Part shown: positions 1 through 64,000 of the stretch, piece after piece
Layout of the letters: every line of letters starts with the position of its first letter
Numbering within the stretch: the first letter of the stretch is position 1
Assembly: GCF_046105845.1 (NCBI RefSeq)
Contig: NZ_CP151004.1
DNA from: Escherichia coli
Lineage (GTDB): Bacteria > Pseudomonadota > Gammaproteobacteria > Enterobacterales > Enterobacteriaceae
Length of the DNA stretch: 64,000 nucleotides
Direction: 5' to 3' (one strand)
Position numbers and translations under genes: made by a program
Notes under the pieces: generated by a model
What the model saw: the letters and a program-made list of their open reading frames with translations, nothing else
Database searches by the model: none
Told to the model about the DNA's origin: nothing

Positions 1-342
1 CCACTGCTGCCTCTCAAATTGCGGAGCTTCGCCGAAGAGATCCAGACCGATCTCCCCCACCGCCACCACCTTCGCCGGACGCCTTTCCAGCGCCTGCTGT
101 AGCTGATCAAGAGACACATCGCTATGTTTTTCCAACATACCAGGATGCAAGCCCAATGCGGCATACAGCGGTTGATATTTTTCCGCTAACGCCTGCACGC
201 GGGCAAAATTTTCCGCCTCGGTTGCCGGAACAATGATCTTGCCTACGCCCGCTTGTGCCGCGCGTTGCAGGCTGGCCTCTTCATCGCCACTAAACGGCGG
301 GAAATCAAAATGGCAGTGGGTGTCGATAAAACGGCAAATCAA
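1..342 (-). CDS. yjjV: TatD-family DNase YjjV, N-terminal part only (gene runs off the window start)
   Basis: Minus-strand translation from TTG at 340-342 reads LICRFIDTHCHFDFPP, the TatD metal-binding N-terminus; start overlaps the yjjU stop as in the E. coli yjjU-yjjV pair. Confidence 0.8.
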   Translation of the reverse strand, partial: MICRFIDTHCHFDFPPFSGDEEASLQRAAQAGVGKIIVPATEAENFARVQALAEKYQPLYAALGLHPGMLEKHSDVSLDQLQQALERRPAKVVAVGEIGLDLFGEAPQFERQQW

Positions 343-1412
343 GCCAGATCCTCATTGTTAAATGTCGGGTCGTTCGCCTGCGGAGCATCGCTCACTTCGG
401 CAACCAGCGTATCGTTGGCGACTGGCGCAGGCGGAATAACGATCGATTCCGGCGTCACCACTGGCACCAGATGGCGGGTAAGCGGCGCTTTTTCAGTCAA
501 TAATTTACCGACCGTGGCGAGGAAATAACGACCGCATAAACGCCCAAGTTTATAGTCTTCACGCAGCGCCGGAATCCGACTGCCAAGCGCGATACTATGT
601 AATGGCTTCGGCGGATAAATTTCGAATATCCGCAGCTTGCCCGGTGGTTTCTCAATAAATTGCTGAATGTCACGATAGCTGGTTTCATGATGCTGCACCA
701 GATTGACCAGCGGCTGCAGGCTACTGTCACCCAGCCAGCGTTCCATGCGTTTGAACCACTGCGGCGTGTAGTACATTTGTGACGGCACAGTGCGGATGAC
801 GACCAACGTTTTAGCGCCCTGCCTTGCCGCCTCTTTAACCGGAATCGCATCACTGATCCCGCCATCCAGGTAGTTAATGCCTTCCAGCGACACTCCGCTA
901 CGATAAAAGCCAGGTATCGCACTGGAGGCGCGAATCACATCCAGCCAGTTTTGTTTGGTTGGTAAAAAGTAATTCGGCGCGTAGTCATCCTGACGACAGG
1001 CGCACATATAAAACGATTTGCCGCTGTCAAACAACCGCGCAGCGGTATCCATTTGCAACGGCATCTGGCTTGCAGTGGCCTCCACCAGCCAGTCGAGATC
1101 GATAAGATTTCCTCCACGGACAAAGCGCAATGGATCGAAAAATTCGCGTTTTGTGGTATAGCGCATGATGACTTTGCGCGCGTAACCGGGCTGATTGCAG
1201 ATATACGCCGAGAGGTTCTGCGCCCCGGCAGATGTGCCAAGATAAAGATCGAAAGGATTAAACTGCGCGCGCATAAACTCATCCAGCACGCCAGCCGTGA
1301 AAATTCCACGCTGTCCGCCGCCTTCGCACACCAGAGCTATTCGTCCAGGCTGGAACGGCCTTAGCGACAACGGCGCAATATTACCAAGCGTTACAGGTAT
1401 TCGCTGCCCCAC
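339..1412 (-). CDS. yjjU: patatin-like phospholipase YjjU
   Basis: ORF 339-1448; GGGQRG and GTSAG patatin motifs; probable GTG start at 1412 (357 aa), matching remembered E. coli YjjU. Confidence 0.9.
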   Translation of the reverse strand: MGQRIPVTLGNIAPLSLRPFQPGRIALVCEGGGQRGIFTAGVLDEFMRAQFNPFDLYLGTSAGAQNLSAYICNQPGYARKVIMRYTTKREFFDPLRFVRGGNLIDLDWLVEATASQMPLQMDTAARLFDSGKSFYMCACRQDDYAPNYFLPTKQNWLDVIRASSAIPGFYRSGVSLEGINYLDGGISDAIPVKEAARQGAKTLVVIRTVPSQMYYTPQWFKRMERWLGDSSLQPLVNLVQHHETSYRDIQQFIEKPPGKLRIFEIYPPKPLHSIALGSRIPALREDYKLGRLCGRYFLATVGKLLTEKAPLTRHLVPVVTPESIVIPPAPVANDTLVAEVSDAPQANDPTFNNEDLA

Positions 1413-1533
1413 CTCTGCCTTCCTGTTTTTGTTGTGAAAGAATGACAAAGTAACGCAATTTATTATTCGCTAAAACCGCAAAAGCCAGTCCGCTGGACTG
1501 GCTTTGGATAAAATTTTCTTAATGGTCTGAAAT

Positions 1534-1695
1534 CTAGGGTCGTTTTCGGCCCATGAACAAACTCACCAGGAACAGAATAATCCCGACGACAAAGACAATT
1601 TTAGCTGCGCCTGCAGCGGTACCGGCCAGACCACCAAACCCAAGTGCGGCGGCGATTAACGCGATAACCAGAAATATGATGCCCCAACGAAACAT
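1534..1695 (-). CDS. ytjA: small membrane protein YtjA (DUF1328/UPF0391)
   Basis: ORF 1534-1725; internal start [22 protein letters not shown] gives the 53-aa two-helix protein. Confidence 0.85.
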
Positions 1696-1821
1696 AAGCG
1701 TCTCCTTTACCATAGTTAATGTCACCGCTTGATATGAGCGTGAAAATCACTCAATGCGATATTTTTAGTGTGGTGCACATCGCGCCTCCCGACAAAGTTC
1801 GGGAGGACGAATTACGACGAA

Positions 1822-2427
1822 TTACTTAGTTTTCAGATCATTTTTAACGCTTTTCACACCATCTACCGCTTTGGCGATACTTTCAGCACGGTCGCTCTGT
1901 ACCTGGGAATCGACGGTACCGGAGAGCTGAACCACGCCGTCGGTGGTTTCAACTTTCACATGACGGGAAGGGACGATATCGTCCGCCAGCAGTTTGGCTT
2001 TGATTTCACTGGTGGTGGCGGTGTCACCCGCGTAGCCCTTCACAGAGCCTTCTTTAGCGTCGCGAACGTGCAGTTTGTCGCTGACAGAGGTCACGCCTTC
2101 AACGCCTTTGGCCACTTTCACTGCCTCTTCGGCCTGGGCCTGGCTTTCAACGAAACCGCTCAGGGTCACGACTTTTTGATCGGTTTTGACAGAGATATCG
2201 GTGCTCTTGATGTTGTCATGATCCACCAGGGCCGCCTTCACTTTCGCGGTGATGGCGCTGTCATCCATGAAATTACCGACTTTATTCATAGAGCTATCGA
2301 CTTTTTGCCCTGCGCTTTCATTGGTAGTCTGCGCGTTGTTTTCCGCGTAGGCAGAGCCGGTCGCGACGGCAGAGGTCAACATTACAGCCAGCAGAGTTTT
2401 CGAAATCTTCAGTCTTGTCATAGTCAT
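1822..2427 (-). CDS. osmY: osmotically inducible periplasmic protein OsmY (two BON domains)
   Basis: ORF 1822-2505; start [28 protein letters not shown] is a signal peptide, followed by the OsmY sequence (201 aa). Confidence 0.92.
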
Positions 2428-2783
2428 CGATTTATTCCTGTATGTTTGCTCGTAATTTGAGCCTGGCAACACGAGGTTGCATTGCTGAATAGGGAGAGAC
2501 TTCACCCTCTACAGAAGTCAATGGTCGCCATCACAAAAGCGATGGGTGATGAATAACGACCATTACAGCCTCTGAATCAGTTATTAATATCGGTAGAATG
2601 ACAATCGACGGCTTTAGATACTGATATCTACGCATTGAACGATATTTAACGCCGTCAGAAATGTCATTACTTTGTTAAATATAGATCACAATTTTGAAAC
2701 CGCTCGGGATATCAGCTAAAACATAAGCAAAAGTGAATGTTTTAAGAACATTCCGTAAGCGGCTAATAAGGAAGGGAAATTGA

Positions 2784-2809
2784 CAGGGCGCAGCGGCTAC
2801 CGCGCCCTG
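2784..2809 (-). terminator. GC-rich hairpin immediately downstream of prfC
   Basis: Inverted repeat cagggcgc...gcgccctg with T/C-rich tract on the minus strand after the stem. Confidence 0.45.
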
Positions 2810-2819
2810 GAGGCAAGAA

Positions 2820-4406
2820 TTAATGCTCGCGGGTCTGGTGGAACTGAACGTCCGGATAACGTTCCTGCGCCAGGCGCAGGTTTACCATGCTGGTAGCGAT
2901 GTAAGCGAGGTTATCGCCGCCATCAAGCGCCAGTTGGCTTTCGTTCTTACGCTTGAACTCTTCGAATTTCTTCGCGTCCGCACATTCTACCCAGCGGGCA
3001 GTGGCAACGTTGACTGACTCATACACTGCTTCAACGTTGTATTCGCTCTTCAGGCGCGCTACCACCACATCAAACTGCAGCACACCAACCGCGCCAACGA
3101 TCAGATCGTTGTTGGAGATCGGACGGAACACCTGCACCGCGCCCTCTTCGGAAAGCTGTACCAGCCCTTTAAGCAGCTGTTTTTGCTTCAGCGGATCTTT
3201 CAGGCGGATACGACGGAACAGTTCTGGCGCGAAGTTCGGAATACCGGTGAACTTCATCATCTCACCCTGGGTAAAGGTGTCGCCGATCTGAATGGTGCCG
3301 TGGTTGTGCAGACCAAGGATATCGCCAGGATATGCTTCTTCAACGTGCGAACGGTCACCCGCCATAAAGGTCAGCGCGTCGGAGATCACCACATCTTTCG
3401 CAGTACGCACCTGGCGCAGCTTCATGCCTTTTTCATATTTACCGGACACCACACGCATAAACGCCACGCGGTCGCGGTGTTTCGGGTCCATGTTGGCCTG
3501 AATTTTAAATACGAAGCCGGTAAATTTGTCTTCGCTCGCCTCTACGGTACGGGTATCAGTCTGACGCGGCATCGGCGCAGGGGCCCACTCCACCAGGCCA
3601 TCCAGCATATGATCGACGCCGAAGTTACCCAGCGCAGTACCAAAGAATACCGGGGTGATTTCGCCCGCAAGGAACAATTCTTTGTCGAACTCGTTAGACG
3701 CGCCTTTCACCAGCTCCAGTTCATCACGCAGCTGCTGCGCCAGATCTTCACCAACCGCAGCGTCGAGATCCGGGTTATTCAGCCCTTTAACAATGCGGAC
3801 TTCCTGAATGGTGTGGCCTTTACCACTCTGATAAAGATAGGTTTCATCTTTATAAAGGTGATAAACGCCTTTAAACAGCTTGCCGCAGCCAATCGGCCAG
3901 GTGATCGGTGCACAGCCGATTTTCAGCTCGTTCTCAACTTCATCGAGCAGCTCCATCGGGTCGCGGATATCACGGTCAAGTTTGTTCATAAAGGTGAGGA
4001 TCGGCGTGTCGCGCAGACGGGTAACTTCCATCAGCTTACGGGTACGATCTTCAACACCTTTTGCGGCGTCGATAACCATCAGGCAGCAGTCCACCGCCGT
4101 CAGGGTACGATAGGTATCTTCCGAGAAGTCTTCGTGCCCCGGGGTGTCGAGCAGGTTAACCAGGCAATCGTGATACGGAAACTGCATCACAGACGTGGTA
4201 ATGGAGATCCCACGCTGCTTTTCCATCTCCATCCAGTCCGACTTAGCGTGCTGGTTGGAACCACGGCCTTTTACTGTACCGGCGGTCTGAATGGCCTGTC
4301 CGAACAGCAGCACCTTCTCGGTGATGGTAGTCTTACCGGCGTCCGGGTGAGAAATAATTGCAAAGGTTCTTCTTTTCGCTACCTCTGCGGCCAAAAGGCT
4401 TGTCAT
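2820..4406 (-). CDS. prfC: peptide chain release factor 3 (translational GTPase)
   Basis: ORF 2820-4433; AHAGKTT G1 motif ([10 protein letters not shown]), DTPGH, NKLD; probable start [13 protein letters not shown] at 4406. Confidence 0.93.
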
Positions 4407-4566
4407 AATTGTTGTCTCTTTGATTATGTACAATCATATGTACAAAGAAAAATTCATGCCGCTGATTGTACATTTTGGAGGTATCAGAGCATAGCAGAAC
4501 ATGATCAGTAGGTGTATTTGTAGCCAAAGAACATTTGTACATGCAGCAATCTTTGTTCTATTGACA

Positions 4567-4582
4567 CTGTTTATTCATACAG
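4567..4582 (+). promoter_or_regulatory. LexA box (CTGT-N8-ACAG) upstream of dinI-like gene
   Basis: ctgtttattcatacag read directly. Confidence 0.6.
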
Positions 4583-4594
4583 TTAAAAATAACA

Positions 4595-4610
4595 CTGTAT
4601 ACAAACACAG
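4595..4610 (+). promoter_or_regulatory. second LexA box (CTGT-N8-ACAG), ends 16 nt before the dinI-like ATG
   Basis: ctgtatacaaacacag read directly. Confidence 0.6.
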
Positions 4611-4625
4611 TGTAGAGGGATTTTT

Positions 4626-4874
4626 ATGCGTATTGAGATCTGCATAGCCAAAGAGAAAATGACTAAAATGCCAAACGGTGCTGTGGATGCGTTAAAGGAA
4701 GAATTAACTCGACGCATCAGTAAGCGTTATGACGATGTAGAGGTGATCGTAAAAGCCACCAGCAACGATGGCCTTTCTGTTACGCGCACCGCCGATAAAG
4801 ATTCAGCTAAAACTTTTGTTCAGGAAACTCTGAAAGATACCTGGGAGTCTGCTGACGAGTGGTTTGTTCACTAA
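4626..4874 (+). CDS. DinI-family protein, likely a prophage-end moron
   Basis: MRIEICIAK...[11 protein letters not shown] resembles DinI (MRIEV...TWESADDWF); two LexA boxes upstream. Confidence 0.8.
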
Positions 4875-5482
4875 TTAACACGTAAAATCGGTAACGGCTG
4901 GAAATCATTCAATACTCGCACTATCGGAAGTTCACCAGCCAACCGCAGCACGTTCTTGCATACGACGTGTCTGCGGTTTTTCAACCATTCAGATACAGCA
5001 CTCTCATAACATTCATTCTTCCGCATTAAAGTATATATGACCATATCACCTTAATATTTTTCTTCTTCAGATAAAAATTGTTATCTATGTATACTTTTAA
5101 ACCGAATCCGTGTAGAGTCTCTACCTAAGTTAGTTCGCAGCTCCCCCTTCAGTTTGCGCCATTAACCTCCTGACTTTTGCCGCTATCTGTAAGCATTCCT
5201 GTATACCTGAAACTACAGGGTTCATCTACGAACTTTAAGAACACCCAGGATAAAAATTGTCAACTATATTATATATAACACCATACTAATTCGAGGCTAT
5301 ATGAACAGCATACTGATAATCACTTCACTACTTATCATATTCAGCATTTTTGGTCATGCTCTAATAAAATTAGGGATTGGCATATCCAATAACCCGGACA
5401 AAACAGATGTATAAGTCAACATATCCTGAATCAGACATACAATATTGCAATGAAAACCAATAATATTTTAAGGAATATCTTC

Positions 5483-5716
5483 ATGAAATCAAAAGACACC
5501 CTAAAGTGGTTCCCTGCGCAGCTTCCTGAAGTCAGAATTATCCTGGGAGATGCTGTCGTGGAAGTAGCAAAACAGGGAAGACCTATCAATACCAGAACAT
5601 TGCTTGATTACATTGAAGGAAACATAAAGAAAAAGTCATGGCTGGATAACAAAGAATTATTACAAACAGCGATATCAGTTCTTAAAGACAACCAAAATTT
5701 AAATGGTAAAGTGTAA
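5483..5716 (+). CDS. YdfK/YnaE-like cold-shock-induced prophage protein
   Basis: MKSKDTLKWFPAQLPEVRIILGDAVVEVAKQG matches remembered Qin/Rac YdfK/YnaE; sits beside the pin gene as in Rac/Qin; AT-rich leader. Confidence 0.55.
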   Translation: MKSKDTLKWFPAQLPEVRIILGDAVVEVAKQGRPINTRTLLDYIEGNIKKKSWLDNKELLQTAISVLKDNQNLNGKV

Positions 5717-6095
5717 TACCCCCCCTGAAAAATAATTTTTCAATGCATTAAAAAAATATCAACAACTACGTTATTCCGCAACAACCTACTTTTTTTACCA
5801 TTTTTCCACTTTAACAACATTTTGCTCCACTTTTCCACGACCAAACAACTTAAAATCTGGTTGAAATAACATACAACACTATTATTCGTCTTCCTCGAGT
5901 CCGCCCGGAGTTCGAAAAACAAACCGAGTTAAAGCCATTTTTCAAAAAATCGATTTTTGGTTACACCAAAATTACGGGACTGCATCCGAATTCGTTTATT
6001 TTCGAACGTATACATACAAATATGTACAATAATAAGCGAAATAATTTTTGGATATGCATTATGATATGTACACCAATTTCGTATAGAGTCTCACT

Positions 6096-6686
6096 ATGTC
6101 TCGAATTTTTGCTTACTGTCGGATATCAACGCTGGATCAGACCACCGAAAATCAACGCCGGGAAATCGAAAGTGCAGGTTTTAAAATCAAACCTCAGCAA
6201 ATAATCGAAGAACACATTAGCGGCTCAGCAGCAACCAGTGAGCGTCCTGGTTTTAACCGGTTGCTTGCTCGCCTGAAATGTGGTGATCAATTGATTGTGA
6301 CAAAACTGGATCGCCTTGGTTGTAATGCAATGGATATCAGGAAAACAGTGGAACAACTGACCGAAACAGGTATCAGAGTGCATTGCTTAGCATTGGGGGG
6401 CATTGACCTGACCAGTCCAACAGGAAAAATGATGATGCAAGTAATTTCAGCAGTCGCTGAATTTGAACGAGACCTTTTACTTGAACGCACTCATTCCGGG
6501 ATAGTAAGAGCCCGGGGCGCAGGGAAACGTTTTGGTCGACCACCTGTGTTAAATGAAGAACAGAAACAGGTGGTATTCGAACGGATTAAGTCAGGTGTAA
6601 GTATAAGTGCCATTGCCCGGGAATTCAAAACCTCGCGGCAAACCATTTTAAGAGCCAAAGCAAAACTTCAGACACCTGACATATAA
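6096..6686 (+). CDS. serine recombinase of the PinR/PinQ type
   Basis: 196 aa, [15 protein letters not shown] catalytic-serine N-terminus and C-terminal HTH; adjacent to tfa/stf as in Rac/Qin. Confidence 0.8.
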
Positions 6687-6783
6687 AAAATAATCTTGGT
6701 GTGAGATGCTTTACGTCTTCCAAGCCCCCTTCCTTGCCGTAAATGGAAAGATACATCTAATTATAGAATTTATATGTTTTACC

Positions 6784-7359
6784 CTACGGCAGTGCTGGCC
6801 ATTCAATATCCTGTGCAGTTGACGTATCAACACGGTTCAGCAATACCCGATACTTTTTCCATGCTTCCAGCAACGAGATTTCTTCCTCCGTTGCAATTTC
6901 CAGATCTGCAGCATCCTGAAGCGGCGCAATATGCTCACTGGCTACCTGCATCAGGCTGTTTTTTGTTTCTTCCGCCTCCCGGATCCGGAACAGTTTTTCT
7001 GCTTCTGCATCTTTCACCCAGGCTGTGCCGTTCCACTTCTGAAACTCCCCTTCCGGCGATAACCAGGTAACATTTTCCGGTAACGGACCGAGTTCAGAAA
7101 TAAATAACGCGTCCCCTGACGCTACGTCATAAACCGTTTTACCCCGATGGTCTTCAACGAGATGCCACGATGCCTCATCACTGTTGAAAACAGCCACGAA
7201 GCCTGCCGGAATATCTGGCGGTGCAATATCGGTACTGTTTGCTGGCAGACCTGTATGAGGCGGAATATATGCGTCACCTTCACCAATAAATTCATTAGTT
7301 CCGGCCAGCAGATTATAAATTTTTATGGTCCGTGGTTGTTCACTCATTCTGAATGCCAT
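6784..7359 (-). CDS. tail fibre assembly protein
   Basis: 191 aa; Tfa-like sequence ending DIEWPALP; directly downstream of stf. Confidence 0.85.
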
Positions 7360-10300
7360 TATGCAAGCCTCACAATGTAGTTAAATGCGATGTTTTTGAC
7401 GGTGTTTTCCGCGTTACCAGCAGCGTTAACGGTGATAGTGTGTCCATGTGAGCCAATCGCAACAGAGTGCGTATGAGCACCAATACCGACAGTATGTGCG
7501 TGAGCACCTGCAGATGCGGCTGTGCCGCTAACACTATGAGTGTGCGCTCCTGCAGCACTTGTATTCACACTGGCCGCAGACACTACCTTATGTACTGACC
7601 CATTTTGTGACCACTGGCTGACTGCTGATGCGCCTGTGACACTATGAGTATGGTTTCCGGCACTTGCGGCTGTACCGCTCACACTGTGCGTATGCGCCCC
7701 GGTGTTATTCGTGGATTTAGTGCCGTAATCAAACGACGATGTGGTTTTCGTCCCCAAATCCGTACTGGATGCGCTGGCGCTGTGGGTGTGCGATTTAATG
7801 CCGTCCTGTTCCTGAGACAATACGGCCCGACCACTGGCAGGTTTGCCCTTAATCGTCCAGCTACGCATATCAGGGATCACGCCTGACGGATAAGCGGCTG
7901 CAAGTTTCGGGTATGCAGATTTGTCAAAAGTCTGCCCCTGCATCAGGGCATAACCAGACGGAACGGTATCTGATGGCCACGGGATTGGTGCGCCGACTGG
8001 GTAGCTTTCTGGTGGAAGATTTTTCGAGGTATAAACTTCTGCCCAGTCTTCCTCAAAACCATAGCCATCTCTTGAGGAACGGTAGAACAGACCTCCATTT
8101 CTGTAATGCGCCTTCATCTGCAGGGTCCGGCAACTTCCGACTCCGGTATAGAAGTTAACCAGAATATAGCTGTCGCCAGAGCGGGTGACATTGTAAGCGC
8201 CTGATTCGGCATTCCATGGAACGCCCCCATCCGCATCGGCATACGTATCCGTTGCTCTTCTGGCAAAAGCAGCCACATGCGCGGCGGTTAAAGTAATATC
8301 TTTGGAACCATCAAACTCAACACCAGAAACCCGTCTTGGCGTTTGCAGCTTTGTTGCTGTTAATGCATTACCGTTCAGACTTGCGGACAGTTTGGTTCCA
8401 ATAACCAGCTCGCCGGTTGCGTTATCAATAGCAAACGGTCTTAATGTATTCCAGCCACCATAAACATCACCTTGATTGGTAAGCAGCAGGTAAGTTTTAG
8501 CGCCATCATTACGCCATAATGCACCATACTCCCCACCTATCATTCGAATCTGATTACCACCACGCGCTACAATTTCGTCTGTGGCAAAAAGTTTTTTGCA
8601 CGACAAGTTATCGTTAACGATTAACGAATGAGACTCATAAAAACCACGCCCACTCTTAAAATCAAGGATAACGTCCGCCGCGATACATTCAGTCGCTGGA
8701 TTTGTTGCCCCAAACTTATAGGTCGTATCATTAACAACGAGATCAGCACCAGGTGCGGATATTGACAGGCCATCTTCGATAAACGCAAAAACAGGGAAAG
8801 CAGCGCCATCAACATAGAACACAGAGCGCAAATCATCGCCCTTATTACTCATCATTATTGAGTGGATGGCTCGTTCATTGTTTTGATATTGCCAGAACAT
8901 TCCATAAGCATAACGCCCCCTGTCAGTCCAGCCACCAGGCATAACAAATCCGTTAAACTCGCAGTTATTCATCGGATCGCCTGCGGTTCGCGTTGCCGTG
9001 GTGATAATGACCCTTGATGCCAGTTCGCTTACTGAGCCAGCAGAACGCATAACAACAACAGGGTAATATTTTCCAGATGTTGCACCTGCAGGAGCGTTAA
9101 CCCGCACATAACGCATACCACGCTTATCAGCAAAGTCTGTTTTACTGACCGCGTTAATGTTGTTCAGGAAGCGTCCCTTATCGGGTATATCAGCGCCGTT
9201 CTGGTCTTTCTGCAGACGTTTCTCTGCATTGTCATAGGCTGATTTTACTGCCTTTGGCGTTGCCGCCAGCGTTTCAGACGTACTGTTGGTCGCACTGCTG
9301 AGCTGTACTATCCCCTTTTTCGTCGTGCTCGCATCCTCAAGCGCCACGGCGGATGCAATATCCTCTGCCCGTTTTGCCGCTGTCTCAGCGCGCGTTGCTG
9401 CAGATTCCGCCGTACTTTTGCTCTGAGCTGCTGCCGTCGCACTACCAGCAGCCTCTGTCGCCTTCGTGGATGCCGTCGTGGCGCTGCCCTTCGCTGCTGA
9501 CGCCTGTCTGGTCGCCTCATCTTTTGAAGCAGACGCCGATGAGGCCGATGACGCCGCCGAACTGGCGGACGATGCCGCTGCCGTTTTTGAGGATTCTGCA
9601 CGGGTTTCCGACGCTTTCGCGTTCGTTTCGGATGTCTTCGCTGCGGAAGCTGACCTCGCTGCTGCCGTGGCCTGCTCAGTGGCTTCGCCAGCCTTCGTTG
9701 TGGCTGTTGAAGCGGATGATGCGGCGCTTTCTGCCGATTTTCCGGCGGCGGTGGCACTGACTGAGGCCTGCCCGGCACTTGTTGACGCGGCACTGGCAGA
9801 CGACGCAGCCGCTGTTTTTGAGCCTGCCGCAGCTGAGGCGCTCTGTCCCGCTGCCGTCTCAGAAGACCTGGCGTTCGTCTCGGACGTTTTTGCCGCCTTC
9901 GCGGAATTTCCTGCCGCCGTTGCCGAGGAAGCTGCGCTGCTGGCGCTCGAGGCTGCGTTCGTTTCTGATGATTTTGCCGCCTCTTTTGAAGCCGACGCAT
10001 CCCGTGCTGAAGTGGCTGCTTCTGACGCTTTCGTGGTCGCGGTGGATGCAGAAGTGGCTGCTGATTGTTGTGACGCTGCCGCATTCGTTTCTGACGTTTT
10101 CGCCGCACCGGCACTGGTAGCCGCCGCGCTTTTTGAGGACTCTGCAGCGGCAGCACTTTTTGATGCTTCAGTGGCCTTTGCTGATGCCGTTCCTGCGCTG
10201 GAAGACGCTGACTGAGCCGACGACGCGGCCTGTCCGGCTGACGTGCTGGCTGCGCGTGCTGAGCCTGCAGCATCAGTCGCATGGGTTGCCGCCTCACGGG

Positions 10301-10712
10301 CTGATGTGCTGGCATTGCTGGCTGACTTCTTCGCGGCTGCTGTGTTCTGTGCCACCGCGGACGCGTTACGCGCCACCTCTTCCACCATCAGTTCAAAACG
10401 TCGCAGTGCCTCCGGACGGGTATCATCCTCCGTCATGGCACCGAGAAAATCATTCAGCGTACCGGGTTGAGAATCTTCATACACGGTGATGGTCCCGGCA
10501 TGTGACGGCGGGAATCCCTCCACCAACAGAATAACGCTGTACTGACCGTACTCAACGTCCATACTGTAACGCCCGGCTTCATCCGGATTTTCTGAGGCCA
10601 GCGTGTTCACCACCACAGTGGTACTGTTACGTTTTGCTTTCAGCTGGATTGTGCAGTTCTGTACCGGTTTTCCTGTGCCGTCTTTCAGTACACCTGAAAT
10701 CTTTACTGCCAT
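7359..10712 (-). CDS. side tail fibre protein, StfR-like
   Basis: [28 protein letters not shown]-terminus, long Ala/Ser/Thr-rich central region, C-terminus HTHS repeats and [11 protein letters not shown]. Confidence 0.85.
9300..10370 (-). repeat. low-complexity Ala/Ser/Thr-rich coding repeats inside stf
   Basis: Reiterated [14 protein letters not shown] peptide units in the translation; produces artefactual long ORFs in the other frames. Confidence 0.7.
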
Positions 10713-10776
10713 ATTCACCCCACAAAAAAGCCCGCCTGAACCGGCGGGCTGTCATAACACTGTGTTACCTGGCTAA

Positions 10777-11376
10777 TCAGAATTTATAACCGACACCCAC
10801 GATGAAACCGTCAGTGCGCCAGTCACCACTGCCGGAGCCTTCATAAGCAATATCAATGGCCACGGATTCGGTCGGGTTAAACTGCACGCCAGCCCCCCAC
10901 GCCAGAGACGTGTTGCTGTGGCGACCGTCATCACTTCCGGTCAGCACATCGTGCGTTTTCCCCTTGTTGTCAGTTACGCGGAGATAATCCCCGGAGAAAG
11001 TCGACACACGGCTGTAAGCCACACCCGCCATCGCATACGCGCTGAACCATTCATTCACGCGTACAGACGGCCCCGCCATCACGCTGAACCAGCGGTTACG
11101 CACTGAATCTTCATGCCAGCGGGTATCGCTGTAACGGGTAAGCTGGCGATTCTTGTCTCCTGCATAGCTGAATGACGTCACCAGCCCCAGTGTGTCCGTA
11201 AACTCATAACGGTATTTCACGTTAATCCCGTTCAGATCATCGCTGCCGGAAACGTTCGTCGAGGCATGAAGATAGCCCGCGCTCAGCGTGGACTGATGTT
11301 CAGACGCCCATGCAGGCGCACCGGATACGGCCAGACAGATGGCTGCGGACAAAATGGTGGCATAAAGTTTACGCAT
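10777..11376 (-). CDS. lom: Lom/Ail/PagC-family outer-membrane beta-barrel protein
   Basis: Signal peptide [24 protein letters not shown], ends GYKF; lambda-like position between J and stf. Confidence 0.85.
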
Positions 11377-11442
11377 AATTACCTCTCGCTTTTCTGCAAT
11401 AAAAAAGGCGTCATTTCTGACGCCCGTTATGGGTTATAAAAT

Positions 11443-15203
<3,761 letters not shown>

Positions 15204-15232
<29 letters not shown>

Positions 15233-15533
15233 AACGCACACCTCCGGAAATACCTTCCCCAAGATGCATCAGTTCTTCGTCCGTTCGCTCCGGTATCCCG
15301 TTCTCTTCCGGTAAAAGGCTGAAATCAGCCACCGCAGCATCACTGCTACCGGACACCATTCTCACGATCAATGCCTTCAGCGAGGCAAACTGCGCATCCA
15401 TCCACACATCACTGAAGCTCTGCATCCGGAAATAATCGCCCCACTCACCAAGCTCAGTGGCCGACATTTCCGACAGCATCCGCCGCCAGTCTGCCCGTCG
15501 GAACTCCCGGGCAAGCCGCATGACAAACTGCAT
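15204..15533 (-). CDS. tail assembly chaperone T-like frame (expected as a G-T fusion)
   Basis: -1 frame ORF overlapping the end of the G-like gene, lambda G/T arrangement. Confidence 0.6.
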
Positions 15534-15541
15534 TTCCCGCG

Positions 15542-15931
15542 TCAGGACTTTTCCGGCGTCAGCGCCTCATGCTCATCATCCCCGGCATTATCAATGGTCC
15601 CCATACCGCTCAGCGACAGAACCATCTCCGCCCCCGCACCCAGGGCATCATACGACCATGTTGTAATAACGGATGCGCAAAGCGTCTCTACATCCTTAGA
15701 CTGATCCGCATTCCACAGTGAGCGGGAAACCAGCCAGGCATTGATATCCATCCCCATCCGCAGAAAAGCAATCTGTCGTTCAGCCTCCGGCAGTTCTCCC
15801 TCTTCGGCATCAAACTTTGCCGTTCGCTGCTGAACAAACGCCAGATATTCAATTCTCTGCAGCCCGGACAGCTCACTGAGCACCACGGACTGCTTTTCAT
15901 AATTAAACGTGCCCTGTTTCAGAAACATCAT
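15542..15931 (-). CDS. tail assembly chaperone, lambda G-like
   Basis: MMFLKQGTFNYEKQSVVLSELSGLQRIEYLAF resembles lambda G (MFLKTESFEHNGVTVTLSELSALQRIEHLA). Confidence 0.75.
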   Translation of the reverse strand: MMFLKQGTFNYEKQSVVLSELSGLQRIEYLAFVQQRTAKFDAEEGELPEAERQIAFLRMGMDINAWLVSRSLWNADQSKDVETLCASVITTWSYDALGAGAEMVLSLSGMGTIDNAGDDEHEALTPEKS

Positions 15932-15988
15932 GTTCTCCACCTGCAAAAAAGCCCCGGATAATCGGGGCAAATGATGAGTATCGTCCTG

Positions 15989-16732
15989 TTAACCTGCGGC
16001 GCTGACAGCCACCGTAGCCACTGCCACAAAATCGCCGTCAGAAGTCATGCCCACAATGCTGACACTGCCCTGCTTCACGCCTTTCACCGTGGCCACAAGC
16101 CCGTTCAGGGTCACCGTGGCAGTCTGTGGATCTGTCGAATGCACACTGATCGCTTTGTCACTGGCTCCGTCAGGTTTTACTGTAAAGGTCAGCGTGGTGG
16201 TTGCTCCCACTTTTACACTGGCAGATGCCGGTGCCACCGTCAGCCCGGTAACGCCCACGGTTTCAGTGCCTTCTTCTGCCAGATACGGACGCCCCACACC
16301 GCTGATTTTCACTGTGCGGGTCATCACGTCTTTTGAGGCAATGGTTTTACCCAGTGAACTCAGCCAGCCACGGAAAACATCAACAGTACCGTTGGGATAT
16401 TTGATACGAAACGCGCAGACTTCACCGGAGTCGAACAACTGAACCAGTTTTTTCTGCCCGCTGTCACCCGGACGCCAGGCCAGCGTCGCCGAAGTATCAC
16501 CGACGGATTTCTGCCCCTGGGTTGTCGTTTTCCAGTCTGCATCTTCATCATCGAGATAAGTGTCATCTTCTGCATCAGCGGTCATTTCGCCAGGTTGCAG
16601 ATCCTTCACCATCGCAAGACGCAGCCAGTCAGTGTCCGACAAAGGGTTCGCAAACGCATCGCCGTTGCCGGTATACATCCAGAACGTCGTCCCCGCACCT
16701 TTCGTCTTTGCCAGTGGATTTGGTGTGGTCAT
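15989..16732 (-). CDS. major tail protein, lambda V-like with C-terminal Ig-like domain
   Basis: Start MTTPNPLAKTKGAGTTFWMY; C-terminal Big_2-like segment; position between U and G. Confidence 0.8.
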   Translation of the reverse strand: MTTPNPLAKTKGAGTTFWMYTGNGDAFANPLSDTDWLRLAMVKDLQPGEMTADAEDDTYLDDEDADWKTTTQGQKSVGDTSATLAWRPGDSGQKKLVQLFDSGEVCAFRIKYPNGTVDVFRGWLSSLGKTIASKDVMTRTVKISGVGRPYLAEEGTETVGVTGLTVAPASASVKVGATTTLTFTVKPDGASDKAISVHSTDPQTATVTLNGLVATVKGVKQGSVSIVGMTSDGDFVAVATVAVSAAG

Positions 16733-16742
16733 TACCACCTCC

Positions 16743-17156
16743 TTAATTCGTGTACGTGATCTGGTACGTGATTTCCGCCATCGCCCAGGTGGCCATCTCA
16801 TTATCACGTTGATAGTTAAAACCGAGTGGGATCAGGGTGTCGATGAGTCCGGAAAGTGCCGGTACATCATTCAGGGCAGGGAAAATGGTGCTCTCCATCC
16901 ACATATCCAGCTCTGAATCCGGTGCCTGTGCCCGGATGAAGACGGCAATATGCAGAACAGCCTGCCAGTCATCTTCATCCGTCATTTTTCCGGTGTACTG
17001 AGCATCACTCAGCCACACCGCCACGGCAGGCAGTTCCTGCGCATCAATAAATGCCGGAAGCCCGTCAAAAAACGTGGCGCTGTCTCCACACTGTTCCCGA
17101 AGGCGTGCCAGTACGGCCTGGCGGATTTGTGTATGTCGGTTCATCGGGTCAGCCAT
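16743..17156 (-). CDS. tail terminator protein, lambda U-like
   Basis: ATFFDGLPAFIDAQELPAVAVWL and DSELDMWMESTIFPAL resemble lambda U. Confidence 0.8.
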   Translation of the reverse strand: MADPMNRHTQIRQAVLARLREQCGDSATFFDGLPAFIDAQELPAVAVWLSDAQYTGKMTDEDDWQAVLHIAVFIRAQAPDSELDMWMESTIFPALNDVPALSGLIDTLIPLGFNYQRDNEMATWAMAEITYQITYTN

Positions 17157-17719
17157 AACCTCAGTTGTTGTTTCAGTGCATACCCCAGCTGTTTCGGCAT
17201 TTCCGCAGCAATGATGTGGTCACGGGCATCTTCAAATGCCTGTGTCAGCGGTCCGGACAGCGGGATTTTCACCACATCAATGGGGTAACGATTTTTGCCA
17301 TCAATACGTCGCATCACATGCCAGCGACCATTCGCCAGTTGCTGAATAAACGCATCCCGGAAAAGATATTTACCCACCTTCAGCACACTGCCACGGTACT
17401 GCAGTTTTCCACCACGCCGGGCCAGTCTGACCCGGGCTGTCCCCAGCTTAATGGCGGGCAGATTGCCTCGGTTAACGCGGATCCTGGCCGTCATTTTTCC
17501 TGACGGACTGGCTTTAAACACCCGGACACGCTGACGTACCAGTTTCAGGGGGATCCCTTTCACCTGGTTATCTCCCGCAACGGTATTCCCGGCAACCTGC
17601 CGGGTGGCAACCGAGACCGCTTTCTGTGCCACACGGTTTATCGCCCATGCGCTGGCCTGTGGCACCATACGGGTATCAAGGCTGTTCAGATTGCGGATGG
17701 CATTCTCAAGCCCCTTCAT
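17141..17719 (-). CDS. tail completion protein, lambda Z-like
   Basis: 192 aa; NGRWHVMRRIDGKNRYPIDVVKIP and LGYALKQQLRL resemble lambda Z. Confidence 0.8.
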   Translation of the reverse strand: MKGLENAIRNLNSLDTRMVPQASAWAINRVAQKAVSVATRQVAGNTVAGDNQVKGIPLKLVRQRVRVFKASPSGKMTARIRVNRGNLPAIKLGTARVRLARRGGKLQYRGSVLKVGKYLFRDAFIQQLANGRWHVMRRIDGKNRYPIDVVKIPLSGPLTQAFEDARDHIIAAEMPKQLGYALKQQLRLWLTR

Positions 17720-17730
17720 CCCACACCTCT

Positions 17731-18006
17731 TTACTCAATAAAGATCATTGGCTTACCGTTAAAGCGTTCATGCCGTGTGACCGTCCATTGTTGTCCGTCA
17801 TAAACAACGCGATCCCCGCGCCGTGGGCGGTATCCCGAAGAAAACACCACCAGAGAGACCGCAGGTCCGGACAGAGCATTCAGCTCTGCCAGTGTTTCTC
17901 CCGGGATCACAGTCATATCGACATCATTAATCGAGGCTGTCTTTCCCATCTTTCTGACCGTGATCGCATCCATACGCGCTGCCAGCCGGGAAAAGGGATC
18001 AGACAT
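17731..18006 (-). CDS. head-tail joining protein (lambda FII position)
   Basis: 91 aa, gene order between head gene and Z. Confidence 0.5.
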   Translation of the reverse strand: MSDPFSRLAARMDAITVRKMGKTASINDVDMTVIPGETLAELNALSGPAVSLVVFSSGYRPRRGDRVVYDGQQWTVTRHERFNGKPMIFIE

Positions 18007-18322
18007 TGAGTTTTACCGGCACTTCTTCTGCACTGGTTCCGGCATCTGCCCAGACAACCCCGACCAGCGGATCAGAGCCACTGTTAGTCAGCTGAACTTT
18101 TCCTGACTTCATATAAACCTTCTTACCCGTTTTCATGTCATCCGTTTTCAGCTTAGGCAGCATAAACACACCTTCGGTTATGCCGTCGCCTGTTTCTCCC
18201 TGTGGAATATCGGTCAGCGCCACCGCAAAAACATCACCCACCTGCACCAGATCTCCGCTGCTGATGGCTGCACTGGCAACAATCGCCACCGTTTTTCCTT
18301 CTTCTACAAAATTCTTTGCCAT
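17999..18322 (-). CDS. small head protein of unknown function (lambda FI position)
   Basis: ORF 17999-18367; internal ATG at 18322 preceded by GGAG. Confidence 0.4.
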   Translation of the reverse strand: MAKNFVEEGKTVAIVASAAISSGDLVQVGDVFAVALTDIPQGETGDGITEGVFMLPKLKTDDMKTGKKVYMKSGKVQLTNSGSDPLVGVVWADAGTSAEEVPVKLNV

Positions 18323-18408
18323 AACTGTCTCCGCACAGCCCCGTTCAGGGGCTGATTTCAGGTACAAAAAAAGCCCTTACGGGCCATCAGAGTTGTTGTC
18401 TGCGACGT

Positions 18409-20367
18409 TTACGCCGTACATTTCACCAGGCCGCGGTGATCAACTGGCGCAACACCAGCGTCAATACGTACTTTCGTTGTCACGCCATCCACACTGAAGC
18501 CCTCCATCTGATCAATATATGGCGTATCCACACCGTTGAGATAAGCCACTTCAATCGTATCGGAGCCTTTGGACGCAGCCAGGTAGAAGGTGGTCTGGCT
18601 GTTATCATCAAGACGAGGCTCTGCAATAACGGTCGCAAAATCTTTCACCGGGTTAATAATACCGGCGTTAATGTCAGCCCCCTTGACACTTGAGGAGCGA
18701 ATGACCTGGTTAGCAACAGACTCCATCGCCGTCGGTACCAGTACGAACGCAGGACGAATATTCAGATGACGCTCACCCTCTTTCTGAACGCGCATCAACT
18801 GGCGGGCTTTATCCAGCGATGCCACGTCCATTGCCGCGCTCTCCAGTACGTTTGCATGTTTCGCTTTATCGAACAGACTTACATTATCTGTGGAGATTTT
18901 CGGGTTAGACGTCAGAATGGCATAAACCAGATCGGCAATAGTGGATTTCGCCGCACGGCCCAGCTTCATCGGGACATCGGTCAGCATATTCAGATCATCA
19001 TTGATAATGGCCTGACGGGTGATACTGAACAGCTCGCCATAGGTCGCCAGTGCAATAGTGGCCTGTTTATCTCCGGTGGTGACGTATTTATATTCTGCCC
19101 CTTCACGCACCTGACGCAGAGCACTGAAGCCCCCCATACCCACACGATGGGCAATTTTAAAATCAGACAACTGACCTTTCCGCGTCCACTGTTCATAGGT
19201 TTCAGGGGCATCTTCCCAGCCCTGCAGAATGGCTTTGTTCGCAACATCCAGCAGAATATTACCGAAGTCAGACGTACTGTGTGTGAACGCCGCACCGACC
19301 ATCTGCATCGGGTTATAACTGGAAACACCAATACCACGTTCAGTCAGTGACATACGGGCATATTCACGCAGGGTCATCCCGTTGTAGACATTATCACGTT
19401 CGGTTTTTTCAAACCCGGCGCGCGCCATCAGCGCCTGGCGGATCCCGTCCCCCACAAAATTACCGTTACCGGCATAAATATGAGCCGGGGTATTTTTATT
19501 GGATGGCGTGGACTCGCGCCCCATCTCGTTCAACAGCTTTTCGCGGGCCTGCTCCAGCGAACATTCAGGATCGGCAAGACACTGAGCCTGCAGCGACTGA
19601 TAACGCCCACCAAACATGGCAAACAGATCATTAATACCGTTTACACGCGCTTTTTGCTCTGCCAGGACCTGCGCACGGATGCTGTTTTCATCCACCACGG
19701 GTGCTGCTGCCTGCACTGGCGTCCGGGAGGCTGCAGGTCCATCATCCTGTACGCGTGGAGCACTGTTGCGTGGCGGAGTAATCATATTTCGAATGGATTC
19801 CGGCATCTTTTTAAATTCCTCTGTACGTTTTGACTGAATACATGCCATTGCCTTAATGGCTGGTGTCACCTGATCAGCAAATCCCTGTGCCAGACATTCG
19901 GCACCGGACATCCAGGTCTCATCCGCCAGCATGGCAGCAATTTCATCGGTGGTTTTCCCGGTTTTCTGTGCATAAGCGGGTAACAGAACCGCCTCAACTT
20001 TATCGAGCAGGTCGGCATAGGTGCGCATGTCCTCCGCATCACCGCCCGTAAAGCCAAATGGTTTATGAATCATCATGAAGGAGTTTTCCGGCATAATGAC
20101 CGGGTTTCCCACCATCGCAATGACCGACGCCATTGACGCCGCCACACCGTCGACATAAACGGTAATGGACGCACCATGTGTTTTCAGTGCATTAAAAATG
20201 GCGATGCCTTCAAAGACATCGCCACCCGGTGAATTAATATGGAGATTAATGTGGGTGATATCGCCCAGTGCATTCAGATCACTGATAAACTGCTTCGCCG
20301 TAACACCCCAGAAACCAATCTCGTCATAAATATAAATATCCGCGTCACTCTGGTGACCTGCCTGCAT
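18409..20367 (-). CDS. prohead protease (ClpP-like) fused to major capsid protein
   Basis: ORF 18409-20628; N-terminal ClpP-like domain (INSPGG, GVAASMAS) then capsid domain; start assumed at ATG 20367 just after the portal stop. Confidence 0.7.
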   Translation of the reverse strand: MQAGHQSDADIYIYDEIGFWGVTAKQFISDLNALGDITHINLHINSPGGDVFEGIAIFNALKTHGASITVYVDGVAASMASVIAMVGNPVIMPENSFMMIHKPFGFTGGDAEDMRTYADLLDKVEAVLLPAYAQKTGKTTDEIAAMLADETWMSGAECLAQGFADQVTPAIKAMACIQSKRTEEFKKMPESIRNMITPPRNSAPRVQDDGPAASRTPVQAAAPVVDENSIRAQVLAEQKARVNGINDLFAMFGGRYQSLQAQCLADPECSLEQAREKLLNEMGRESTPSNKNTPAHIYAGNGNFVGDGIRQALMARAGFEKTERDNVYNGMTLREYARMSLTERGIGVSSYNPMQMVGAAFTHSTSDFGNILLDVANKAILQGWEDAPETYEQWTRKGQLSDFKIAHRVGMGGFSALRQVREGAEYKYVTTGDKQATIALATYGELFSITRQAIINDDLNMLTDVPMKLGRAAKSTIADLVYAILTSNPKISTDNVSLFDKAKHANVLESAAMDVASLDKARQLMRVQKEGERHLNIRPAFVLVPTAMESVANQVIRSSSVKGADINAGIINPVKDFATVIAEPRLDDNSQTTFYLAASKGSDTIEVAYLNGVDTPYIDQMEGFSVDGVTTKVRIDAGVAPVDHRGLVKCTA

Positions 20368-20380
20368 CCTGAACCAGGAA

Positions 20381-21889
20381 TTATTCTTCGGACTGGTCGT
20401 CGGTGTGCTGCGGCTCCTGTCGTTTCGTTGCGGCACTGCTGCCTCCTTTATCACTGGCCGGATCGGTATCAAATACCAGATCCAGCTTGCGGTTTTCATC
20501 AATTTCGGCCTTGCGCCGACGTTTGACATCATCCGGATTACGACCACCTGCACGTACCCAGTCTGATTCTGTCGCCGCTCCACCACGAATCTGAATTTTC
20601 CAGGCCTCAGCCTCCTTAACAGGGTCAATCCACGGCATCACCGGTCCGGAATACACCGCGGTATACAGTGAAGAACGATCAAGATCGCGGGGTAGCCTGA
20701 TAACACCGGATGCCACAGCCTGTTTCAGCCAGGCACGATACATCGGGCGGGTGACGGCACCAATAAACCAGTCCTGCAGGATCAGGTAGCCATCAGTGGA
20801 TTCAACCAGCTCCTGACGCTGGGCGCTGTAAGTGCCGTTATAGTTGCGCGCTGTACTGGAAAAACTCAGACGACTGCCCGCCGCCACGGCACGCAACTGA
20901 CCATTACGAAAAGTTTCAAGATTAGGATTGGGGCGATCCGACTTCACCATTCCGATTTCTTCGCCGGGTTTCAGATCGTCGTAAATAATGCCTGGCTGAA
21001 TGGTAAGCTCGCGTTCCTTATCCTTGCTGCCATTACCATCCGGTTCATAGCTCTGCCCGTCGCCTTTCCGGATGTACATCCCCAGAGCAGCGGCGATCCT
21101 TGCTGCAGTCAGCTCAGAATCTTCATACTCTTTCAGGGCACTGAGGCGGATCAGCACACCGGACAACAAAGACGTCCCGCGCATCTGGTGCAGACGGCGA
21201 ACAAATTTAAGATGCAGCATTCGCTCTGCATCCACTTCTTTGGTTTCCATCTGCCGTCCGGATACGGGACGGCTTTTATACACCAGATATTTTTCGGGAC
21301 GCCCCCAGTCATCAACAAACACGCCCTGATTCAGCCTGTTGCTCTCATCACTGGTCATGGGAATAAAGTCCGGCTCGAGCGCCTCCAGCCAGAAATGAAC
21401 ACCGGCAGAAGGCGTCAGGCTGTTTATGCGCCCGGAAACCATCTGGGCAAACACCTCACCATCGCGCAGCCAGGTACGCAACATCAGACGTTCCAGCATC
21501 GGACGGGTAAACTGCCCGGTGACTTCCGGACTGACAGACCATTCACTCCATCGGGTGCGTATCTCCGCTGCCAGATCACGGGCAATGGCCCCATTGCGTA
21601 ATACCGGATGTGGCTCGACAATAATCCCGTTTTTCCCCACCACCCGTTCTTCCAGCTTGTCAAATACACCAATGACCAGATCGTGGTTGTTATCAAGGTA
21701 ACGGGCCTGCTCACGTAACGACACGGCCCCGTACTGGCTTAACTGGTCGGCAGTTCGGTTTTCCCGCCGGGCTTTGTGTGTCCGCGTCGTTTTTACGGCC
21801 TCATAAGCCTGGATCACCGCACGGGAACGCAGCCTTGCCGCTTTCCATCCTGGTGAAAAAACGCCAATCACATCATCAAGAATTGCCAT
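20381..21889 (-). CDS. portal protein (lambda B family)
   Basis: ORF 20381-21961, ~500 aa, between W-like gene and protease-capsid gene; start MAILDDVIG overlaps the W stop. Confidence 0.8.
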   Translation of the reverse strand: MAILDDVIGVFSPGWKAARLRSRAVIQAYEAVKTTRTHKARRENRTADQLSQYGAVSLREQARYLDNNHDLVIGVFDKLEERVVGKNGIIVEPHPVLRNGAIARDLAAEIRTRWSEWSVSPEVTGQFTRPMLERLMLRTWLRDGEVFAQMVSGRINSLTPSAGVHFWLEALEPDFIPMTSDESNRLNQGVFVDDWGRPEKYLVYKSRPVSGRQMETKEVDAERMLHLKFVRRLHQMRGTSLLSGVLIRLSALKEYEDSELTAARIAAALGMYIRKGDGQSYEPDGNGSKDKERELTIQPGIIYDDLKPGEEIGMVKSDRPNPNLETFRNGQLRAVAAGSRLSFSSTARNYNGTYSAQRQELVESTDGYLILQDWFIGAVTRPMYRAWLKQAVASGVIRLPRDLDRSSLYTAVYSGPVMPWIDPVKEAEAWKIQIRGGAATESDWVRAGGRNPDDVKRRRKAEIDENRKLDLVFDTDPASDKGGSSAATKRQEPQHTDDQSEE

Positions 21890-22107
21890 CAGAACCTCGC
21901 AAGCCGGTACCCGGGATGCCCCCGTCGTCGTGTAATCAGAGCCGCAAGGCGGCGCTCCCACTCCTGCCGTCCCTGCCGGATCTCAGATAAGTTTTCCATG
22001 GTCATCTGCTGACCATTAAAGGTGACGGATTTTCCGTCCAGCACCGCCATTTCAGCTTCCGTATAACGCTGAATCATGGCTTCGATATCATTCTGGTTCA
22101 TAACCAT
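21889..22107 (-). CDS. head-tail joining protein, lambda W-like
   Basis: 72 aa ending RRRGHPGYRLARF, cf. lambda W C-terminus RRRGPAGFYV. Confidence 0.75.
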   Translation of the reverse strand: MVMNQNDIEAMIQRYTEAEMAVLDGKSVTFNGQQMTMENLSEIRQGRQEWERRLAALITRRRGHPGYRLARF

Positions 22108-24200
22108 CCTCCGGAAGTCAGCCAGGGGTTAACATCGTCAGTTACTGTTTTCTTCCGTTTTTGTTTTTTAACAGGCGTGGATACCGGTTCCGGTGTGGGT
22201 GACGGTTCGGTACTGTCCGGGACACACTCCAGCCAGGTTTCCCGGCTCGCCCACTCCGGTGCATCCGGCCAGCGGATCTTTTCGTATCCATGCAGAATGA
22301 CCAGAGCCTCGGCATACACCATCAGGTCAAAAGCTTCGTTGGCACCGCGACCCGGCTTACTCCATTTCCCGTCACTGCTCCGCTCTTCATACGTCAGTTC
22401 GTCGTAAAACCAGCTCCCCAGCCAGTCAGGGAAATGCACATAGCCGGGACCTGGCGAGTCACGCCATAACGCGTTATTCACCCGGTCTTTCAGGGCATCC
22501 GTCTGAAGAAGCCAGAGCGGTACATCACCTGCGGCCTGCGCCCGTCGGCCCGTTCGTCCGGTGTTATCAGGGAATGTACGGGTGATCAGTTTTGCGCGCC
22601 GGATGCTGTCGCCCTTAAACAGGTAAATACGTTTACCAAGGCCATCACGACGGCAACGACGCCAGAATTTATAGGCATTATCAGTGACTCCGTCTTCACC
22701 GCCGGAGTCCACCGCCATTGCCATCAGTCGCATTTGTTGAGAAGGATCGGAGGCCAGCGGCCAGCTTTTATGAAAAACATCCGTCAGCAGGACATCCCAG
22801 TCTTCCGGATAGCTGGCCGGATCAATTCGCTGGCTCTCCCCGTCGCTGTCACCGCGCAATGACTGCGTGATGTTGTAACGATCAATAATCCAGCGTTCGC
22901 CACGGCTGCCATAGCCCGTTACCTGAACCACAAAACGGCGATGACGTCCCGCCTGCACATCAACTGTCGCCACCAGGAAATTAACGCCATCCGGCACACT
23001 GCGGGAAGGAACTGGCTCTGCCCGCTGCTCAAGCAGTTCACTTTTTCGTTGCTCCATGCTGGCACGGGGAAGATAAGGTAATCCCCAGTCGGTATTGATA
23101 ACCGTCTTGAGTGTTTCTTCACTTCCGGTTGTCTCGTATTCCTGTTCTGCAGCAAGCAGTTTGTAAACGAGTTGCGAGAGTGTCTGGTAAGCAGCTGCCG
23201 GACCCTCCATCCAGAATGACGCAATACGTGAGCGTCGGGGATCACCATAACGACTGCCATCCGCATTGATGGATTCACCATCCCGCAACCAGACCCCACG
23301 TCCGTTCAGCTCACGTTTTTGTTCAGGCATAATCCGTCCTGAACAGGAAGGACACTGAATATAAGCCGCCTCACTTGCCAGCACGGGATCGGCAATATCA
23401 CGGAAACCAGCAACCACATCGCCGCAGGGCTGAAAATACTCACCACAGTGTGGACAGGGCCAGTACCAGCGACGGCGATCGCCACGGTTATAGAGCGACA
23501 GTATCCCCGTGGTTGGTGGAGCCTCATGCGGTGAAGTCCGTCGCCATTTCACATCCTTCACATCCCTGCCGGGGGAACTCTCCACCAGCGTCATACCACT
23601 GGACATAAATGTGGTGGTACGTTTTGAGGCAAGAGAGAAGGCATCCCCCTCGCCATCAATATCTTCCGGAAAACGGTCATAATCCGTCAGCGCCACGCAT
23701 TTATAATCTGATGAGGACATGATATTGACTGACGGCCAGCCGATTTTCAGGTAGTTGCCAGCAAGGAATGTTCTGTCATAAACGTTGTTGTCATTTTTGT
23801 TCGGACTCAGGCGACTGACCACTTCCGGGCTGACGCGAAACGTTCTGGCAAGTCGTTTTTTGGAGTGTTCGCGGGCTTTTTCCTCCGTCATCTGAATGAT
23901 CAGCATATCAGCAGGATCGCAAATCACGTTGTAAATCACCCAGCCGTCAATCAGGCCGATAGTCTTGCCAGTTCGTGCCGGGCCAACAAATATCACTGCG
24001 TCGTATTCACGCGAGGCCAGGCAGTTCATCGGCTCAATAACATACGGTGCCACCAGCGGATCCCACGGGACTGAGTTCCCGGCCCCCATGGGCACCCGCA
24101 TATACTGAGCAACGGCATCAGCAACCCGCATTCGTCTCGGTGCGCGAAGGATATAACCTGAATCGGTTCGTGCTGCCTTTGCGGTTTCCTGATTCAGCAT
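22098..24200 (-). CDS. terminase large subunit (lambda A family)
   Basis: 700 aa; Walker A-like VGPARTGKT near the N-terminus; gene order after the small subunit. Confidence 0.85.
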   Translation of the reverse strand: MLNQETAKAARTDSGYILRAPRRMRVADAVAQYMRVPMGAGNSVPWDPLVAPYVIEPMNCLASREYDAVIFVGPARTGKTIGLIDGWVIYNVICDPADMLIIQMTEEKAREHSKKRLARTFRVSPEVVSRLSPNKNDNNVYDRTFLAGNYLKIGWPSVNIMSSSDYKCVALTDYDRFPEDIDGEGDAFSLASKRTTTFMSSGMTLVESSPGRDVKDVKWRRTSPHEAPPTTGILSLYNRGDRRRWYWPCPHCGEYFQPCGDVVAGFRDIADPVLASEAAYIQCPSCSGRIMPEQKRELNGRGVWLRDGESINADGSRYGDPRRSRIASFWMEGPAAAYQTLSQLVYKLLAAEQEYETTGSEETLKTVINTDWGLPYLPRASMEQRKSELLEQRAEPVPSRSVPDGVNFLVATVDVQAGRHRRFVVQVTGYGSRGERWIIDRYNITQSLRGDSDGESQRIDPASYPEDWDVLLTDVFHKSWPLASDPSQQMRLMAMAVDSGGEDGVTDNAYKFWRRCRRDGLGKRIYLFKGDSIRRAKLITRTFPDNTGRTGRRAQAAGDVPLWLLQTDALKDRVNNALWRDSPGPGYVHFPDWLGSWFYDELTYEERSSDGKWSKPGRGANEAFDLMVYAEALVILHGYEKIRWPDAPEWASRETWLECVPDSTEPSPTPEPVSTPVKKQKRKKTVTDDVNPWLTSGGWL

Positions 24201-24691
24201 TACTCCTCCTGCTGTAATTCCTCCTCATCATCCGCACCTGCTTCGGTCACCCGCAGGGCTATCTGATCGCGCAGATCATCAATAATGGACTGAACACGGC
24301 TCACAGCGGCAGGCTGCAGGCCGCAGTCACGTTCCAGAATATCCGGTAATGTCTCCAGCACCTGCACGACCGCTTTTGCCCAGATGGCAAACTCCCGTCT
24401 GACATCACTGGCCGGAATGAGTTGTGCCGTTTCCTGTTCGAACTTAAGACGCTCACGTTCAGACTGATACCAGGCTTTGCGTTCATGTGGATCCATTTCG
24501 CCCTCAGCAACCGGCGGTGGTAACCCCATAAATTCAGTCAGAATATCGGTCAACCGGTATAGCTTGAGTTTGTCATGTCCACCAGCGGGACGAATGTTTT
24601 TCAGTCTTGCCACGACAGTCTGGCGGTGCAGACCAGATAAAGCCGCCAGTTGATTAATATTCAGCACCAGGTTTTTCAACTCATGATCCAT
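24200..24691 (-). CDS. terminase small subunit (lambda Nu1-like)
   Basis: 163 aa; N-terminal wHTH-like MDHELKNLVLNINQLAALSGLHRQTV; immediately upstream of the large subunit. Confidence 0.7.
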   Translation of the reverse strand: MDHELKNLVLNINQLAALSGLHRQTVVARLKNIRPAGGHDKLKLYRLTDILTEFMGLPPPVAEGEMDPHERKAWYQSERERLKFEQETAQLIPASDVRREFAIWAKAVVQVLETLPDILERDCGLQPAAVSRVQSIIDDLRDQIALRVTEAGADDEEELQQEE

Positions 24692-24699
24692 ATTTCCTC

Positions 24700-24950
24700 C
24701 GGAGAGCTTTAAACATGCATCGTGCGAACAACTTTAAGAAAACGCGTTCGATGTCGAACAAAAAACACTCAATTCGACATACAAAAAACAAACAACCATT
24801 AATAATCAATAAGATGCAAAGATGATGGTGGCCGATAAGAATGCAAAAACTAGCCTTTTTCCGCGACGCTCCCGCCCCGTGGCAGGGCCCCCCCCCAGGG
24901 AGGACCCGACAGCCTGACAACCGTGACGAGCATCTGAAACAGAGCTTTAC
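24700..24950. other. putative lambdoid cos/terminase-binding region
   Basis: Position directly upstream of Nu1-like gene; repeated tcgaac/ttcgacat units followed by A tracts and a G/C-rich block (gggcccccccccaggg). Confidence 0.3.
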
Positions 24951-25244
24951 ATAATGGCGTGGGGATAATTCAGAAGGACATCACAGCATGCCCACACAAA
25001 TTAGTGTGAGTGTCCTGTTTCTTACTACGCGCAGGACTGACGAGCATGAGGGGAAAATACGCGAACCGAAATGCCTTATCTTCAGAAATGCAGCCGGCAT
25101 CCGAACTGGACGATATTGTAAATTCACCTAAATACGAGGCATTGCTGTAGTTGAATTGCAGTACTGTATTAGCCTGACAGTGACAGAATACGATATTGAC
25201 TCTGTCACTTGTGAAATGGTCAGAATGGTTAGCAGTTATGGTGA

Positions 25245-25451
25245 TCAGTCAACCACCAGGGAATAATCCTTCGTATTCTTATCGTGCTTTACTAACGCGG
25301 CCTCAATTGCCCTGAATGCTTCCAGAGATACTTGATGTTCTATACATGCAATTACAACATCCGGGTAACCCATCGAAATGGTGCTATTAAGCATAGTTTT
25401 TACACGAACCTGCTCCTGGGAGGGGGCATCAGTGTATTGATCTTTATGCAT
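25245..25451 (-). CDS. hypothetical small protein at the lambdoid/186-like junction
   Basis: 68-aa ORF with ATG start; no recognisable motif. Confidence 0.3.
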
Positions 25452-25775
25452 TTTGTCGCTCCATGCGTTTGCTCTTCACTTGCGGCTAAAAATATAACGT
25501 CAAATCACTCAGCATGAAAGAGTGAAAGTTTCAGCGCGTTTCCCTTACATAATCTGTCGTTTGTATTCTCTTCAGGCATACCGGAAAGACTAGGTATTGT
25601 CACACAACCAATACCATCGACAATCGAGATTTATATCTATTCGGTAATGTTTAAATATAACAAAACCCCGTAAAAACGAGGTTTATGGGTATTTTGTTGT
25701 CTGAAATTTATGCCGTTTAAAATCATGACGTTAGAAGCACTGTTTTTTAACGATGGCGACAAAATGGCGGCAGCG

Positions 25776-25994
25776 TCAAAGAGAGAGCGCCACCTGTCCT
25801 GATTTCATTGGATGCGGCTGAACCGGATTTGACTCTTTTGGCGTTGCAATCGAACGAACAAAAGTTTCATGGGTTACAAAAGTATGGCTGCAGTTAATAT
25901 TCTGGCACTGGTTGTAACGCTCTTTGGTCAATGAAGATACCTGAAAACTGCTGCGAGTATGGGCGGCACTTCCACACAGTGGGCAAATCATCAT
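25776..25994 (-). CDS. ogr: Ogr/B-family zinc-finger late-gene activator
   Basis: MICPLCGSAAHTRSS...ERYNQCQNINCSHTF, Cys4 pattern as in P2 Ogr. Confidence 0.85.
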   Translation of the reverse strand: MMICPLCGSAAHTRSSFQVSSLTKERYNQCQNINCSHTFVTHETFVRSIATPKESNPVQPHPMKSGQVALSL

Positions 25995-26084
25995 TTTTCG
26001 AGTTCTCCCCATTTTTGCTAAATTCACAATAATGATACCGCATTATTCCATTTTGCAAACTTAAAAGTTCTCCATTGCGAAGAA

Positions 26085-27185
26085 TCATTCCATTTCGAAA
26101 TCATCAATCCTCACTTCAAGCTCCAAACTGGTCGTAAAACCGTTATCCGGGCTGACGGTATGCGTCAGAGTCGTAATGGTCCATTCCGCATCATCTATCG
26201 GCTGTTTAAAACCACTGACCTTCACAGGCATTTCCGTGTAGAGATCTGCCCGCCCTTCTGCCAGTTGTAGCGAAAATGACGCAACGCCGCGTTGCAGGCG
26301 TTCCCACTGCATTTTCGCCGCTCGTTCGGCGTTGCTTCGGTTGGCATAAGTGCGATTAAGTACCAGCACGTTTTCATCCGTACCCACCAGGTAATCGCCC
26401 TGCTTCGCTTCTGGCTCTTTCTTCTGCTTCTTAGTTCTGCGCTTACGCTTCACCGTGGTGCTTTCTTTCTTCGCAGGTTCGCGGGTATGCAACCAGCTGG
26501 CAATTACGCCCGTGTAGGCTCCGCGATCTGCCAGGGTAAATCGGTGACTGTCGCCGTCCTTGCGTGTGATAGTGATCACTGGCAGAGGTTTACCAGTGGC
26601 GCTTTTGCCCTGCCCCTGCCGGATGAATAACAGATTGCCATTTTTCACCGACGCGATGGCACCGTACTGTCGCGCCAGCCGCATCAGAAAACTGCCGTCA
26701 CTCTCATTAGTCTGGTCTATATGCTCCACGGGCTTATCCGACAGGTCTTTACCCAGTGCCATCTTCAGCTTGTGCCGCGCGGCTATTTCCTTCACCACTT
26801 CCCCGACGGTGGTCTTATGCCACGATTTTTCACGGCGGGTATTCAGCGTTTCCCGAAAATCAGCACTTCGCGCCCGGATAGTCAGGCGGTCCGGTGCGCC
26901 AGTGTGTTCAATCTCGTCCACTGTGAATGCCCCTTTCGGGAAAAGCGGCTGCCCCTTCCAGCCCAGCGCCAGCGTAATAACCGCACCACGGCGCGGCAGC
27001 ACGATTTTTCCGTCAGCGTCATCCAGCTCCAGATCAAGCTGGTCCGCTTCAAAGCCCCGGTTATCCGTCAGCGTCAAACTCATCAGGCGGTTATCCAGCA
27101 CAGTGGTGATATCCCTGCCCTCAATACTGATGCTGAATGCGGGAGTTTTGTTGCCTTTGTTAAGCAGTTCAGAGCTGAAATTCAC
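26085..27185 (-). CDS. D: P2 gpD-like tail protein
   Basis: 366 aa, P2-like gene order D-U-T. Confidence 0.85.
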   Translation of the reverse strand: MNFSSELLNKGNKTPAFSISIEGRDITTVLDNRLMSLTLTDNRGFEADQLDLELDDADGKIVLPRRGAVITLALGWKGQPLFPKGAFTVDEIEHTGAPDRLTIRARSADFRETLNTRREKSWHKTTVGEVVKEIAARHKLKMALGKDLSDKPVEHIDQTNESDGSFLMRLARQYGAIASVKNGNLLFIRQGQGKSATGKPLPVITITRKDGDSHRFTLADRGAYTGVIASWLHTREPAKKESTTVKRKRRTKKQKKEPEAKQGDYLVGTDENVLVLNRTYANRSNAERAAKMQWERLQRGVASFSLQLAEGRADLYTEMPVKVSGFKQPIDDAEWTITTLTHTVSPDNGFTTSLELEVRIDDFEME

Positions 27186-27667
27186 GACAGCAGCCCTCCC
27201 ACCGTTTTACTGATATCGCTTAAGGCAGACGTTGCCGTGTCCTGCAGATTATTCAGTTGCGCACTGAGATCACCGAACATATCGGACAGGGATTCATCCA
27301 CTCGTTTGAGCGACAGGGTGAACTCAATCCGGCGCGGCATACCGTCGCGGAAAAACTCCGTTTTAGTCTGATTCAGTCCCTCAATCACATACATGCCGTA
27401 AATCGTGCCGCTGCCTTCAATCAGGGGCCATGCTTTCCCCTGTTCTGCCATCTGCTCCAGTGCCAGCAACGACAGCCTGCCGCCTGTTATCTCCGGCATA
27501 AGAACACCGGAAAGCGTCAGCATGTCGTTGTCCGGTCCCAGAAACTGCGTGGACGGACGACGATTTACCCGGCTGTTAGCCACATGTCGCCAGCTGCGCT
27601 GATACTGCAGTTCCTGATACGGCACGGTGCGCAGCATAAACACGTACAATCCCAGCACCATCATCAT
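27182..27667 (-). CDS. U: P2 gpU-like tail protein
   Basis: MMMVLGLYVFMLRTVPYQE matches remembered P2 gpU start. Confidence 0.85.
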   Translation of the reverse strand: MMMVLGLYVFMLRTVPYQELQYQRSWRHVANSRVNRRPSTQFLGPDNDMLTLSGVLMPEITGGRLSLLALEQMAEQGKAWPLIEGSGTIYGMYVIEGLNQTKTEFFRDGMPRRIEFTLSLKRVDESLSDMFGDLSAQLNNLQDTATSALSDISKTVGGLLS

Positions 27668-30600
27668 GCGTCGTATCCCCCCTGATCGCTGTAGTTACTC
27701 CTGGCTTTTGCCTTCAGCCTGCGTTCACGTTCATCAAGCTGGCGGGCCACCTCCCGCGCAATATCCTGCGCACTTTGTCCTGGCTGTGTCTGGATGATGA
27801 TCTGCGTCGGTGCTTCAATCCGTTGAACGGGCGGCACAGTGGCTGCACGACTCACCATCGCTTCACCGCCTTTCGCGGGAAGTGCCAAAGGGTGCAACGG
27901 TGGAAGCTCTGCTGGCGTAGCAGCAACACCCATCATTCCGGCAACAACGGCAGCCAGTGCAGCTGTATTTCTCCGGCTGGTCACATTTGCCGGGCCGTTA
28001 ACAATTTCCGGCCCGTTTTCACCGACGATGCCAAACTGCCCGCGCGGGATATACCCGCCGCTGTCATACATCCCCGCAAAGCCATATCCCCATGACGGAA
28101 AACCACCCGATGGCATCATCACTTTACCGTCTGCATTCACCGTCGCAGGTTGCTGACGCGTCACGCTTTCCGGCAGTTTCGCCTTTGCGGCCTCTTTACT
28201 GACAATGCCAAGTTTCTCCAGCAACCAGGAAACGCCGGATTTCAGCGAGTCCAGCGGATGCATGACCATATTCAGCCCTTCCGCCAGAGCCTCCCCGAAT
28301 CGTCGCCCCATTGCCGCTGCACTCTGCAGTTCGGCAGAGGTCGACTTAACGGGCGTCAGCAGATCAGTAAACCAGCCCCACAGCGCCTGTACTTTGTCGC
28401 CAATCCACTGGAACACAGGCTTAAGCGGTTCGAACGCGGCACTGACAGGACCTGCCGCCGCTTTGAATCCTTCCACCACGCCACCGAGAAATGCGGTGAT
28501 GGGCTGCCAGTATTTCCAGACAACCAGCGCCACACCCGCCAGTGCAGTAACCACAAGACCTATCGGACTGAGCAGAGCACCTAACAGACCAGAGACGGCA
28601 TACAGGGCAACGCGCAGCATCGCCAGTGGACCGGATGCGAGCATACGCAGCACCGTGCCTGTGGCAGCCAGTCCGCCGCGTAGTACCGCCAGTGGATTCA
28701 TAAACATCACAGCAACCGCACGTAAACCGGATAATCCAGACCGCAAAAGTGCAACCGGCGCACCTGCTACAGTTTTCAGGATATTTCCCGTCAGTAATGC
28801 CGTGCGGCGCAAAGACGACAACGGCGCAGTAAGTAAACCTGCAGCGTTGCCCGATGAAGCAAGCCCGCGTCGCAGCAGTGCCAGTGGTGCGCCAGCCAGC
28901 CAGGACAACGCGTTGCTGGTTCGGGTTACTGCTGCCGTAACGGAAGGTAACGTTTTGATACCCAGCACAGAGAATCCCAGACGGATGACTGCCAGCGGCC
29001 CCAGCACTGCAGCCAGCGCCACCGCTAAGGTGCCGAGGCCCACGGTAACGGCAGCTACCACAGCGGCTACTTTCATCAGAGTGCCCGTCAGTTCCGGGTT
29101 AGCTTCCACCCAGCGACGCAACGCCCCCGTGACGCTTTTCACCGTGTACAGAATATCCATCAGCGGCTGGCGCAGCGTTTCCCCCAGGCTGCTGAAGGTG
29201 TTCTGTGCTCCGGTTTTGACCAGCAACCACTGAGCAGAAAGTGAATCCTTGTTGATGTCGGATTCTTTCTGCATGGAACCGAGCGCATCATTGCCCGCTG
29301 TCAGTTTTAACTGGCGCTGAAGTTCCGGCAGGTTGTTTGCCAGTTTCGCTGCGTCATCGCCAAACTCTTTACCAAACAACATGGTCATGGCAGACAGGCG
29401 CTTATCCTGTGGCAGCGCATTCACCTTCTCCAGCACGCGCTGGATAGTTCCCATCGCATCCTTCGTCATCTGCTTTTCAATCACTTCTGGATTGAGTTTC
29501 AGCAGATTCATCCCTTCAAAGAAACTCTTGCTTTGCATGGTGGCAATGGACAATTCACGCACCATCGCGTTTGCTGCACTGGCTGCAACCTCAGGCGCAG
29601 CGCCGAGTGTCAGGAAGGTGGAACCCAGCGCCGCCGCTTTACGATAATCCAGACGGTCAGCCACACCGCCCAGGCGTTGCATGACATCAATGATGTCCGC
29701 CCCTTTCGACATGGCGTTATCATCCAGATAGTTCAGCGCATCACCGAGCTGCTCAATATTGCGGGTAGGGATTTTGTAGAGCTGGGCGATTTTCCCCAGA
29801 CTTTCTGACAGTTCATCCGCTGGCAGTTCAAAGGCTGTTGCCGCCTTTGCCGCCGTGCTGGCGAAGGCCAGCAGGTCACGTTTCTGATCTTCCCAGCTGT
29901 CGTCAGGGTTTGCGACGTTCATGCGCGCACCACCTTCAACCAGTGCAGCGAAGTCCACCGCACCGTTTTCCATCGGCAACTGTTCGCTGGCAGCCTTGAT
30001 GGCATCCTGCATTTCATAAAAACGTGCAGTGCGGTTGCCATTATCGTCACGCAGACCATTGACCTGCTTTGCCACACCTTTCATGGCATCTTCCATGCTG
30101 GTATAGCTTTTTACTGCCGCCATCACTGGCGCACCCATTGCCAGCCCTGCAGCCGTGGTGGTAGCTCCGGCACCTGCAATACGATCACGCACCTCCAGCG
30201 AACGGGCATAACTGGCACGCGCTGCATTCATCCTGCGCTGAGCTTCCCCCAGTCGCTTCAGCCGCGCCTCCTGTTTCGAAAGTTCCTGGTTATAACGTGA
30301 TGTTTCACGGGCTAAACGGGCAGTTGCTCCCGCATCGTCTTTCGCAGAAATTCCCGCCCGGTACAGTTCAGCACGCACAAGCGCCGTCTGCTGCTGCAGC
30401 TTTTTCTGGCGTTCTTCTAGGCGCTGAACAGCCAGCCGTTGACGGCCCAGAGCAACAACCTGACGTTGCGAAGGCGGCCCCATCGCTCCCAGTTCCTGAC
30501 TGAGCAAATTTGCACGCTGGCGGGCATAGTTCAGCCTGTCGCCTAATTTCTGATTTTCTGCCTGCAGCTTTCGGAAGCTGTCCAGACTGCTCCCGGCCTG

Positions 30601-30741
30601 ATCAAGCTGCTTTATTGCATCGCGGGATTTTTTGACAGCAGCAGCCAGTTCTCTTGAACTGGCCTGCGCAGATCGAAATGGGCGGGTGAGCTTGTCAACC
30701 GCATTAAGAATGACCTGCAGACGCAGGTTGTTATCACTCAT
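27664..30741 (-). CDS. T: tail tape-measure protein (P2 gpT-like)
   Basis: 1025 aa, coiled-coil N-terminus, hydrophobic central block. Confidence 0.85.
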   Translation of the reverse strand: MSDNNLRLQVILNAVDKLTRPFRSAQASSRELAAAVKKSRDAIKQLDQAGSSLDSFRKLQAENQKLGDRLNYARQRANLLSQELGAMGPPSQRQVVALGRQRLAVQRLEERQKKLQQQTALVRAELYRAGISAKDDAGATARLARETSRYNQELSKQEARLKRLGEAQRRMNAARASYARSLEVRDRIAGAGATTTAAGLAMGAPVMAAVKSYTSMEDAMKGVAKQVNGLRDDNGNRTARFYEMQDAIKAASEQLPMENGAVDFAALVEGGARMNVANPDDSWEDQKRDLLAFASTAAKAATAFELPADELSESLGKIAQLYKIPTRNIEQLGDALNYLDDNAMSKGADIIDVMQRLGGVADRLDYRKAAALGSTFLTLGAAPEVAASAANAMVRELSIATMQSKSFFEGMNLLKLNPEVIEKQMTKDAMGTIQRVLEKVNALPQDKRLSAMTMLFGKEFGDDAAKLANNLPELQRQLKLTAGNDALGSMQKESDINKDSLSAQWLLVKTGAQNTFSSLGETLRQPLMDILYTVKSVTGALRRWVEANPELTGTLMKVAAVVAAVTVGLGTLAVALAAVLGPLAVIRLGFSVLGIKTLPSVTAAVTRTSNALSWLAGAPLALLRRGLASSGNAAGLLTAPLSSLRRTALLTGNILKTVAGAPVALLRSGLSGLRAVAVMFMNPLAVLRGGLAATGTVLRMLASGPLAMLRVALYAVSGLLGALLSPIGLVVTALAGVALVVWKYWQPITAFLGGVVEGFKAAAGPVSAAFEPLKPVFQWIGDKVQALWGWFTDLLTPVKSTSAELQSAAAMGRRFGEALAEGLNMVMHPLDSLKSGVSWLLEKLGIVSKEAAKAKLPESVTRQQPATVNADGKVMMPSGGFPSWGYGFAGMYDSGGYIPRGQFGIVGENGPEIVNGPANVTSRRNTAALAAVVAGMMGVAATPAELPPLHPLALPAKGGEAMVSRAATVPPVQRIEAPTQIIIQTQPGQSAQDIAREVARQLDERERRLKAKARSNYSDQGGYDA

Positions 30742-30867
30742 CGTTGGCCCCGCTTCTCTGAATCGCTTTATACCGCCATTCCAGCACTTCGGTCAGCGGC
30801 ATAACGTCAGTAACGGATGGCGGCCAGTGAAAAATGGTGGCGATATCTGCCACCAGATCGTCAACCG

Positions 30868-31170
30868 TCAGGCTGTCGGTAAACCGGCAAGCACCGACTT
30901 CTTCAACAAAAAAGTGACAACCTCAACCGACATGGCAGTGAGATCTGCCGGGTCCATCTCTGCAATTTCCTGTGCAGTCAGTGCCGGACTGGAGATGCGG
31001 GGGATCACGGTCATCATCGCGTTTACATCCATATCCATAATGGCCTGCAGGCGTGTACCGCGCAGCGCACCGGACTGCGGTTTACGCAGCACAATTTCGG
31101 TGATTTCTGTTTTACCGCGCTTGATGGGGGTATCCAGTTGAATGGTCTTTTCAGTCTGCTTATCGCTCAT
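30868..31170 (-). CDS. E: tail assembly chaperone gpE (E-prime via frameshift)
   Basis: 100 aa upstream of T; slip site within its 3' end. Confidence 0.8.
   Translation of the reverse strand: MSDKQTEKTIQLDTPIKRGKTEITEIVLRKPQSGALRGTRLQAIMDMDVNAMMTVIPRISSPALTAQEIAEMDPADLTAMSVEVVTFLLKKSVLAGLPTA
30907..30913 (-). promoter_or_regulatory. -1 frameshift heptamer TTTTTTG for E/E-prime
   Basis: Coding strand reads act ttt ttg ttg near the end of E, the P2-type slip site. Confidence 0.6.
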
Positions 31171-31224
31171 TTTGCTGTCCTGTCAATTGGGTTCTGGCGC
31201 GGTATCCCGCGCCGTTCAGATATA

Positions 31225-31740
31225 TCAGAGGCCGAGGGCGTTGCGGTGCGCTTCCATCAGGTCCACACCGTCCACAATTTCCACCATGTTGATAAGGTCC
31301 ACTTCATAGAGCACCTCACCATTGATGGTCAGCTTCGCGTAGCTGTTGGTACTGGTCACTTTGGTGGTGTTGCTTTCGCCCGTCTTCCACTCGCCGGAAT
31401 CCACTTCTTTGTGACGTCCACGCACGACAAGCTCCACGGCCTGCACTTCCGCGGTATCGTCACGCTGAATAGAGCCGGTAAAGCGCAGCTGGATGCCATC
31501 CACCGTGGCTTTACCCATCTGTTTAAACAGCAGCAATTCAGTACCACCAATGGAAAATTCTGTGTCCAGCGCACTGTCATCAAGCCCCAGATCCACATCC
31601 ACCGCACCCGGCATTCCGCCGCCGCGATACTTCTCATATTTGCGGGTAAATTTCGGCAGCGTCAGCGACTCAACGATCCCCTGCCAGTTGTTCCCGTCGT
31701 TAAACAGGTTCAGGTGTTTTAATTTGCGTGGTAAAGCCAT
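31225..31740 (-). CDS. FII: tail tube protein (P2 FII-like)
   Basis: 171 aa, order FI-FII-E-T. Confidence 0.85.
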   Translation of the reverse strand: MALPRKLKHLNLFNDGNNWQGIVESLTLPKFTRKYEKYRGGGMPGAVDVDLGLDDSALDTEFSIGGTELLLFKQMGKATVDGIQLRFTGSIQRDDTAEVQAVELVVRGRHKEVDSGEWKTGESNTTKVTSTNSYAKLTINGEVLYEVDLINMVEIVDGVDLMEAHRNALGL

Positions 31741-31749
31741 GTTGTCCCC

Positions 31750-32922
31750 TTACGCGCTGACCTGGCTGGCGAAATTCACCAGGTACTGATCGGTGATGCG
31801 CTGACGCAGCATCAGGTTTTCAAGTGGCGGCACTGGCGTGTAGTCGTAGTCGATGGTGAGTTTTCCGGCTTTCAGCGTGTCTTTGTCGTTCACCGACTCA
31901 TCCAGCCAGCAATCACCACCAATGAGATAGCCCTGACAGACCAGGCTGCGCATTTTGGCGCGGATACCTTCGATAATGTCGCGGGCCAGCGACGGGTTAA
32001 GCGGTTTATCCACCGCCCACATGTGTGCTTCTGCCATCGTGTCCATCAGCACCTGCGCCGTGCGGGTGTAGTTTTCGAAGGCAAAGAGCGGGTCATCACT
32101 CAGGCAGCGGGAACCCCAGAAGCGGAAACCGTCTTTACGCACAAGCGTGGTGACGTCGTTCTGGTTCAGCAGACCTGCATCGGTTGCCGGGTCCTGCAGA
32201 TCCCAGAACACATCTGCAGAAATTCCGGTGACACCGTTCACGCCCACGTTGGACAGGCTTTTGTGCCATCCGGTCTGCTCGTCAATTTTGGCGCGCAGAC
32301 CAAGCGCACGGGCGGTGGCATATGCCGTTGCTTCGGCATTCAGCACCGTGTCCCAGCCAGTAAAGTCAGGCCAGATCAGCATCCCTTCGCGCTGGCTGAA
32401 GTTTTCGCGGTAAGTGATCGCCTCCTGCACTGTCTTGCAGCCATACGCTGACAGGTAAGCAAATCCACGCAGGCTTTGCGCCACGCTCAGCAACTCAGTC
32501 GCAACGGCTTTGTTATCGTGACCTGGCACGCCGAGAATGCGCGGTTTAACGCCGAGCTGTGTCTGGGCAGATAACAGGGCTTTCATGCCTGTTTTTTTAC
32601 CTTCAGCAGTCACTGCGCCGATGATATTGGTCGTGGTTTCTTCTTCCGTTTCACCCTGCGGCACACGCACAACAACGGTCACGGGTTTTGCCTGGTCAGA
32701 GATGGCATCCAGCGAACGGGCCAACGTGCCGGACTCACCCGCTTTACCGCTGGCAGTCAGCACATCAGTGATCAGCACGGGTTTATTAAGAGGAAACATT
32801 TTTGCATCGGCATCATCGCCCGTGCAGACCATGCCCACGATGGCGGTGCTCACCGTGGTAATGGATCGGGTACCTTCGTTGACTTCAACAACGCGCACCC
32901 CGTGGTGGTAATCCTGAGCCAT
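31750..32922 (-). CDS. FI: tail sheath protein (P2 FI-like)
   Basis: 390 aa, [13 protein letters not shown] start. Confidence 0.85.
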
Positions 32923-33064
32923 AGTGGCGAACCTCCTGATTGGATTAGGCTTCGCCCTATGTTGAAGTGATTGTGCCTGACAAACAGCTAAGCGCAGTTG
33001 TACCGTTATTCACACAAAATGACGGTATTTGTCTGCTTGCAGGGATAATCAAAATAATGCTGAT

Positions 33065-33631
33065 TCAGGGGGATTCATTACTCTTATTTGCCGGAAATTT
33101 TCTATAAATTGTGGAAACACCCACATCAAAAATCAGTGCAATACGCTGTCTTGATTCTCCGGCCTCGAGTAAGCGTCCAATCTGTGCCCACTGTTCGGTG
33201 GTCAACTTAGGACGGCGTCCACCTACTCTGCCTTTGTCGCGAGCTGCAGCAATCCCCGCCCTGGTACGTTCAACTATCAGTTCGCGTTCCATTTCAGCCA
33301 GGGCACCCATGACATGAAAAAAGAAACGGCCCATTGGGGTACTGGTATCAATACTGTCAGTCAGGCTTCGGAAATTCACGCCACGCTGGCGCAACTCTTC
33401 TATCAGCGTAACAAGATGCCGCATACTGCGTCCCAACCTGTCCAGCTTCCAGACAACCAGCGTGTCTCCTGCCGATAGTGTCCTGAGTAGTTTTTTCAGC
33501 CCCGGTCTGTCGGACTTAGTGCCACTGATTTTATCCTCAAAAATCCGCTCACATCCCGCGCAGTTCAGTGCATTACGTTGCAAATCGGTGTTCTGGTCAT
33601 TTGTTGACACGCGTACATAGCCAATAAGCAT
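33065..33631 (-). CDS. Pin/Gin/Hin-family DNA invertase
   Basis: MLIGYVRVSTNDQNTDLQRNAL N-terminus at 33631; close to remembered e14 Pin. Confidence 0.9.
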   Translation of the reverse strand: MLIGYVRVSTNDQNTDLQRNALNCAGCERIFEDKISGTKSDRPGLKKLLRTLSAGDTLVVWKLDRLGRSMRHLVTLIEELRQRGVNFRSLTDSIDTSTPMGRFFFHVMGALAEMERELIVERTRAGIAAARDKGRVGGRRPKLTTEQWAQIGRLLEAGESRQRIALIFDVGVSTIYRKFPANKSNESP

Positions 33632-33685
33632 GATCAATCCCCTGAATAAAAACCGTGGATGATGCCAGTTAGCCATTATCTCTGC

Positions 33686-34060
33686 ATTTTCATAAACGTT
33701 GGTTTGGGAGAAGCGGCGAAAAGGGATGTGGGCACAGGAGAAAATCAGATACCGGATATGTCAGCCTGGAAAAGAAATCCGAGTTCTAATCGCTGGAGAA
33801 AATTGCCTGATGGAACCATCATTCAAATGGGAATATCAGCATCAGGACCATTAGGCTCACCTGTAAATATCACCCTGCCGATATCTTTCAGCAATACCAA
33901 TTATTGTGTTGTTGCATCGTACGATAATGCACGGTCAGGTGTGTCAACAATGGTTAGTTTTGCAGCATTGCCTGTTTCACCATCGCAATTTTCCCTGATG
34001 TCATCTGTGACTGAGCAAGGAATAAATCCTTTTGCTTACTGGATTGCTTTTGGAGATTGA
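33686..34060 (+). CDS. alternative tail-fibre C-terminal variable segment, promoterless (expressed only after inversion)
   Basis: Frame open through the crossover site (…VGLGEAAK…); no independent start within the segment. Confidence 0.65.
   Translation: MFINVGLGEAAKRDVGTGENQIPDMSAWKRNPSSNRWRKLPDGTIIQMGISASGPLGSPVNITLPISFSNTNYCVVASYDNARSGVSTMVSFAALPVSPSQFSLMSSVTEQGINPFAYWIAFGD
33687..33712. promoter_or_regulatory. 26-bp inversion crossover site (gix/pix-like), invertase-proximal
   Basis: ttttcataaacgttggtttgggagaa; reverse complement shares 14/14 leading bases with the site at 35536. Confidence 0.8.
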
Positions 34061-34063
34061 TAA

Positions 34064-34483
34064 ATGGACAGATACTTCTATTCACAAAAAGAAAATGGTT
34101 TTTTTACCGATTTAAATAAAGCACCTTCAGATGCTGTTGAGATAACCACGGATGAATGGCTGTTACTACTGGATGGTCAGGATAATGGCATGAAAATAGT
34201 CAGCAATCAGGAGGGATATCCGGTTTTGATAGAGCAACCACCTTTATCAAAAGAAAACCTTATTGCATTGGTGGAGTTGAAAAAAAGAAAACTTATTAAT
34301 GAAGCCAACGAGCACATGAACAGCAGACAATGGCCAGGTAAAGCGGCTATTGGTCGTCTGAAAGGTGAGGAACTGGCGCAATATAATTTATGGCTGGATT
34401 ATCTGGACGCACTGGAACTGGTTGATCCCTCCAGTGCTCCAGATATTGAATGGCCTACGCCTCCGGCAGTTCAGGCCAGATGA
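34064..34483 (+). CDS. alternative tail fibre assembly protein
   Basis: 139 aa ending DIEWPTPPAVQAR, Tfa-family C-terminus. Confidence 0.75.
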   Translation: MDRYFYSQKENGFFTDLNKAPSDAVEITTDEWLLLLDGQDNGMKIVSNQEGYPVLIEQPPLSKENLIALVELKKRKLINEANEHMNSRQWPGKAAIGRLKGEELAQYNLWLDYLDALELVDPSSAPDIEWPTPPAVQAR

Positions 34484-35057
34484 CATCCGGTGCGGTGCTG
34501 GTATCTGTTGCCGTCACCGCGTCAATGTAATCCAGCGCAGCGTTAAGTCGGGCGGTTTCTGCCTGCGTCAGATTCCGTCCGGCCTGTAATTTCAGTTGAA
34601 TCAGACTGATAGAAGCCATTGCTGTATCAATCAGCGACTGGCGCTGTGCTTCTGCTGCATCTACTACGGCGCTATGCTGTGCCTCGGTATCCGTCACCCA
34701 TTTCTCACCATCCCATTTATCGTATGGCGTTAACGGGGCGATAGTGGTTGTATTATCAGGGTAATCACCCGGTGCTGTGATTTCTTTTGATTCTCCTGTT
34801 TCGGTGCTAAAGACAATTTCACCGCGATGGTCTGGTACATATTCCCATGAGTTAAAATCTGCAGAGCGGCAGATTGCATAACCAGCTTTGTAGGTGCCTG
34901 GAGCATCTAAACAGGAATATGCCGGAATGCCGACACCAACAGCAAGATATTCAGTTGAAGCTGAAATATACTCCCGACTCATGACGTCAAAGTTATAAAC
35001 AGTAATTTCTCCTGCCATAGTGGCAATTAATTCACTGTTTAATTCTGCGTTATTCAT
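34455..35057 (-). CDS. tail fibre assembly protein (current orientation)
   Basis: 200 aa ending VIWPELPEA; directly downstream of H. Confidence 0.8.
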   Translation of the reverse strand: MNNAELNSELIATMAGEITVYNFDVMSREYISASTEYLAVGVGIPAYSCLDAPGTYKAGYAICRSADFNSWEYVPDHRGEIVFSTETGESKEITAPGDYPDNTTTIAPLTPYDKWDGEKWVTDTEAQHSAVVDAAEAQRQSLIDTAMASISLIQLKLQAGRNLTQAETARLNAALDYIDAVTATDTSTAPDVIWPELPEA

Positions 35058-36598
35058 TATGCAGCCCTCACAATATAGTTAAAAGCGACATTTCGTGGGC
35101 GTGTTTCATTCGCACCTGCAGGTTTAGTCGTTGCCGCAACAACACCACCCTCTGTAATAGCCGGGTTAGGAATTGGGTAATTATCGAAGTCAATGGCCGG
35201 AGACAGGGGCGTGATTTGTTTTAAAATCGTGGTGCCTGTAAAACTTTCCAGAGTCTGGTCGTTAGTTCGTGAAGTCCAGATTCCCCAATAGTGGTTATGA
35301 CTGACAATCGCACCGTCCTGAAGCGTTAATAATCCCCTTCCGTTATCCACTCCACGTCCGTCATCCCAGCCACGAATAAACTCACCGCGTAAATCAGGCA
35401 ATTTATTTGTCGGGTAAGCCTTTGCCAGTTCCGGGTATTCTTCAGCAGAAAAAGCCGCACCATTGCATTTCAGCCAGCCTGTCGGCGGAGTGGCGGAAGG
35501 CCACGGAACAGGCACACCAACAGGTAATGCAGAGCCTTCTCCCAAACCAAGGTATGCGAGAAGACCAGCTACATCCTTTCCACTCAAATTGGTAAGCGTA
35601 TTGTCCAGCGGTTGTTTACCTGCCAGCGCATTAAGCATTGTCGTGGCAAAGTTCGGATCATTCCCCAGTGCCGCCGCCAGTTCGTTCAGTGTATCCAATG
35701 CCGCGGGTGCAGAACCCACCATTGCTGCAATCGCTGATTTTACAAAAGCTGTAGTGGCAATCTGTGTATTGTTGACCGACTGTGCCGCAGTAGGTGCTGT
35801 TGGCGTTCCGGTGAGTGCCGGACTCGACAGTGGCGCTTTCAGTGCCAGCGCATTGTTAATGGTGGTACTGAATTTCGGATCATTGTTAATGGCTACGGCT
35901 ATTTCTTTCAGCGTGTCCAGCGTGGCTGGCGCACCATTAATAAGAGCCGTCAGTGCCGCCTGAACAAATGCGGTGGTCGCAAGCTGCGTGGTATTATTCC
36001 CCGCCGCTGGCGTTGGCGCTTTGGGGGTTCCGGTAAACGTTGGACTTTCTTTGGGTGCATACTGTGAATGCGGGTCCGGCGCGGCAAGATGTTTTGCCAT
36101 CAGGTCATCCACGTACACCTTCAGCTCCAGTGCCTTGTCATCCACATACTTGCGGGTTGCCAGCACTACTGCAGGGTCGATTTTCAGGGTGATATTGTCC
36201 GTGCTGCTGGTAATCAGCACCATGCGCACGGTCTGGGTGCGCCCGCTGCCTTCAGCCAGTTGCGGCTTATAGCTTTCCGGGCAGTTGCCCACGGCAATCA
36301 ATGCACCTGATTCATCAAACAGGCCCACTTCACGTATCCACCAACCGCCCTCGTTTTCAGGGATCACCTGTTCAGCAATAATCTGGCTGCTGTTCTGCGG
36401 GTCGATATAGAGCATATTCAGCGCAGCCCGGCGTTTCTCATTTACCAGTGCCGTCTGCTTTGCGTCCGGCGTTGGCAATGTTCCGCCGCCATCGCCGACC
36501 GCCATATGGGTAATTTTTAAAGGCACACCGAGCGCGGCGGCGCTGGCAAGTTTCGCCGCGCCAATATCCGTCAGCAGGGTATAAAATTTTGTGCTCAT
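35057..36598 (-). CDS. H: tail fibre protein (P2 gpH-like), current-orientation fusion
   Basis: MSTKFYTLLTDIGAAKLA start; crossover site encodes LLAYLGLGEG about two thirds into the protein; C-terminus NVAFNYIVRAA. Confidence 0.85.
   Translation of the reverse strand: MSTKFYTLLTDIGAAKLASAAALGVPLKITHMAVGDGGGTLPTPDAKQTALVNEKRRAALNMLYIDPQNSSQIIAEQVIPENEGGWWIREVGLFDESGALIAVGNCPESYKPQLAEGSGRTQTVRMVLITSSTDNITLKIDPAVVLATRKYVDDKALELKVYVDDLMAKHLAAPDPHSQYAPKESPTFTGTPKAPTPAAGNNTTQLATTAFVQAALTALINGAPATLDTLKEIAVAINNDPKFSTTINNALALKAPLSSPALTGTPTAPTAAQSVNNTQIATTAFVKSAIAAMVGSAPAALDTLNELAAALGNDPNFATTMLNALAGKQPLDNTLTNLSGKDVAGLLAYLGLGEGSALPVGVPVPWPSATPPTGWLKCNGAAFSAEEYPELAKAYPTNKLPDLRGEFIRGWDDGRGVDNGRGLLTLQDGAIVSHNHYWGIWTSRTNDQTLESFTGTTILKQITPLSPAIDFDNYPIPNPAITEGGVVAATTKPAGANETRPRNVAFNYIVRAA
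35536..35561. promoter_or_regulatory. 26-bp inversion crossover site inside the tail-fibre gene
   Basis: ttctcccaaaccaaggtatgcgagaa, inverted copy of the 33687 site. Confidence 0.8.
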
Positions 36599-37200
36599 GG
36601 ATTCACTCTCATTGTGTCAATAACATGGACCGCCCCGCCTTCATGCGCGGTGCCACCGGAAATAATCGTTTCGTTGATATACGGATAGATCGTGATTTCT
36701 TCGCCAAGATAGCTGGCGGCTCCCACCCAATGCGGGCCGCTGGTCTGCAGATTGATGGACATGCCGATCATGTGACGGCTACATGGTTTGGCATCGCTTA
36801 TCAGTCGCTCAAGTTCCAGATAGGTATCTTCAGTGATGCCCTGGTCCTGCACGCCGATATCCAGGCGAAACGTGCCCGGTGCCTCTCCGGTCTGCCACCA
36901 CTCAATAATGCGGATCAGAAAGCCGAACGGCTCCACCACCCGCCGCACGGCACTGGTGGTCCCTTTATGCTGATGAATATAAAAAGCATCCTTCACTACC
37001 TGGCGTTTGACGCTTTCTGTCCAGCCCTCGTCCCAGCGATCCACAGAGAACGCCCAGGCGAGATAAGGCAGGAAACTGACCGGACAGGTTGCCGGATTCC
37101 ACAAGTCACGCAGCGGCACCTGCAGATCAGAAATCCCGCTGCAGGTTTGCGCCAGTCGGCGCTCCAGTGGCGTTGAACCCGGTGGCAGCAGACTATTCAT
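36595..37200 (-). CDS. I: baseplate protein (P2 gpI-like)
   Basis: 201 aa, order J-I-H. Confidence 0.8.
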   Translation of the reverse strand: MNSLLPPGSTPLERRLAQTCSGISDLQVPLRDLWNPATCPVSFLPYLAWAFSVDRWDEGWTESVKRQVVKDAFYIHQHKGTTSAVRRVVEPFGFLIRIIEWWQTGEAPGTFRLDIGVQDQGITEDTYLELERLISDAKPCSRHMIGMSINLQTSGPHWVGAASYLGEEITIYPYINETIISGGTAHEGGAVHVIDTMRVNP

Positions 37201-38101
37201 CCGTTCCTCCGTTGGTTACGCTCCACTGCGTACATGATGCCGCCTGTGTTTTGTTCAGGACCACATCCGCCAGAGGAGAAGCCAGCTCCACACGCTGCAC
37301 ACCCTCAACATGCAGGGCGGCAAAGATGGCGCTACGGCGAATATCCCGACCAAGACGCGTCTGACTGGCGATGTACTTCTGCAGGCTGGCTTTTGCCGCT
37401 GCCATTACCGGCTCTGCTTCCGGTCCCGGATAGAGAAAAATGGTGGCTTCCACGCGATACGGGATGATTTCTGCGCTGCGAACCGTCAGACGGTCAGCCA
37501 CCGGGCGGAAGTTCTCACTGTTCAGAGCTTTTTCCACCACGTCCAGCAGGTCTTTTTCTGCAGTTCCATCGCCTTCGCGGCTAAGGACAGTCAGCACCAC
37601 CTCTGCAGGTGCCGGGCTGGTTGCACTGGCATCCGCCACCCGACCGTCGGCGCTTCGGGCATGAAATTCATAAGCTGCAGTTGGCCCCGCAACAGAAAGC
37701 CCTTCAAAGGCTGCAGGCACACGCAGGCGTAACGCTTCATCGCTTTCCATCACAGCCGCAATGGGTGGCACAGCGTCATTATCAGCAGGCGTCACCGTCA
37801 GGCGTTTCACGTTGTAGTTGGCAGCGAGCTGGTCAAGATCGCCGCCCATCGCGTAAGCCACCATCACAGCCTGCGCGGCTTCGTTAATGCGCTGGCGCAG
37901 AAGCAACTCACGGTAAGCGTTCTCCTGCAGCAATTTGGTGACGGGTTCAGATTCCAGTTCCAGCGTGCGGATCACTGCTTCCTGCTCATCTTTCGGATGA
38001 AGCGCAACAAATTCGGCCTTGCGTTCGGCAAGCAGCGTCTCAAAGTCCGGCACATCCACAATCTGCGGCGCAGGCAACTGCGAAAGGTCAATCACTGCCA
38101 T
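37193..38101 (-). CDS. J: baseplate assembly protein (P2 gpJ-like)
   Basis: ORF 37193-38140; start MAVIDLSQLPAPQIV, cf. P2 J MPIIDLNQLPAP. Confidence 0.85.
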   Translation of the reverse strand: MAVIDLSQLPAPQIVDVPDFETLLAERKAEFVALHPKDEQEAVIRTLELESEPVTKLLQENAYRELLLRQRINEAAQAVMVAYAMGGDLDQLAANYNVKRLTVTPADNDAVPPIAAVMESDEALRLRVPAAFEGLSVAGPTAAYEFHARSADGRVADASATSPAPAEVVLTVLSREGDGTAEKDLLDVVEKALNSENFRPVADRLTVRSAEIIPYRVEATIFLYPGPEAEPVMAAAKASLQKYIASQTRLGRDIRRSAIFAALHVEGVQRVELASPLADVVLNKTQAASCTQWSVTNGGTDE

Positions 38102-38447
38102 TCTCTGCTCCTGTTGATACGGAAAGGGAAACAGGCACACCGTTATTACGCCGCCCGGTCAGCTCCACCACCATTGAACCGTCAAAATTGCTGTTAATGG
38201 TGATGGAATCCAGCGTCAGCCGTGGCTCCCAGCGACTCAGCGCCACATACACTGCCGACATGACCTGCAGGCGTAATGCCGGATTTTGTGGCTGGTCTAT
38301 CAGTGCCGACAGCAGGGAACCATATTCCCGACGGGCAATGCGGCTACCCTGCGGCGTCAGCAAAATGTCCCGCACCGACTGGCGCAGATGGTCAATATCA
38401 GTAATGGCTTTACCGCTGGTATTGTTCATCCCGCTATAAAGCGTCAT
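38088..38447 (-). CDS. W: baseplate wedge protein (P2 gpW-like)
   Basis: 119 aa, order V-W-J. Confidence 0.8.
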   Translation of the reverse strand: MTLYSGMNNTSGKAITDIDHLRQSVRDILLTPQGSRIARREYGSLLSALIDQPQNPALRLQVMSAVYVALSRWEPRLTLDSITINSNFDGSMVVELTGRRNNGVPVSLSVSTGAENGSD

Positions 38448-39022
38448 ACCGGGCCTCCGGTTGTATCGCCGCCTTTCAGGACGCCAGTATGCTGATGCGC
38501 ATCAACCACGATCCCGTTAGAACTCATCGCTCCGCCGCCCTGAGTAACGCCACCATTGACCACCACTTCGCTGTTAATACGCGTGCACTCAGCCTCCAGC
38601 ACAAACTCACTGGTTTTCAGGGTGATGTTATCGGCAGCCTCAATGACCATGGATTTGATGCCCCTGACATACCAGCGCCCGGTGGCAGGTTCGTATTCAA
38701 ACCAGCCACCGTCAGGATGTTCTGTCACGCAGGCGTCCGCCGACGTCGACGGTGGTGCGAACTGATTCGAATAGATGGCGGGCAGCGCAAAAGCTGTTTC
38801 CAGATTACCGCCCATACTCAGCAGCACCACCTGCTCACCTTCCGATGGTCGCCACCATGTCCGGGCATTCCCGGCACGCAGCGTCAGCCAGCTGATCCAG
38901 TTGGTTTCAAGGTCGCCCGTTTTCACCCGGCAAAGCCAGTTTGTCCTGTCCACTTCGGTGACTACCCCAGTGCGGATCAGGTTGGTGATAAGGCGCATGA
39001 TTTCGGTTAATTGTGCGTTCAT
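38444..39022 (-). CDS. V: baseplate spike/assembly protein (P2 gpV-like)
   Basis: 192 aa. Confidence 0.8.
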   Translation of the reverse strand: MNAQLTEIMRLITNLIRTGVVTEVDRTNWLCRVKTGDLETNWISWLTLRAGNARTWWRPSEGEQVVLLSMGGNLETAFALPAIYSNQFAPPSTSADACVTEHPDGGWFEYEPATGRWYVRGIKSMVIEAADNITLKTSEFVLEAECTRINSEVVVNGGVTQGGGAMSSNGIVVDAHQHTGVLKGGDTTGGPV

Positions 39023-39090
39023 AGTGAAAGGTTGCCATCAGGGGAAGAAAGGCGGCAGTGCTGCAACTTGTATCAGTGCTGATACAAAAA

Positions 39091-39537
39091 TCACCCCGCC
39101 AGCCATTGCAGAATCATGTCGCGGGTCATTGCCTCAACATCATCATTTACACCCAGAAGGCGACGCTCTGCGTAACGGACCTCCGGTCCTTTGCGGCTGA
39201 CGCGATCACGTAAGCCGTAGTGATGAACACGGGCAATGCGCTGTACCTTGCCTTCAAACTGCACGCTGGCAGAGTCGGCGCTGGCGGAAGTTTTCAGGTA
39301 TTTTGTGGTGCGCAGCTTTGCAAACATCTGACGTTTGATACGGCCTTTTTTACTGCGTGCTGTTACCCGTCGCGGTTCATAACTGCTGCCATCTGGATTG
39401 CGCTGCATTCTGATATTTTGCTGCTGTGTCCGGCGTAGTTCCTGCGCCAGCTGGCGCATCATGCGGCTTCTTGCGGCTGGCTCCAGATTCGCCAGCAAGG
39501 CACTCAGCCAGTCGTCCACTTTCTGCAGTTCAGCCAC
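39091..39537 (-). CDS. S: tail completion protein (P2 gpS-like)
   Basis: 148 aa. Confidence 0.8.
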   Translation of the reverse strand: MAELQKVDDWLSALLANLEPAARSRMMRQLAQELRRTQQQNIRMQRNPDGSSYEPRRVTARSKKGRIKRQMFAKLRTTKYLKTSASADSASVQFEGKVQRIARVHHYGLRDRVSRKGPEVRYAERRLLGVNDDVEAMTRDMILQWLAG

Positions 39538-39982
39538 GTTTCACCGTCCACATTTCTTCAGGTTCATCAGGTTCCGCTATAGCTTCAACGCTCGACACAC
39601 TGCCGTCAGTGCTGACCAGCACACGCTCCGTCAGTTGCAGGTTGAGGCTGATATCACAGACATCGTTGCGCAGAATATCCACCTCAAAGGTGAATAGCTT
39701 TTCCCGTAACGCCGGGTTATTGATGGCATCGGGCTGGTTATCACGCAGCCACAGCAAAACCGGGGCCATCAGCAGATTCTGGTCGCCGCTGAAATCCTCA
39801 ATCACCACGTTCAGGGTGTAGCGGTACTCCCATGACATGGAGCTGGCCCCCGTGGCAACCAGCGAACCGTTATCCACAAACAGATGCAGTTTGTCCGGGT
39901 TATTTCGGACATAAGGCACCGCTTTATTGAGGGCGTGGCGCAGGGATTGTGGTTTGTTCACTGTTTCGCTCCTGACACGCAA
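39530..39982 (-). CDS. R: tail completion protein (P2 gpR-like)
   Basis: 150 aa. Confidence 0.8.
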   Translation of the reverse strand: MRVRSETVNKPQSLRHALNKAVPYVRNNPDKLHLFVDNGSLVATGASSMSWEYRYTLNVVIEDFSGDQNLLMAPVLLWLRDNQPDAINNPALREKLFTFEVDILRNDVCDISLNLQLTERVLVSTDGSVSSVEAIAEPDEPEEMWTVKRG

Positions 39983-40214
39983 TAATCATGTCCACTTTGT
40001 CTGCACAGACCGCCCAGGCGGCCTCCGTTTCATCCAGCAACTCGTTCAGGTCACCGTTAGTGCGCGGCGCTGCCTGCCCCAGCCGACACGGCGTCACTCG
40101 CGGACAACCACTGACGGTAAGCTGCACCTCCGGTGAGTGCCGGACGTTCCCGCAGCCGGATAATGTCAGCAGGCAAAGGAGTATCAGCCCAGCGGCGTAA
40201 ATCCTCGTTCTCAC
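39924..40214 (-). CDS. lysC: outer-membrane lipoprotein spanin (LysC/Rz1-like)
   Basis: Lipobox LLTLSGC; starts within lysB in another frame and runs past its end. Confidence 0.65.
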   Translation of the reverse strand: MRTRIYAAGLILLCLLTLSGCGNVRHSPEVQLTVSGCPRVTPCRLGQAAPRTNGDLNELLDETEAAWAVCADKVDMIIACQERNSEQTTIPAPRPQ

Positions 40215-40485
40215 GTTTCAGTTCCTCGATCCGGCGTTGTCGTTGTCTCAGCTGTGCGCTGGTCTGTTCTGCTTCGGCATAGAGCCGCGCCTGCTCCCGG
40301 TTATTGGTTTCAGTCAGAATGGACAGGCTGATAAGCTGGCTGTTGCTCTTTGCCAGTGCCTGGCTTTTGCTCTGCAGCTCGTCTGCCTGCGTGCTGATGG
40401 TCTGGCTGGCATCAGCCAGCCGCCACGTCTGCCAGCCCAGCGCCGCCAGTAATAACGCCAGCACAACCAGCAGCAACCGGTTCAT
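40057..40485 (-). CDS. lysB: inner-membrane spanin (LysB/Rz-like)
   Basis: N-terminal TM helix then coiled coil. Confidence 0.75.
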   Translation of the reverse strand: MNRLLLVVLALLLAALGWQTWRLADASQTISTQADELQSKSQALAKSNSQLISLSILTETNNREQARLYAEAEQTSAQLRQRQRRIEELKRENEDLRRWADTPLPADIIRLRERPALTGGAAYRQWLSASDAVSAGAGSAAH

Positions 40486-40859
40486 GCTGCTACCTGTTGC
40501 GCCATCTGATTACGGGTGATCCAGAAGGCAATAACGGTCAGTAGATAAAAGACCAGGGTAATAGCCCACCCCGTCCAGGCGAGACTTACAACAATCAGCA
40601 ATCGCATCACCCAACTGGTAAATACGTTTTCTTTTCGGGTAATTGTCTTCAGCAAAGATGCCCTTAACTCCTGCCAGAGCGGGCCATTCTTAATTAACGC
40701 AGCCAGTGCTACCGGAATTACCGCCCATGTCAGCAAACAGGCTACCCAAACGCCGGACGCTGCCAGTACCGGAAAAATCCCCTGCGGATACACCATTGCT
40801 GCGATTAACAGCGCCATCCATAACATCAGAAACAGTCCGCTGATTAATTTCTTTTTCAT
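40482..40859 (-). CDS. lysA: lysis timing membrane protein (LysA-like)
   Basis: ORF 40482-40931; several TM segments; start assumed at MKKKLISGLF. Confidence 0.65.
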   Translation of the reverse strand: MKKKLISGLFLMLWMALLIAAMVYPQGIFPVLAASGVWVACLLTWAVIPVALAALIKNGPLWQELRASLLKTITRKENVFTSWVMRLLIVVSLAWTGWAITLVFYLLTVIAFWITRNQMAQQVAA

Positions 40860-40860
40860 T

Positions 40861-41373
40861 TCAGTTTGCTCCCTGTAAGCACCAGGCCATCTCCCGCGCA
40901 CGGCGGTTATCCAGCCCCTGATTAAAAACACCTTTCACATAAACCCAGCGCGGCAACTGTCGGCACGCATCTGCCCAGCGCCGCTGATTGAGTAATTTCA
41001 CCAGCGTGGAACTGCAGGCATTGCCCGTTCCCACGTTGAAGGCAAACGACACCGCAGCGTCATACACCTTCTGCGGCGGCTGTTGCTTCACACACCTTTC
41101 CAGCGCCCGCTCCACACGCAGCACGTTGGAGATCAGCCCTTCTGCTGCCTGTCGCTCCGTAATGGTTTTGCCGGGAATGACGCCTGACGTATTACCAATG
41201 CCGTCGGTCCAGACACCCGCGCTGCACTGATACGGCTGCAGACGACAACCTTCGTAATCAGCAATCAGTTTCAGCCCCTCCACGGAGGTGTGAAGCTGCT
41301 GAAAACCCGGCAGCGTGGCAGCAATAGCCAGCACGGCCCCGACAAGGCAGCGTTTAACGATTGATGGATTCAT
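40861..41373 (-). CDS. K: endolysin (P2 gpK-like lysozyme)
   Basis: 170 aa. Confidence 0.8.
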   Translation of the reverse strand: MNPSIVKRCLVGAVLAIAATLPGFQQLHTSVEGLKLIADYEGCRLQPYQCSAGVWTDGIGNTSGVIPGKTITERQAAEGLISNVLRVERALERCVKQQPPQKVYDAAVSFAFNVGTGNACSSTLVKLLNQRRWADACRQLPRWVYVKGVFNQGLDNRRAREMAWCLQGAN

Positions 41374-41569
41374 AGTCCTCCCGCGTGATCTGCCCGTCGC
41401 GCAGAAGCTGGTAGGCTTTGTGTTTGTAGTACCAGTTGATAGCCAGCATCAGCACACCAATCATCAGGCCGCCCAGCGTTGAGGCATCCTTGATGGACAA
41501 ATCGCCCAGCCAGGCCAGCACAACGGCGATGCAGTACGTGATAAAGGCGCTGATTCGCTCAAGCGTCAT
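41354..41569 (-). CDS. Y: holin (P2 gpY-like)
   Basis: 71 aa with hydrophobic helices. Confidence 0.75.
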   Translation of the reverse strand: MTLERISAFITYCIAVVLAWLGDLSIKDASTLGGLMIGVLMLAINWYYKHKAYQLLRDGQITREDYESINR

Positions 41570-41572
41570 AAT

Positions 41573-41776
41573 TCAGTCCCATAGCTGGACGGTCTGCACG
41601 GTGGTGGTAGTCGGAATGTCCGGCAGCTCCACCTGCAGCCCGTGAGGTAAAAAGGGGCCGTATTCGGCAAGCCCCGGATTTGCCTTCAGTACCTGCTCCG
41701 TGACACCCTGCGTGCGCCCGTAATGACGCCAGCAAAGCGCGTCCACCGTGTCATACTGATGCGCACGCACTTTCAT
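41573..41776 (-). CDS. X: tail protein (P2 gpX-like)
   Basis: 67 aa, MKVRAHQYDTVDALCWRHYG. Confidence 0.75.
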   Translation of the reverse strand: MKVRAHQYDTVDALCWRHYGRTQGVTEQVLKANPGLAEYGPFLPHGLQVELPDIPTTTTVQTVQLWD

Positions 41777-42303
41777 CAGATAAGCTCCACTGTGCAGTGC
41801 GGCGCGTCCTGTACCCGGCTGATGGCCCAGCGGGCGTCACGCCATAAATTACCGCTGGCTTCTGCCAGTTCTTCGCCCCGCTTCACACCGGATGCCGTGG
41901 CGTCATAGTCCTGGTAACGTTCGTTGAGCATGGCGCGTGCCCAGCAGTAAACCGCGTTGAAATAGTGCTGAATGCGCTCGCTTTTGCCGTCCAGATGTTC
42001 TGCCGGAACCTCTGCCAGCGAGGCATACCCCAGCATCTGCTGGCGTCTGCGAAACTCATACAGCTCTGCGTTGACCTCCGAAATTGCCGACAGCGCAACC
42101 TGCTTTAAACGCGGCTGCGTCACCGTGCCATCAGTGCGCATCACGCTGCGAAACTCCGACAGGTCCACATCAGGCCAGAACGGCGTATTTCTGATGATTT
42201 CCGCCTGTTCCGGTGCCTGTTCTGGCGCAACAAACTTCATGCTGCTTTCTCCTGAAATAAAGGGCGGTGGACGGGGTTTTGATGTGGCAGTGCCTTTCGC
42301 CAC
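41776..42303 (-). CDS. L: head completion protein (P2 gpL-like); start uncertain
   Basis: WRDARWAISRVQDAPHCTVELI C-terminus, cf. P2 L WRDMRWAVARIQGKPRCIV. Confidence 0.8.
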   Translation of the reverse strand: MAKGTATSKPRPPPFISGESSMKFVAPEQAPEQAEIIRNTPFWPDVDLSEFRSVMRTDGTVTQPRLKQVALSAISEVNAELYEFRRRQQMLGYASLAEVPAEHLDGKSERIQHYFNAVYCWARAMLNERYQDYDATASGVKRGEELAEASGNLWRDARWAISRVQDAPHCTVELI

Positions 42304-42335
42304 CCCGTGCCGCCCGTGCGCGGGGGCACGTTCTG

Positions 42336-42986
42336 TCAGCGGCTGTCATTGCGCAGTCTGCGCTCCAGCTGCTGTTTGTCTTTTTTCACGCCACAGCGGG
42401 GATCGAGCTGTAACGCATGGTTGAGATGATTAAGGGCGGAAGCCGGATTGCTTTCACTCAGAACAGCGCCAATCGCTTTATGCAGACGCGCCCGTGACTG
42501 GTCCGGCATATCCAGACCGTCTGTCAGCTCCAGCGTCTGCAGCAACAGATCGGCATCAAAGCCGGTGGCGGCAAGCATTGCGCTCTGCGCTGCATCTGCC
42601 ATTTCCTCTGCCAGCACGGTCTGCACATTGCGGTTACCCAGCGGCATCACCCAGCCATGACGCAGGGCATGACGCCCGATCTCCAGCGCCCCGGCATAAT
42701 CTCCGGCATCAATACGCCACAGCATCACGTACATCAGCACGTCATCCTGTTGAGCGCCTCCGGCAGCCAGAACACCCTCCGCCCAGGCGGCGTACTTCGG
42801 CAGCAGCTCCACTTTGATTTCCGCTTTTTTGACCGTGGACTGAACGCCCTTGAGACGGCGTCGGTCTTCCGCCAGTTGCAGCAGCATCAGGTCATAGCCC
42901 GACGCGTGGCGAACGCTGCCGCCCTCGCGGGCGGCCTGTTCAGCCTGAACGCGCAGGCGATGCTGCCGTGCGGGACTCAGGCTCAT
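42336..42986 (-). CDS. M: terminase small/endonuclease subunit (P2 gpM-like)
   Basis: GAQQDDVLMYVMLWRIDAGDYAGALEI, cf. P2 M. Confidence 0.85.
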   Translation of the reverse strand: MSLSPARQHRLRVQAEQAAREGGSVRHASGYDLMLLQLAEDRRRLKGVQSTVKKAEIKVELLPKYAAWAEGVLAAGGAQQDDVLMYVMLWRIDAGDYAGALEIGRHALRHGWVMPLGNRNVQTVLAEEMADAAQSAMLAATGFDADLLLQTLELTDGLDMPDQSRARLHKAIGAVLSESNPASALNHLNHALQLDPRCGVKKDKQQLERRLRNDSR

Positions 42987-42989
42987 GGT

Positions 42990-44045
42990 TTATGCTCCGG
43001 CTTCTACGGCGACGCTGAAGTCGCCAATCTGGATGTTTTCCACCAGTGCTGCGCAGCGGTAGTCCTCAACCACATAGGCTTCGTTAACGGATTCAAAGTT
43101 TTCAATCCGGTCACGTTTCGGGTTGTCGATAACTGAACGGCGGCGGGTGTCTTCCTGCCAGTAGATGGACAGGTTATCCAGACGGGTGATCAGCAGCGCA
43201 TTCGGCGGGAAGAACGGCGCACGCACGGCCTGCAGGCCACCCATGCGTTTCTGGCTGATGATCATATCGGCAGCCAGTTTTTCACTGTTTTCCTGCTCTT
43301 TGTTGACCAGCGGGAAATACTTGTCAGACAACAGTTCACGACCGCAAATCACCACCAGATCGTCATCGTCCTGGTAGACCACGTCGATAAGCTCATTGAC
43401 GGCATCCATCACCACAGCGTCCAGGTTGGCATATTCGCCACCTTTCCCGACTTTCACCGCACCCGGTGTGGTTTCACCGCCCGTGGTGGTGCTGCCCATG
43501 ACGTGATCCGGTGCATCCTCACGGATTTTCTGCAGCCAGCCTTTATTCACATCCTGCAGCAGTGGGTTTTCGCTACGGTTTGAGGTTTTCGCACGCTTCA
43601 CGCCGTTAAAGCCGATCATGATGCGGTCCAGTGCCTGACGTTTCACGATCGCGTCACGAATACGCACCTGGAAATCCTGAAACTTCGCCCACAGGTCCAG
43701 CTTCGCGTAGGTCAGCACCGTGTCAAAGTTGGTCTGCTCGCATTTGTATTCCACATCGACCATCAGCGTCGGATCGACAGGCTCACGCTCTTTTGCGGTG
43801 GTATCAGTGGTTCCGGCAATGGTGCTGCCAACACCCAGCCCCAGCAGCTGACCAGACTGCTCGGTCACTGGCGTGACGTTAATCAGCGTAAGGAAAGCGG
43901 CGGATTGCTGGATCTGGTCTTCCAGCGTCTGCTGCACAGACGGCTCCACGGTGAACTTGCTGGACAGTTCTTCAACTGCCACACCGTTCAGACGCGCCAG
44001 CTGCTGCAGGTAAGCGTTAAAAGCAAAGCGGGTTTTCTTCTTCAT
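42990..44045 (-). CDS. N: major capsid protein (P2 gpN-like)
   Basis: 351 aa; KTRFAFNAYLQQLARLNG, cf. P2 N ETRFKFNAYLSRVAELNG. Confidence 0.9.
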   Translation of the reverse strand: MKKKTRFAFNAYLQQLARLNGVAVEELSSKFTVEPSVQQTLEDQIQQSAAFLTLINVTPVTEQSGQLLGLGVGSTIAGTTDTTAKEREPVDPTLMVDVEYKCEQTNFDTVLTYAKLDLWAKFQDFQVRIRDAIVKRQALDRIMIGFNGVKRAKTSNRSENPLLQDVNKGWLQKIREDAPDHVMGSTTTGGETTPGAVKVGKGGEYANLDAVVMDAVNELIDVVYQDDDDLVVICGRELLSDKYFPLVNKEQENSEKLAADMIISQKRMGGLQAVRAPFFPPNALLITRLDNLSIYWQEDTRRRSVIDNPKRDRIENFESVNEAYVVEDYRCAALVENIQIGDFSVAVEAGA

Positions 44046-44061
44046 CGGGTTTTGTGCTCCA

Positions 44062-44895
44062 TCAGCAATTGGTCAGAGTGTCAGCGGGGGCGTTACCGCC
44101 TGTTGCACGCTGGCGGTAGTCCTGGCGGCTGTCTTCATGACTCAGCTTGTCCACCAGTTCGTTAAAGGCGGTTTGCTGTGCCTGCAGGGCAGTCTCCAGC
44201 TCAGACAGGCGTTCTTCCTGCTCAGACAGGGATTTTTCGGTGCGTGCGCTCAGGTTCTGCTGCTCAGTGGCGACCAGCTCCACGGCCTTATGCACATCAG
44301 AGAACCGGGCGTCATCGGACTGCTCTTTTTTGGTAAACAGCGCCGTGACACGGGCAAACAGGGACGGTTTGTCGTCCTGGATTTCTTCCAGTTCGATCAC
44401 CGTTTCCTCTGCAGCGGTAAAGAGATTGGCAGGATTCTGCTTGCGGTTTGCCAGTGGGTTATGGGCTGCACTGGCGCTGAATGTCAGCATTTCCGTACCC
44501 AGACTGGCAGGGTCATCAGTGGCAGCCAGGCCGACCAGGTAGGCTTTGCCCGTATCAGCGAACTTCGGGCTGACTTCCATAGAGGTGAATAATTTCTGGC
44601 CTTTTTTCACCAGTTCCACCAGGGACTCCGTTGGCTCAACGTCAGCATACAGCGCCATCTTGCCTGCCAGCGGACCTTCCGTGATTTCTTCAGCAAACAG
44701 CGCCGTCACCTTGCCGTAGCGGTTAAAGGTGCTGTCCGGCAGATAAGACTTGATGTGCTCAAGGTTAATCAGCGCGGTATACACCGCCGGGTTATAGCTG
44801 GCTGCCATCTGTTCCAGCCATTCACGCTGGATTTCGCGTCCGTCGGTGGTGGCACCTTCCACCCCGATGCGAAAACGCTTTGCTTTCACTGTCAT
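44062..44895 (-). CDS. O: capsid scaffolding protein (P2 gpO-like)
   Basis: 277 aa. Confidence 0.85.
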   Translation of the reverse strand: MTVKAKRFRIGVEGATTDGREIQREWLEQMAASYNPAVYTALINLEHIKSYLPDSTFNRYGKVTALFAEEITEGPLAGKMALYADVEPTESLVELVKKGQKLFTSMEVSPKFADTGKAYLVGLAATDDPASLGTEMLTFSASAAHNPLANRKQNPANLFTAAEETVIELEEIQDDKPSLFARVTALFTKKEQSDDARFSDVHKAVELVATEQQNLSARTEKSLSEQEERLSELETALQAQQTAFNELVDKLSHEDSRQDYRQRATGGNAPADTLTNC

Positions 44896-45037
44896 GAGCC
44901 GTGCTCCGTTAGAAAAAACTTACTGGAGCCTTATGGTTGCGGTGATAGGGGCAGTGAAACAATGCGCGGTATTTGTACCGACAACCACACAAACCGCAGG
45001 CGGGGAAAGCCTTCATTCAAGGCTGTAGGTTTGTGCC

Positions 45038-46804
45038 ATGAACACCACACTAACACCCGCAGATCTCGATCCCCGTCGGCAGGCCATGCTGCTGTACTTT
45101 CAGGGATACCGCGTAGCCCGCATTGCTGAAATGCTGGGCGAGAAAGTTGCAACCGTTCACAGCTGGAAAAAACGCGACAAGTGGAGTGACTATGGGCCGC
45201 TGGATCAGATGCAGCTCACCACCGCCGCACGCTACTGCCAGCTCATTATGAAGGAGCACAAAGAAGGGAAAGATTTCAAAGAGATTGACCTGCTGGCGCG
45301 CCAGTCGGAGCGCCATGCGCGGATCGGCAAGTTTAACAATGGCGGCAACGAAGCCGACTTAAACCCTAACGTTGCCAACCGCAACAAAGGCCCGCGCCGT
45401 CAGCCGGAAAAGAACGTTTTCACCGATGAACAGATTGAGAAGCTGGAAGAAATCTTCCATTCCTCCATGTTCAACTACCAGCGCCACTGGTGGGAAGCCG
45501 GAAAAACCAACCGCATCCGCAACCTGCTGAAGTCACGCCAGATCGGCGCGACCTTCTATTTTGCCCGTGAAGCCCTGATTGACGCCCTGCTAACCGGGCG
45601 TAACCAGATTTTCCTTTCCGCCAGCAAGGCACAGGCCCACGTCTTTAAGCAGTACATCATCGACTTCGCCAAAGAAGTGGAGGTGGAGCTGAAAGGCGAT
45701 CCGATGGTGCTTCCTAACGGGGCCACGCTGTACTTCCTCGGCACCAATGCCCGCACGGCCCAGAGTTACCACGGCAACCTGTATCTGGATGAATATTTCT
45801 GGATACCGAAATTCCAGGAGCTGCGCAAAGTGGCTTCCGGTATGGCTATTCACAAGAAATGGCGACAGACCTATTTTTCCACGCCATCCAGTCTGACACA
45901 CAGTGCTTATCCGTTCTGGTCCGGTGCGCTGTTCAACCGTGGGCGCAACAGAGCCGATAAGGTGGACATCGACCTGTCCCACAGCAATCTGGCCCCCGGC
46001 CTGCTGTGCGCAGACGGGCAATACCGCCAGATAGTCACCGTGGAAGATGCGGTGCGCGGCGGCTGTAACCTGTTCGACCTTGACCAGTTGCGCATGGAGT
46101 ACAGCCCTGACGAATACCAGAACTTGCTGATGTGCGAGTTCGTGGACGATCTCGCGTCCGTGTTCCCGCTCAGCGAATTGCAGGCGTGCATGGTGGACAG
46201 CTGGGAAGTCTGGACCGACTTTCATGCACTGGCCCTGCGCCCGTTTGGCTGGCGCGAAGTGTGGATCGGTTATGACCCGGCAAAAGGTACGCAGAACGGC
46301 GACAGCGCCGGATGCGTGGTGGTGGCACCGCCAGCCGTGCCAGGCGGTAAGTTCCGCATTCTTGAGCGTCACCAGTGGCGCGGAATGGACTTTCGCGCCC
46401 AGGCTGACGCCATCAAAAAACTGACCGAACAGTACAACGTGACCTATATCGGCATCGACTCAACCGGCGTTGGTCACGGGGTTTACGAGAACGTGAAAGC
46501 GTTTTTTCCTGCCGTCCGGGAGTTTGTCTACAACCCCAACGTTAAAAACGCCCTGGTACTCAAGGCCTACGACATTATCAGCCACCGCCGTCTTGAGTTT
46601 GACGCCGGGCACACCGACATTGCGCAGTCATTCATGGCAATCCGTCGCGCCACCACCGCCAGCGGCAACCGCCCGACCTATGAAGCCAGCCGCAGCGAAG
46701 AAGCCAGCCATGCCGATCTGGCCTGGGCAACAATGCACGCACTGTTTAACGAACCACTGCAGGGCGAGTCCGCCAATACCAGCAATATTGTGGAGATTTT
46801 TTGA
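45038..46804 (+). CDS. P: terminase large (ATPase) subunit (P2 gpP-like)
   Basis: 588 aa, divergent from O. Confidence 0.9.
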   Translation: MNTTLTPADLDPRRQAMLLYFQGYRVARIAEMLGEKVATVHSWKKRDKWSDYGPLDQMQLTTAARYCQLIMKEHKEGKDFKEIDLLARQSERHARIGKFNNGGNEADLNPNVANRNKGPRRQPEKNVFTDEQIEKLEEIFHSSMFNYQRHWWEAGKTNRIRNLLKSRQIGATFYFAREALIDALLTGRNQIFLSASKAQAHVFKQYIIDFAKEVEVELKGDPMVLPNGATLYFLGTNARTAQSYHGNLYLDEYFWIPKFQELRKVASGMAIHKKWRQTYFSTPSSLTHSAYPFWSGALFNRGRNRADKVDIDLSHSNLAPGLLCADGQYRQIVTVEDAVRGGCNLFDLDQLRMEYSPDEYQNLLMCEFVDDLASVFPLSELQACMVDSWEVWTDFHALALRPFGWREVWIGYDPAKGTQNGDSAGCVVVAPPAVPGGKFRILERHQWRGMDFRAQADAIKKLTEQYNVTYIGIDSTGVGHGVYENVKAFFPAVREFVYNPNVKNALVLKAYDIISHRRLEFDAGHTDIAQSFMAIRRATTASGNRPTYEASRSEEASHADLAWATMHALFNEPLQGESANTSNIVEIF

Positions 46805-47832
46805 TGGGAAAGAGTAAGAAGAACCGCGCTGCGGCGACGAAACAGATCCAGCATAAAAACCAGACTTCAGCCGAAGCATTCAGCTTCGGTGATCCCGTTC
46901 CTGTTCTGGACCGCCGCGAACTGCTGGACTATGTGGAATGCGTACAGATGGACCGTTGGTATGAGCCACCAGTGAGTTTCGACGGCCTGGCGCGAACCTT
47001 CCGCGCCGCCGTACACCACAGCTCACCGATTGCAGTAAAGTGCAACATTCTGACCAGCACCTATATCCCTCACCCGTTGCTCAGCCAGCAGGCTTTTTCA
47101 CGTTTTGTGCAGGACTATCTGGTATTTGGTAATGCCTACCTGGAGAAACGCACGAACCGCTTCGGTGAAGTTATCGCCCTTGAACCTGCCCTGGCAAAAT
47201 ACACTCGACGCGGATTAGACCTGGATACCTACTGGTTTGTGCAATACGGTATGGCAACCCAGCCGTATCAGTTCACGAAAGGCAGCATCTTTCATCTGAT
47301 GGAACCGGATATTAATCAGGAGATCTACGGCCTGCCTGGCTATCTTTCTGCTATTCCATCCGCTCTGCTCAACGAGTCCGCCACGCTGTTCCGCCGGAAG
47401 TATTACATTAACGGCAGTCATGCAGGCTTCATCATGTACATGACCGATGCCGCGCAAAACCAGGAAGATGTGAACAACCTCCGCAACGCGATGAAAAGCG
47501 CCAAAGGTCCGGGCAATTTCCGCAACCTGTTTATGTACTCGCCTAACGGCAAAAAAGATGGCATTCAGATTATCCCGTTATCGGAAGTCGCGGCGAAGGA
47601 TGAGTTTTTGAATATCAAGAACGTGAGCCGGGACGACATGATGGCAGCACACCGTGTGCCGCCACAAATGATGGGGATTATGCCTAATAATGTTGGGGGA
47701 TTTGGGGATGTGGAGAAGGCGAGCTTGGTCTTTGTTCGTAATGAACTGATTCCTTTACAAAAAAGACTGATGGAAGTAAATGTCTGGCTCAATGAAGAAG
47801 TGATTGTATTCAATAGATACATTTTAGAGTAA
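46801..47832 (+). CDS. Q: portal protein (P2 gpQ-like)
   Basis: 343 aa. Confidence 0.9.
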   Translation: MMGKSKKNRAAATKQIQHKNQTSAEAFSFGDPVPVLDRRELLDYVECVQMDRWYEPPVSFDGLARTFRAAVHHSSPIAVKCNILTSTYIPHPLLSQQAFSRFVQDYLVFGNAYLEKRTNRFGEVIALEPALAKYTRRGLDLDTYWFVQYGMATQPYQFTKGSIFHLMEPDINQEIYGLPGYLSAIPSALLNESATLFRRKYYINGSHAGFIMYMTDAAQNQEDVNNLRNAMKSAKGPGNFRNLFMYSPNGKKDGIQIIPLSEVAAKDEFLNIKNVSRDDMMAAHRVPPQMMGIMPNNVGGFGDVEKASLVFVRNELIPLQKRLMEVNVWLNEEVIVFNRYILE

Positions 47833-47838
47833 AAAAAT

Positions 47839-47856
47839 GGGCACCATGAGGTGCCC
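47839..47856 (-). terminator. rho-independent terminator of the 474-aa NTPase gene
   Basis: Hairpin gggcacc-atga-ggtgccc followed on the minus strand by a T7 run. Confidence 0.7.
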
Positions 47857-47862
47857 AAGTTG

Positions 47863-49287
47863 TTACTTACGTGTTTCAACTATATTCAGCCCCTTATAAA
47901 GGCTTTGATGGATATATACAGAACCAGTATTTGGCAACATTAAATCAGCATCTTCACATCGGAATCTAGCCGTACCGGAATTGCCCAACCGGACACCAAT
48001 CACAGAAGCATTAAATAGAGTTTTCATCAATTCACGAGAAGTATAGCGCTTACAAAGGTCAGGCGCTTTCTCTTCAATCTTACTGATGAATTCTTCTGTA
48101 GAATTATATCTATGCTGCGTCTGACGTAAAGATTCCAATAGCTCACCAAAATGAGGGTAGAGCCTTTTGTATTCTTGTTTTAAGTCCTCAACTTTCCAAG
48201 CGCTGTACCGTTCTTCAGCTATTCTAATTATATCCTTTTTTATTTCAGAAGCATTAGCATCACAGCGTTTTTGGCATTCTTGCAAAAACTGAATAACTTC
48301 TCTTGGGCGCAAAAATGTGCGCTTCACCAAATAGTTAAACGGTGAAATACTCCCTCTCATTTCACCTTCCTCAAAAATATCATCTATAGTTATATTTTCC
48401 GGCAATCTGGCGTTCACCATATCTTTCAACAACTCTGGTGTCCAGATTATTTCTTCTTCAATTGCTCGGTGTTTATCTTTATCATCAAATTCCAGCCCTT
48501 GATAAATATCAGAGCGTAAAAATGTTACAATATGAATACCTTTGGCTCTAGTATCAGAATAACTATCATTAATATCTTTTGTTGCCTTCAACAAGCCAAT
48601 CAAAAGGCTTTTGGCATCATCCGATCCATCCCAAGAATCATCTAATCGATCAGTGGCAATTAGCACCCCAATATCTGTACAAATTTCTTTAAGCTCGTCA
48701 AGGATGATTTTTATTATTTGAGGTGTCAATGGTGCTTGCGAAGCATCCTTATTAAACCCCACAGCATATCCGAAAGCCTCAAAATTGAATGAACTTAATC
48801 CCGAGAGTAACTTCCTTGCAGTTCCCAAAGTAGTTGGCGATATACCACCATAGTTATCAGAAACAAATTTTTTAATTCTAGCAAGGGCCTCCCGAGGTCT
48901 TTTCTCTGAAAATTGCCTACCTGACCTAATAATTTCTGCCGCAGCCTCAACAGCTATTGCAAATTTCCAAGCATTACAATGTGCCTGTTCGGGTAACAAC
49001 CCTTGCTCTTGATATTGTTTTAATGCTCCCCAAGCATACTGGTCTGGGGTCATGACATTTACGATAACGTCCTGCCCATATTTTGCTCTTACCAACCTTG
49101 GGAGTTGGGTAAAGATGGATGATTTCCCAGCCCCCTTTCTTCCAAGAAAATGGGCACTATAGAAACTCAGAGCTTGCTCAACTTGAGGAGTATTGATGAA
49201 ATAATCAGCCAACCTTCTATCAGCTTCAGCATCGACAGTACCAAAGTTGAGTCCCTTAACTGTAAGGCCTAACGCATCTAACCGCAC
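47863..49287 (-). CDS. P-loop NTPase of unknown family; accessory cargo between portal gene and cos
   Basis: 474 aa, GTG start with AAGGA RBS; Walker A GRKGAGKSS; possible Walker B LIATDRLDD; AT-rich by eye. Confidence 0.6.
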   Translation of the reverse strand: MRLDALGLTVKGLNFGTVDAEADRRLADYFINTPQVEQALSFYSAHFLGRKGAGKSSIFTQLPRLVRAKYGQDVIVNVMTPDQYAWGALKQYQEQGLLPEQAHCNAWKFAIAVEAAAEIIRSGRQFSEKRPREALARIKKFVSDNYGGISPTTLGTARKLLSGLSSFNFEAFGYAVGFNKDASQAPLTPQIIKIILDELKEICTDIGVLIATDRLDDSWDGSDDAKSLLIGLLKATKDINDSYSDTRAKGIHIVTFLRSDIYQGLEFDDKDKHRAIEEEIIWTPELLKDMVNARLPENITIDDIFEEGEMRGSISPFNYLVKRTFLRPREVIQFLQECQKRCDANASEIKKDIIRIAEERYSAWKVEDLKQEYKRLYPHFGELLESLRQTQHRYNSTEEFISKIEEKAPDLCKRYTSRELMKTLFNASVIGVRLGNSGTARFRCEDADLMLPNTGSVYIHQSLYKGLNIVETRK

Positions 49288-49372
49288 GATAATTCCTTAA
49301 TTGGTAAACTAAATTTGAACTTGATGCCAACAAAGATAATATCAATTTAATTAAAAAGAAAGCTGTTGCGCG

Positions 49373-49393
49373 CGCTCGTATCCCCGCCACGCC
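49373..49393 (-). other. P2/186-type cos site
   Basis: Reverse strand reads GGCGTGGCGGGGATACGAGCG, cf. remembered P2 cohesive end GGCGAGGCGGGGAAAGCAC. Confidence 0.55.
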
Positions 49394-49772
49394 TGCCCGC
49401 TTTATGCAGTGGTTTTCATGCACATGCATGACATGAGCAAAAGCCCGCCAGTTCTGGCGGATCTGAGCAAAGACGATCCTCAATCGATCATGCGATTTCA
49501 TGCAGCATAGTCATGCACTGTCAAAGAAGTAAAAATCCGTATCTGAATGGCCACTTGAAAAACGGATCATACGGGTTTACAAAGATGAATGTTCGCTGTG
49601 AACGGGAAGCGGAAGTTAACTTTCAGATAACATAATCCATATGCACGAGAACCTCTAAAATAGAATGGGACACCTAAGCGGGGTACTTACAACGATTCTT
49701 TCCATATTCACAGTTAACACTCTGTTTGGCGTATTTTTATTCAAATAGCAAACACCAATAAAAGGAGTTTCC

Positions 49773-50108
49773 ATGAACAATATTCCCCCTATACCACAGT
49801 TAGGAATTTATGTCTCAAAAATCGATCCCACCCTACGTATCACTGTAACCGATGTTGATATTGTTGATGGTGAGGATGATTCTCCTGATGATGAATTGTT
49901 TTATTTAGTCCACTGGATCGAGGGGGAAGATGAAAGTGATATGACAGCAATGGGATTTGAGCTAGACCCAGTAGAGTGGCAGGCTTTCGTTGAATCTGAG
50001 CAATTAGTGTTTGAGCGTGATCCGTACATGGATTCAATCCCCGAAAATTCAAACTTGGCAAAGATTCGGGATTTTCTCATGAAGACTAAACAGAATGATC
50101 ATTCGTAA
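49773..50108 (+). CDS. hypothetical acidic protein
   Basis: 111 aa, D/E-rich, no motif recognised. Confidence 0.4.
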   Translation: MNNIPPIPQLGIYVSKIDPTLRITVTDVDIVDGEDDSPDDELFYLVHWIEGEDESDMTAMGFELDPVEWQAFVESEQLVFERDPYMDSIPENSNLAKIRDFLMKTKQNDHS

Positions 50109-50300
50109 GTGTAAGCATCCATCAGGAAAATGGTTTTGTAAGTGAATCATCAACTTTTAGAGAGTCTCAGACACTCCCACTTCTGCTTCTGACACAAAGC
50201 GGACGATCACTTATCAAAATAACCGCCCACCTTACGCCTTATTTCACTCATTGCCCAAACTAGCCCCCATCAGAATGAATCCTCCTGGGGGCAACATTTC

Positions 50301-50534
50301 TTAATGCAGCCAGCTGTCGTCCTCCCACACCTTCTGCATAATTTTCATCACTTGTTTTCTTTCTTCATCCAGTTGCAGTCCGGTTAGTTCCACACCGTTA
50401 GAGCTACCTTTGCGAATGCGAATTACCGTTTTGGGATACAGGGGGCGCAGATTGCGGTAAAGCTCGGATTCAAGGGCGTCCAGGGTAGACTGGCTAATCT
50501 TCTGCTCTTTATCGATCATTATTTCAATGCGCAT
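50301..50534 (-). CDS. DinI-like protein (C-terminal module of a Tum-type antirepressor)
   Basis: ORF 50301-50606; MRIEIMIDKEQ...KVWEDDSWLH DinI fold signature. Confidence 0.7.
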   Translation of the reverse strand: MRIEIMIDKEQKISQSTLDALESELYRNLRPLYPKTVIRIRKGSSNGVELTGLQLDEERKQVMKIMQKVWEDDSWLH

Positions 50535-50544
50535 AAAAGTCACC

Positions 50545-50733
50545 TCAGCTGATGACATCCATTGAGCGGTTGTATTCGTGGCTTCTGATTTTTGCCATGA
50601 GTTCATCAGTCAATTCAGAAACCCACTGCAGAGCCAGCCCCTTCTCTTCATCACTACACTCACTAGCCGCTACAAGCTTAAGAAAAAAATCAATGCGCTG
50701 GAGCTTCAAAGACTCCAAAAAATAGTCCTGCAT
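50545..50733 (-). CDS. small protein upstream of DinI-like gene (Tum N-terminal-like position)
   Basis: 62 aa; LexA box in its promoter. Confidence 0.45.
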   Translation of the reverse strand: MQDYFLESLKLQRIDFFLKLVAASECSDEEKGLALQWVSELTDELMAKIRSHEYNRSMDVIS

Positions 50734-50774
50734 CTTTCCTCCTATAACACCAAAACAATACTGTACACATAACC

Positions 50775-50793
50775 ACTGTTTATATTTACAGTA
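50775..50793. promoter_or_regulatory. LexA box ACTGTTTATATTTACAGTA
   Basis: Perfect CTGT-N8-ACAG palindrome ~40 nt upstream of the 62-aa ORF. Confidence 0.7.
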
Positions 50794-50885
50794 TATAATA
50801 ATCTTACTGATGTAAAACGTTTTTTTACGTTCATCGGCCTGATATGCCTGGTATTATTAAGAGCACGAATTGTTAACCCGCGTAA

Positions 50886-53300
50886 TTAATATAGGTTCCG
50901 CCACTTATCATCTTCCTTCAGACGCTGGTTCCGATAGAAGATACGCAGGCCTGCTCCTGACGGAATACTGCCGCCGCGAAGGAGCAAATCGACTTCTTTC
51001 TCGCTGCCATCAAATCCCCTGGACTTCAGTTCATAGACGAGCTGCTGTCGCTGATGGTCTGTAATTCGCTGTTTGTAGTCTTTACGCCGTTTCGGTTTCA
51101 CCTGGCGTAACCTTGCAGCCAGTTCCCGGCGCTCTTTTTTGCTCATACTGTGCAGGTAATCGTGCAACTCCTTGTCATTCATACGGGTAATATCCGTTCT
51201 GGAGTCCGCATCAGCTGATTTGTCTTTCCCTTGTTGGTTCAAATTTTCAGCAAGGGGACAGTTATTGCCACGAGTCCAAGGGGCGCAAGCGCCCTGGTCG
51301 GCTGCCGCCTCCTGAACGTCAACGACCTTACGAACCATTTTCCATTTCATTGCATGAGTGCAGATCTTGCCCTGTACAATGGGTGACCAGATGCCATAAA
51401 TACGAATACCGTGATCGCCATAAGCGGTCGGCTCTTCGTTAATTTCATAAGCTGTTCTGATAAGGTGATATTTGCGGGGAACCAGTACGCCGCCCTGCTT
51501 CATGATGTAGGTGGCAAAACAGCCAGCATCAGCGGCAGCCAGGATGGCATCAAGGCGCGGGTCATCCAGTACCGGCGCACCTGCTTTTTTGTCACCCTGT
51601 TGCCTTGCCGCCTGACCAGCCAGCAAGCGAAGTTCACGGTACGCCTGACGCCCCGGAATACCAAAGAAGCGGAACTGCTGAACACGATGCAGAGACGCCC
51701 AGGCATTAACGTATTCGGCGTTATCACGCAGGGATTTACCCGTTTCCTTGCTGATCTCGCCAGCCAGACCACGTCCGTCAATGTTCTTACTGATGTATTT
51801 CGCGATGTAGCTTGTCGGCGTTCCTTTGCGCGGGTTTATCAGCTCAGACTTAAAGCGTGGACCCGTGTTATTGCCCAGTTCCTCGCGGTCTTCACGGATG
51901 GCAAACTTACGCAACAATGCAGTAATGGCGCGGCGGTCTTTTTTGCGCATGAAACACATGAGATGCCAGTGCACAGTACCGTCATGGTGCGGCTCAGCCA
52001 CCCGCACGCCATACCAGCGCAACCCGGCTTTGTGCATAGCCTTACGAAATGCAGCAAACATGCCGACCAGATAATCGCTGCTTTGTCTTACCGTCGCATT
52101 TGTCCAGGTTGGGTTTGGTCTGCCGTTATTGAGCGTAGAATGGAAACGTGACGGACAGGTAATGGTGTAGAAAACGGCGCAGTCACCACGCATTTCCGCG
52201 ATAAGCTCCAGACCTTTAACACAGGCCATCATCTCATTGCGGCGGTGCGCCGGGTTGCTGCTGCTGGCGTTTACCACGTCTTCCATATCCAGCGTGTCGC
52301 CGTCTTCGTTCACCAGTTCATGAGAACGGAAAAACTCCAGCGACTTGCGGCGCTGCTCACGTTTATGCGTCACTGCTTCATAGCTGACATAGGGAGATGC
52401 TTTTTTGCTGACCAGGCAGACAGCACGCAACTGCTCTTCCCGCCATTCGCAACGTATCTTCCACAATTTTCGATACCACCAGTCGGCGCAAAGCATACGT
52501 GCCAGCGAACCCGGTATGAGTTCATAGGGCACGGGTTTGCGGCGGTTTCTTTTCCGACGGAGTTTCTCAAACGCAGGCGGGATAACATCCAGACGCAGGG
52601 TTTCCGCTGCCACCTTTTCCCATGTCTTGCGGATTTCTTCTGGCTTAACGTCATCGGTGGCATACAAATCACCACAAGCGGCCTCAAGACACATGCTCAT
52701 ATGCGCTGCTACCAAGGTGGACAGGCGTTTTACCTGATCCTGACTCATTTCAGGCAGGATCAGCAGGCCCTCAAGCCCTTGATGGCTTGCCATAAAACGG
52801 AAAGAAGCGGATAGCTGACTGTCGCGTACATACTCCAGTCGCTCCAGACATGACTTAATCGTCTCACGCAAATAGCGGGAATAAGCCTTTGGCCTGCCCA
52901 GGCTGCTGAAGTATTCGATACGTTGCATCAGCGGCTTGCTGATGTGGGTGGGCTGGGCGCTGACGTCCGCCAGAATGACCATGTCCGGGTTAAAACGCTG
53001 CTGCTCATGCGCCAGCTTTGCCCGACTAATGAGATTATCCTGCTCCATTTCGCGCTGGACAGGATCACGGGATTCATTAAAGAAATAACGCTCCCAGACC
53101 TGCTCACTCAGTGCATCGCGGCGCAGCTGTTCCTGCTCGTTATCGGCAGCGTACAGAGTGATCATGTTTGAAAGTGCAGACTCCGGCGCAACTTCCGCCG
53201 GGTCCAGATAAGGGTTAATGGCCTTTTTCGGGCCGTTCCATGAAAATGCTGCAGCGGCCTCGTTAAAGCCGCTAGAGTTGCTCATATCATCATGACTCAT
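50886..53300 (-). CDS. A: replication initiation endonuclease (P2/186 gpA-like)
   Basis: 804 aa; rolling-circle motif region HWHLMCF. Confidence 0.85.
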
Positions 53301-54154
53301 ACACGCACCTCGTACACAGCAGAACTATCCACGCCACGCGAAGGATCAAATCCCACCCAGCAGCGCGCCCCGGAAACAGCAATGATTTCTGTTGCAGATT
53401 TACTCTCGCCAGCCGACACGCCGATGCTGCGTTTTGCCTTGATGTAGTGGTGAGTGAAATTGCGATACAGCGAACGAATCAGGGATGTGTCACTGTTAGA
53501 AACAATGACCGGATGACCTTCAGATGATCGATGTTCAAGAACGGATGCCAGGTGATACTGGTCATCCTCAGTGAAGCCATCAGTGTGATAGCCGGAAAAC
53601 GTACCGTCATAAGGCGGATCGCAATACACCACATCCCCCGCCTTCAACATCGCCAGCGTTTCATCAAAGCTGGCGCAGATAAACGTTGCTCGCTGGGCTT
53701 TTTCTGCAAATTTGCGAATTTCTTTTTCAGGGAAATACGGATTTTTATAATTCCCGTAGGGAATGTTGAAATGCCCGCTCTTGTTATAGCGACATAACCC
53801 ACGGTAACCATGACGATTGAGATACAGGAAATATACCGCTTTCATGAAATCAGTAATTTCAGTGGAGTAATTAAACTCCTGCCTTATGTTGTAATAAGCC
53901 ACCTCCCTGTTTGCTTCCTCAAATAAAGCTCTGGCACGAGATATAAACGCCTCGCAATCAGCAGCAACCTTTTTATAGAGGTTGATTAAATCAGGATTAA
54001 TATCCGCAACAAGATAGCTGGGGTAATCCGTCTCTATCATCACAGCACAAGAACCCGCGAAAGGTTCAACCAGTCGCGGGCCAGCAGGAAGGTATTTTTT
54101 CAGTTCTGGCATAATGGCGGTTTTATTACCCGCCCATTTCAGGATGGTGCTCAT
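53297..54154 (-). CDS. DNA adenine methyltransferase (Dam-like)
   Basis: ORF 53297-54214; motif [12 protein letters not shown] and motif IV DPPY. Confidence 0.85.
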
Positions 54155-54378
54155 ACAGCACCTCCGTTGTAATGTTTGCCTTTCAGCTCTGCGATTTCCT
54201 GACAGGTAATGCAAAGCTGCACACCCGGAATGGCGCGACGTCGTGCTGGCGGAATTGGTGCTTCACACTCAATGCAAAGCACGCGGGATACGCCCGGCGT
54301 TTTGGCGCGGGCAGCACGGATATGACGCTGGCGTTCTTCTTCAACGCGCTGCTGTACGAGATCCATTGCATCAGCCAT
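54151..54378 (-). CDS. TraR/DksA-family C4 zinc-finger protein
   Basis: CIECEAPIPPARRRAIPGVQLCITC. Confidence 0.75.
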   Translation of the reverse strand: MADAMDLVQQRVEEERQRHIRAARAKTPGVSRVLCIECEAPIPPARRRAIPGVQLCITCQEIAELKGKHYNGGAV

Positions 54379-54617
54379 CAGTGGATCTCCTGCGCTTCGT
54401 TCTGGATTGCTTCAGCAGTCACACGCAGCAGTTCTGCCGCTTCGACGTGGTTTAGCTGGCGGGATGTGATATGAGACGCCAGGCTATCAAGGCGAGCTGC
54501 CATTGCTTCAGCCCTTGCCCGGCGTTCTTCCAGACGAGCCTCTGTCAGTAAAATATTAAGCCCTGCATCATCCGGTCCGGTTTTAGTCATGAGGGTTTCA
54601 ATATTACGCATAATCAA
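54378..54617 (-). CDS. hypothetical early protein
   Basis: 79-aa ORF in the early operon. Confidence 0.4.
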   Translation of the reverse strand: MIMRNIETLMTKTGPDDAGLNILLTEARLEERRARAEAMAARLDSLASHITSRQLNHVEAAELLRVTAEAIQNEAQEIH

Positions 54618-54678
54618 TTCTCCTGAATTTAGATAAAGGGATGCCTGGCGGGTTTACGCCATGAATTTCATTAGTTGG

Positions 54679-55020
54679 TTAATTCGGCATGGTTAGCCGT
54701 CTGGGAAATAAGCTCACCACTGCACGAAAATGATTCATTGCTTTAATCAGCTCCCGCTTTTCGTCAGTGGTCAGCTCATTAATGCTGATGCTATGACGTT
54801 CAGCTGGAATTTTTGCCATAAAGAATATGGCAGCCAGTGCCCGTTTATTTTGTTCATTATTGATATCCCGTGGATCACGCATATCTTTAATAAACCGCTC
54901 AAGCTCTGACTCAATATTCAGGCCAAAAACTTTCGCTCTTAATTCCGCAATATGATTAAGTCCATTCAGGCGTTCACCGGGGCTTAATGGAACAGTCGCC
55001 GCAGCGCCTTCAATAGCCAT
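54679..55020 (-). CDS. hypothetical early protein
   Basis: 113-aa ORF. Confidence 0.4.
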   Translation of the reverse strand: MAIEGAAATVPLSPGERLNGLNHIAELRAKVFGLNIESELERFIKDMRDPRDINNEQNKRALAAIFFMAKIPAERHSISINELTTDEKRELIKAMNHFRAVVSLFPRRLTMPN

Positions 55021-55184
55021 TGGTTCCCCCGTTTTTTCGTTGATAGTTCTGCCAGCAATTCATCTTGTGAACGGCACGGATGCCAGCGTTTACCATCCTC
55101 ACCCATGATCCAGCCGTGACCGTAGTGCATTGCCGGACTTTGTTTTACCAGCAGCGATGCAAATGATGGTTCTTTCGTCAGCAT
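54984..55184 (-). CDS. hypothetical early protein (186 fil position)
   Basis: ORF 54984-55214; start assumed at MLTKEP. Confidence 0.35.
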   Translation of the reverse strand: MLTKEPSFASLLVKQSPAMHYGHGWIMGEDGKRWHPCRSQDELLAELSTKKRGNQWLLKALRRLFH

Positions 55185-55191
55185 AAGCACC

Positions 55192-55707
55192 TCACAGCAA
55201 ACCGAATGAAGCACCGAGGCCAGTCACGGTATCAACTGCACTCGCCATCGCAGGATTAGCCTGTAAACGGGCCTGCAATGAAACAGCAGCCAGCGCCATC
55301 AGTCGTGTAACAGAGTTAATGCTGCTGATCGCATCACGACGGCCTGCACTGGTTTTTACATCGCCAGAAACCGCACCTGCCGCGACACGCCCTATCTCTG
55401 CAGTTGCACTCATGACGTAATGCGGCAGTTTCTCTTTTGCCACCTCATTAATCGGTACACATGGCAGGCAGTGAATCTGTGCCAGAAAGCCATCTACCAG
55501 CGTTGAATCTTCAGTCAGATCGGTAAGCAGCCAGATTTCTGGCGCATTGAGCTGATGCGGTTGATCTGGGTTGAGTTTGTTTCGCAGAGTCTGGACATTC
55601 ATTCCTGCACGTTCTGCCAGCTTCGCCATATTGTGACGAAGTGCAAAAGCTCTACAGGCTTCATCAAAATGCGGGTGTTTGGAAACTTGGTAATCAAACA
55701 TGGTCAA
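55192..55707 (-). CDS. cII: CII-type lysogeny establishment regulator (phage 186 CII-like)
   Basis: [45 protein letters not shown] closely matches remembered 186 CII. Confidence 0.85.
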
Positions 55708-55733
55708 TGCCTCTGATGTATTTCAGAATCGAA

Positions 55734-55955
55734 CTAATTAAGGTTTAGATTGCATTCTGAAAGCGCATCAACGGTCATGGCTGCTATGTTGATCATCACT
55801 TTTTCGCGTTTTTTATCTTTCCGCAGACGGTGACGGATAAGACGTCCATCAGCCAACATGTCATTGATAGTATCGATGGATAGCCCTGTCAGCTCGCTAT
55901 AACGTTCAATAGTCACATGAGGCGTGGTAAGAGTGATTGAAATGTTAGGTTTCAT
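55734..55955 (-). CDS. Apl/Cox-type excisionase/regulator
   Basis: 73 aa, first gene of the lytic operon, divergent from cI. Confidence 0.55.
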
Positions 55956-56080
55956 GATGCAACATTCCTCGTTTAATGTTGATTAATCAGGACGAATACG
56001 GATCGTTTGTATTTTGTGAACATCATAAACATACGATCGCATAATGAAATCGTCAAGACAAAAGTTCACTTGGAGTGACC
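55956..56080. promoter_or_regulatory. immunity switch region between apl-like gene and cI
   Basis: Intergenic; imperfect inverted repeat gatcgtttgtat...atacgatc (56001-56039). Confidence 0.4.
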
Positions 56081-56650
56081 ATGAATTTGGAGAAAGGCGG
56101 ACGAGGCGCTATAGAGCGCATGGTAGAAGCATATGGCTTCAAGACTCGACAGGCGTTGTGCGATCACTTAGGAATCTCTAAAAGTACTCTCGCCACACGC
56201 TATATGCGTGACTCATTCCCTGCTGAATGGGTAATCCAGTGCGCACTTGAAACGGGCGCCTCGCTTAACTGGCTCACGACCGGACATGGTTCAAAGCAAA
56301 CTTCAGGTAATACAAATACTATGGAAGTCGTTAAATATGTATTATCTGATGGAACCTTGCAGGAAGATGGTTTTTATATTTTCGATAAAGAATTTCTACC
56401 ATCTACGCTCAAAAATCCGTTTGTAATCACCGATAACAATTCCGTTTTTATTTGCGATAAAGAGTTTAACGATATTCGTGACGGCAAATGGGTAATAAGT
56501 ATTGATGCCGAAGTAACAATCCGCGATATCACTCGTTTACCTGGTGGAAGAATCTTAGTTGAAGGTGGAAATAGGGCTTTCGAATGTAAAAAAGAAGAAA
56601 TCGAAATTATTGGAAAAATTATAAGCATAACAGTTAAGTACTTTGAGTAA
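56081..56650 (+). CDS. cI: CI-type immunity repressor (186 CI-like)
   Basis: ATG at 56081 after GGAG; N-terminal HTH (…AYGFKTRQALCDHLGISKSTLATRY…) and CI-like C-domain. Confidence 0.75.
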   Translation: MNLEKGGRGAIERMVEAYGFKTRQALCDHLGISKSTLATRYMRDSFPAEWVIQCALETGASLNWLTTGHGSKQTSGNTNTMEVVKYVLSDGTLQEDGFYIFDKEFLPSTLKNPFVITDNNSVFICDKEFNDIRDGKWVISIDAEVTIRDITRLPGGRILVEGGNRAFECKKEEIEIIGKIISITVKYFE

Positions 56651-56700
56651 TATAGGAATGTTTTTATGCTTGGTAAAGCATTTGTTGTGGTGTAAAAAAT

Positions 56701-57624
56701 ATGTCAACTCAAAAATTAAAATTTAGCCATATCAAAAACGATCTGAAAGCAATAGTTATGCAGAATCGTGGAGGGCAAAAAGTTATTGAGCGTATACTCC
56801 TAGCCTATGGCTTCAAGTCACGACAGGCATTATGTAATCATCTAGGTATTTCCCAAAGTACTATGGCCAACAGATATGCACGTAATACCTTTCCTGCAGA
56901 TTGGGTTGTTATATGTTCCATAGAAACAGGAGCATCAATTGAATGGTTAGTTCTTGGTTCAGATACTGCTCCTTCATCAGAGCAATATTCTGAAAAACAT
57001 GCCGTTAATGGCCTTTGCAATGAAGTATACATTCCCACTATAAAGTTCGATAATGAAAAACTCATGAATTTTAACCGAGGGGGTAAGGCAACAATAGAAC
57101 GAATTGTCGAGGCTTACGGTTACAAAACGCGCCAAGCATTAGCTGATCACCTAGGTATTTCAAAAAGCACATTAGCCACACGATACATGCGTGACATTTT
57201 TCCTGCAGACTGGGTTTTGCAGTGTGCAATAGAAACGGGCCATTCTATTGAATGGATTTCATTTGGTACAGGAGAAATGAAAAACACAAAAAATAAAGAT
57301 ACTTTAACATTAGTGAAAAAAGTATTAATCAATGGCAAGTTAATAAATGATGGCTCATATTTATTTGACCCATGCTTTCTACCTTCCAATTTAAAAAATG
57401 CATTCGTAGTATCTACCGAAGACTCTGAATTAATATGTGAAATGGGTTTTAAAGATGTACATGATGGTAAGTGGCTAGTAAATATTGATGGAGAGAATTC
57501 ATTTAGAATGATAACTCGACTACCTAAAGGACGAGTTTATATTTCATCCCAAAATCACTCTTTTGAATGTTCGCTTACAGACATTGAGTTTATTGCAAAA
57601 GTTATTATAAGTTGTTTACATTAA
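56701..57624 (+). CDS. CI-repressor paralog with a duplicated N-terminal HTH domain
   Basis: 307 aa; two tandem copies of GG..IER...AYG.K.RQAL..HLGIS.ST.A.RY.R..FPA.WV, then a CI-like C-domain; AT-rich. Confidence 0.6.
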   Translation: MSTQKLKFSHIKNDLKAIVMQNRGGQKVIERILLAYGFKSRQALCNHLGISQSTMANRYARNTFPADWVVICSIETGASIEWLVLGSDTAPSSEQYSEKHAVNGLCNEVYIPTIKFDNEKLMNFNRGGKATIERIVEAYGYKTRQALADHLGISKSTLATRYMRDIFPADWVLQCAIETGHSIEWISFGTGEMKNTKNKDTLTLVKKVLINGKLINDGSYLFDPCFLPSNLKNAFVVSTEDSELICEMGFKDVHDGKWLVNIDGENSFRMITRLPKGRVYISSQNHSFECSLTDIEFIAKVIISCLH

Positions 57625-57649
57625 GTAAATTTTTCATGGAGACTTCATA

Positions 57650-59167
57650 GTGAAATGTGGTGATTGTAATTGGAACTGGGATGAAGAAACTACCTTTATA
57701 TTAGACGACGAAGAGGAAATTCTTTCCAAAGACAAACTTAATCGGAGACACTATGCAGAATATCTATATTTTTATCTTAAGGAAAAGGGGCAAAAGAACA
57801 ACACGGTAATCAACCTTAATGCAGAATGGGGAGCTGGTAAAAGTTTTTTCATAAAGAGATTTTATAACTCAATAAAAGATGCACACCCATGCGTTTACAT
57901 TGATGCCTGGAAGCAAGACTTTTCTGATGATGCATTTTTAACCCTTTTTTCTTCTTTGTCACAACAATTGCAAACATATGCAGGAAAACTTGATGCTCGA
58001 TTGATACAAAGCGGCCATGCTATCGGACGCTTTACAAAAGGTGTTCTACCTGAAATCATATCTGGCCTAATCAAGACTTATGCAGGAGTAGATAACGTAG
58101 GTGATATAGCCAAAGAAGCCTCATTAATAATGCTGAAGGAACACCAGGAAAAACTGAAGAGCATTAAGGTATTAAAAAAAGAACTAACGTTATGGTCTAG
58201 GTTGGCATATGAAAATAGTTTTTCATGTCCTATATTTATCTTTATAGATGAATTAGACAGATGCAGGCCAGATTATGCAATTTCTCTTTTAGAGATTGTT
58301 AAACATATATTCGATATTAAAAATTTTGTCTTTATTATTGCTACTGACACAGATCAATTACAACATTCAATCAAGAATGTTTACGGTAATGATTTTTCCG
58401 CAAATGACTATTTAGGCCGTTTTTTTCATAGAAGATTTACTTTAAAACAACCTGAACTTAAAGATTTAATTAATGGTGTTATTGGTGATTATATTGGTAC
58501 CGATTTTGAAAATATCACATCAAAAACATACCCACTAACAGCAACATTAGAAGACTTTTCAATAAATATTTCCAACGTATTTGAAGCATTTGGGTTAAAT
58601 CTAAGAGACTCAATCCGAAATACTGAAAGGTTAATAGACATTCTTAAATCTGATTTAGTCAAAAAGAAAGTAGATTATATTTTTATAATTTCGCTAATGA
58701 TTATATATGATAAGGATCGTCAAATTATAGATGGACTAATTGGTCGAAGAAATGCAGCACAACGTTTCACTGATTCGATAAAGCAAAGCTCCAATTTAAA
58801 AGGTGTTTCTCAAGCCATCCTTGAATTAAATCTTGATACAAATCAGCAAAGAATAGGTGTCAATTATATCTATAGAACGGCGAGCAGTAGATTATTCATC
58901 TCACAGATCGAGCCCAAAATAAATTTAACATTAATAAATTACTTAGATGTTGCATTGTATTTTATTAATAATATAAACATGCTTAAATCAAGTATAAAAA
59001 ACAATGGGCAAAATTCACTAATGATTATATCTCAACAAGGCCCTATTGATGGTGATACAGCTATAAAGTATTTGCAAGGAGCCCTTATAGAGAATGGTCT
59101 GAATACATCTTTTTATGCCTTACATAATTACATTGAATTAATTGAACTGGCCACATCATTTGATTAA
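57650..59167 (+). CDS. KAP-family P-loop NTPase
   Basis: 505 aa, GTG start after GGAG; Walker A NAEWGAGKS; Walker B IFIFIDELDRCRPDY; AT-rich by eye. Confidence 0.7.
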   Translation: MKCGDCNWNWDEETTFILDDEEEILSKDKLNRRHYAEYLYFYLKEKGQKNNTVINLNAEWGAGKSFFIKRFYNSIKDAHPCVYIDAWKQDFSDDAFLTLFSSLSQQLQTYAGKLDARLIQSGHAIGRFTKGVLPEIISGLIKTYAGVDNVGDIAKEASLIMLKEHQEKLKSIKVLKKELTLWSRLAYENSFSCPIFIFIDELDRCRPDYAISLLEIVKHIFDIKNFVFIIATDTDQLQHSIKNVYGNDFSANDYLGRFFHRRFTLKQPELKDLINGVIGDYIGTDFENITSKTYPLTATLEDFSINISNVFEAFGLNLRDSIRNTERLIDILKSDLVKKKVDYIFIISLMIIYDKDRQIIDGLIGRRNAAQRFTDSIKQSSNLKGVSQAILELNLDTNQQRIGVNYIYRTASSRLFISQIEPKINLTLINYLDVALYFINNINMLKSSIKNNGQNSLMIISQQGPIDGDTAIKYLQGALIENGLNTSFYALHNYIELIELATSFD

Positions 59168-59229
59168 AAGCATTGTTTGAATAAACTAAACCATACATTG
59201 ACCACTGGTCAAACATACAGTTAAATTTA

Positions 59230-59248
59230 GCCCTCTGATATGAGGGCT
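59230..59248 (+). terminator. hairpin plus T-tract after the KAP gene, abutting the int start
   Basis: gccctc-tgatatg-agggct then TTTATT, then ATG of int. Confidence 0.55.
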
Positions 59249-59253
59249 TTATT

Positions 59254-60306
59254 ATGGCAGTACGAAAACTCACCACAGGAAAATGGCTTTGCGAATGTTA
59301 CCCCGCCGGACGTAGTGGGCGTCGTGTGCGTAAACAATTCGCCACCAAAGGCGAAGCACTGGCTTTTGAGCGTCACACGATGGAAGAAACCGAAGCAAAG
59401 CCCTGGCTGGGTGAATCAGTGGATCGTCGAACACTGAAAGACGTGGTTGAGCTATGGTTCAAACTACATGGTAAATCTCTGACTGCTGGGCAGCATGTCT
59501 ATGACAAATTGCTGCTGATGGTTGACGCTCTGGGCAATCCCCTTGCAACTGATCTAACCTCTAAAATGTTTGCCCACTATCGAGATAAACGCCTGACAGG
59601 TGAGATCTACTTCAGTGAGAAATGGAAGAAAGGAGCAAGCCCGGTCACCATTAACCTGGAGCAAAGCTATCTAAGTAGTGTTTTTAGCGAACTATCCCGC
59701 CTGGGCGAATGGTCGTATCCGAACCCACTGGAGAACATGCGAAAATTCACCATCGCAGAAAAAGAGATGGCATGGCTTACCCATGAGCAGATTGTTGAAT
59801 TACTAGCTGATTGCAAACGTCAGGACCCAATTCTGGCACTGGTAGTTAAGATATGCTTAAGCACAGGCGCACGCTGGCGAGAAGCCGTAAATCTTACCCG
59901 CTCACAGGTGACCAAATACCGAATTACCTTTGTAAGAACGAAGGGGAAGAAAAACAGAAGCATCCCTATCAGTAAAGAGCTTTACGAAGAGATCATGGCG
60001 CTTGATGGGTTCAATTTCTTCACAGACTGCTATTTTCAATTTTTATCCGTGATGGAAAAAACGTCTATCGTGCTCCCTCGCGGTCAACTCACACACGTTC
60101 TGCGCCATACGTTTGCGGCGCACTTCATGATGTCGGGTGGAAACATTCTGGCTTTACAAAAAATTCTCGGACACCACGATATAAAAATGACTATGCGTTA
60201 CGCACATCTGGCACCGGATCATCTGGAAACGGCGCTCCGTTTCAATCCTCTGGCAACGCTGCCAAGTGGCGACAAAGTGGCGGCAGCGGTTGGCATTACC
60301 CCGTAA
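59254..60306 (+). CDS. int: tyrosine integrase (P2/186 Int family)
   Basis: MAVRKLTTGKWLCECYPAGRSGRRVRKQFATKGEALAFE; LSTGARW; HxLRH; terminal Y region MRYAH. Confidence 0.9.
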   Translation: MAVRKLTTGKWLCECYPAGRSGRRVRKQFATKGEALAFERHTMEETEAKPWLGESVDRRTLKDVVELWFKLHGKSLTAGQHVYDKLLLMVDALGNPLATDLTSKMFAHYRDKRLTGEIYFSEKWKKGASPVTINLEQSYLSSVFSELSRLGEWSYPNPLENMRKFTIAEKEMAWLTHEQIVELLADCKRQDPILALVVKICLSTGARWREAVNLTRSQVTKYRITFVRTKGKKNRSIPISKELYEEIMALDGFNFFTDCYFQFLSVMEKTSIVLPRGQLTHVLRHTFAAHFMMSGGNILALQKILGHHDIKMTMRYAHLAPDHLETALRFNPLATLPSGDKVAAAVGITP

Positions 60307-60442
60307 TAACCACCACTGACCACCAACCCAACTTATTGTTTTTACTCTAAGTTATTGTTTTCATTAACCCGTTTACATAAATGGGTAATTTGTATTGTTG
60401 AATAGCATCTGATGAGAAATTGATGCTAATATTATAAACATA

Positions 60443-60616
60443 CTAGATTAAATCAATCTTGATATCATAGCTTTCAAGACCAGTCATTTTTTCCCGTGCA
60501 GTAAACTGGATACTGGTAACTTCTTTCCCGGTCTTTTTCTTAAGCTCAATGATTTTTTTTGTTATATATTCAGAAATATCTGCTTCTGTTTTTGTTTTTA
60601 ACTCTTCAATGTTCAT
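60443..60616 (-). CDS. GnsA/GnsB-family small protein
   Basis: ORF 60443-60709; MNIEELKTKTEADISEYI...FTAREKMTGLESYD matches remembered GnsB. Confidence 0.7.
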   Translation of the reverse strand: MNIEELKTKTEADISEYITKKIIELKKKTGKEVTSIQFTAREKMTGLESYDIKIDLI

Positions 60617-60788
60617 CATTTCCTCTTTTAGTCTGTTATGACTTTCCTGGTACACAGTAGTGTCAATTATATGGAGCAAACGTATAAAAGATAAGATGAA
60701 ACATCGCAATAATCAACATACGACGGTCTAAATTTCACACAAACAGATAAAGATGATTATCATTTATTATCAATGCATTAGAATCAAA

Positions 60789-61019
60789 TCAATTCAAGAG
60801 TCTCATTGCTGCTTCCAGAATTTCTTCTGAAGTTACATGTCGATCCGCTGCTACATAAATGACTTTATGATCTCCGGTCAGAGATGGAAACCCTGCAGCC
60901 ATTACAGTGAGGTGTGTTGTTTCGCCATTTGGATATTCACGCATGATGGTGTTAACTCCGGTCATCACTGGCACTACCATTGCTGGTTCAGAGTTAAAAA
61001 AAACTATTATTTTTTTCAT
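60789..61019 (-). CDS. hypothetical small prophage protein
   Basis: ORF 60789-61058, internal ATG at 61019. Confidence 0.35.
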   Translation of the reverse strand: MKKIIVFFNSEPAMVVPVMTGVNTIMREYPNGETTHLTVMAAGFPSLTGDHKVIYVAADRHVTSEEILEAAMRLLN

Positions 61020-61290
61020 AATGTTACCGTAATATGTGAGTATCCATCGACTAGACACTAAGCAAAAAAGCTCCCGAAGGAGCCTTCATTTTCACTTTCT
61101 TAAATCTAACGACAGACGGCTAACATTTAAGTATTGTGAAATATTATCAAATGTAATCATCATTGATTTACAAAAGATACATTTTGCCCCGAAAGGATTC
61201 CTGTCAGAAACATCAAAAGATGATGTTCTATACTGAGAACCATGGCAACACGGGCATCTAAAGTGAATATGGTTTGTAATATTTTCTACC

Positions 61291-61503
61291 TCAAAGTGCC
61301 ACTACATGAACAGCCGCGGGGCCTTTAGGTCCGTTCTCAATACCAAATTCGACTTCCTGATTCTCAGTTAACGTTTTGAAATCGTTGCTCTGAATAACTG
61401 AGAAATGGACAAACACATCTTTGCTACCATCTTTCGGCGTGATGAAACCAAAACCTTTTTCAGGGTTAAACCATTTCACTAAACCAGTCATTTTGTTAGA
61501 CAT
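61291..61503 (-). CDS. CspA-family cold-shock protein (CspI/CspB-like)
   Basis: [23 protein letters not shown]...VHFSVIQ RNP motifs; long AT-rich leader. Confidence 0.9.
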
Positions 61504-61866
61504 CATTATTACCTTTTGAAGAAGTTAGCCCTTGGGCAGAATGGTCCGAAAAAAAATATCAGAGAGAAAAACCAACAAGGAGATCTCAAGAGGTACAAAT
61601 AATAAAATTATAACAATGACTGCTTCAGATAATTTTGTAACAAACCAGAACACCATTAACGCATGATTAACCAACCATAGCAAGGATTACTTTTGTAAAG
61701 AAAAACACACGAATGAAACAATAGCTTTATTTATTAATAAAACGTGTCATTCTGTCTAATGACCTTTTATCTTACCCTTAAGATTTCAAGGATTTTGACT
61801 CATGGAAGAGTCCTTTTTATTTAAATTTCACATTCAGCGCTAAAAATAATCCGATTTAATATTAAT

Positions 61867-62894
<1,028 letters not shown>

Positions 62895-63215
62895 GGATAT
62901 TTATCAGGATTTATCGGCTTCAAATCCCCGGATATGTTAAATCTTACCTCACCAGTGATGGGCACTGGCGGGAGGAGGATGTCAATCTGATAAACACAGA
63001 GGTGACTATGGATTACACAAATCTACCAAAACAAACTTTTGCTGATTTAATCGCACTCAGGCAAGCAGTCGTAGCTCTAATCAACTTGTTGCCGGAGAAG
63101 GAAAAGGAATTAGTTAAAGCGCTTCTTAACAGAACTGCCGCCGATTTTTCATCATATCCACTGACAGATGACCTTGCGGACCTTCCTGAATTAATTGCAG
63201 CGTCCGCCATTAAGC

Positions 63216-63767
63216 TTACTGAAGAGATTTACCCTCCTCAAAAATCTTCACAAAATTCCTGCGAGTAACTTCAATGCAATAATCGTAAAACGCCGCAAAC
63301 TGCTCATCGCGGCGTTTTTTTTCATCTTCAGAAGGGATCAGCACCGACAATTTTTTATTCAGATCAGCGACGCTGCCCTCCAGTTTTTCAATGGGCGATT
63401 CAATATCATCTTTTTCTGACCGCAATGCCGTCGGTGGCGTCTTCAGAGAACCAGTAATTCTTCCCGGTAGCTTTCCTTTGTAGGTTATCCACACATTCTG
63501 CGCCTCTAAAATTATGGGGCGCTTTTCCGGCGACTGCTCATCCCCTACACATAACCCGGCAGCAACATCCAGGAATACCTGTCTGATTCTCATTCTGGCT
63601 GCTGCCTCATAAAACTCCAGCGCGGCACCTTCAACACGGTCCAGCGAGATGTCCAGGTCAAAAATTTCACCGTCAAAGCGTTTTTTGTCCCGTAAGGCTA
63701 CAGTTACCGCCACTTTATTCTCAAAATTGCGGACTCCTTTCACAACCAGTTCATAGTCTTGTGTCAT
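63216..63767 (-). CDS. hypothetical protein inserted between holin and endolysin
   Basis: ORF 63216-63788 (TTG); ATG at 63767 with purine-rich RBS. Confidence 0.45.
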   Translation of the reverse strand: MTQDYELVVKGVRNFENKVAVTVALRDKKRFDGEIFDLDISLDRVEGAALEFYEAAARMRIRQVFLDVAAGLCVGDEQSPEKRPIILEAQNVWITYKGKLPGRITGSLKTPPTALRSEKDDIESPIEKLEGSVADLNKKLSVLIPSEDEKKRRDEQFAAFYDYCIEVTRRNFVKIFEEGKSLQ

Positions 63768-63771
63768 TGGA

Positions 63772-63987
63772 TTACTCTCTTCTCGCAACCTTACGCCTGT
63801 CTTCTTTAATCTTGAAATAAAGGTTTGTCAGATACGTCAGCAGGCCAAAAACCAGACTACCCAGCACACCGATTGCAGCCCACTGTGACGGAGTTACTTT
63901 ATCGAGTAACTGCAATGCCCAGAAACCAGCATTACCAGCCGATGTGCCATAGGCGATACCTGTTGTTAACTTATCCATTGATTTCAT
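63772..63987 (-). CDS. holin (EssD/EssQ-like)
   Basis: [26 protein letters not shown]...[14 protein letters not shown] matches remembered EssD. Confidence 0.85.
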
Positions 63988-64000
63988 ATCCTCACCCCGA

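What the first reader, a model, noticed from the sequence alone, without database searches (positions are those of the whole stretch)
50301..50793. LexA-controlled Tum/DinI-like module next to cos; possible split antirepressor
A perfect LexA box (ACTGTTTATATTTACAGTA) precedes a 62-aa ORF that is followed 10 nt later, in another frame, by a DinI-like ORF. The combined length is about that of the single 186 Tum antirepressor, whose C-terminal part is DinI-like, so this may be a two-gene version or a frameshifted tum. It predicts SOS induction of the nested prophage.
Basis: partly seen in the sequence, partly recalled or inferred. Interest (0 to 1): 0.5.

Follow-up and report, generated by a model that had tools for sequence, protein, structure and literature searches.

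The report
Split Tum antirepressor module of prophage
This is the known DNA-damage switch of Fels-2-type P2-like prophages: a LexA-repressed promoter drives a small antirepressor gene (tumA) and a separate DinI-like gene (tumB), so it is real but ordinary.

Summary
On the minus strand a LexA box (50793-50774) overlaps the promoter of a 62-aa ORF (50733-50545). Ten nt later, in another frame, comes a 77-aa DinI-family ORF (50534-50301), about 0.9 kb from cos.

- **Homology:** profile methods, not BLASTP, show the 62-aa protein matches the N-terminal part of phage 186 Tum (hhalign 94.5%, E 7.5e-8). The second ORF matches Tum's DinI-like C-terminal part (41% identity).
- **Not a frameshift:** both ORFs are under strong purifying selection (dN/dS about 0.06). 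The junction differs between lineages (3, 10 or 11 nt; all three relative frames). The module occurs in 1125 of 5426 complete E. coli genomes.
- **Already described:** the PsP3 record annotates tumA/tumB, and Fels-2 is reported as split. The identical 62-aa gene of E. coli HS prophage DuoHS was deleted in a published study; that mutant and lexA(Ind-) both failed to lyse after mitomycin C.
- **Nested prophage:** confirmed. The P2-like element sits inside a lambdoid prophage.

One detail I did not find described in the held papers: the operator is a colicin-type pair of overlapping SOS boxes, 39/42 identical to the pesticin promoter operator.

The parts
50811..50816 (-). Putative -35 hexamer TTTACA of the tum promoter
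   Evidence: Read from the sequence. It lies 17 nt upstream of TACTGT, the same layout as the annotated p95 of phage 186 (TTCACA, 18 nt, TACTGT). The generic sigma-70 scan found no promoter here, because TACTGT matches TATAAT at only 3 of 6 positions.
50774..50793 (-). Distal LexA (SOS) box TACTGTAAATATAAACAGTG; its first six bases, TACTGT, are the putative -10
   Evidence: A TACTGT-N8-ACAGT box lies upstream of tumA homologues in all 9 loci compared, from several Peduoviridae genera. The 186 record annotates the equivalent site as a putative LexA site overlapping the -10.
50759..50778 (-). Proximal degenerate LexA box CAGTGGTTATGTGTACAGTA (GTG-N10-CAG), overlapping the distal box by 5 nt; a colicin-type double operator
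   Evidence: Conserved in Fels-2, SopEphi, Klebsiella phi13.6 and DuoHS; absent from 186, PsP3, Yersinia and ESSI-2 loci. The same arrangement lies in ColE1 about 65 nt upstream of an ATG that I take to be the colicin E1 (cea) start, since cea is not in the PLSDB gene table for that record. It also lies upstream of the colicin R, pesticin and klebicin-like genes.
50738..50743 (-). Shine-Dalgarno AGGAGG of tumA
   Evidence: Sequence; conserved in Fels-2, SopEphi and phi13.6.
50545..50733 (-). tumA: 62-aa antirepressor, homologue of the N-terminal part of 186 Tum
   Evidence: phrog_698 at 5.9e-38; 186 Tum residues 7-44 hit the same family at 2.7e-5. hhalign of the family against 186 Tum residues 5-44: probability 94.5%, E 7.5e-8. 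dN/dS 0.06. 100% identical to DuoHS WP_001154431.1, whose deletion abolished mitomycin C lysis. AF2 predicts a helical hairpin, pLDDT 88.
50541..50546 (-). Shine-Dalgarno GAGGTG of tumB, overlapping the tumA stop codon; lies in the 3' arm of a small hairpin (50556-50539)
   Evidence: Sequence. The hairpin was reported by the terminator scan. Translational coupling is an inference only.
50301..50534 (-). tumB: 77-aa DinI-family protein, homologue of the C-terminal part of 186 Tum
   Evidence: Pfam DinI PF06183 at 8.2e-23. 41% identical to 186 Tum residues 71-145, E 3e-24. NCBIfam DinI equivalog model scores 42.7 bits, below its cut-off of 111. By eye it is closely similar to PsP3 TumB. dN/dS 0.07.
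50263..50292 (-). GC-rich hairpin after tumB; possible weak terminator, at the position of 186 t95a
   Evidence: Fold at -22.1 kcal/mol for the 79-nt stretch, but z-score only -1.5 and no clear T run. Weak evidence.
49375..49393 (-). cos cohesive-end sequence GGCGTGGCGGGGATACGAG of the P2-like prophage
   Evidence: The first 13 nt are identical to the 186 cos, and the flank cataaagcgggca matches the right end of the 186 record.
56081..56650 (+). 186-type CI immunity repressor, the inferred target of TumA
   Evidence: 31% identical to 186 CI over 175 aa, E 2e-38. 91% identical to the CI of DuoHS. PGAP names the orthologue 'phage repressor protein CI'.

Best explanation
This is the SOS-induction operon of a Fels-2-type P2-like (Peduoviridae) prophage, in the split tumA/tumB form of the phage 186 tum gene.

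1. In undamaged cells LexA sits on an operator that overlaps the -10 and start region of the promoter and keeps it off.
2. DNA damage activates RecA and LexA cleaves itself, so the operon is transcribed.
3. TumA, a 62-aa helical hairpin, binds the prophage's 186-type CI repressor (56081-56650) and stops it binding its operators. The early lytic promoter is then derepressed and the prophage enters lytic growth.
4. TumB, a DinI-family protein made from the same transcript, most likely acts on RecA filaments to temper the SOS signal. The 186 record gives that role to the truncated C-terminal products of Tum.

Shown here: the sequence anatomy, the homologies, the conservation and the purifying selection. 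Shown by others on an identical allele: tumA and cleavable LexA are both needed for induction. Inferred: LexA occupancy of this operator, TumA-CI binding, and the role of TumB.
For: - Anatomy.
- The locus is 96.7% identical to Fels-2 and occurs in many Klebsiella, Salmonella and E. coli P2-like phages. It occurs in 1125 of 5426 complete E. coli genomes.
- The 186 record annotates p95, a putative LexA site over the -10, tum ('inhibits CI DNA binding') and truncated Tum products that 'modulate SOS induction'.
- The PsP3 record annotates tumA ('similar to 5' end 186 tum; UV induction of prophage') and tumB.
- TumA to Tum N-terminal homology: PHROG cross-hits and hhalign at 94.5%, E 7.5e-8.
- TumB to Tum C-terminal part, E 3e-24; Pfam DinI.
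- A LexA box is conserved upstream of tumA homologues in 9 loci with otherwise divergent flanks.
- dN/dS is 0.06-0.07 for both genes, with three junction types.
- A 186-type CI is present in the prophage.
- Literature: PMC3121763 says Fels-2 and PSP3 have tum split by a stop codon, with the PSP3 upstream gene carrying the antirepressor activity. PMC12055606 and PMC11195241 report that a start-to-stop deletion of tum in DuoHS, and lexA(Ind-), both abolish mitomycin C lysis. The deletion primer matches the window's ORF borders exactly, and the DuoHS ORF is 100% identical to the window's.
Against: - BLASTP finds no similarity between the 62-aa ORF and 186 Tum. The link rests on profiles over about 40 residues.
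- hhalign against PsP3 TumA is weak (E 0.0039, probability 8.6%).
- No Pfam or NCBIfam family covers TumA.
- No solved structure or informative fold match exists.
- The generic promoter scan finds no sigma-70 site.
- The window's CI differs from the DuoHS CI at 16 of 187 aligned positions, mostly in the C-terminal half.
- I did not check that this particular nested prophage is otherwise intact, so its inducibility is inferred, not shown.
Confidence: 0.9

Rival explanations
1. The two ORFs are a single tum gene broken by a frameshift, either a sequencing error or a pseudogene. The prophage would then have lost or weakened its SOS inducibility.
For: The combined length (139 aa) is close to that of 186 Tum (146 aa), and the ORFs are in different frames only 10 nt apart.
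Against: - The split is present in Fels-2, SopEphi, Klebsiella phages, PsP3 and DuoHS.
- Junctions are of 3, 10 or 11 nt, in all three relative frames, with TGA, TAA or TAG stops.
- tumB has its own Shine-Dalgarno sequence and ATG.
- Both ORFs show dN/dS of about 0.06-0.07 at dS of about 1.
- The same arrangement occurs in more than 1000 complete E. coli genomes.
- The identical arrangement is functional in DuoHS.
Confidence: 0.01
2. Only the DinI-like gene is the functional SOS gene, a RecA modulator carried as a moron. The 62-aa ORF would be an unrelated small protein or leader peptide with no antirepressor role.
For: BLASTP sees no Tum similarity. There is no Pfam or NCBIfam family. PGAP calls it 'hypothetical protein'.
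Against: - Profile homology to the Tum N-terminal part.
- A diverse family of more than 60 representatives with conserved D3, E7, R13, W37, E40, L41 and L45.
- Purifying selection.
- ESSI-2-type and Yersinia phages keep the LexA box and the tumA homologue but have no annotated DinI gene downstream.
- Precise deletion of the identical ORF, which leaves tumB intact, blocks induction.
Confidence: 0.03
3. TumA also, or mainly, acts in trans on repressors of other resident prophages, for example the lambdoid prophage in which this element is nested. It would then coordinate induction in the way Gifsy antirepressors do.
For: Cross-talk by LexA-controlled antirepressors is documented in Salmonella (PMC3121763). 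This P2-like prophage sits inside a lambdoid prophage that has its own LexA-boxed dinI-like gene.
Against: Nothing here bears on it directly. In PMC3121763, removing Fels-2 did not affect Gifsy induction. The natural cognate, a 186-type CI, is present in the same element.
Confidence: 0.05

Closest known systems
E. coli HS prophage DuoHS tum (ECHS_RS04495, WP_001154431.1) plus the DinI-like ECHS_RS04500
   Same: tumA is 100% identical in DNA and protein. It has the same 10-nt junction, the same distal LexA box and the same gene order A-tumA-tumB. Its deletion and lexA(Ind-) block mitomycin C induction.
   Different: The spacer of the proximal box differs by 3 nt (GGTTATACATACAG against GGTTATGTGTACAG). 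tumB has only synonymous differences. CI is 91% identical. DuoHS is integrated next to rcdA, not inside another prophage. The cargo genes differ.
Salmonella phage Fels-2 STM2728 / STM2726.1 (split tum)
   Same: 96.7% DNA identity across the module. The 62-aa and 77-aa ORFs, the 10-nt gap and the double operator are all the same. It is reported in the literature as a tum split by a stop codon.
   Different: Two amino-acid changes in TumA, and a different host genus. The record annotates the 62-aa ORF only as hypothetical.
Phage PsP3 tumA / tumB
   Same: A two-gene arrangement after gene A and near cos, with a LexA box over the promoter. TumB is closely similar. The upstream gene is reported to carry the antirepressor activity.
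   Different: - PsP3 TumA belongs to a different PHROG (1993 against 698) and is only weakly similar to the window's TumA.
- The genes are in the same frame, separated by TAG plus one codon.
- PsP3 has a single LexA box.
Phage 186 Tum (146 aa) expressed from p95
   Same: A LexA-repressed promoter with the box over a TACTGT -10. The N-terminal region is homologous to TumA and the DinI-like C-terminal region to TumB. It has the same genome position and acts on a 186-type CI.
   Different: One fused polypeptide with internal starts, instead of two genes. It has a single LexA box. Sequence identity in the N-terminal region is only about 20%.
Two overlapping SOS boxes of colicin and bacteriocin promoters (ColE1 cea, colicin R, pesticin, klebicin-like)
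   Same: The same 35-nt double operator, a distal CTG-N10-CAG and a proximal GTG-N10-CAG sharing CAGTG. The window's 42-nt operator is 39/42 identical to the pesticin one, 37/42 to colicin R and 35/42 to ColE1. In colicins two LexA dimers bind and prevent untimely expression (PMC2994835).
   Different: It drives a prophage antirepressor, not a bacteriocin. The -35 region and the downstream leader are unrelated. Binding of two LexA dimers here is untested.
Gifsy/Fels-1 dinI-antirepressor operons (GfoA, GftA, FsoA)
   Same: LexA-controlled operons that pair a DinI homologue with a small antirepressor acting by protein-protein binding.
   Different: The gene order is reversed (dinI first). The antirepressors and the target repressors are unrelated, and the phages are lambdoid.

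Membership tests
186 Tum-type LexA-controlled antirepressor module (split tumA/tumB form) | Protein homologous to the N-terminal (antirepressor) part of Tum | tested here: met
   PHROG cross-hits: window ORF to phrog_698 at 5.9e-38; 186 Tum residues 7-44 to phrog_698 at 2.7e-5; Yersinia 'tum protein' to phrog_698 at 1.2e-9. hhalign 94.5%, E 7.5e-8. BLASTP alone is negative.
186 Tum-type LexA-controlled antirepressor module (split tumA/tumB form) | DinI-like moiety, fused or encoded immediately downstream | tested here: met
   41% identity to Tum residues 71-145, E 3e-24; Pfam DinI 8.2e-23.
186 Tum-type LexA-controlled antirepressor module (split tumA/tumB form) | LexA box overlapping the promoter | tested here: met
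   Met at sequence level only. TACTGT-N8-ACAGTG lies 17 nt after TTTACA, the same layout as the annotated 186 p95. The box is conserved in 9 loci.
186 Tum-type LexA-controlled antirepressor module (split tumA/tumB form) | Position after replication gene A, at the right end near cos | tested here: met
   The 804-aa gene A homologue ends at 50886. cos is at 49393-49375. The synteny matches 186, PsP3 and Fels-2.
186 Tum-type LexA-controlled antirepressor module (split tumA/tumB form) | Cognate 186-type CI repressor in the same element | tested here: met
   31% identity to 186 CI, E 2e-38.
186 Tum-type LexA-controlled antirepressor module (split tumA/tumB form) | Binds CI and prevents operator binding; required for SOS induction | not testable with these tools
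   Published for 186 Tum (cited). For the identical DuoHS allele only the genetic requirement is published.
DinI family | Match to the DinI domain model | tested here: met
   PF06183 residues 14-76, 8.2e-23; phrog_189 at 1.5e-29.
DinI family | Orthologue of E. coli DinI (NCBIfam equivalog cut-off) | tested here: not met
   NF007893 scores 42.7 bits against a cut-off of 111. It is DinI-like, not DinI itself.
DinI family | Binds RecA filaments and modulates coprotease activity | not testable with these tools
   Inferred from the family only.
Colicin-type double (overlapping) SOS operator | Two 20-nt boxes sharing 5 nt, distal CTG-N10-CAG and proximal GTG-N10-CAG, with the colicin spacer sequences | tested here: met
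   Window TACTGTAAATATAAACAGTGGTTATGTGTACAGTA against ColE1 TGCTGTATATAAAACCAGTGGTTATATGTACAGTA. 39/42 identity to pesticin. 908 plasmid records match the operator, 778 of them over at least 80% of it.
Colicin-type double (overlapping) SOS operator | Position at or just downstream of the -10, covering the transcription start | tested here: inconclusive
   The promoter hexamers are assigned by analogy with 186 p95. No start site is mapped, and the generic scan found none.
Colicin-type double (overlapping) SOS operator | Binds two LexA dimers, giving tight repression | not testable with these tools
   Known for colicins (PMC2994835); untested here.

The most novel reading that the evidence does not exclude
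In the Fels-2 lineage, the tum promoter does not carry the single LexA box of 186 and PsP3. It carries a roughly 42-bp operator cassette essentially identical to the double overlapping SOS boxes of colicin, pesticin and klebicin promoters. The window's operator is 39/42 identical to the pesticin one, which is as close as it is to Fels-2's own. This would imply exchange of a LexA double-lock cassette between Col plasmids and P2-like phages. It would also imply that these prophages, like colicin operons, are held off more tightly and induced later or at higher damage than single-box relatives. I found no held paper that describes this.
Probability: 0.35. Interest if true: 0.4.

Novelty: already known. 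Interest (0 to 1): 0.15.

Why it matters
It explains how this nested prophage, and about a fifth of complete E. coli genomes that carry the same module, would respond to DNA-damaging antibiotics. The small antirepressor, not repressor cleavage, flips the switch.

The practical value is in annotation. The 62-aa gene is still called 'hypothetical protein' by PGAP and has no Pfam or NCBIfam model, although it is the experimentally required inducer. It can be named tumA.

The only point with research value is the colicin-type double SOS operator. It gives a testable prediction about the timing and threshold of induction compared with single-box relatives such as 186.

Tried and rejected
- **BLASTP** of the 62-aa ORF against 186 Tum found no alignment. 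Profiles were needed.
- **phmmer** against 1.84 billion representatives gave 67 hits. Almost all are stand-alone proteins of 50-100 aa, and none is a Tum-like fusion with a DinI domain.
- **Pfam and NCBIfam** gave nothing for TumA.
- **PDB sequence search** with the family profile found nothing.
- **Foldseek** of the AF2 model against PDB returned only generic helical hairpins with E above 0.8.
- **Heterology index:** I tried to rebuild the LexA matrix from sites I remembered. It did not reproduce published values (for example umuDC 1.05 against 2.77, ColE1 distal 4.73 against 7.48), so I do not use its numbers.
- **sigma-70 scan** found no promoter. The promoter is assigned by analogy with 186 p95.
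- **cos search** with the full 19-mers of 186 and P2 at up to 3 mismatches found nothing. The 13-nt core plus the flank located it.
- **Papers not held:** Bunny et al. 2002 (PMC151935) and Gillor et al. 2008 (PMC2729051).
- **Literature search** for 'TumA/TumB' returned only noise.
- **PADLOC** found nothing for the 474-aa, 111-aa and 307-aa cargo ORFs.
- **att repeats:** an exact-repeat search at the prophage ends found nothing. The 13-nt att cores differ by one base.

Full report
**Observation**

The genes lie on the minus strand. Reading 5' to 3':

- TTTACA (50816-50811), then 17 nt.
- TACTGTAAATATAAACAGTG (50793-50774), a LexA box with a perfect CTGT-N8-ACAG core.
- AGGAGG, then ATG at 50733.
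- A 62-aa ORF ending in TGA (50547-50545).
- Ten nt that carry GAGGTG, then ATG at 50534.
- A 77-aa ORF ending at 50301.

The second start is 199 nt after the first, so it is in another frame. The 101-aa ORF in the mechanical list is only an upstream in-frame extension of the 77-aa gene.

CTGT-N8-ACAG occurs three times in the window against 0.77 expected. That count is weak by itself. However, all three copies sit directly upstream of DinI-like ORFs.

**What the two ORFs are**

The 77-aa ORF is a DinI-family protein (Pfam PF06183, 8.2e-23). It is 41% identical to residues 71-145 of phage 186 Tum (E 3e-24).

The 62-aa ORF shows nothing against Tum by BLASTP, but profiles connect them:

- It belongs to phrog_698 (5.9e-38).
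- 186 Tum residues 7-44 hit that same family at 2.7e-5.
- A Yersinia phage protein annotated 'tum protein' hits it at 1.2e-9.
- All of these share hits to phrog_8554 and phrog_1993, the family of PsP3 TumA.

I aligned 28 diverse relatives taken from a search of 1.84 billion representatives. D3, E7, R13, W37, E40, L41 and L45 are conserved. That alignment matches 186 Tum residues 5-44 in hhalign with probability 94.5% and E 7.5e-8.

It is not met once profile methods are used.

**Not a frameshift**

The same split occurs in several lineages, with different junctions:

| Phage | Gap | Relative frame | Stop |
|---|---|---|---|
| Fels-2 | 10 nt | +1 | TGA |
| DuoHS | 10 nt | +1 | TGA |
| SopEphi | 11 nt | +2 | TAA |
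| Klebsiella phi13.6 | 11 nt | +2 | TAA |
| PsP3 | 3 nt | 0 | TAG |

At dS of about 1 against SopEphi and phi13.6, dN/dS is 0.06-0.07 for both genes. The module is present in 1125 of 5426 complete E. coli genomes. PGAP annotates it there as 'hypothetical protein' plus 'DinI-like family protein'. A recent indel or sequencing error cannot explain this.

**It is already known**

- The PsP3 record names the genes tumA ('similar to 5' end 186 tum; UV induction of prophage') and tumB.
[quoted passage not shown] - The window locus is 96.7% identical to Fels-2.
- The 62-aa ORF is 100% identical in DNA and protein to ECHS_RS04495 of the E. coli HS prophage DuoHS.
- In PMC12055606 (preprint PMC11195241) this 'tum' was deleted by fusing its start and stop codons. 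The primer ATAGGAGGAAAGATGTGAGGTGACTTTTATGCGCATTG matches the window's ORF borders exactly.
- That mutant, like lexA(Ind-), showed no lysis or viral foci after mitomycin C.

**Mechanism**

By analogy with the annotated 186 p95 (TTCACA, 18 nt, TACTGT, with the LexA site starting at the -10), LexA occludes the promoter. SOS-triggered LexA cleavage then releases tumA-tumB transcription.

TumA is predicted to be a two-helix hairpin (pLDDT 88). It would sequester the 186-type CI repressor encoded at 56081-56650, which is 31% identical to 186 CI and 91% to DuoHS CI. That would derepress the early lytic operon. For 186, Tum inhibition of CI is established (cited).

TumB probably modulates RecA and the SOS response. 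The 186 record gives that role to the C-terminal Tum products. The role of TumB and the TumA-CI contact are inferences.

Immediately after the first box lies CAGTGGTTATGTGTACAGTA (50778-50759), overlapping it by 5 nt. It is conserved in Fels-2, SopEphi, phi13.6 and DuoHS. It is absent from 186, PsP3, Yersinia and ESSI-2 loci, which have one box.

This 35-nt pair is the classic 'two overlapping SOS boxes' arrangement of colicin operons (PMC2994835):

- ColE1 carries TGCTGTATATAAAACCAGTGGTTATATGTACAGTA about 65 nt upstream of an ATG I take to be the colicin E1 start; cea itself is not in the PLSDB gene table for that record.
- The window's 43-nt operator matches 908 plasmid records, mostly small mobilizable Col-type plasmids.
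- In the three records checked it lies just upstream of the colicin R, pesticin and klebicin-like genes.

Identity of the window's 42-mer to other operators:

| Operator | Identity |
|---|---|
| Pesticin | 39/42 |
| Fels-2 | 39/42 |
| Colicin R | 37/42 |
| DuoHS | 36/42 |
| ColE1 | 35/42 |
| Single-box tum promoters | 22-25/42 |

Among phage records, matches over at least 80% of the operator number 56. Every one of those in the sampled listing is a P2-like Fels-2-type phage, which by position puts the match at the tum promoter. I found no held paper that mentions this.

It suggests tighter and later induction than in 186, and possibly exchange of a regulatory cassette with Col plasmids. Neither is tested.

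**Context**

- cos is at 49393-49375, 908 nt beyond tumB, so 'next to cos' holds.
- The P2-like prophage (about 25685-60393) is truly nested. Window 14000-25697 and 60381-64000 are contiguous in strain Ec1119 and others, with a 13-nt overlap.
- The two att cores in the window, ATGGGTATTTTGT and ATGGGTAATTTGT, differ by one base.
- The host element is a lambdoid prophage, with head and tail genes on one side and lysis genes on the other.

**Verdict**

This is a real, correctly interpreted and very common module that is already described and experimentally validated. Its value is mainly for annotation: the 62-aa 'hypothetical protein' is TumA. The colicin-type double operator is a modest point that I did not find in the held literature.

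Noticed in passing
window 4565-4874 (+): Two further LexA boxes, CTGTTTATTCATACAG at 4567-4582 and CTGTATACAAACACAG at 4595-4610, are separated rather than overlapping. They precede another DinI-family ORF (4626-4874, 82 aa, phrog_189 4.4e-31), just downstream of the host prfC gene (2820-4433, minus strand; identified from my own knowledge of the RF3 sequence). A serine-recombinase-like ORF follows at 6096-6686 (also my reading of the sequence). This may be the SOS-regulated dinI-like gene of the surrounding lambdoid prophage.
   Followed up: partly
window about 25685-60393: The P2-like prophage is inserted inside a lambdoid prophage, between its head/tail/terminase genes (14000-25697) and its lysis genes (60381-64000). 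The flanks are contiguous in strains Ec1119, A3, A26, N51 and GPEC1222, with a 13-nt overlap. The att cores ATGGGTATTTTGT (25685-25697) and ATGGGTAATTTGT (60381-60393) differ by one base. In E. coli HS and SOI121 the related prophage sits next to rcdA instead.
   Followed up: partly
window 47863-49287 (-): A 474-aa ORF lies between cos and the portal gene. PGAP names its homologue 'P-loop ATPase, Sll1717 family', and it hits phrog_13260. It has no PADLOC match. Only 1 of 5426 E. coli genomes covers at least 80% of the 47000-50300 region. Relatives carry other cargo at this spot, for example a TIR-domain protein in SOI121. This looks like a variable accessory or defence hotspot.
   Followed up: partly
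window 56701-59167 (+): Between cI and int there are two extra genes. One is a 307-aa protein with three repressor-like stretches (phrog_4, 2.9e-75; PGAP names it 'phage repressor protein CI'). The other is a 505-aa KAP-family P-loop NTPase that matches the PADLOC candidate defence system PDC-S20 (9.3e-78). DuoHS lacks both.
   Followed up: partly
window 49773-50108 (+): A 111-aa acidic ORF (phrog_17127, 2e-70) lies between tumB and cos on the opposite strand. It is conserved in strain SOI121, and its function is unknown.
   Followed up: no
L004 (Yersinia phage vB_YenM_06.16-2), L006 (ESSI2_ev015), L007 (Cronobacter ESSI-2): These P2-like phages keep a LexA box and a stand-alone tumA homologue, but no DinI-like gene is annotated downstream. 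Three architectures therefore exist: fused (186), split with tumB (PsP3, Fels-2 type), and tumA alone.
   Followed up: partly
window 50539-50556 (-): A small hairpin, GTCATC-AGCTGA-GGTGAC, spans the last tumA codons, the stop codon and the tumB Shine-Dalgarno sequence. The stem arms are also present in Fels-2 and DuoHS. It could couple tumB translation to tumA translation.
   Followed up: no
P0060 (217 aa): One database protein matches the TumA query in three separate stretches. It may be a tandem-repeat TumA-like protein.
   Followed up: no

Follow-up and report, generated by a model that had tools for sequence, protein, structure and literature searches.

An orphan dam gene and a TraR-like gene in the early operon of a P2-family prophage, and a GATC contrast among its relatives

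Two early genes of a 186/Fels-2-like prophage of the P2 family, an orphan dam and a gene for a TraR-like protein, lie in the Escherichia coli DNA analysed here (the window, a stretch of 64,000 nucleotides). Both are ordinary and already annotated. The best explanation of their role, to which we assign a probability of about 0.65, is that the phage Dam would methylate the phage's own rapidly replicating DNA, lifting the classical penalty on GATC, and that a TraR protein resembling Orf82 of P2 would remodel host transcription, both being early lytic accessory genes. Taken alone, the two genes are not new: reference genomes already carry their annotation, the pair is 100% identical to the annotated genes of E. 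coli E2348/69 and occurs in about a quarter (1240 of 5426) of the complete E. coli genomes, and its TraR orthologue has been characterised. The useful part is a comparative result on GATC: among closely related phages of one family, the frequency of this site differs in an all-or-none manner, in step with the presence or absence of a single optional cassette, the methylase gene.

Both genes were recovered on the minus strand, at exactly the coordinates first reported for them. In order of transcription this strand carries apl, cII, fil, DUF5347, DUF2732, the TraR gene, dam and A, with cI on the opposite strand, and the succession from the switch to A agrees with that of phage 186, P2, RE-2010 and SEN8. 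The early-operon location proposed in the preliminary description is corroborated by these neighbours, which are those of 186, P2 and RE-2010; the order given there, methylase and then zinc-finger gene, has to be reversed, as transcription runs through the TraR gene first and then dam. The coupled chain begins with the DUF2732 gene (54378..54611, minus strand; PF10809, E=1.5e-28), placed as in P2 (orf80), 186 and RE-2010, and a TGATG overlap at 54378 joins it to the start of the TraR/DksA-family C4 zinc-finger gene (54151..54378, minus strand; 75 aa; PF01258, TIGR02419, phrog_54). The stop of the latter overlaps the start of dam (53297..54154, minus strand; 285 aa; PF02086, TIGR00571) in the segment 54151..54165 of the same strand, where an ATGA at 54154-54151 is preceded by the Shine-Dalgarno sequence GGAGGTG (54165-54159) within the TraR gene. 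In 186 and SEN8 the junction sequence found here stands before the exonuclease gene. A further overlap (53297..53311, minus strand), with ATGA at 53300-53297 and GAGGTG at 53311-53306 within dam, links the stop of dam to the start of gene A, which lies directly downstream (50886..53300, minus strand) and encodes the rolling-circle replication endonuclease (PF05840 Phage_GPA, E=4.4e-128; 'replication endonuclease' in the E2348/69 annotation). According to the 186 record, the translation of A apparently requires that the preceding gene be translated right to its end. A longer methylase reading frame with a TTG start (53297..54214, 305 aa) was rejected in favour of the ATG at 54154, since this start has the Shine-Dalgarno sequence just given, is favoured by the N-terminal alignment with E. 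coli Dam and agrees with that of RefSeq.

The slot that separates the TraR gene from A is variable. It holds orf83 in P2, an exonuclease gene, DUF5405 and a PAPS-reductase-like gene in 186, an exonuclease gene together with dam in SEN8, and dam alone in the present prophage. Prophages of the Fels-2/RE-2010 type and P2-like prophages of Klebsiella carry the same dam gene in the same slot, and nothing of substance sets their Dams apart from the present one; at the nucleotide level dam is 95-99% identical to Klebsiella and Salmonella phages and 100% identical to the E2348/69 gene, annotated 'DNA adenine methylase'. The prophage of retron-Ec67, which is related to 186, is reported to encode a Dam methylase function (Hsu et al. 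1990, as cited in PMC7826664). Homologues of the TraR gene, on the other hand, were found family-wide by homology search (170 phage records). A two-gene functional system of Dam and TraR was accordingly rejected, one gene being family-wide and the other optional, and what had earlier been treated as a pair is better described as syntenic neighbours, each an independent accessory gene.

The assignments made at first sight, a Dam-like methylase with a DPPY motif and a TraR/DksA zinc-finger protein, are borne out by PF02086, TIGR00571, PF01258 and TIGR02419, through strong, full-length family matches rather than chance reading frames. The phage Dam matches the D12 N6-adenine methyltransferase family PF02086 over profile positions 1-253 of 253 (E=2.8e-77; 260 bits against a cut-off of 22) and the NCBIfam family TIGR00571 'dam' with 325 bits (cut-off 115). 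Its catalytic motif IV, DPPY, occupies residues 179-182 (D179-P180-P181-Y182), and in an alignment of 22 sequences the D, the first P and the Y are invariant while the second P is kept in at least 90%. The AdoMet-binding motif I (FxGxG) reads F32-A-G34-S-C36, with C in place of the last G; S35 and C36 are kept in at least 90% of the alignment, and the fold is retained. The sequence finds PDB 2g1p/4gol with E=2e-73, and an AF2 model matches EcoDam structures with E=4e-26 and a TM score of 0.82. In comparison with EcoDam (PDB 2G1P, 4RTJ), the D12/alpha-class fold, the motif order and DPPY are shared, at 46% identity over 260 residues. In contrast, the phage protein scores 289 bits with the NCBIfam equivalog model of the host enzyme, below its cut-off of 441, and its gene sits in a lytic operon whereas that of EcoDam is a housekeeping gene.

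A search of the neighbourhood with Pfam, PADLOC, NCBIfam and PHROGs gave no cognate restriction endonuclease near dam, all neighbours being identified P2/186 early genes, and PADLOC ranks 'orphan methyltransferase' first among its models (E=3.8e-111). As no nuclease gene adjoins it, the methylase is an orphan and not part of a type II restriction-modification system, and the orphan status first ascribed to it holds. Other phage adenine methylases likewise come without a nuclease partner, among them T4 Dam, P1 Dmt and HP1 Dam. The first two are D12 homologues of the phage Dam (22-36% identity) whose genes lie in other genomic contexts, P1 Dmt being moreover a larger fusion protein, whereas HP1 Dam is a member of another Pfam family, PF05869.

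The predicted target of the phage Dam is GATC, the same as that of the host Dam. Of the seven EcoDam residues that contact GATC, whose roles are described in PMC4417163, six are identical (K9, Y119, L122, R124, P134 and Y138 correspond to K6, Y117, L120, R122, P132 and Y136 of the phage protein), and an alignment of EcoDam with 21 phage-type Dams shows no variation at these six. The seventh, N120, is replaced by R118. Since the phage Dam departs from EcoDam in this residue, in the FAGSC version of FxGxG, in a deletion of five residues after DPPY and in a disordered C-terminal tail of 25 aa, a shifted or relaxed specificity is conceivable.

The comparison of GATC content between carriers and Dam-less relatives provides additional, indirect evidence that the phage Dam acts on GATC in the phage's own DNA. 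Over whole genomes, the observed/expected ratio (O/E) of GATC is 0.20 in P2 and 0.13 in 186, neither of which has dam, against 1.03 in RE-2010 and 0.93 in the present prophage, where the depletion that would signal restriction pressure was therefore not seen; the gap between carriers and non-carriers amounts to about 100 sites genome-wide. A scan of IMG/VR with the TraR alignment returned near-identical loci only, and the diversity of the sample comes from scans seeded with P2 and 186 proteins. Among the loci so collected (186 in number), dam-positive ones (n=83) have O/E values of 0.83-1.39 and dam-negative ones (n=103) of 0.13-0.60, two disjoint ranges. Carriers thus have about as many GATC sites as expected, and their Dam-less relatives 3-8-fold fewer. 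Over 28 sequence clusters, which are not 28 independent events, the contrast gives p=1.8e-5 (Mann-Whitney). Gene A alone shows it (1.01 in dam-positive against 0.13 in dam-negative loci), as does the 2-kb stretch upstream of the TraR gene (0.75-1.33 against 0.14-0.39), and among the 16 palindromic 4-mers only GATC differs strongly. Members of the family that are more distant agree with this picture: normal GATC recurs in HP1 with its unrelated PF05869 Dam (O/E 0.95), and the Pseudomonas phage phiCTX, for which no methylase is annotated, has an O/E of 1.41. The K139 'methyltransferase' orf8 has no Pfam methylase match and was not counted. In the same window, lambdoid DNA has a GATC O/E of 1.06 and no Dam was seen in the part of it that lies within the window; therefore, not every Dam-less phage purges GATC.

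Dam status is fixed within each of the four gene-A types in the sample, so that few independent lineages stand behind the association. This confounding with gene-A lineage, together with the FAGSC motif I, the replacement of N120 by R and the 5-aa deletion after DPPY, could be taken to mean that the methylase is inactive or does not recognise GATC, and that the contrast reflects nothing but the shared ancestry of the lineages. We consider this extremely improbable. DPPY and the six contact residues have stayed invariant in a family that diverges to 70% identity, and thousands of genomes carry the gene in intact form. Furthermore, the compositional difference is specific to GATC, normal GATC reappears in HP1 alongside a Dam of another family, and without selection the depletion in Dam-less lineages would fade. 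We infer the direction of cause in the association, and regard the odds as even that the Dam cassette decides between two regimes of genome composition in P2-family phages of Dam- and MutH-positive hosts, one without it, in which GATC is purged 3-8-fold, and one with it, in which GATC stays at expectation.

Avoidance of GATC in enterobacteriophages and its explanation by MutH go back to McClelland (1984) and Deschavanne and Radman (1991), as summarised in PMC5014478 and PMC4687349, which name MutH acting on under-methylated DNA as the cause; in 2015 the reason was still called unclear (PMC5014478). The contrast between carriers and non-carriers provides a simple experimental handle on this old question. 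If it is causal, and not already described for the P2 family, it would amount to a natural knock-in/knock-out system that could decide between MutH, SeqA and restriction.

In our favoured reading, derepression would lead to expression of a translationally coupled chain, from DUF2732 through the TraR gene and dam to A, and Dam would be made just ahead of and along with the rolling-circle initiator A. As an active orphan it would methylate the adenine of GATC, and its job would be to keep the fast-replicating phage DNA fully methylated. Full methylation would in turn keep off host machinery that recognises GATC in its unmethylated or hemimethylated state, for which MutH is the classical candidate and SeqA or GATC-cutting restriction enzymes are possible, and the selection against GATC borne by Dam-less relatives would thereby be removed. 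Both the timing of Dam and the link to MutH or SeqA are what we infer; the GATC contrast fits MutH, SeqA or a GATC restriction enzyme alike as the selective agent. The GATC contrast between relatives with and without Dam indirectly supports the suggestion of an epigenetic protection of phage DNA.

The accompanying suggestion of anti-restriction is not the best reading, given that the predicted target is that of the host Dam and that all hosts seen for the phage Dam family are Enterobacterales. In its classical form, Dam would pre-methylate progeny DNA against type II enzymes of the DpnII/MboI type, which cut GATC, in the next host. An orphan methylase without nuclease partner agrees with this, the shielding of exported DNA by orphan phage methylases is a known strategy (PMC12707154), and restriction pressure would likewise yield GATC depletion in Dam-less relatives. 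However, we judge it unlikely: no GATC endonuclease is encoded nearby, and the literature blames MutH acting on under-methylated DNA (PMC5014478, PMC4687349). The Enterobacterales hosts, moreover, are presumably Dam-positive, and would already largely methylate phage GATC. The sole difference between anti-restriction and our favoured explanation is which nuclease threatens.

The same host activity bears on how the phage enzyme may be detected. Since the host already methylates GATC, and since the gene lies, by synteny, in a repressor-controlled lytic operon, methylation calling in a lysogen versus a cured strain is uninformative, and we caution that such a methylome comparison will not reveal the phage Dam.

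Control of the operon should reside in the lysis/lysogeny switch (55734..56650, both strands), if repressor control operates here by analogy with 186. The switch comprises an apl/cox-like gene (55955-55734, minus strand; phrog_575 Cox-like, E=1.4e-30), the CI repressor gene (56075-56650, plus strand; repressor domains PF07022 and PF16452) and a candidate early promoter, a consensus match only (TTGACG-17-TATGTT, 56056-56028, minus strand), in an arrangement that parallels pR and CI of 186. A terminator like tR1 of 186 was sought in the 61-bp gap upstream of DUF2732, which gave a weak hairpin only (z=-0.24), and a search for att direct repeats at the prophage ends gave no exact repeat with a length of at least 10 bp. 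GATC sites at 56001 and 56035 adjoin the -10 boxes of the candidate promoters for the early operon and for the repressor gene, and translation of dam is coupled to that of the replication initiator A. A regulatory or epigenetic role might be read from this, in which Dam would set methylation at GATC in phage promoters, the origin or cos and so time the switch, replication or packaging. Dam methylation times P1 pac and IS10. Nevertheless, two GATC sites in about 119 bp are statistically unremarkable, the promoters are consensus matches only, host Dam would methylate the identical sites, and a site-specific function leaves the genome-wide gap of some 100 sites unexplained. We thus hold such a role to be quite improbable.

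Other early genes are fil, a cell-division inhibitor gene, and the TraR-like gene, and the place of dam among these host-directed genes suggests another scenario. A lytic excess of Dam could hyper-methylate the host chromosome and disable strand discrimination in mismatch repair and sequestration of oriC, beside the shutoff exerted by Fil and the TraR-like protein; E. coli cells that overproduce Dam do become mutators (cited in PMC5014478). Such a takeover makes no prediction about the GATC content of the phage genome itself, and we find it highly improbable. Protection of the phage's own DNA remains the reading that we prefer for Dam.

The TraR-like protein, for its part, is expected to bind RNA polymerase as an orthologue of P2 Orf82 and 186 orf81. 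It matches PF01258 (zf-dskA_traR) with E=3.1e-11 and 43.5 bits (cut-off 24.9), the phage/plasmid TraR family TIGR02419 with 65.8 bits (cut-off 59.7) and phrog_54 with E=1.4e-30, and does not reach the equivalog cut-offs set for F TraR and for YbiI. Identity is 68% to 186 orf81, 46% to P2 Orf82 and 39% to F TraR. With these proteins and lambda Orf73 it shares its length, an arrangement of helix, C4 zinc knot and helix, the residues D3 and D6, and the early-operon position of the P2 family. The cysteines of its C4 motif (CxxC ... CxxC; C35, C38, C56 and C59) align with those of TraR. In an AF2 model (pLDDT 81), the zinc knot lies between helices 4-25 and 57-71, and the top-ranking PDB structure is that of TraR on RNA polymerase (6n57_M, E=4.9e-4).

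Modulation of host RNA polymerase, as proposed in the preliminary description, has experimental backing from the P2 orthologue and would extend to the present protein by analogy. Orf82 binds E. coli RNA polymerase and competes with DksA, inhibits rrnB P1 with an IC50 of 250 nM and complements a dksA deletion (PMC9239242). In the same work, binding to the secondary channel and a ppGpp-free effect on initiation are described for P2 Orf82, lambda Orf73 and TraR. By this route, the N-terminal helix of the TraR-like protein, with D3 and D6, is expected to enter the secondary channel of host RNA polymerase and to mimic DksA plus ppGpp; rRNA and ribosomal-protein promoters would be shut down and host growth slowed during lytic development. 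The 186 record lists the orthologue of this gene as 'not essential'. Within the DxxDxA motif, D3 and D6 are present and position 8 is V rather than the A of TraR and 186 orf81. P2 Orf82, with I at this position, is active though weaker, and the change has been proposed to weaken activity (PMC9239242).

Two minus-strand genes lie within 53297-54378 in the ORF list, a TraR-like ORF of 75 aa (54151..54378) and a methylase ORF listed with a TTG start (53297..54214, 305 aa). The TTG start was set aside in favour of the ATG at 54154, which is preceded by a GGAGGTG Shine-Dalgarno 5 nt upstream and agrees with the RefSeq annotation and with an alignment to E. coli Dam (EcoDam) from residue 4; the resulting phage Dam has 285 aa. 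This protein covers the entire PF02086 profile (D12 N6-adenine methyltransferase, E=2.8e-77), with DPPY at residues 179-182, while the TraR-like protein matches PF01258 (zf-dskA_traR, E=3.1e-11). Each also scores above its curated NCBIfam cut-off, phage Dam for TIGR00571 ('dam') and the TraR-like protein for TIGR02419 ('phage/conjugal plasmid TraR family'). These matches confirm the Dam-type methylase and the TraR/DksA-type gene of the preliminary description, which was right on their adjacency but not on their order, since transcription runs from the TraR gene into dam. E. coli O127:H6 E2348/69 carries the 1082-bp pair at 100% identity, annotated as 'DNA adenine methylase' and 'TraR/DksA family transcriptional regulator', and the pair occurs in 1240/5426 complete E. 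coli genomes; identity reaches 99.4% with Klebsiella prophages and 95% with Salmonella phage RE-2010. The exact phage Dam and the exact TraR-like protein are each found on at least 1000 contigs. Thus, both genes belong to known families and the exact allele, annotated in reference genomes, is already known.

The genes on the same strand follow the order Cox/Apl-like excisionase, CII (PF06892), Fil, DUF5347, DUF2732, TraR-like gene, dam and A, the latter encoding the 804-aa replication endonuclease (PF05840; 50886..53300). The opposite strand carries a 186-type CI repressor, and the integrase lies beyond it. Judging from this gene order, common to 186, P2, RE-2010 and SEN8, the operon is the early lytic operon of these phages, as had been proposed. 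The slot between the TraR gene and A varies among relatives: it holds orf83 (DUF5405) in P2, an RNase T-like exonuclease, DUF5405 and a PAPS-reductase-like gene in 186, an exonuclease plus dam in SEN8, and only dam in RE-2010 and in the present 186/Fels-2-like prophage. Homology searches recovered TraR-like genes in 170 phage records across the family. As far as the compared sequences indicate, the TraR gene and dam are neighbours, not a system. Stop and start codons overlap, with internal Shine-Dalgarno sequences, at the DUF2732/TraR (TGATG), TraR/dam and dam/A (both ATGA) junctions. The junction 3' of the TraR gene is near-identical before dam or before the exonuclease, which fits cassette exchange at gene borders. 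In 186, translation of A appears to need translation through the end of the preceding gene (186 sequence record); by analogy, dam probably takes this coupling role here. The final codons of dam also serve as the Shine-Dalgarno of A. In the 90%-identity cluster containing phage Dam, the representative is an A protein of 804 aa. Related entries join Dam to A or to gpD (PF02086 with PF05840 or PF05954), and such fusions probably stem from gene calling or assembly at the ATGA overlap rather than being genuine.

The TraR-like protein is 68% identical to 186 orf81, 46% to P2 Orf82 and 39% to F-plasmid TraR. It keeps D3, D6 and all four cysteines, but the alanine of DxxDxA is V (I in P2 Orf82). In its model (pLDDT 81) a zinc knot lies between an N-terminal and a C-terminal helix, and the closest PDB match is TraR in complex with RNA polymerase. 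Purified P2 Orf82, whose gene is assigned to the early operon, and DksA compete for E. coli RNA polymerase; P2 Orf82 needs no ppGpp to inhibit rrnB P1 (IC50 250 nM), it complements the loss of dksA, and earlier work described growth arrest upon its over-expression (Gopalkrishnan et al. 2022, PMC9239242). These homologue experiments support the suggested modulation of host RNA polymerase, and the TraR-like protein most likely acts in the same manner as P2 Orf82, independently of Dam. The 186 orthologue is labelled 'not essential' in the 186 sequence record.

Phage Dam is 46% identical to EcoDam and matches EcoDam structures at E=2e-73. In a structure search, its AlphaFold model (pLDDT 72) matched EcoDam (E=4e-26, TM 0.82), followed by DpnM and T4 Dam, both GATC enzymes. 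In EcoDam, the first base pair is read by K9 and Y138, the third by L122 and P134, and R124 contacts the G of the fourth; Y119 intercalates and N120 hydrogen-bonds a base (PMC4417163). All of these except N120, which is R in every aligned phage-type Dam, are invariant across EcoDam and 21 phage-type Dams (70-95% identical). The phage family further differs from EcoDam in reading FAGSC at the FxGxG motif, in a 5-residue deletion directly past DPPY and in a conserved C-terminal tail of 25 aa, disordered in the model (residues 261-285; 53297-53371; pattern W.GFD..G.D.S..EVR). No nuclease partner was found near dam and the top PADLOC model is 'orphan methyltransferase', in agreement with the orphan status first assigned. 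Retron-Ec67, an element related to 186, is reported to have 'Dam methylase functions', judging by the title of Hsu, Inouye & Inouye 1990, which is cited in a study of a Klebsiella Fels-2-like prophage (PMC7826664).

GATC sites, first counted as a test for restriction pressure, are not depleted in this prophage (110 sites, observed/expected (O/E) 0.93) nor in Dam-carrying RE-2010 (116, O/E 1.03), whereas Dam-less P2 (25, O/E 0.20) and 186 (14, O/E 0.13) are. We sampled 240 related IMG/VR loci with three TraR-type queries, 186 loci remaining after filters, and assigned Dam presence by tblastn. Over the analysed region, O/E was 0.83-1.39 (mean 1.02, n=83) in dam-positive and 0.13-0.60 (mean 0.27, n=103) in dam-negative loci, ranges that do not overlap; the upper Dam-less values are due to cargo genes downstream of A. 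Gene A alone gave means of 1.01 versus 0.13, and for the 2 kb that precede the TraR gene the means per cluster were 0.75-1.33 versus 0.14-0.39. The contrast holds across 28 k-mer clusters (p=1.8e-5), with few independent gains or losses of dam behind it, since Dam status is fixed inside each of the four gene-A lineages sampled; TraR similarity cuts across these only partly. Among 16 palindromic 4-mers the strong difference is limited to GATC (0.32 in Dam-less versus 1.00 in Dam-carrying loci). TCGA also differs (0.60 Dam-carrying, 1.05 Dam-less; loci L009-L248). Distant relatives fit the pattern: Haemophilus HP1, with an unrelated PF05869 Dam, has O/E 0.95, and Pseudomonas phiCTX, annotated without a methylase, 1.41. 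Pseudomonas is not known to have Dam or MutH. No description of this dichotomy within the P2 family was found in the literature searched, whose coverage was incomplete, and it raises interest slightly beyond routine annotation.

GATC avoidance is a classical feature of enterobacteriophages (McClelland 1984), ascribed to the action of MutH on phage DNA that is under-methylated (Deschavanne & Radman 1991; both as summarised in PMC5014478 and PMC4687349). Phage DNA replication outpaces host Dam, and in 2015 the forces behind avoidance were still 'unclear' (PMC5014478). The simplest reading of the contrast, a correlation, is extra methylation: the dam cassette would add GATC methylation exactly during production of the rolling-circle initiator A, and with fully methylated progeny DNA the GATC penalty would be gone. 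The selective agent may be MutH, SeqA or a GATC-cutting restriction enzyme, all compatible with the data. Of the protective roles envisaged for the methylase, epigenetic protection of phage DNA is supported indirectly, through the contrast between Dam carriers and Dam-less relatives; anti-restriction in its classical form is not demonstrated. The suggested comparison of methylomes between lysogen and cured strain would be uninformative: GATC, the predicted target, is already modified by the host, and dam sits in a repressed lytic operon.

The P2/186-like prophage (about 25700-60380) appears inserted in a lambdoid, Qin-like prophage (flanks 22098-24691 and 60381-62894), with lambdoid terminase genes on one flank and gnsB/ynfN/cspI, cspA thermoregulator RNA, rzpQ and lysozyme on the other. 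This junction is absent from the complete RefSeq E. coli genomes of the collection; in E2348/69 the same prophage adjoins rcdA/ybjJ. Rfam matches to the left, in the lambdoid region, are IS009 and the isrC Hfq-binding sRNA (6818-7016, 11759-11881). Between the portal and DinI/Tum-like genes, a cargo slot (47863-49287 and 49773-50108) carries a 474-aa Sll1717-family P-loop ATPase (NF047389, E=2.5e-84), weakly matching an 'anti-phage protein' model, and a 111-aa ORF; the slot holds a DprA-like gene in E2348/69 and a retron in Klebsiella phage 4LV2017. Two further cargo genes (56701-57624 and 57650-59167) separate the CI repressor from the integrase: one encodes another CI-like protein, in which tandem HTH domains (two) are combined with a CI C-terminal domain, and the other a KAP-family P-loop NTPase matching candidate defence family PDC-S20 (E=9e-78). 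The 119-bp switch region has two GATC sites (56001 and 56035), a number not statistically unusual, one of which abuts the -10 hexamers of consensus-predicted early and repressor promoters (GCGATCG-TATGTT, CGATCG-CATAAT).

What the first reader, a model, noticed from the sequence alone, without database searches (positions are those of the whole stretch)
56701..59167. AT-rich two-gene cassette (CI paralog with duplicated HTH + KAP-family NTPase) inserted in the cI-int lysogeny operon
A 186-like lysogeny operon normally runs cI then int. Here two extra co-oriented genes sit between them: a 307-aa protein with two tandem copies of the CI N-terminal HTH followed by a CI-like C-domain, and a 505-aa NTPase with KAP-type Walker A (NAEWGAGKS) and Walker B (IDELDRC). 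Both are markedly AT-rich against the phage backbone, so they look like acquired cargo expressed in the lysogen. The pairing suggests a sensor/regulator plus NTPase effector acting in superinfection exclusion or abortive infection; I do not recognise it as a named system.
Basis: partly seen in the sequence, partly recalled or inferred. Interest (0 to 1): 0.85.

Follow-up and report, generated by a model that had tools for sequence, protein, structure and literature searches.

The report
Second phage repressor plus KAP defence gene
The two extra genes are real, but they are not a new two-part system: they are a recombinant piece of another 186-like phage's lysogeny operon, made of an intact second repressor of a common "double-HTH" class and a KAP ATPase already catalogued as an untested anti-phage candidate, sitting in a known prophage cargo hotspot.

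Summary
Between cI (56075-56650) and int (59254-60306) lie a 307-aa protein with two CI HTH domains plus a CI C-domain, and a 505-aa KAP NTPase. Both are AT-rich.

The interpretation as a sensor/effector pair is not supported.
- The KAP protein matches PADLOC candidate PDC-S20 (E 9e-78).
- Homologues at 34-80% identity occupy the same cI-int slot in Klebsiella, Enterobacter, Serratia, Yersinia and E. coli prophages, behind an ordinary single-HTH cI.
- In related prophages the same slot holds Old nuclease, PDC-M11 or unknown genes.
- The double-HTH CI is a large family that serves as the sole repressor beside apl in about 62 of 79 sampled viral loci. None of these carries KAP.
- Tandem cI-cI2-KAP occurs only in one near-clonal lineage (16 of 5426 complete E. 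coli genomes).
- cI2 is a chimera: its N-half resembles double-HTH repressors, and its C-domain plus KAP are colinear with a cI-KAP module.
- cI2 lacks its own switch region.

Best reading: two independent modules. KAP is a single-gene defence candidate. CI2 is probably a trans-acting heterotypic immunity repressor, or else a neutral relic. Interest is modest.

The parts
55192..55707 (-). cII-like (Phage_CP76) gene of the lytic operon
   Evidence: ORF; RefSeq annotation 'phage regulatory CII family protein' in E2348/69
55734..55955 (-). apl/cox-like gene, first gene of the lytic operon (type-1 allele)
   Evidence: ORF. Its position is conserved in all related loci. Its allele (WP_000804007) differs from the one that accompanies double-HTH repressors (WP_000188448).
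55956..56074 (.). Resident lysis-lysogeny switch region (pR/pL and operators) cognate to the 191-aa CI. The candidate operator is the inverted repeat GATCGTTTGT-N18-ACATACGATC at 56001-56038.
   Evidence: Inverted repeat. It is unique in the window. Promoter-like hexamers on both strands at 56017-56056. Function is inferred.
56075..56650 (+). Resident immunity repressor cI (single HTH plus CI C-domain, 189-191 aa)
   Evidence: PHROG 4 transcriptional repressor; 92.8% DNA identity to cassette-free relatives; the gene lies next to the switch region
56659..56692 (+). Left recombination joint. The first 11 codons of a 63-aa ORF found in cassette-free relatives are retained. Homology to L002 ends at 56691, and homology to the double-HTH cI of 4LV2017 starts at 56693, 8 nt before the cI2 ATG.
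   Evidence: blastn boundaries and three-way register print
56701..57624 (+). cI2: an intact second repressor of the double-HTH class, made of NTD1 (56782-56967), a linker, NTD2 (57088-57282) and a CTD (57319-57606). It is a chimera. 56693-57268 is 79% identical to the 4LV2017/TUM2820 cI. From 57106 onward it is colinear (77%) with the cI-KAP-int module of a Klebsiella prophage.
   Evidence: Pfam; 186 CI structure 2FJR at E 9e-23; domain-wise BLAST; blastn
57650..59167 (+). Soluble KAP-family P-loop NTPase, PADLOC candidate PDC-S20. Walker A is at 57818-57844, Walker B at 58244-58264, and the Pfam KAP domain at 57743-58528. The C-terminal part (about aa 296-505) is variable.
59192..59253 (+). 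Conserved right flank of the cargo slot, upstream of int, with a terminator-like hairpin AGCCCTC-N6-GAGGGCT followed by a T-run at 59229-59248
   Evidence: Homology to L002 and L003 resumes at 59192/59193; hairpin; the same hairpin is visible in L002 and L003
59254..60306 (+). Tyrosine integrase (P2/186 type)
   Evidence: PHROG 1 integrase, E 6e-75; 98-100% identical to int of sister prophages

Best explanation
Window 56692-59191 is not a dedicated two-gene system. It is the distal part (cI-KAP) of another 186-like phage's lysogeny operon, and recombination has placed it behind the resident cI, inside the known cI-int cargo slot.

SHOWN:
- The slot has fixed flanks: about 40 bp after the cI stop on the left and about 60 bp before int on the right.
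- The slot carries alternative cargo in sister prophages: a 63-aa ORF, Old nuclease, PDC-M11, DUF4747 plus a hypothetical gene, and unknown genes.
- KAP is one recurrent allele of this slot across Enterobacterales, normally directly behind a single-HTH cI.
- cI2 is a chimera. Its double-HTH N-half comes from the widespread class that normally is the sole repressor beside apl. Its C-domain is co-inherited with KAP.
- cI2 has no switch region of its own.

INFERRED:
- Both genes are read from the lysogenic promoter pL together with cI. The intergenic gaps are short, no enriched promoter or terminator signal lies between the genes, and a terminator-like hairpin sits just before int.
- KAP acts alone as an NTP-dependent sensor switch. 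Its conserved ATPase core resembles RADAR RdrA, BrxC and STAND-type ATPases, and its fast-evolving C-terminal domain would recognise a phage component. It would then block replication or cause abortive infection.
- CI2, having no cognate operators in its own prophage, acts in trans on the conserved 88-nt switch region of superinfecting double-HTH-class phages. These phages are common and use the same integrase and attB. This would give the lysogen a second immunity specificity.
For: Boundaries and chimerism. Slot alleles: (Old at E 6e-234; PDC-M11A/B). KAP in the same slot behind a single-HTH cI in Klebsiella (80% identity), a metagenome contig (71%), Enterobacter (63% and 38%), Serratia (52%), Yersinia (51%) and E. 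coli (34%). KAP kept intact beside decayed cI and int fragments in Pectobacterium, and solitary in Pseudoalteromonas. PADLOC PDC-S20. Fold. Double-HTH CI as sole repressor, never with KAP. The recognition helices of both CI2 HTH domains are identical or nearly identical to those of the double-HTH class. The switch region of that class is a conserved scaffold across 22 distinct sequences. No such scaffold or repeat arrangement exists anywhere in the 64-kb window. All ten compared copies keep cI2 and KAP intact. Literature: a cI-int hotspot was described in Vibrio P2-related phages (PMC9122126); an int-primase hotspot in P2-like prophages and a single-gene KAP system 'Reve' (bioRxiv 10.64898/2026.02.27.708500); KAP NTPases validated as defences, dependent on Walker B (PMC12632615).
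Against: - No experiment exists for PDC-S20; PDC systems are explicitly untested candidates.
- CI2's trans-immunity role rests on inferred operators.
- The helix SKST[LM]ATRYMRD of NTD2 is shared with the resident CI, so binding to resident operators cannot be excluded.
- cI2 has a weak Shine-Dalgarno sequence.
- Polymorphism in cI2 is too sparse to show purifying selection (3 synonymous and 6 non-synonymous changes).
- In another lineage (L011/L027) an accreted second cI has decayed, so such copies can be neutral.
- The identity of the CI C-domain tracks the identity of KAP across lineages. Linkage explains this, but a functional link is not formally excluded.
- Co-transcription from pL is inferred, not measured.
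Confidence: 0.55

Rival explanations
1. Relic model. Only KAP is selected cargo. cI2 is a neutral by-product of the recombination that imported KAP, with the crossover inside or just upstream of a cI gene. It is still intact because the event is recent, and it has no role.
For: The lineage is near-clonal at 97-100% identity. pN/pS for cI2 is 0.55 on nine changes, so there is no clear constraint. The Shine-Dalgarno sequence is weak. L011/L027 carry int and cI remnants behind KAP, and Pectobacterium carries cI remnants, so extra cI copies do decay. KAP homologues work in the slot without any second cI.
Against: All 16 complete genomes and 5 IMG/VR copies keep a full-length cI2. This includes copies whose int has been swapped (96 nucleotide differences), so the block has spread by recombination while staying intact. 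Both HTH domains retain the family's invariant residues.
Confidence: 0.3
2. First reader's model. The double-HTH CI paralogue is a dedicated sensor or regulator of the KAP NTPase effector, and together they form a two-gene exclusion or abortive-infection system.
For: The genes are adjacent and co-oriented with a 25-bp gap. The C-domain of the upstream CI and KAP are co-inherited as a block over wide divergence.
Against: No double-HTH locus other than this lineage carries KAP (0 of about 62). No other KAP locus carries a double-HTH or second cI. KAP persists without an intact CI. CI relatives at 56% identity are followed by different cargo. PADLOC models the family as a single-gene candidate.
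Confidence: 0.05
3. Resident-switch modulator. CI2 acts on its own prophage. It could bind the resident operators through NTD2, form mixed oligomers with the 191-aa CI, or titrate the Tum-like antirepressor. Any of these would stabilise lysogeny or change the induction threshold.
For: The NTD2 recognition helix is identical to that of the resident CI. The two C-domains are 49% identical. TTCAC/GTGAC motifs occur in all switch types. A DinI/Tum-like gene is present at 50301-50606.
Against: The switch regions of the three repressor types differ in sequence and repeat arrangement. More than 1000 E. coli prophages with the same backbone and resident cI manage without cI2. There is no evidence of interaction.
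Confidence: 0.1

Closest known systems
PADLOC PDC-S20 (single-gene 'phage defence candidate', KAP NTPase)
   Same: Strong full-core HMM match (E 9e-78, profile positions 11-382 of 464). KAP_NTPase Pfam domain with intact Walker A and B. The gene stands alone functionally, judging by its variable neighbours.
   Different: PDC systems were nominated by guilt-by-embedding inside BREX, DISARM, RM and Hma loci and are untested. Here the gene is in a prophage lysogeny operon. The C-terminal ~120 residues lie outside the profile match and are poorly conserved.
Coliphage 186 CI repressor (PDB 2FJR/2FKD)
   Same: CI2 residues 131-302 align with full-length 186 CI (E 9e-23). The Pfam domains Phage_CI_repr and Phage_CI_C are the same.
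   Different: CI2 has an extra N-terminal HTH domain and a ~40-aa linker. It is the second gene of the operon, 626 bp from the switch region, and has no operator set of its own. Identity to 186 CI is low.
Double-HTH CI repressors of Klebsiella phage 4LV2017, the ST437-OXA245phi4.2 group and E. coli CFT073/TUM2820 prophages
   Same: Same NTD1-linker-NTD2-CTD architecture. Identity is 62% overall, about 75-82% in the HTH domains, with identical recognition helices.
   Different: Those proteins are the sole repressor, placed directly beside apl and a conserved 88-nt switch region, and none is followed by KAP. The CI2 C-domain comes from a different (single-HTH, KAP-linked) lineage, at 37-39% identity to theirs.
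Prophage defence hotspots of P2-like phages (Rousset et al. 2022; the cI-int hotspot of Vibrio K139-like phages; the int-primase hotspot of the 2026 preprint)
   Same: Fixed flanks and interchangeable cargo that includes known defences (Old, PDC-M11) and unknown genes.
   Different: The enterobacterial 186-type cI-int slot and its KAP allele are not specifically described in the papers I could read. This locus holds an accreted second repressor as well as cargo.
RADAR RdrA, PifA and QatA (other KAP-like defence ATPases)
   Different: There are no RdrB, QatB, QatC or QatD partners nearby. The NCBIfam QatA score is 43 bits against a cutoff of 600. PifA is 720 positions long and only its first 261 match. 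The protein is much shorter than RdrA (505 versus about 800-900 aa).

Membership tests
186-type CI repressor (Phage_CI_repr + Phage_CI_C) | N-terminal CI-type HTH domain (PF07022) | tested here: met
   Two copies, aa 28-89 (E 1e-25) and aa 130-194 (E 3e-27)
186-type CI repressor (Phage_CI_repr + Phage_CI_C) | C-terminal oligomerisation domain (PF16452) and similarity to the solved 186 CI | tested here: met
   PF16452 at aa 207-302, E 2e-25; 2FJR E 9e-23 and 2FKD E 9e-7
186-type CI repressor (Phage_CI_repr + Phage_CI_C) | [quoted passage not shown] | tested here: not met
   cI2 is the second gene, and the resident 191-aa cI holds the first position. Homology to double-HTH phages starts only 8 nt before the cI2 ATG. 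No type-2 or type-3 operator-like arrangement exists in the window.
186-type CI repressor (Phage_CI_repr + Phage_CI_C) | Sequence-specific operator binding and repression of pR | not testable with these tools
   Needs EMSA, reporter or immunity assays
Double-HTH CI subfamily | NTD1-linker-NTD2-CTD architecture, with NTD1 helix SQSTMANRYAR and NTD2 helix SKSTLA[TN]RYMRD | tested here: met
   Alignment of 16 family members, with invariant residues retained in CI2
Double-HTH CI subfamily | Association with the conserved 88-nt switch scaffold (GGCTTGTGGTGAGCC...TCGTGAC...CTTCACA...GGWTCRC) | tested here: not met
   The scaffold is present in 22 distinct type-2 loci and absent upstream of cI2 and elsewhere in the window
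KAP-family P-loop NTPase (PF07693) | KAP_NTPase profile match with Walker A GxxGxGK[ST] and Walker B hhhhDE(L)DR | tested here: met
   PF07693 E 7.5e-46. G61, G63, K64 and D200-E201-L202-D203-R204 are invariant in 41 homologues.
KAP-family P-loop NTPase (PF07693) | Transmembrane helices inserted in the NTPase domain. This is typical of many KAP proteins according to Aravind et al. 2004 (own knowledge) but is not universal. | tested here: not met
   Maximum Kyte-Doolittle score over a 19-residue window is 1.43, with no window above 1.6. The AF2 model shows a soluble helical insert at aa 95-188.
PADLOC PDC-S20 | Match to a PDC-S20 HMM over most of the profile | tested here: met
   PDLC04959 E 9.3e-78, protein aa 20-389 against profile positions 11-382 of 464. 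Three further PDC-S20 models match at E 2e-46 to 7e-26.
PADLOC PDC-S20 | Demonstrated anti-phage activity | not testable with these tools
   PDC systems are described as 145 untested candidates. No paper in the library mentions PDC-S20.
QatABCD | QatA equivalog score and neighbouring QatB, QatC and QatD genes | tested here: not met
   NCBIfam QatA scores 43 bits against a cutoff of 600. The neighbours are cI2 and int only.
RADAR | RdrA ATPase together with an adjacent RdrB adenosine deaminase | tested here: not met
PifA (F-plasmid T7 exclusion) | Full-length similarity to PifA | tested here: not met
   Only profile positions 15-261 of 720 match, E 1e-16

The most novel reading that the evidence does not exclude
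Two readings remain open.

(a) Stacked immunity. A temperate phage has captured an intact repressor of a rival immunity class (the double-HTH class). That class is common in the same hosts and uses the same integrase and attB. The phage expresses the captured repressor from its own lysogenic promoter without the matching operators. Its lysogens would then be immune to two immunity groups at once, while a single-gene KAP defence covers unrelated phages.

(b) A bolder variant. The co-inherited CI C-domain/KAP block reflects a functional link in which KAP guards the repressor, sensing its inactivation by an invader's antirepressor.

The probability given below refers to (a). I put (b) at no more than 0.07.
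Probability: 0.35. Interest if true: 0.5.

Novelty: new member of a known kind. Interest (0 to 1): 0.3.

Why it matters
If CI2 works in trans, this would be a clean natural example of a prophage widening its superinfection immunity by capturing a competitor's repressor. It would be simple to test in EPEC E2348/69, which carries the identical locus.

The locus also points to an experimentally untouched, phage-borne clade of soluble KAP NTPases (PDC-S20) that has held the cI-int slot of 186-like prophages across Enterobacterales. That clade is a ready candidate for defence assays.

Two side results may be more useful than the cassette itself. The first is a widespread, uncharacterised double-HTH version of the 186 CI repressor with a conserved 88-nt switch. 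The second is a defined cI-int cargo slot whose alleles include Old and PDC-M11 and several unknown genes.

None of this is a new kind of system.

Tried and rejected
- dN/dS on ten copies of the cassette: too few changes to decide (cI2 has 3 synonymous and 6 non-synonymous changes).
- Promoter scan of 55700-60500: 16 sites found against 16.6 expected, so there is no evidence for or against internal promoters. I did not settle the geometry of pR and pL.
- Literature: 'PDC-S20' returns no paper. Searches for two-repressor or heteroimmune prophages and for the E2348/69 P2-like prophage gave nothing specific. I could not check whether the published KAP system 'Reve' is homologous, because I found no sequence or accession for it in the main text.
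- Searches of the window for type-2 (TTCACAWAA-N11-TTCACAWAA) and type-3 (TCCAAAAG...CTTTTGGA) operator arrangements: none found. These operators are inferred from repeats, not known, so the negative result carries limited weight.
- I considered and rejected membership of QatABCD, RADAR and PifA (see the membership tests).
- I considered that conserved cI-KAP adjacency means functional coupling. I rejected this as the main reading because the slot is the only cargo position in the operon, cI relatives carry other cargo, and KAP survives without CI.
Full report
**Observation**

- the resident cI, 56075-56650 (191 aa);
- a second CI-like gene, 56701-57624 (307 aa), here called cI2;
- a 505-aa gene, 57650-59167;
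- int, 59254-60306.

All four lie on the + strand, separated by 50, 25 and 86 bp. Divergent from them are an apl-like gene (55734-55955) and cII (55192-55707).

Pfam confirms two Phage_CI_repr HTH domains and one Phage_CI_C domain in the 307-aa protein. It confirms a KAP_NTPase domain in the 505-aa protein. The quoted Walker A and Walker B strings are present, and their key residues are invariant in 41 homologues. GC falls to 0.28-0.40 across 56400-59200, against 0.43-0.56 nearby.

**Where the block begins and ends**

The same locus, at 97-100% identity, is present in 16 of 5426 complete E. coli genomes, including EPEC E2348/69. More than 1000 genomes carry the same cI and int backbone without the block.

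The comparison loci were a cassette-free relative (L002) and Klebsiella phage 4LV2017 (L003).
- Homology to L002 stops at 56691 and resumes at 59192.
- Homology to 4LV2017 covers 55029-55969, 56693-57268 and 59193-60393.
- The left joint cuts a 63-aa ORF of the cassette-free phage after 11 codons. It lies 8 nt before the cI2 start codon.
- The right joint lies about 60 bp before int. It is followed by a conserved terminator-like hairpin at 59229-59248.

**The 307-aa protein is an ordinary repressor type in an unusual place**

In 4LV2017 the only cI is a 313-aa protein with the same double-HTH architecture, 62% identical to CI2. The same holds for E. coli prophages in TUM2820, PCP07083, WCHEC035123 and CFT073. 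There, a 292-313-aa double-HTH CI sits directly beside apl as the sole repressor.

The family is large. It comprises dozens of 90%-identity clusters with hundreds of members in E. coli, Salmonella, Klebsiella, Enterobacter, Citrobacter and Edwardsiella.

A scan of IMG/VR with a family alignment returned 79 loci:
- about 62 have the order apl, double-HTH cI, variable cargo, int;
- five are the window's own lineage;
- no other locus has two intact cI genes.

The switch region of the double-HTH class is a conserved 88-nt scaffold, seen in 22 distinct sequences, with TTCACA-type direct repeats. That scaffold is not present upstream of cI2. No comparable arrangement occurs anywhere in the 64-kb window.

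**CI2 is a chimera**

The two halves of CI2 have different closest relatives.
- Its N-half (NTD1, linker, NTD2) is 75-82% identical to double-HTH repressors.
- Its C-domain is only 37-39% identical to theirs.
- Its C-domain is 58-66% identical to the C-domain of the single-HTH CI proteins that precede KAP homologues.

At the DNA level, window 57106-59400 is colinear at 77% identity with the cI-KAP-int stretch of a Klebsiella prophage. The crossover therefore lies in the conserved second HTH domain.

**The KAP NTPase is a recurrent single-gene occupant of the cI-int slot**

It matches PADLOC PDC-S20 at E 9e-78, and PifA and QatA only weakly. It fails the NCBIfam QatA cutoff by a wide margin (43 bits against 600).

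Homologues sit in the same slot of 186-like prophages, usually 0-60 bp after a single-HTH cI:

| Host of the prophage | Identity to the window's KAP |
|---|---|
| Klebsiella | 80% |
| A metagenome contig | 71% |
| Enterobacter | 63% and 38% |
| Serratia | 52% |
| Yersinia | 51% |
| E. coli | 34% |

Some ~50% homologues have one or two other genes between cI and KAP.

Two cases show that the gene persists without CI. In Pectobacterium it is intact while the flanking cI and int survive only as fragments. In Pseudoalteromonas a relative stands alone in the chromosome.

Conversely, CI proteins 56% identical to the back half of CI2 are followed by different cargo.

Cargo in sister prophages includes a full-length Old nuclease (PADLOC E 6e-234), PDC-M11A/B, and several genes with no PADLOC match. 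The slot is thus a defence-type hotspot of the kind already reported:
- between cI and int of Vibrio P2-related phages (PMC9122126);
- between integrase and primase of P2-like prophages (bioRxiv 10.64898/2026.02.27.708500).

**What the NTPase looks like**

- The AF2 model is confident (pLDDT 82).
- The protein has no transmembrane segment.
- The ATPase core is conserved (mean identity 59%), while the C-terminal ~125 residues are not (25%).
- No effector domain was recognised.

PDC systems are untested candidates nominated by guilt-by-embedding (bioRxiv 10.1101/2024.01.29.577857). Other KAP NTPases have been shown to defend in a Walker-B-dependent way (PMC12632615). A single-gene KAP system from P4 hotspots has also been reported.

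**How it most likely works**

Shown: the block is a recombinant second lysogeny module, and its two genes have independent distributions.

Inferred:
- Both genes are transcribed from pL with cI. The gaps are short, promoter-like sites are not enriched (16 found against 16.6 expected), and the only strong terminator-like hairpin lies just before int.
- KAP acts alone as a nucleotide-dependent sensor switch, with its variable C-terminus recognising a phage component.
- CI2 has both HTH domains of the double-HTH class, with identical recognition helices, but no cognate operators at home. It most plausibly represses incoming phages of that class.
- Those phages are common and share the integrase and attB, so they are direct competitors.

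**Caveats**

- The NTD2 helix is also identical to that of the resident CI, so action on the resident switch is not excluded.
- cI2 has a weak ribosome-binding site.
- Polymorphism is too sparse to show selection.
- Accreted cI copies have decayed elsewhere (L011/L027). The relic model therefore remains a serious rival.

**Comparison with known systems, and novelty**

Both genes belong to known families: the 186-type CI family, and KAP/PDC-S20. The hotspot type is known. QatABCD, RADAR and PifA membership fail on defining features.

What is unusual is lineage-specific: an intact heterotypic repressor stacked behind the resident one. I found no description of the double-HTH CI class, or of tandem cI, in the papers searched.

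I rate the finding as a new member of known kinds, with modest interest (0.3). The most novel reading still open is stacked immunity by repressor capture (probability about 0.35). A guard relationship between the CI C-domain and KAP is possible but unlikely (no more than 0.07).

Noticed in passing
L003-L007 and L057-L110 (for example L004 3921-4950); window 56701-57624: A large, apparently uncharacterised subclass of 186-type CI repressors has two tandem HTH domains. NTD1 carries a nearly invariant helix SQSTMANRYARD. These proteins are the sole repressor beside apl, with a conserved 88-nt switch region carrying TTCACA direct repeats 20 bp apart. This suggests a different operator geometry from 186 CI.
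   Followed up: partly
L005 4991-6760; L049 4073-6090; L004 4953-6609; L006 4949-5893; L007 4941-5912; L046 4073-5131: The cI-int slot of sister prophages carries alternative cargo: a full-length Old nuclease (PADLOC E 6e-234), PDC-M11A/B preceded by an 8xMP protein, DUF4747 plus a 201-aa protein, and 314-, 323- and 352-aa proteins with no PADLOC match. The unknown genes are candidate defence genes by position.
   Followed up: partly
L011 6599-7376 (same as L027 6099-6864): Behind KAP there is an N-terminal int fragment and fragments of a cI HTH and C-domain. These are followed by a second cargo set (8xMP, 357 aa, 125 aa) and then an intact int. This is evidence that whole lysogeny modules accrete in this slot and that the extra cI then decays.
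   Followed up: partly
L019 3222-5752 and L020 (Pectobacterium brasiliense chromosome): An intact KAP homologue (48% identity) and a 160-aa gene are flanked by frameshifted cI C-domain fragments and an int N-terminal fragment, between housekeeping genes. This looks like a domesticated remnant in which only the cargo survived.
   Followed up: partly
window 47863-50606: In the classical P2 hotspot between replication gene A (50886-53300) and the portal gene (46801-47832) lie three genes: a 474-aa protein (47863-49287, minus strand; PHROG 13260, unknown, no PADLOC hit), a 111-aa ORF (49773-50108; PHROG 17127, unknown) and a DinI/Tum-like 101-aa gene (50301-50606, minus strand). The 474-aa protein is an uncharacterised cargo candidate.
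   Followed up: partly
window 60381-64000: To the right of int the prophage abuts Qin cryptic-prophage DNA (ynfN, cold-shock gene, rzpQ, rrrQ, ydfR; 100% identity to many E. coli). In all 16 complete genomes with the cassette, the neighbour is rcdA instead. The two homologies overlap by about 13 bp (60381-60393). No complete E. coli genome in the collection has this junction, so it is either a secondary integration site, a rearrangement or an assembly join.
   Followed up: partly
L040 (NZ_JBRERE010000002.1, annotated as plasmid pE100181_149): One copy of cI-cI2-KAP lies on a 149-kb record annotated as a plasmid. Its int differs at 96 nucleotides from the window's int. This shows that the block has recombined into a different integrase background.
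   Followed up: no
window 59198-59248: A conserved TTGACC-N18-TAAATT promoter-like site and a terminator-like hairpin (AGCCCTC-N6-GAGGGCT plus a T-run) lie immediately before the int start codon. They are also present in L002 and L003. They may uncouple int expression from the cI-cargo transcript.
   Followed up: no

Follow-up and report, generated by a model that had tools for sequence, protein, structure and literature searches.

Does a cluster of small cold-shock and stress genes at the edge of two nested prophages represent cargo of the outer prophage, and was this cargo torn apart when the inner prophage arrived? The question was raised by a 64,000-nucleotide stretch of Escherichia coli DNA, referred to as the window in the following. 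An initial interpretation of the nucleotide sequence (the sequence-only reading) had placed GnsB-like and CspI-like genes at 60443-61503 and a YdfK-like gene at about 5.5 kb, and had described them as small regulators with long AT-rich leaders, typical of the morons of Qin-like prophages and split to either side of a nested 186-like element. Based on the following analysis, the region very probably corresponds to the usual set of accessory genes ('morons') of Qin-like lambdoid prophages, a block located between the lysis and the terminase genes, co-oriented with the late operon and provided with signals of its own. The block as such is already known, as it is annotated in K-12, occurs in around half of E. 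coli genomes and has been described before as morons of prophages; it is genuine, but nothing out of the ordinary. All features are summarized in Table 1.

Table 1. Coordinates of the features discussed in the text, in the order of their position in the window, with the evidence for each.
Feature	Position	Strand	Evidence and remarks
Chromosomal yjjU-osmY-prfC	1 to ~4500		Mapping against Ec1119
Qin-like prophage (one prophage, two parts)	~4500-25697 and 60381-64000		Mapping against Ec1119
ynfT/YnaM-like sORF, 37 aa, upstream of ydfK	5301-5414	+	Pfam YnaM, 93.3 bits; annotated in Ec1119 and K-12
ydfK homologue, 77 aa	5483-5716	+	phrog_2718 (YdfK/YnaE family), 159.8 bits; 76/77 identical to K-12 YdfK
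IS3-family element	11691-12948		Mapping against Ec1119; replaces ~6.3 kb of tail genes
Terminator-like hairpin, located behind gnsB where the prophage is uninterrupted	25663-25684	-	Scan; fold of uninterrupted Ec1119 sequence -11 kcal/mol
Left att core copy	25685-25697		ATGGGTATTTTGT; 12/13 identical to right copy
Nested P2/186-family prophage, 34.7 kb	25698-60380		Integrase 59254-60306(+); KAP NTPase 57650-59167(+)
Right att core copy, 13 bp, at the nested/Qin-like prophage junction	60381-60393		ATGGGTAATTTGT; BLAST breakpoints; sequence comparison with the empty Ec1119 site and the usual site next to rcdA
gnsB, 57 aa	60443-60616	-	Pfam GnsAB_toxin (PF08178), 114.5 bits vs cut-off 27, E 2e-33
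Candidate gnsB promoters	60666-60716	-	TTGATT-17-TATCTT and overlapping TTATCT-17-TATAAT; read from sequence
ynfN, full-length 76-aa form	60789-61019	-	phrog_3425, 186 bits
ynfR remnant, 12 codons vs 21 in K-12	61051-61089	-	Alignment to K-12: TAT to TAG; overlaps terminator hairpin
Intrinsic terminator between ynfQ and ynfN	61064-61087	-	Palindrome scan; 9-bp stem, UUCG loop, U6 tract; fold -15.1 kcal/mol
ynfQ, 62-aa CxxC...CxxC zinc-ribbon protein	61092-61280	-	Pfam YmcF-like (PF23641), 115.2 bits vs cut-off 27; ATT start 10 nt past cspI stop
cspI, 70-aa cold-shock-domain protein	61291-61503	-	Pfam CSD (PF00313), 106 bits vs cut-off 27, E 9e-31
Putative cspI 5' leader, ~147 nt	61504-61650	-	32.7% GC; csp-type -10 to ATG distance
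Candidate cspI promoter	61655-61683	-	-35 TTGCTA (61683-61678), 17-nt spacer, TGc-GTTAAT -10 (61660-61655); read from sequence; AT-rich stretch upstream

Gene content of the block

All three genes that had been named were indeed present, with Pfam matches and identities to K-12 proteins far beyond chance. The span was bounded by exact gene ends on the minus strand, with the gnsB stop codon ending at position 60443 and the cspI ATG starting with its A at position 61503. However, comparison with annotated genomes raised the content of the block from the two genes recognized at first to five. The overlooked features comprised ynfN, ynfQ, the ynfR remnant and the intrinsic terminator, as well as the ynfT/YnaM-like sORF next to ydfK. 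With a GC content of 34.7%, the block is AT-rich compared to the adjacent lysis genes (47.1%) and the whole window (50.4%). Its site lies between Rz and the terminase genes in both E. coli and Citrobacter prophages, and cspI, ynfQ, ynfN, and gnsB share the orientation of the lysis and packaging genes.

The translation of cspI is a single cold-shock domain (CSD) of approximately 70 aa in which both RNP1 (KGFGFI) and RNP2 (VFVHF) are present, as expected for the CspA family. It was identical to K-12 CspI in 69 of 70 residues and to K-12 CspG in 54 of 70, and the score against the NCBIfam CspG equivalog (135.2) remained below the cut-off of 144, so the protein is CspI and not CspG. The cspI annotation is also carried by genomes with 99.9% identity. 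GnsB agreed with its K-12 counterpart in 53 of 57 positions and with GnsA in 36 of 57, and it matched the GnsA crystal-structure sequences 4XO1 and 4XO2 (E 8e-20 for 4XO2).

The ynfQ gene was absent from the mechanically generated list of open reading frames because it starts with ATT. Its translation shows CPCC...CIFC, i.e., the two CxxC pairs of YmcF-like proteins, and was identical to K-12 YnfQ in 59 and to K-12 YmcF in 42 of the 62 residues. The succession of csp stop codon, GG-rich box and ATT start 10-11 nt further on was kept in five loci, including those of K-12 Qin, K-12 cspG, Citrobacter and a more distant relative.

In contrast to the full-length YnfN found here, the annotated K-12 protein comprises only 51 aa because a T8 run has lost one nucleotide. 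The N-terminal 25 residues were conserved even in homologues with 51% identity. The AF2 model of YnfN was confident (pLDDT 88.9) and consists of five strands and a C-terminal helix; no recognisable structural relative of this predicted structure was detected. A divergent locus beside icd contains a CSD gene, a YmcF-like gene and ynfN together with a second YnfN paralogue, but lacks GnsB. As YnfN is retained there without GnsB, it goes with the csp gene and not with gnsB.

Against this background, the term 'small regulators' used in the sequence-only reading is a loose one. CspI is an RNA chaperone, GnsB alters the lipid composition, and YdfK, YnfN, and YnfQ have no known function. At the other end of the prophage, the ydfK homologue, a member of the YdfK/YnaE family, has the same neighbours as in Qin, with the pin invertase next to it. 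No relevant Rfam match, no terminator and no csp-like leader were found in its upstream region. Both YdfK and YnaE have been detected after refrigeration, YdfK with an intact mass of 8772.78 Da (PMC5594050).

Candidate transcription units and their signals

The putative cspI promoter is embedded in the sequence ATGCGTTAAT, which holds a TGn-extended -10 (GTTAAT) and was invariant in the alignment upstream of K-12 cspI, cspG, and cspB as well as of the Citrobacter copy. In the more distant copy (L007), a single base deviates (ATGCCTTAAT). A consensus promoter scan misses this promoter because its -10 has T at position 2. For gnsB, the gap of 172 nt to ynfN contains two overlapping candidate promoters, of which TTGATT-17-TATCTT is conserved in Citrobacter; either of them would result in a leader of approximately 45-65 nt. 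Thus, the long AT-rich leader that had been claimed for these genes probably applies to cspI, with about 147 nt, but not to gnsB and ydfK, whose candidate promoters point to leaders of roughly 30-65 nt.

The cspI mRNA as a whole matched the cspA thermoregulator (Rfam RF01766) at 61245-61650 on the minus strand, over model positions 1-428 and with 116.8 bits (gathering threshold 78, E 2e-30). However, this score was driven mostly by the coding part, as the leader alone reached 11.2 bits (E 0.69). The predicted fold of the leader was no more stable than that of shuffled sequence (MFE z-score of -0.77). The -10 region and the GGTTTG and GCC-AA-GGC leader blocks are common to cspI and the cold-inducible cspG and cspB. 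In contrast to the cspA thermoregulator, the cspI coding region is followed by ynfQ and not by a terminator. Thermosensing by the cspI leader may be assumed by analogy, on the basis of the literature on cspA and cspI and of these short shared motifs and not of the computation presented here.

Between ynfQ and ynfN, an intrinsic terminator was identified. Its hairpin and U tract were retained in Citrobacter despite changes in both arms, where GGCTCC/GGAGCT is replaced by GGCCCC/GGGGCC. The equivalent of the overlapping ynfR is flagged as 'too short' by RefSeq; in K-12, YnfR has been described as cold-induced (PMC6001520). Translation of ynfR was ruled out as the conserved feature at this position, given that the Citrobacter locus keeps the hairpin intact but has ATC for ATG. 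The terminator, and not ynfR, is consequently the conserved element. CspA-family proteins are known transcription antiterminators. One could imagine the hairpin as a Csp-sensitive attenuator that abundant CspI opens, thereby licensing ynfN, with the CSD protein, YnfQ, and YnfN acting as one conserved functional triad, and this triad does persist even in the locus without gnsB; nevertheless, we regard such an attenuator as quite unlikely.

Taken together, the following course of expression is proposed. The gene identities, synteny, composition, terminators and distribution behind it were demonstrated here, whereas the promoter positions, the cold induction in this strain and the read-through of the terminator are inferred. 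A first unit, cspI-ynfQ, would be transcribed from the csp-type promoter with its leader. If the behaviour described in the literature for cspA and cspI applies here, low temperature would stabilise the mRNA and improve its translation, with the RNA chaperone CspI and, via the ATT start, the zinc-ribbon protein YnfQ as products. Most of these transcripts would be stopped by the hairpin terminator, and read-through would lead to a low ynfN expression that tracks cspI. In a second unit, gnsB would be expressed from its own promoter, and overproduced GnsB raises the level of unsaturated fatty acids, which would fit a membrane adaptation to cold. Such an increase upon GnsA or GnsB overexpression is mentioned in two later works that both cite Sugai 2001 (bioRxiv 10.1101/2024.03.27.586906, PMC10607373). 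At the far prophage end, ydfK and ynfT would form a separate stress- and cold-induced unit. With regard to K-12, cold induction of cspI is known from Wang et al. 1999, as cited in PMC7406224.

Expression data from relatives are available for comparison. In RNA-seq of the Tritos lysogen of LF82, CspI, GnsB, and YdfK were transcribed far above the prophage background (PMC9928086), which supports the interpretation as morons. The normalised values in LB were 955 for cspI, 274 for gnsB, and 51 for ynfN, compared to 8-9 for the flanking Rz and ybcV (PMC9928086). According to length and spacing in the Tritos record, the 174-nt gene LF82_0907 corresponds to gnsB and the 156-nt gene to ynfN. In Table 1 and S1 of PMC9928086, gnsB (LF82_0907) is labelled as YnfN; the 'DNA-binding regulator' LF82_2833 of the same study is the YdfK homologue. 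Across the ten samples of these data, which represent only five conditions in duplicate and a phage that is 94% identical to, and not the same as, the one considered here, cspI correlated with ynfN (r = 0.91) at an approximately 15-fold lower ynfN level, but not with gnsB (r = 0.07). This pattern is consistent with a leaky terminator that lets some cspI-ynfQ transcripts extend into ynfN, and with gnsB as a unit of its own. In K-12, the levels of cspI, ynfN, ydfK, ynaE, cspB, and cspF increase jointly during long-term stationary phase, and strains that have lost cspI are less competitive (PMC7406224). The designation of the genes as morons is supported by the transcription in Tritos (PMC9928086) and by the low GC content in comparison to the flanks; terminators were found, and the candidate promoters are suggested by conservation.

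Effect of the nested prophage

The presence of a nested 186-like element was confirmed, as a P2/186-family prophage bordered by 13-bp att repeats occupies positions 25698-60380. Relatives of this phage normally adjoin rcdA, and one of them carries CI, CII, and Fil genes. Here, the insertion point lies 50 bp past the end of gnsB, and the corresponding empty site was seen in Ec1119, a relative with an uninterrupted Qin-like prophage. The junction between the nested and the Qin-like prophage was absent from all complete E. coli genomes in the collection searched.

The genes do lie on both sides of the nested element, so the stated split is correct geometrically, but not causally. In Ec1119, a distance of approximately 25 kb already separates ydfK from gnsB, which occupy the two ends of the block of structural genes, so the split of the gene set is not due to the nested prophage. 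Its effect is found elsewhere. The insertion took place between gnsB and a terminator-like hairpin, the K-12 equivalent of which is situated directly downstream of gnsB. As a consequence, gnsB has been cut off from its likely terminator, which is now 34.7 kb away.

Alternative readings and known systems

Pfam and RefSeq list the GnsB family under the name 'GnsA/GnsB toxin / addiction module toxin', and GnsB might accordingly be seen as the toxin of a prophage-stabilising toxin-antitoxin (TA, addiction) pair with ynfN as antitoxin, parallel to the reported YmcE-GnsA. In support of this, ymcE-gnsA is among the listed E. coli type II TA systems (PMC8484670), and ynfN holds the place that ymcE takes in the paralogous chromosomal locus. 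However, YnfN and YmcE are unrelated, with a best local alignment of 6 residues, by which YnfN was ruled out as a YmcE-like antitoxin, and a ymcE homologue is absent from the block. This lack of relationship and the fact that YnfN follows the csp gene, also in the divergent CSD-YmcF-like-YnfN locus without GnsB, argue against the pair. Moreover, ymcE and gnsA have 11 nt in common, in contrast to the gap of 172 nt with candidate promoters between ynfN and gnsB, and gnsB RNA in the Tritos lysogen lies approximately 5-fold above that of ynfN and varies independently. Overall, a GnsB-YnfN addiction pair is very unlikely.

An unlikely account, albeit one compatible with the moron reading, is that the genes are late-operon passengers which mainly aid the lytic development of the phage, with the CSD chaperone/antiterminator supporting late mRNA in the cold and any benefit to the lysogen being secondary. 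The four genes are co-directed with lysis and packaging, and their position between Rz and Nu1/terminase is fixed in phages of both E. coli and Citrobacter. Late transcription under Q antitermination is therefore expected to traverse the block. It is also retained in intact inducible phages. On the other hand, the block has a putative csp-type promoter of its own plus terminators, is transcribed 30-100x above the neighbouring lysis genes in the uninduced Tritos lysogen, and persists in defective prophages, namely K-12 Qin and the one investigated here, in which the IS3 element stands in for 6.3 kb of tail genes. An anti-phage defence cassette with a CSD effector, as in some retron systems, was suggested by weak matches of CspI to PADLOC CSD_V (52.5 bits) and to the NCBIfam retron Se72 effector (48.7 bits, cut-off 82). 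Yet both matches reflect generic CSD homology and stay below the curated cut-off where one exists, the protein differs from K-12 CspI in one of 70 residues, and neither a reverse transcriptase nor msr/msd is adjacent. Neither GnsB, YnfN, YnfQ, nor YdfK gave a PADLOC match. The sequence effectively refutes a defence function.

Returning to the accessory block as the preferred reading, its distribution was determined with a 1.6-kb query (60300-61900) that contains the block. Of 5,426 complete E. coli genomes, 2,729 contain the block and 2,099 of these cover at least 80% of the query; the identity to many other E. coli is 99.9%. Furthermore, seven phage records, among them 2H10, mEp460_ev081, and Tritos, carry the block at 94-99.7% identity, and Citrobacter lambdoid prophages show the order Rz-CSD-YmcF-like-YnfN-GnsB-Nu1 at the same position.

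For a block this common, the gain of the present analysis lies in a corrected map with five genes in place of two, an ATT start, an internal terminator and a full-length YnfN. In addition, the Rfam cspA match was traced mostly to coding sequence, and the nested prophage was found to have left the gene set unsplit, yet to have detached gnsB from its likely terminator. Finally, YnfN, YnfQ, and YdfK emerge as proteins that are common and co-regulated with csp genes, yet without known function.

The closest known system is the cryptic prophage Qin of K-12, which carries cspI-ynfQ-ynfR-ynfN-gnsB in the same order, orientation and position between rzpQ and the packaging end, and ynfT-ydfK by pinQ. 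This agreement in gene order and orientation bears out the earlier assignment as Qin-type accessory cargo. Ec1119, Tritos and the Citrobacter prophages share the gene order as well. The DNA identity is 92.7% over 60445-62904. Differences concern YnfN, with 76 aa here and 51 aa in K-12, and ynfR, which is reduced to 12 codons through a nonsense change. The prophage investigated here adjoins prfC, whereas Qin adjoins ydfJ, and downstream of gnsB, ydfO/ynfO is absent and the P2-family prophage begins 50 bp past the stop codon instead. On the K-12 chromosome, the cspH / cspG-ymcF-ymcE-gnsA locus is a paralogue of the block: the gene order agrees, and the csp gene is directly followed by a zinc-ribbon gene that starts with ATT. 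This locus differs in the third gene only, as YmcE is unrelated to YnfN; its ymcF, ymcE, and gnsA overlap one another without a terminator or spacer, and it is located outside any recognisable prophage. The inducible lambdoid phages 2H10, mEp460_ev081, PhiR63_1, HannyBb, and Tritos (LF82 prophage 3) contain the whole 1.49-kb block at 94-99.7% identity and in the same position. Their structural modules are complete, whereas the prophage described here has lost approximately 6.3 kb of tail genes to the IS3 element and harbors a second prophage within it.

The nested prophage and the 3' end of gnsB

The window carries a P2/186-family prophage of 34.7 kb within its Qin-like prophage. Its att cores comprise 13 bp each and are identical at 12 of 13 positions; relatives of this phage are usually located beside rcdA, and the site used here looks like a secondary one. 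Of 5,426 complete E. coli genomes, none shares the junction between nested and Qin-like prophage. In uninterrupted prophages, gnsB is followed by a terminator-like hairpin, and the nested insertion now separates this hairpin from the gnsB stop codon. Transcription of gnsB may run on into the nested element, antisense to the integrase gene.

Next to the integrase, a KAP-family P-loop NTPase matched the candidate defence model PDC-S20 in PADLOC at E 9e-78, with weaker matches to PifA and QatA, and is probably defence cargo. With regards to the Qin-like prophage itself, comparison with Ec1119, a relative carrying it uninterrupted, revealed a 1,258-bp IS3-family element in place of approximately 6.3 kb of tail-gene sequence, from J into the tape-measure gene; the prophage is thus defective in the window.

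Coordinates of features in the window and at related loci
Feature	Position	Strand
ydfK ORF (88-aa reading)	5450-5716	+
IS3-family element	11691-12948	
Terminator-like hairpin following gnsB	25663-25684	-
Separated gnsB stop codon and hairpin	25663-25684 and 60381-60442	- (hairpin)
Nested P2/186-family prophage with both att cores	25685-60393	
KAP-family NTPase	57650-59167	+
ynfN 5' region with T8-run difference	60995-61019; K-12 locus (L003) ~10110-10185	
ynfR sORF	61051-61089	-
88-aa ORF	63002-63268	
GcvB-like Rfam match	63146-63323	+
Distant block relative	L007 3037-4228	

Reading frames and expression labels

YnfN of K-12 is short (51 aa) because one nucleotide has been lost from a T8 run close to the 5' end of the gene. 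The window has the 76-aa form, which Citrobacter also conserves; database clusters with either length are common. In phage Tritos, the 76-aa frame is intact and only the 156-nt (51-aa) ORF is annotated. The sORF ynfR, inside the ynfQ-ynfN terminator hairpin, is shortened to 12 codons by a TAG in the window; in Citrobacter, the hairpin is retained via compensatory changes and the start codon is absent at the ynfR position.

An 88-aa reading of the ydfK ORF is possible and is the one annotated in Tritos; the K-12-annotated product has 77 aa (start at 5483). The intact mass of 8772.78 Da published under the UniProt YdfK entry (PMC5594050) appears to fit the 77-aa product better. Comparing Table 1 and S1 Table of PMC9928086 with the Tritos record, LF82_0907 (174 nt), reported as 'YnfN, 27x background', is gnsB by coordinates, lengths and spacing. 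LF82_2833 (267 nt), the 'DNA binding transcriptional regulator' of that paper, is the YdfK homologue. The labels in S1 Table appear offset by one row.

A GcvB-like match and a distant relative of the block

A sub-threshold GcvB-like match (18 bits) terminates on the plus strand in a strong hairpin with a U8 terminator; the hairpin follows an 88-aa ORF that is located in the lysis region in antisense orientation.

Beside icd in an enterobacterial assembly lies a distantly related version of the cspI-ynfQ-ynfN-gnsB block. It lacks GnsB and encodes two YnfN paralogues, at 59% and 35% identity, on either side of genes for a CSD protein and a YmcF-like protein.

Follow-up and report, generated by a model that had tools for sequence, protein, structure and literature searches.

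The closest described relative of the gene considered here is YdfR (P76160) of the Qin prophage of Escherichia coli K-12, and the first functional clue for its family, binding to RNase E, dates from 2026 only. The only experimental data on the family are for this K-12 protein: a bacterial two-hybrid screen recovered it, and its residues 1-72 were enough to bind residues 1-597 of RNase E in such an assay (Gopel et al. 2026, PMC13232886). Strep-tagged K-12 YdfR co-purifies Rne 1-598 together with DNase-resistant nucleic acid, although the RNA might, by the authors' account, have come from a contaminant (PMC13232886). The K-12 gene is silent in standard growth conditions, its overexpression changed few transcripts and caused no growth defect, and binding was measured for the 103-aa K-12 protein only, using overexpressed fusion proteins (PMC13232886). 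Our literature search found a single paper containing the term "DUF1327", the Pfam name of the family.

The window, the whole stretch of 64,000 nucleotides of E. coli DNA that was analysed (contig NZ_CP151004.1), carries a minus-strand lambdoid lysis cassette in its last 2.2 kb, and the genes of this region are as follows.

63772-63987, minus strand: S21-type class II holin, essQ-like, 71 aa (Pfam PF04971 Phage_holin_2_1, E 7.3e-34)
63216-63767, minus strand: YdfR/DUF1327-family gene, 183 aa (Pfam PF07041, E 1.8e-41; phrog_2091, 183/183)
63008-63268, plus strand: gene of 86 aa, convergent and antisense to the late operon (phrog_2572, 86/86, E 1e-53; RefSeq WP_001306174.1, "hypothetical protein")
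62361-62894, minus strand: endolysin, rrrQ-like lysozyme, 177 aa (Pfam PF00959 Phage_lysozyme, E 2.6e-24; phrog_7; RefSeq rrrQ)
61867-62364, minus strand: Rz-like i-spanin, rzpQ-like (Pfam DUF2514, E 1.9e-38; phrog_312, Rz-like spanin)
61917-62171, minus strand: embedded Rz1-like lipoprotein ORF with lipobox LTSC (from the ORF translation and the K-12 rzpQ/rzoQ layout)

The holin has the dual-start motif MKSM, matches the holin families phrog_9876 and phrog_20 and is named essQ in RefSeq. An initial annotation, made from the letters alone, had described an ORF between holin and endolysin on their strand, with an 88-aa ORF on the opposite strand overlapping its 3' end. This layout was confirmed: the first ORF spans 63216-63788 (minus strand, 190 aa from TTG), the second 63002-63268 (plus strand, from GTG), and they overlap by 53 nt. 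K-12 Qin has the same essQ-ydfR-rrrQ order and the same flanking holin, lysozyme, Rz/Rz1 and csp genes, and over residues 1-72 the two YdfR proteins share 60/72 residues (83%). They differ beyond this core. K-12 YdfR has 103 aa, its short helical tail is a different one, and its gene directly adjoins rrrQ, whereas the window protein has 183 aa with a middle segment and a helical extension, and lies 321 nt from the lysozyme gene with the antisense gene in between, which K-12 lacks. An Rfam scan of 60300-64000 gave a cspA thermoregulator as its sole match; a GcvB hit over 63146-63323 was set aside as chance (E 0.69; 18 bits, gathering score 42).

The gene between holin and endolysin had been taken for an unknown gene with no recognisable motif. 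It is a member of the YdfR/DUF1327 family: its first 112 residues, counted in the 183-aa reading, match Pfam PF07041 (DUF1327) with 140.7 bits against a cut-off of 25, and phrog_2091 is matched end to end over all of its 183 profile positions. The 951 bp around the gene are identical (100% at the DNA level) to those of E. coli CFT073, S88, APEC O1 and many other genomes, and on that DNA RefSeq lists essQ, a "YdfR family protein", the "hypothetical protein" WP_001306174.1 and rrrQ. It is thus an ordinary, already annotated passenger of the YdfR family in its canonical place; both ORFs are in RefSeq. In Pfam, in PHROG and in the family alignments, homology sets in at residue 8 of the 190-aa ORF, and the start was therefore assigned to the ATG at 63767, 4 nt past the holin stop, giving a protein of 183 and not 190 aa; the TTG at 63788 is not the family start. 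The protein is divided into three parts.

63552-63767, minus strand: N-terminal core of YdfR, residues 1-72 (AF2 model; 60/72 identical to K-12 YdfR)
63432-63551, minus strand: DUF1327 middle segment, residues 73-112 (Pfam match to residue 112; alignment)
63216-63431, minus strand: variable C-terminal extension, residues 113-183 (AF2 helices 123-143 and 147-182)

In the AF2 model, which has a mean pLDDT of 66 over the whole protein, the core is predicted as beta-beta-beta-alpha, with three strands and one long helix (pLDDT 72-88), and it retains every residue that is invariant in the family alignments (Y5, E6, L7, G47, Y53, E54 and A57). The middle segment is conserved in most family members yet is modelled as disordered, with pLDDT below 50 for residues 75-121. 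The extension is predicted as a helical hairpin or coiled coil (pLDDT 63-78). Neither the alpha-beta-beta-beta-alpha fold of a double-stranded RNA-binding domain nor a dsrm profile match was found in YdfR, and Foldseek searches against BFVD and PDB returned nothing below E 0.01, so that no fold was assigned. PDB sequence-profile matches to the C-terminal helices (coiled-coil, PARP1-linker) were compositional and non-specific (E at least 0.0016). A match of the N-terminal domain to P0188, a 3128-aa G2F-repeat protein, was rejected as chance inflated by repetition, a 52-aa segment of 35% identity being repeated six times. YdfR has no transmembrane or signal segment (highest 19-aa Kyte-Doolittle window 0.96). 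Pfam and PHROG lysis families gave no match for YdfR or the 86-aa protein, nor did NCBIfam, and PADLOC defence HMMs matched neither of them, nor two other antisense partners, at E ≤ 1.

The explanation that we favour, with moderate confidence, is that YdfR is a soluble late passenger of an S21-type cassette whose N-terminal core contacts RNase E, and that its tail and the antisense gene form an exchangeable module. YdfR would be an optional, cytoplasmic product of the late operon, standing outside the lysis machinery. By extension from the K-12 protein we infer that the beta-beta-beta-alpha core would bind host RNase E in the N-terminal, catalytic half of the enzyme, and might also bind RNA, and that the protein would be made late in the lytic cycle, when this contact may modulate the decay or processing of RNA. 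A 657-bp exchangeable module contains the C-terminal helical tail together with the 86-aa gene and its terminator.

62905-63561, no strand: 657-bp variable module comprising the middle and C-terminal part of YdfR, the antisense gene and the terminator (blastn against K-12)

Homology to K-12 is confined in blastn to 64000-63562 and 62904-61801, and between these blocks 657 bp stand in place of 92 bp in K-12 Qin. With 41-42% GC, the antisense gene and the C-terminal extension fall below the 50% of the window. The full module of the window type occurs in 282 of 5426 complete E. coli genomes, and part of the module region or relatives of YdfR in at least 2378 of the 5426. The alleles of the junction between holin (S) and endolysin (R), of which there are at least five, were compared in 80 IMG/VR loci with a close N-terminal domain, in all of which (80/80) an S21-type holin comes before it.

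YdfR of 116 aa: gap to R 63 nt, about 42 loci, no antisense ORF
YdfR of 114 aa: gap to R 343 nt, about 15 loci, antisense ORF of 90 aa (phrog_2411)
YdfR of 183 or 176 aa: gap to R about 320 nt, about 14 loci, antisense ORF of 86 aa (window type)
YdfR of 268 aa: gap to R 452 nt, 4 loci, antisense ORF of 104 aa (phrog_1853)
YdfR of 104 aa: gap to R 55 nt, 4 loci, no antisense ORF

Every long gap between YdfR and R holds an antisense ORF, each with a strong Shine-Dalgarno sequence, and BLASTP gave no alignment among the three antisense ORFs of the S/R junction. Since each long gap carries an antisense ORF unrelated to the others, the slot between YdfR and R is a cargo hotspot.

The family is small: among 1.8 billion representatives it accounts for 76 clusters at 50% identity. 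By tblastn, 100 GenBank phage records contain the DUF1327 core, and all belong to lambdoid phages of E. coli, including H-19B, BP-4795, YYZ-2008, mEp460, Stx2-86 and many Stx1a and Stx2c phages; YdfR occupies the S/R junction in K-12 Qin, BP-4795, YYZ-2008 and mEp460 as well as here. S21-type holins occur in 438 GenBank phage records, about 77% of which lack YdfR, and from the 100 and 438 records YdfR is an optional passenger in about a quarter of S21-type cassettes. The expectation that holin and endolysin are normally adjacent is thus right for the majority, as in phages 24B and SfI, where S and R adjoin directly with a 4-nt or overlapping junction; in 100 of the 438 records with an S21-type holin, a YdfR gene is placed exactly at this junction.

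The 86-aa ORF within the module is probably a real gene. It most likely starts at the ATG at 63008 (86 aa) and not at the GTG at 63002, as judged from its position relative to the first of two accompanying signals.

62999-63004, plus strand: Shine-Dalgarno sequence GAGGTG of the 86-aa gene, read from the sequence and kept in all variants
63287-63322, plus strand: hairpin resembling an intrinsic terminator, AAAACGCCGC, 12-nt loop, GCGGCGTTTT, then 8 T (RNA fold)

The hairpin lies 19 nt past the stop of the gene and is kept in the variants. It folds with -17 kcal/mol (z -2.4) on the plus strand and with -23 kcal/mol (z -3.5) on the minus strand, which there encodes KKRRDEQFAAF of YdfR; a terminator scan with a loop limit of 8 nt skipped it because its loop is longer. 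The ORF is intact in 6/6 sequence variants of 90-100% DNA identity, and its rare protein variants are due to in-frame indels. Its pN/pS is 0.35-0.63, from few changes. Codon-position counts (7/4/12) cannot tell it from a shadow ORF on the minus strand (63013-63210), as the two share third positions; the quality of the substitutions could. In the 86-aa frame they are conservative (L/V, E/D, L/I, Y/F; mean BLOSUM62 +0.6 to +1.3), whereas the same substitutions are radical in the shadow frame (mean BLOSUM62 -1 to -2). The product is small and acidic (pI 4.6), with a three-helix AF2 model (pLDDT 74.5). Its highest 19-aa hydropathy, 1.62, falls in an amphipathic helix with D, R and Q, and it has no transmembrane segment. 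At E ≤ 0.001 its relatives form 18 clusters, confined to E. coli and Shigella, with one weak partial match in Salmonella; searches gave no distant homologues, no Pfam match and no fold match, and no paper naming WP_001306174 was found. A scan for sigma-70 promoters upstream of the gene gave no consensus site, its best candidates being no better than shuffles. By eye, TTATCG and TATGTT, 16 nt apart at 62911-62938, form a weak promoter candidate. The suggestion that the locus holds a moron was right in part: there is an optional passenger at the S/R junction, in a module that is present or absent, and the antisense ORF comes with a Shine-Dalgarno sequence and a terminator of its own and is low in GC. 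The antisense gene appears to behave like independent moron-type cargo.

The extension raises the question of how much of the 183-aa frame is functional. Only the DUF1327 part of about 112 aa might have a function, with the longer frame an accidental read-through created by recombination of the antisense module and residues 113-183 its debris. PGAP annotates 336 nt, the first 112 codons, as a pseudogene "missing C-terminus" and leaves the extension out; the commonest YdfR alleles stop at 114-116 aa, and forms of 103-116 aa do not have the extension, which is in part the reverse complement of the terminator and 3' end of the antisense gene. Compared with its counterpart in P0151 the extension has a pN/pS of 2.4 (1 synonymous and 9 non-synonymous among 10 changes), and compared with P0176 of 0.81 (45 changes). 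These ratios point to near-neutral change under weak constraint, and part of the 183-aa ORF may be functionless. Other observations speak against debris. In P0151, which lies upstream of a different lysis cassette, the extension module follows an unrelated N-terminal domain, and in P0176 it forms the N-terminus of a separate protein. The frame stays open in forms of 176, 183, 211, 287 and 296 aa, the 176- and 211-aa forms being set apart by in-frame indels of 21 and 84 nt, and AF2 predicts the helical hairpin described above. We regard accidental read-through as doubtful.

Another proposal arises from divergent members of the family. The most divergent DUF1327 genes, which encode 71-94 aa, are located away from the S/R junction.

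L011: divergent DUF1327 between tail genes M and L
L012, L101, L102 and L103: divergent DUF1327 after tail gene I and before J
L093: divergent DUF1327 after Rz
L096: divergent DUF1327 after a holin and a P0176-type gene

At all seven of these loci a small convergent ORF directly follows the DUF1327 gene, with a spacing of -4 to +49 nt, and each partner tested belongs to a PHROG of its own without an assigned function. Two pairings recur at different insertion sites: the phrog_25324 partner occupies the M/L junction of L011 and the I/J junction of L101 and L102 (70% identical), and the phrog_10490 partner in the lysis cassette of L096 and the tail cluster of L103 (37% identical, E 7e-15). From this recurrence it seems that DUF1327 travels with its convergent neighbour, a pairing that is previously unreported. 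Apart from L011/L101 and L096/L103, homology among the antisense partners was rejected, BLASTP giving only E ≥ 0.3 and no match across PHROGs at E ≤ 10. A scan with a divergent DUF1327 query found nothing.

The pair could accordingly be conceived as a mobile two-gene functional unit, in which a late DUF1327 protein would counteract, by way of RNase E, cargo expressed from the prophage or its antisense RNA. In a detailed form of this proposal, DUF1327 would direct RNase E to sense/antisense duplexes and so spare late expression, and the cargo, at least six unrelated families of small, acidic and helical proteins, would supply exchangeable functions of the lysogenic phase. The convergent ORFs at the seven divergent loci, the repeated pairings at different sites and the antisense genes in three alleles of the S/R junction are all consistent with such a unit. 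However, the commonest alleles (116, 104 and 103 aa; K-12, BP-4795, mEp460) do without a partner, and a scan for promoters found none for any partner, those at eight other loci yielding none that was convincing. A specific protein-protein pair is disfavoured because the partners form at least six families without detectable similarity, and DUF1327 could be merely the conserved flank of a cargo hotspot. We judge the functional unit improbable, and its detailed form similarly so. The pairing at different late-operon sites nevertheless offers an inexpensive, testable way into the question of how late transcription and prophage cargo coexist.

The remaining suggestion, made in the initial annotation, was a lysis regulator; as a cytoplasmic timing factor, YdfR might bind the tail of the S21-type pinholin or antiholin, or control endolysin release. 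Its translation would be nearly coupled to that of the holin, across a 4-nt gap equal to the S-to-R spacing of phages without YdfR, and the 80 close relatives all sit after S21-type holins. A K-12 ydfR mutant was also among the hits of a screen for envelope integrity (Paradis-Bleau 2014, as cited in PMC13232886), a result that polarity of the insertion on rrrQ could explain. The analysis gave no support for a lysis role, which is improbable because YdfR, like the 86-aa protein, has no membrane segment, most S21-type cassettes (about 77% of the phage records) do without the gene, overexpression is harmless to growth (PMC13232886), and divergent members lie far from any holin, in the tail clusters at M/L or I/J or after Rz.

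YdfR is best read, as proposed above, as a late passenger, and genes of its family are among the most frequent uncharacterised passengers of the lysis cassettes of E. coli and Stx phages. The antiholins S21-71, P1 LydB and T4 RI/RIII are likewise encoded inside or beside the holin-endolysin pair. YdfR shares this position with them but differs in having no transmembrane segment and no homology to them, and in belonging to a family that is not confined to lysis cassettes.

The lambda morons bor and lom are optional cargo of the late operon, and bor is antisense to late transcription. The 86-aa gene is like bor in this orientation, and it likewise has its own Shine-Dalgarno sequence and terminator, a lower GC content and a presence/absence pattern between collinear phages. 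Unlike Bor and Lom, its product is soluble and acidic, without a signal peptide or lipobox, and no promoter was found; the slot in the window also lies inside the lysis cassette and not after Rz, as that of the lambda morons does.

Phage proteins that modulate RNase E include T4 Srd and T7 gp0.7. Dip of phiKZ is a further phage-encoded RNase E modulator (PMC4980113), and the host adaptor RapZ contacts the catalytic N-terminal domain of the enzyme (PMC7430671). If the K-12 result transfers to the window protein, YdfR would be loosely like Dip, Srd and gp0.7, with which it has no homology, as a small phage binder of RNase E, and like RapZ in contacting the catalytic N-terminal domain.

The YdfR gene is called a pseudogene of only 336 nt with a 'missing C-terminus' by PGAP in CFT073, S88 and strain 12089. 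Despite this call, the ORF is open over 183 codons, and its last 71 codons, at the C-terminal end, show near-neutral evolution. Beyond its stop codon lies a 65-aa 'shadow' ORF that runs in the direction of the late operon.

63216-63767 of the window (L001 6583-6918): YdfR gene called a pseudogene by PGAP
63013-63210 (-): 65-aa shadow ORF, starting 5 nt past the YdfR stop

The shadow ORF is open in all variants because its third codon positions are common to those of the 86-aa plus-strand gene. It carries radical substitutions and is therefore probably non-coding.

Just upstream of the lysozyme start, the three alleles with antisense genes share a plus-strand sequence, TTATCGG...GGATATGTT. In the 116-aa allele, which lacks an antisense gene, this place is occupied by GGACAGGTT. 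The shared sequence could be a weak promoter common to the three alleles, or merely a recombination boundary.

62911-62938 (+), with homologous positions in L005, L006 and L023: TTATCGG/GGATATGTT sequence

Divergent DUF1327 genes occur in tail-gene clusters or after Rz in seven loci (L011, L012, L093, L096, L101, L102 and L103), and each is followed directly by a small convergent ORF.

Divergent DUF1327 genes with convergent ORFs (coordinates of each locus)
L011, 449-1001
L012, 4001-4506
L093, 503-1328
L096, 924-1443
L101 and L102, 3001-3548
L103, 3001-3576

The pairing with a phrog_25324 partner is found at two insertion sites, the M/L and I/J tail-gene junctions, and that with a phrog_10490 partner likewise at two, one within a lysis cassette and the other among tail genes.

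Protein P0151 also has the YdfR C-terminal helical module, there fused to an unrelated N-terminal domain, and its gene precedes a lysis cassette of another kind (Phage_holin_8, Phage_holin_3_7 and GH108). In phiSTEC1575-Stx2k, a further holin/endolysin set, unlike the first, comes after an S21-type holin, YdfR and an antisense gene.

L094 3001-5530; L099 1581-3599: loci for the P0151 fusion and the phiSTEC1575-Stx2k double lysis set
P0188, residues 381-431 and five further repeats: repeats resembling YdfR

P0188 is a giant G2F-domain repeat protein of 3128 aa in which six repeats match residues 6-57 of YdfR with 35% identity (library E 5.9e-9). The resemblance is probably due to chance and inflated by the repeats.

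Many E. coli genomes match the prophage segment 60381-64000 at 100% identity. Within the collection, no complete E. coli genome continues unbroken past ~60381 into the DNA upstream (57000-60381), which contains an integrase-like ORF.

59254-60306 (+): integrase-like ORF

The DNA adjoining the lysis end of the prophage differs from that in CFT073 and S88. Just downstream of Rz, a full-length match to the Rfam cspA thermoregulator RF01766 (61245-61650, minus strand; 116.8 bits, E 1.8e-30) spans a cspI-like cold-shock gene, both its leader and its ORF (61291-61506), and K-12 Qin is arranged in the same way.
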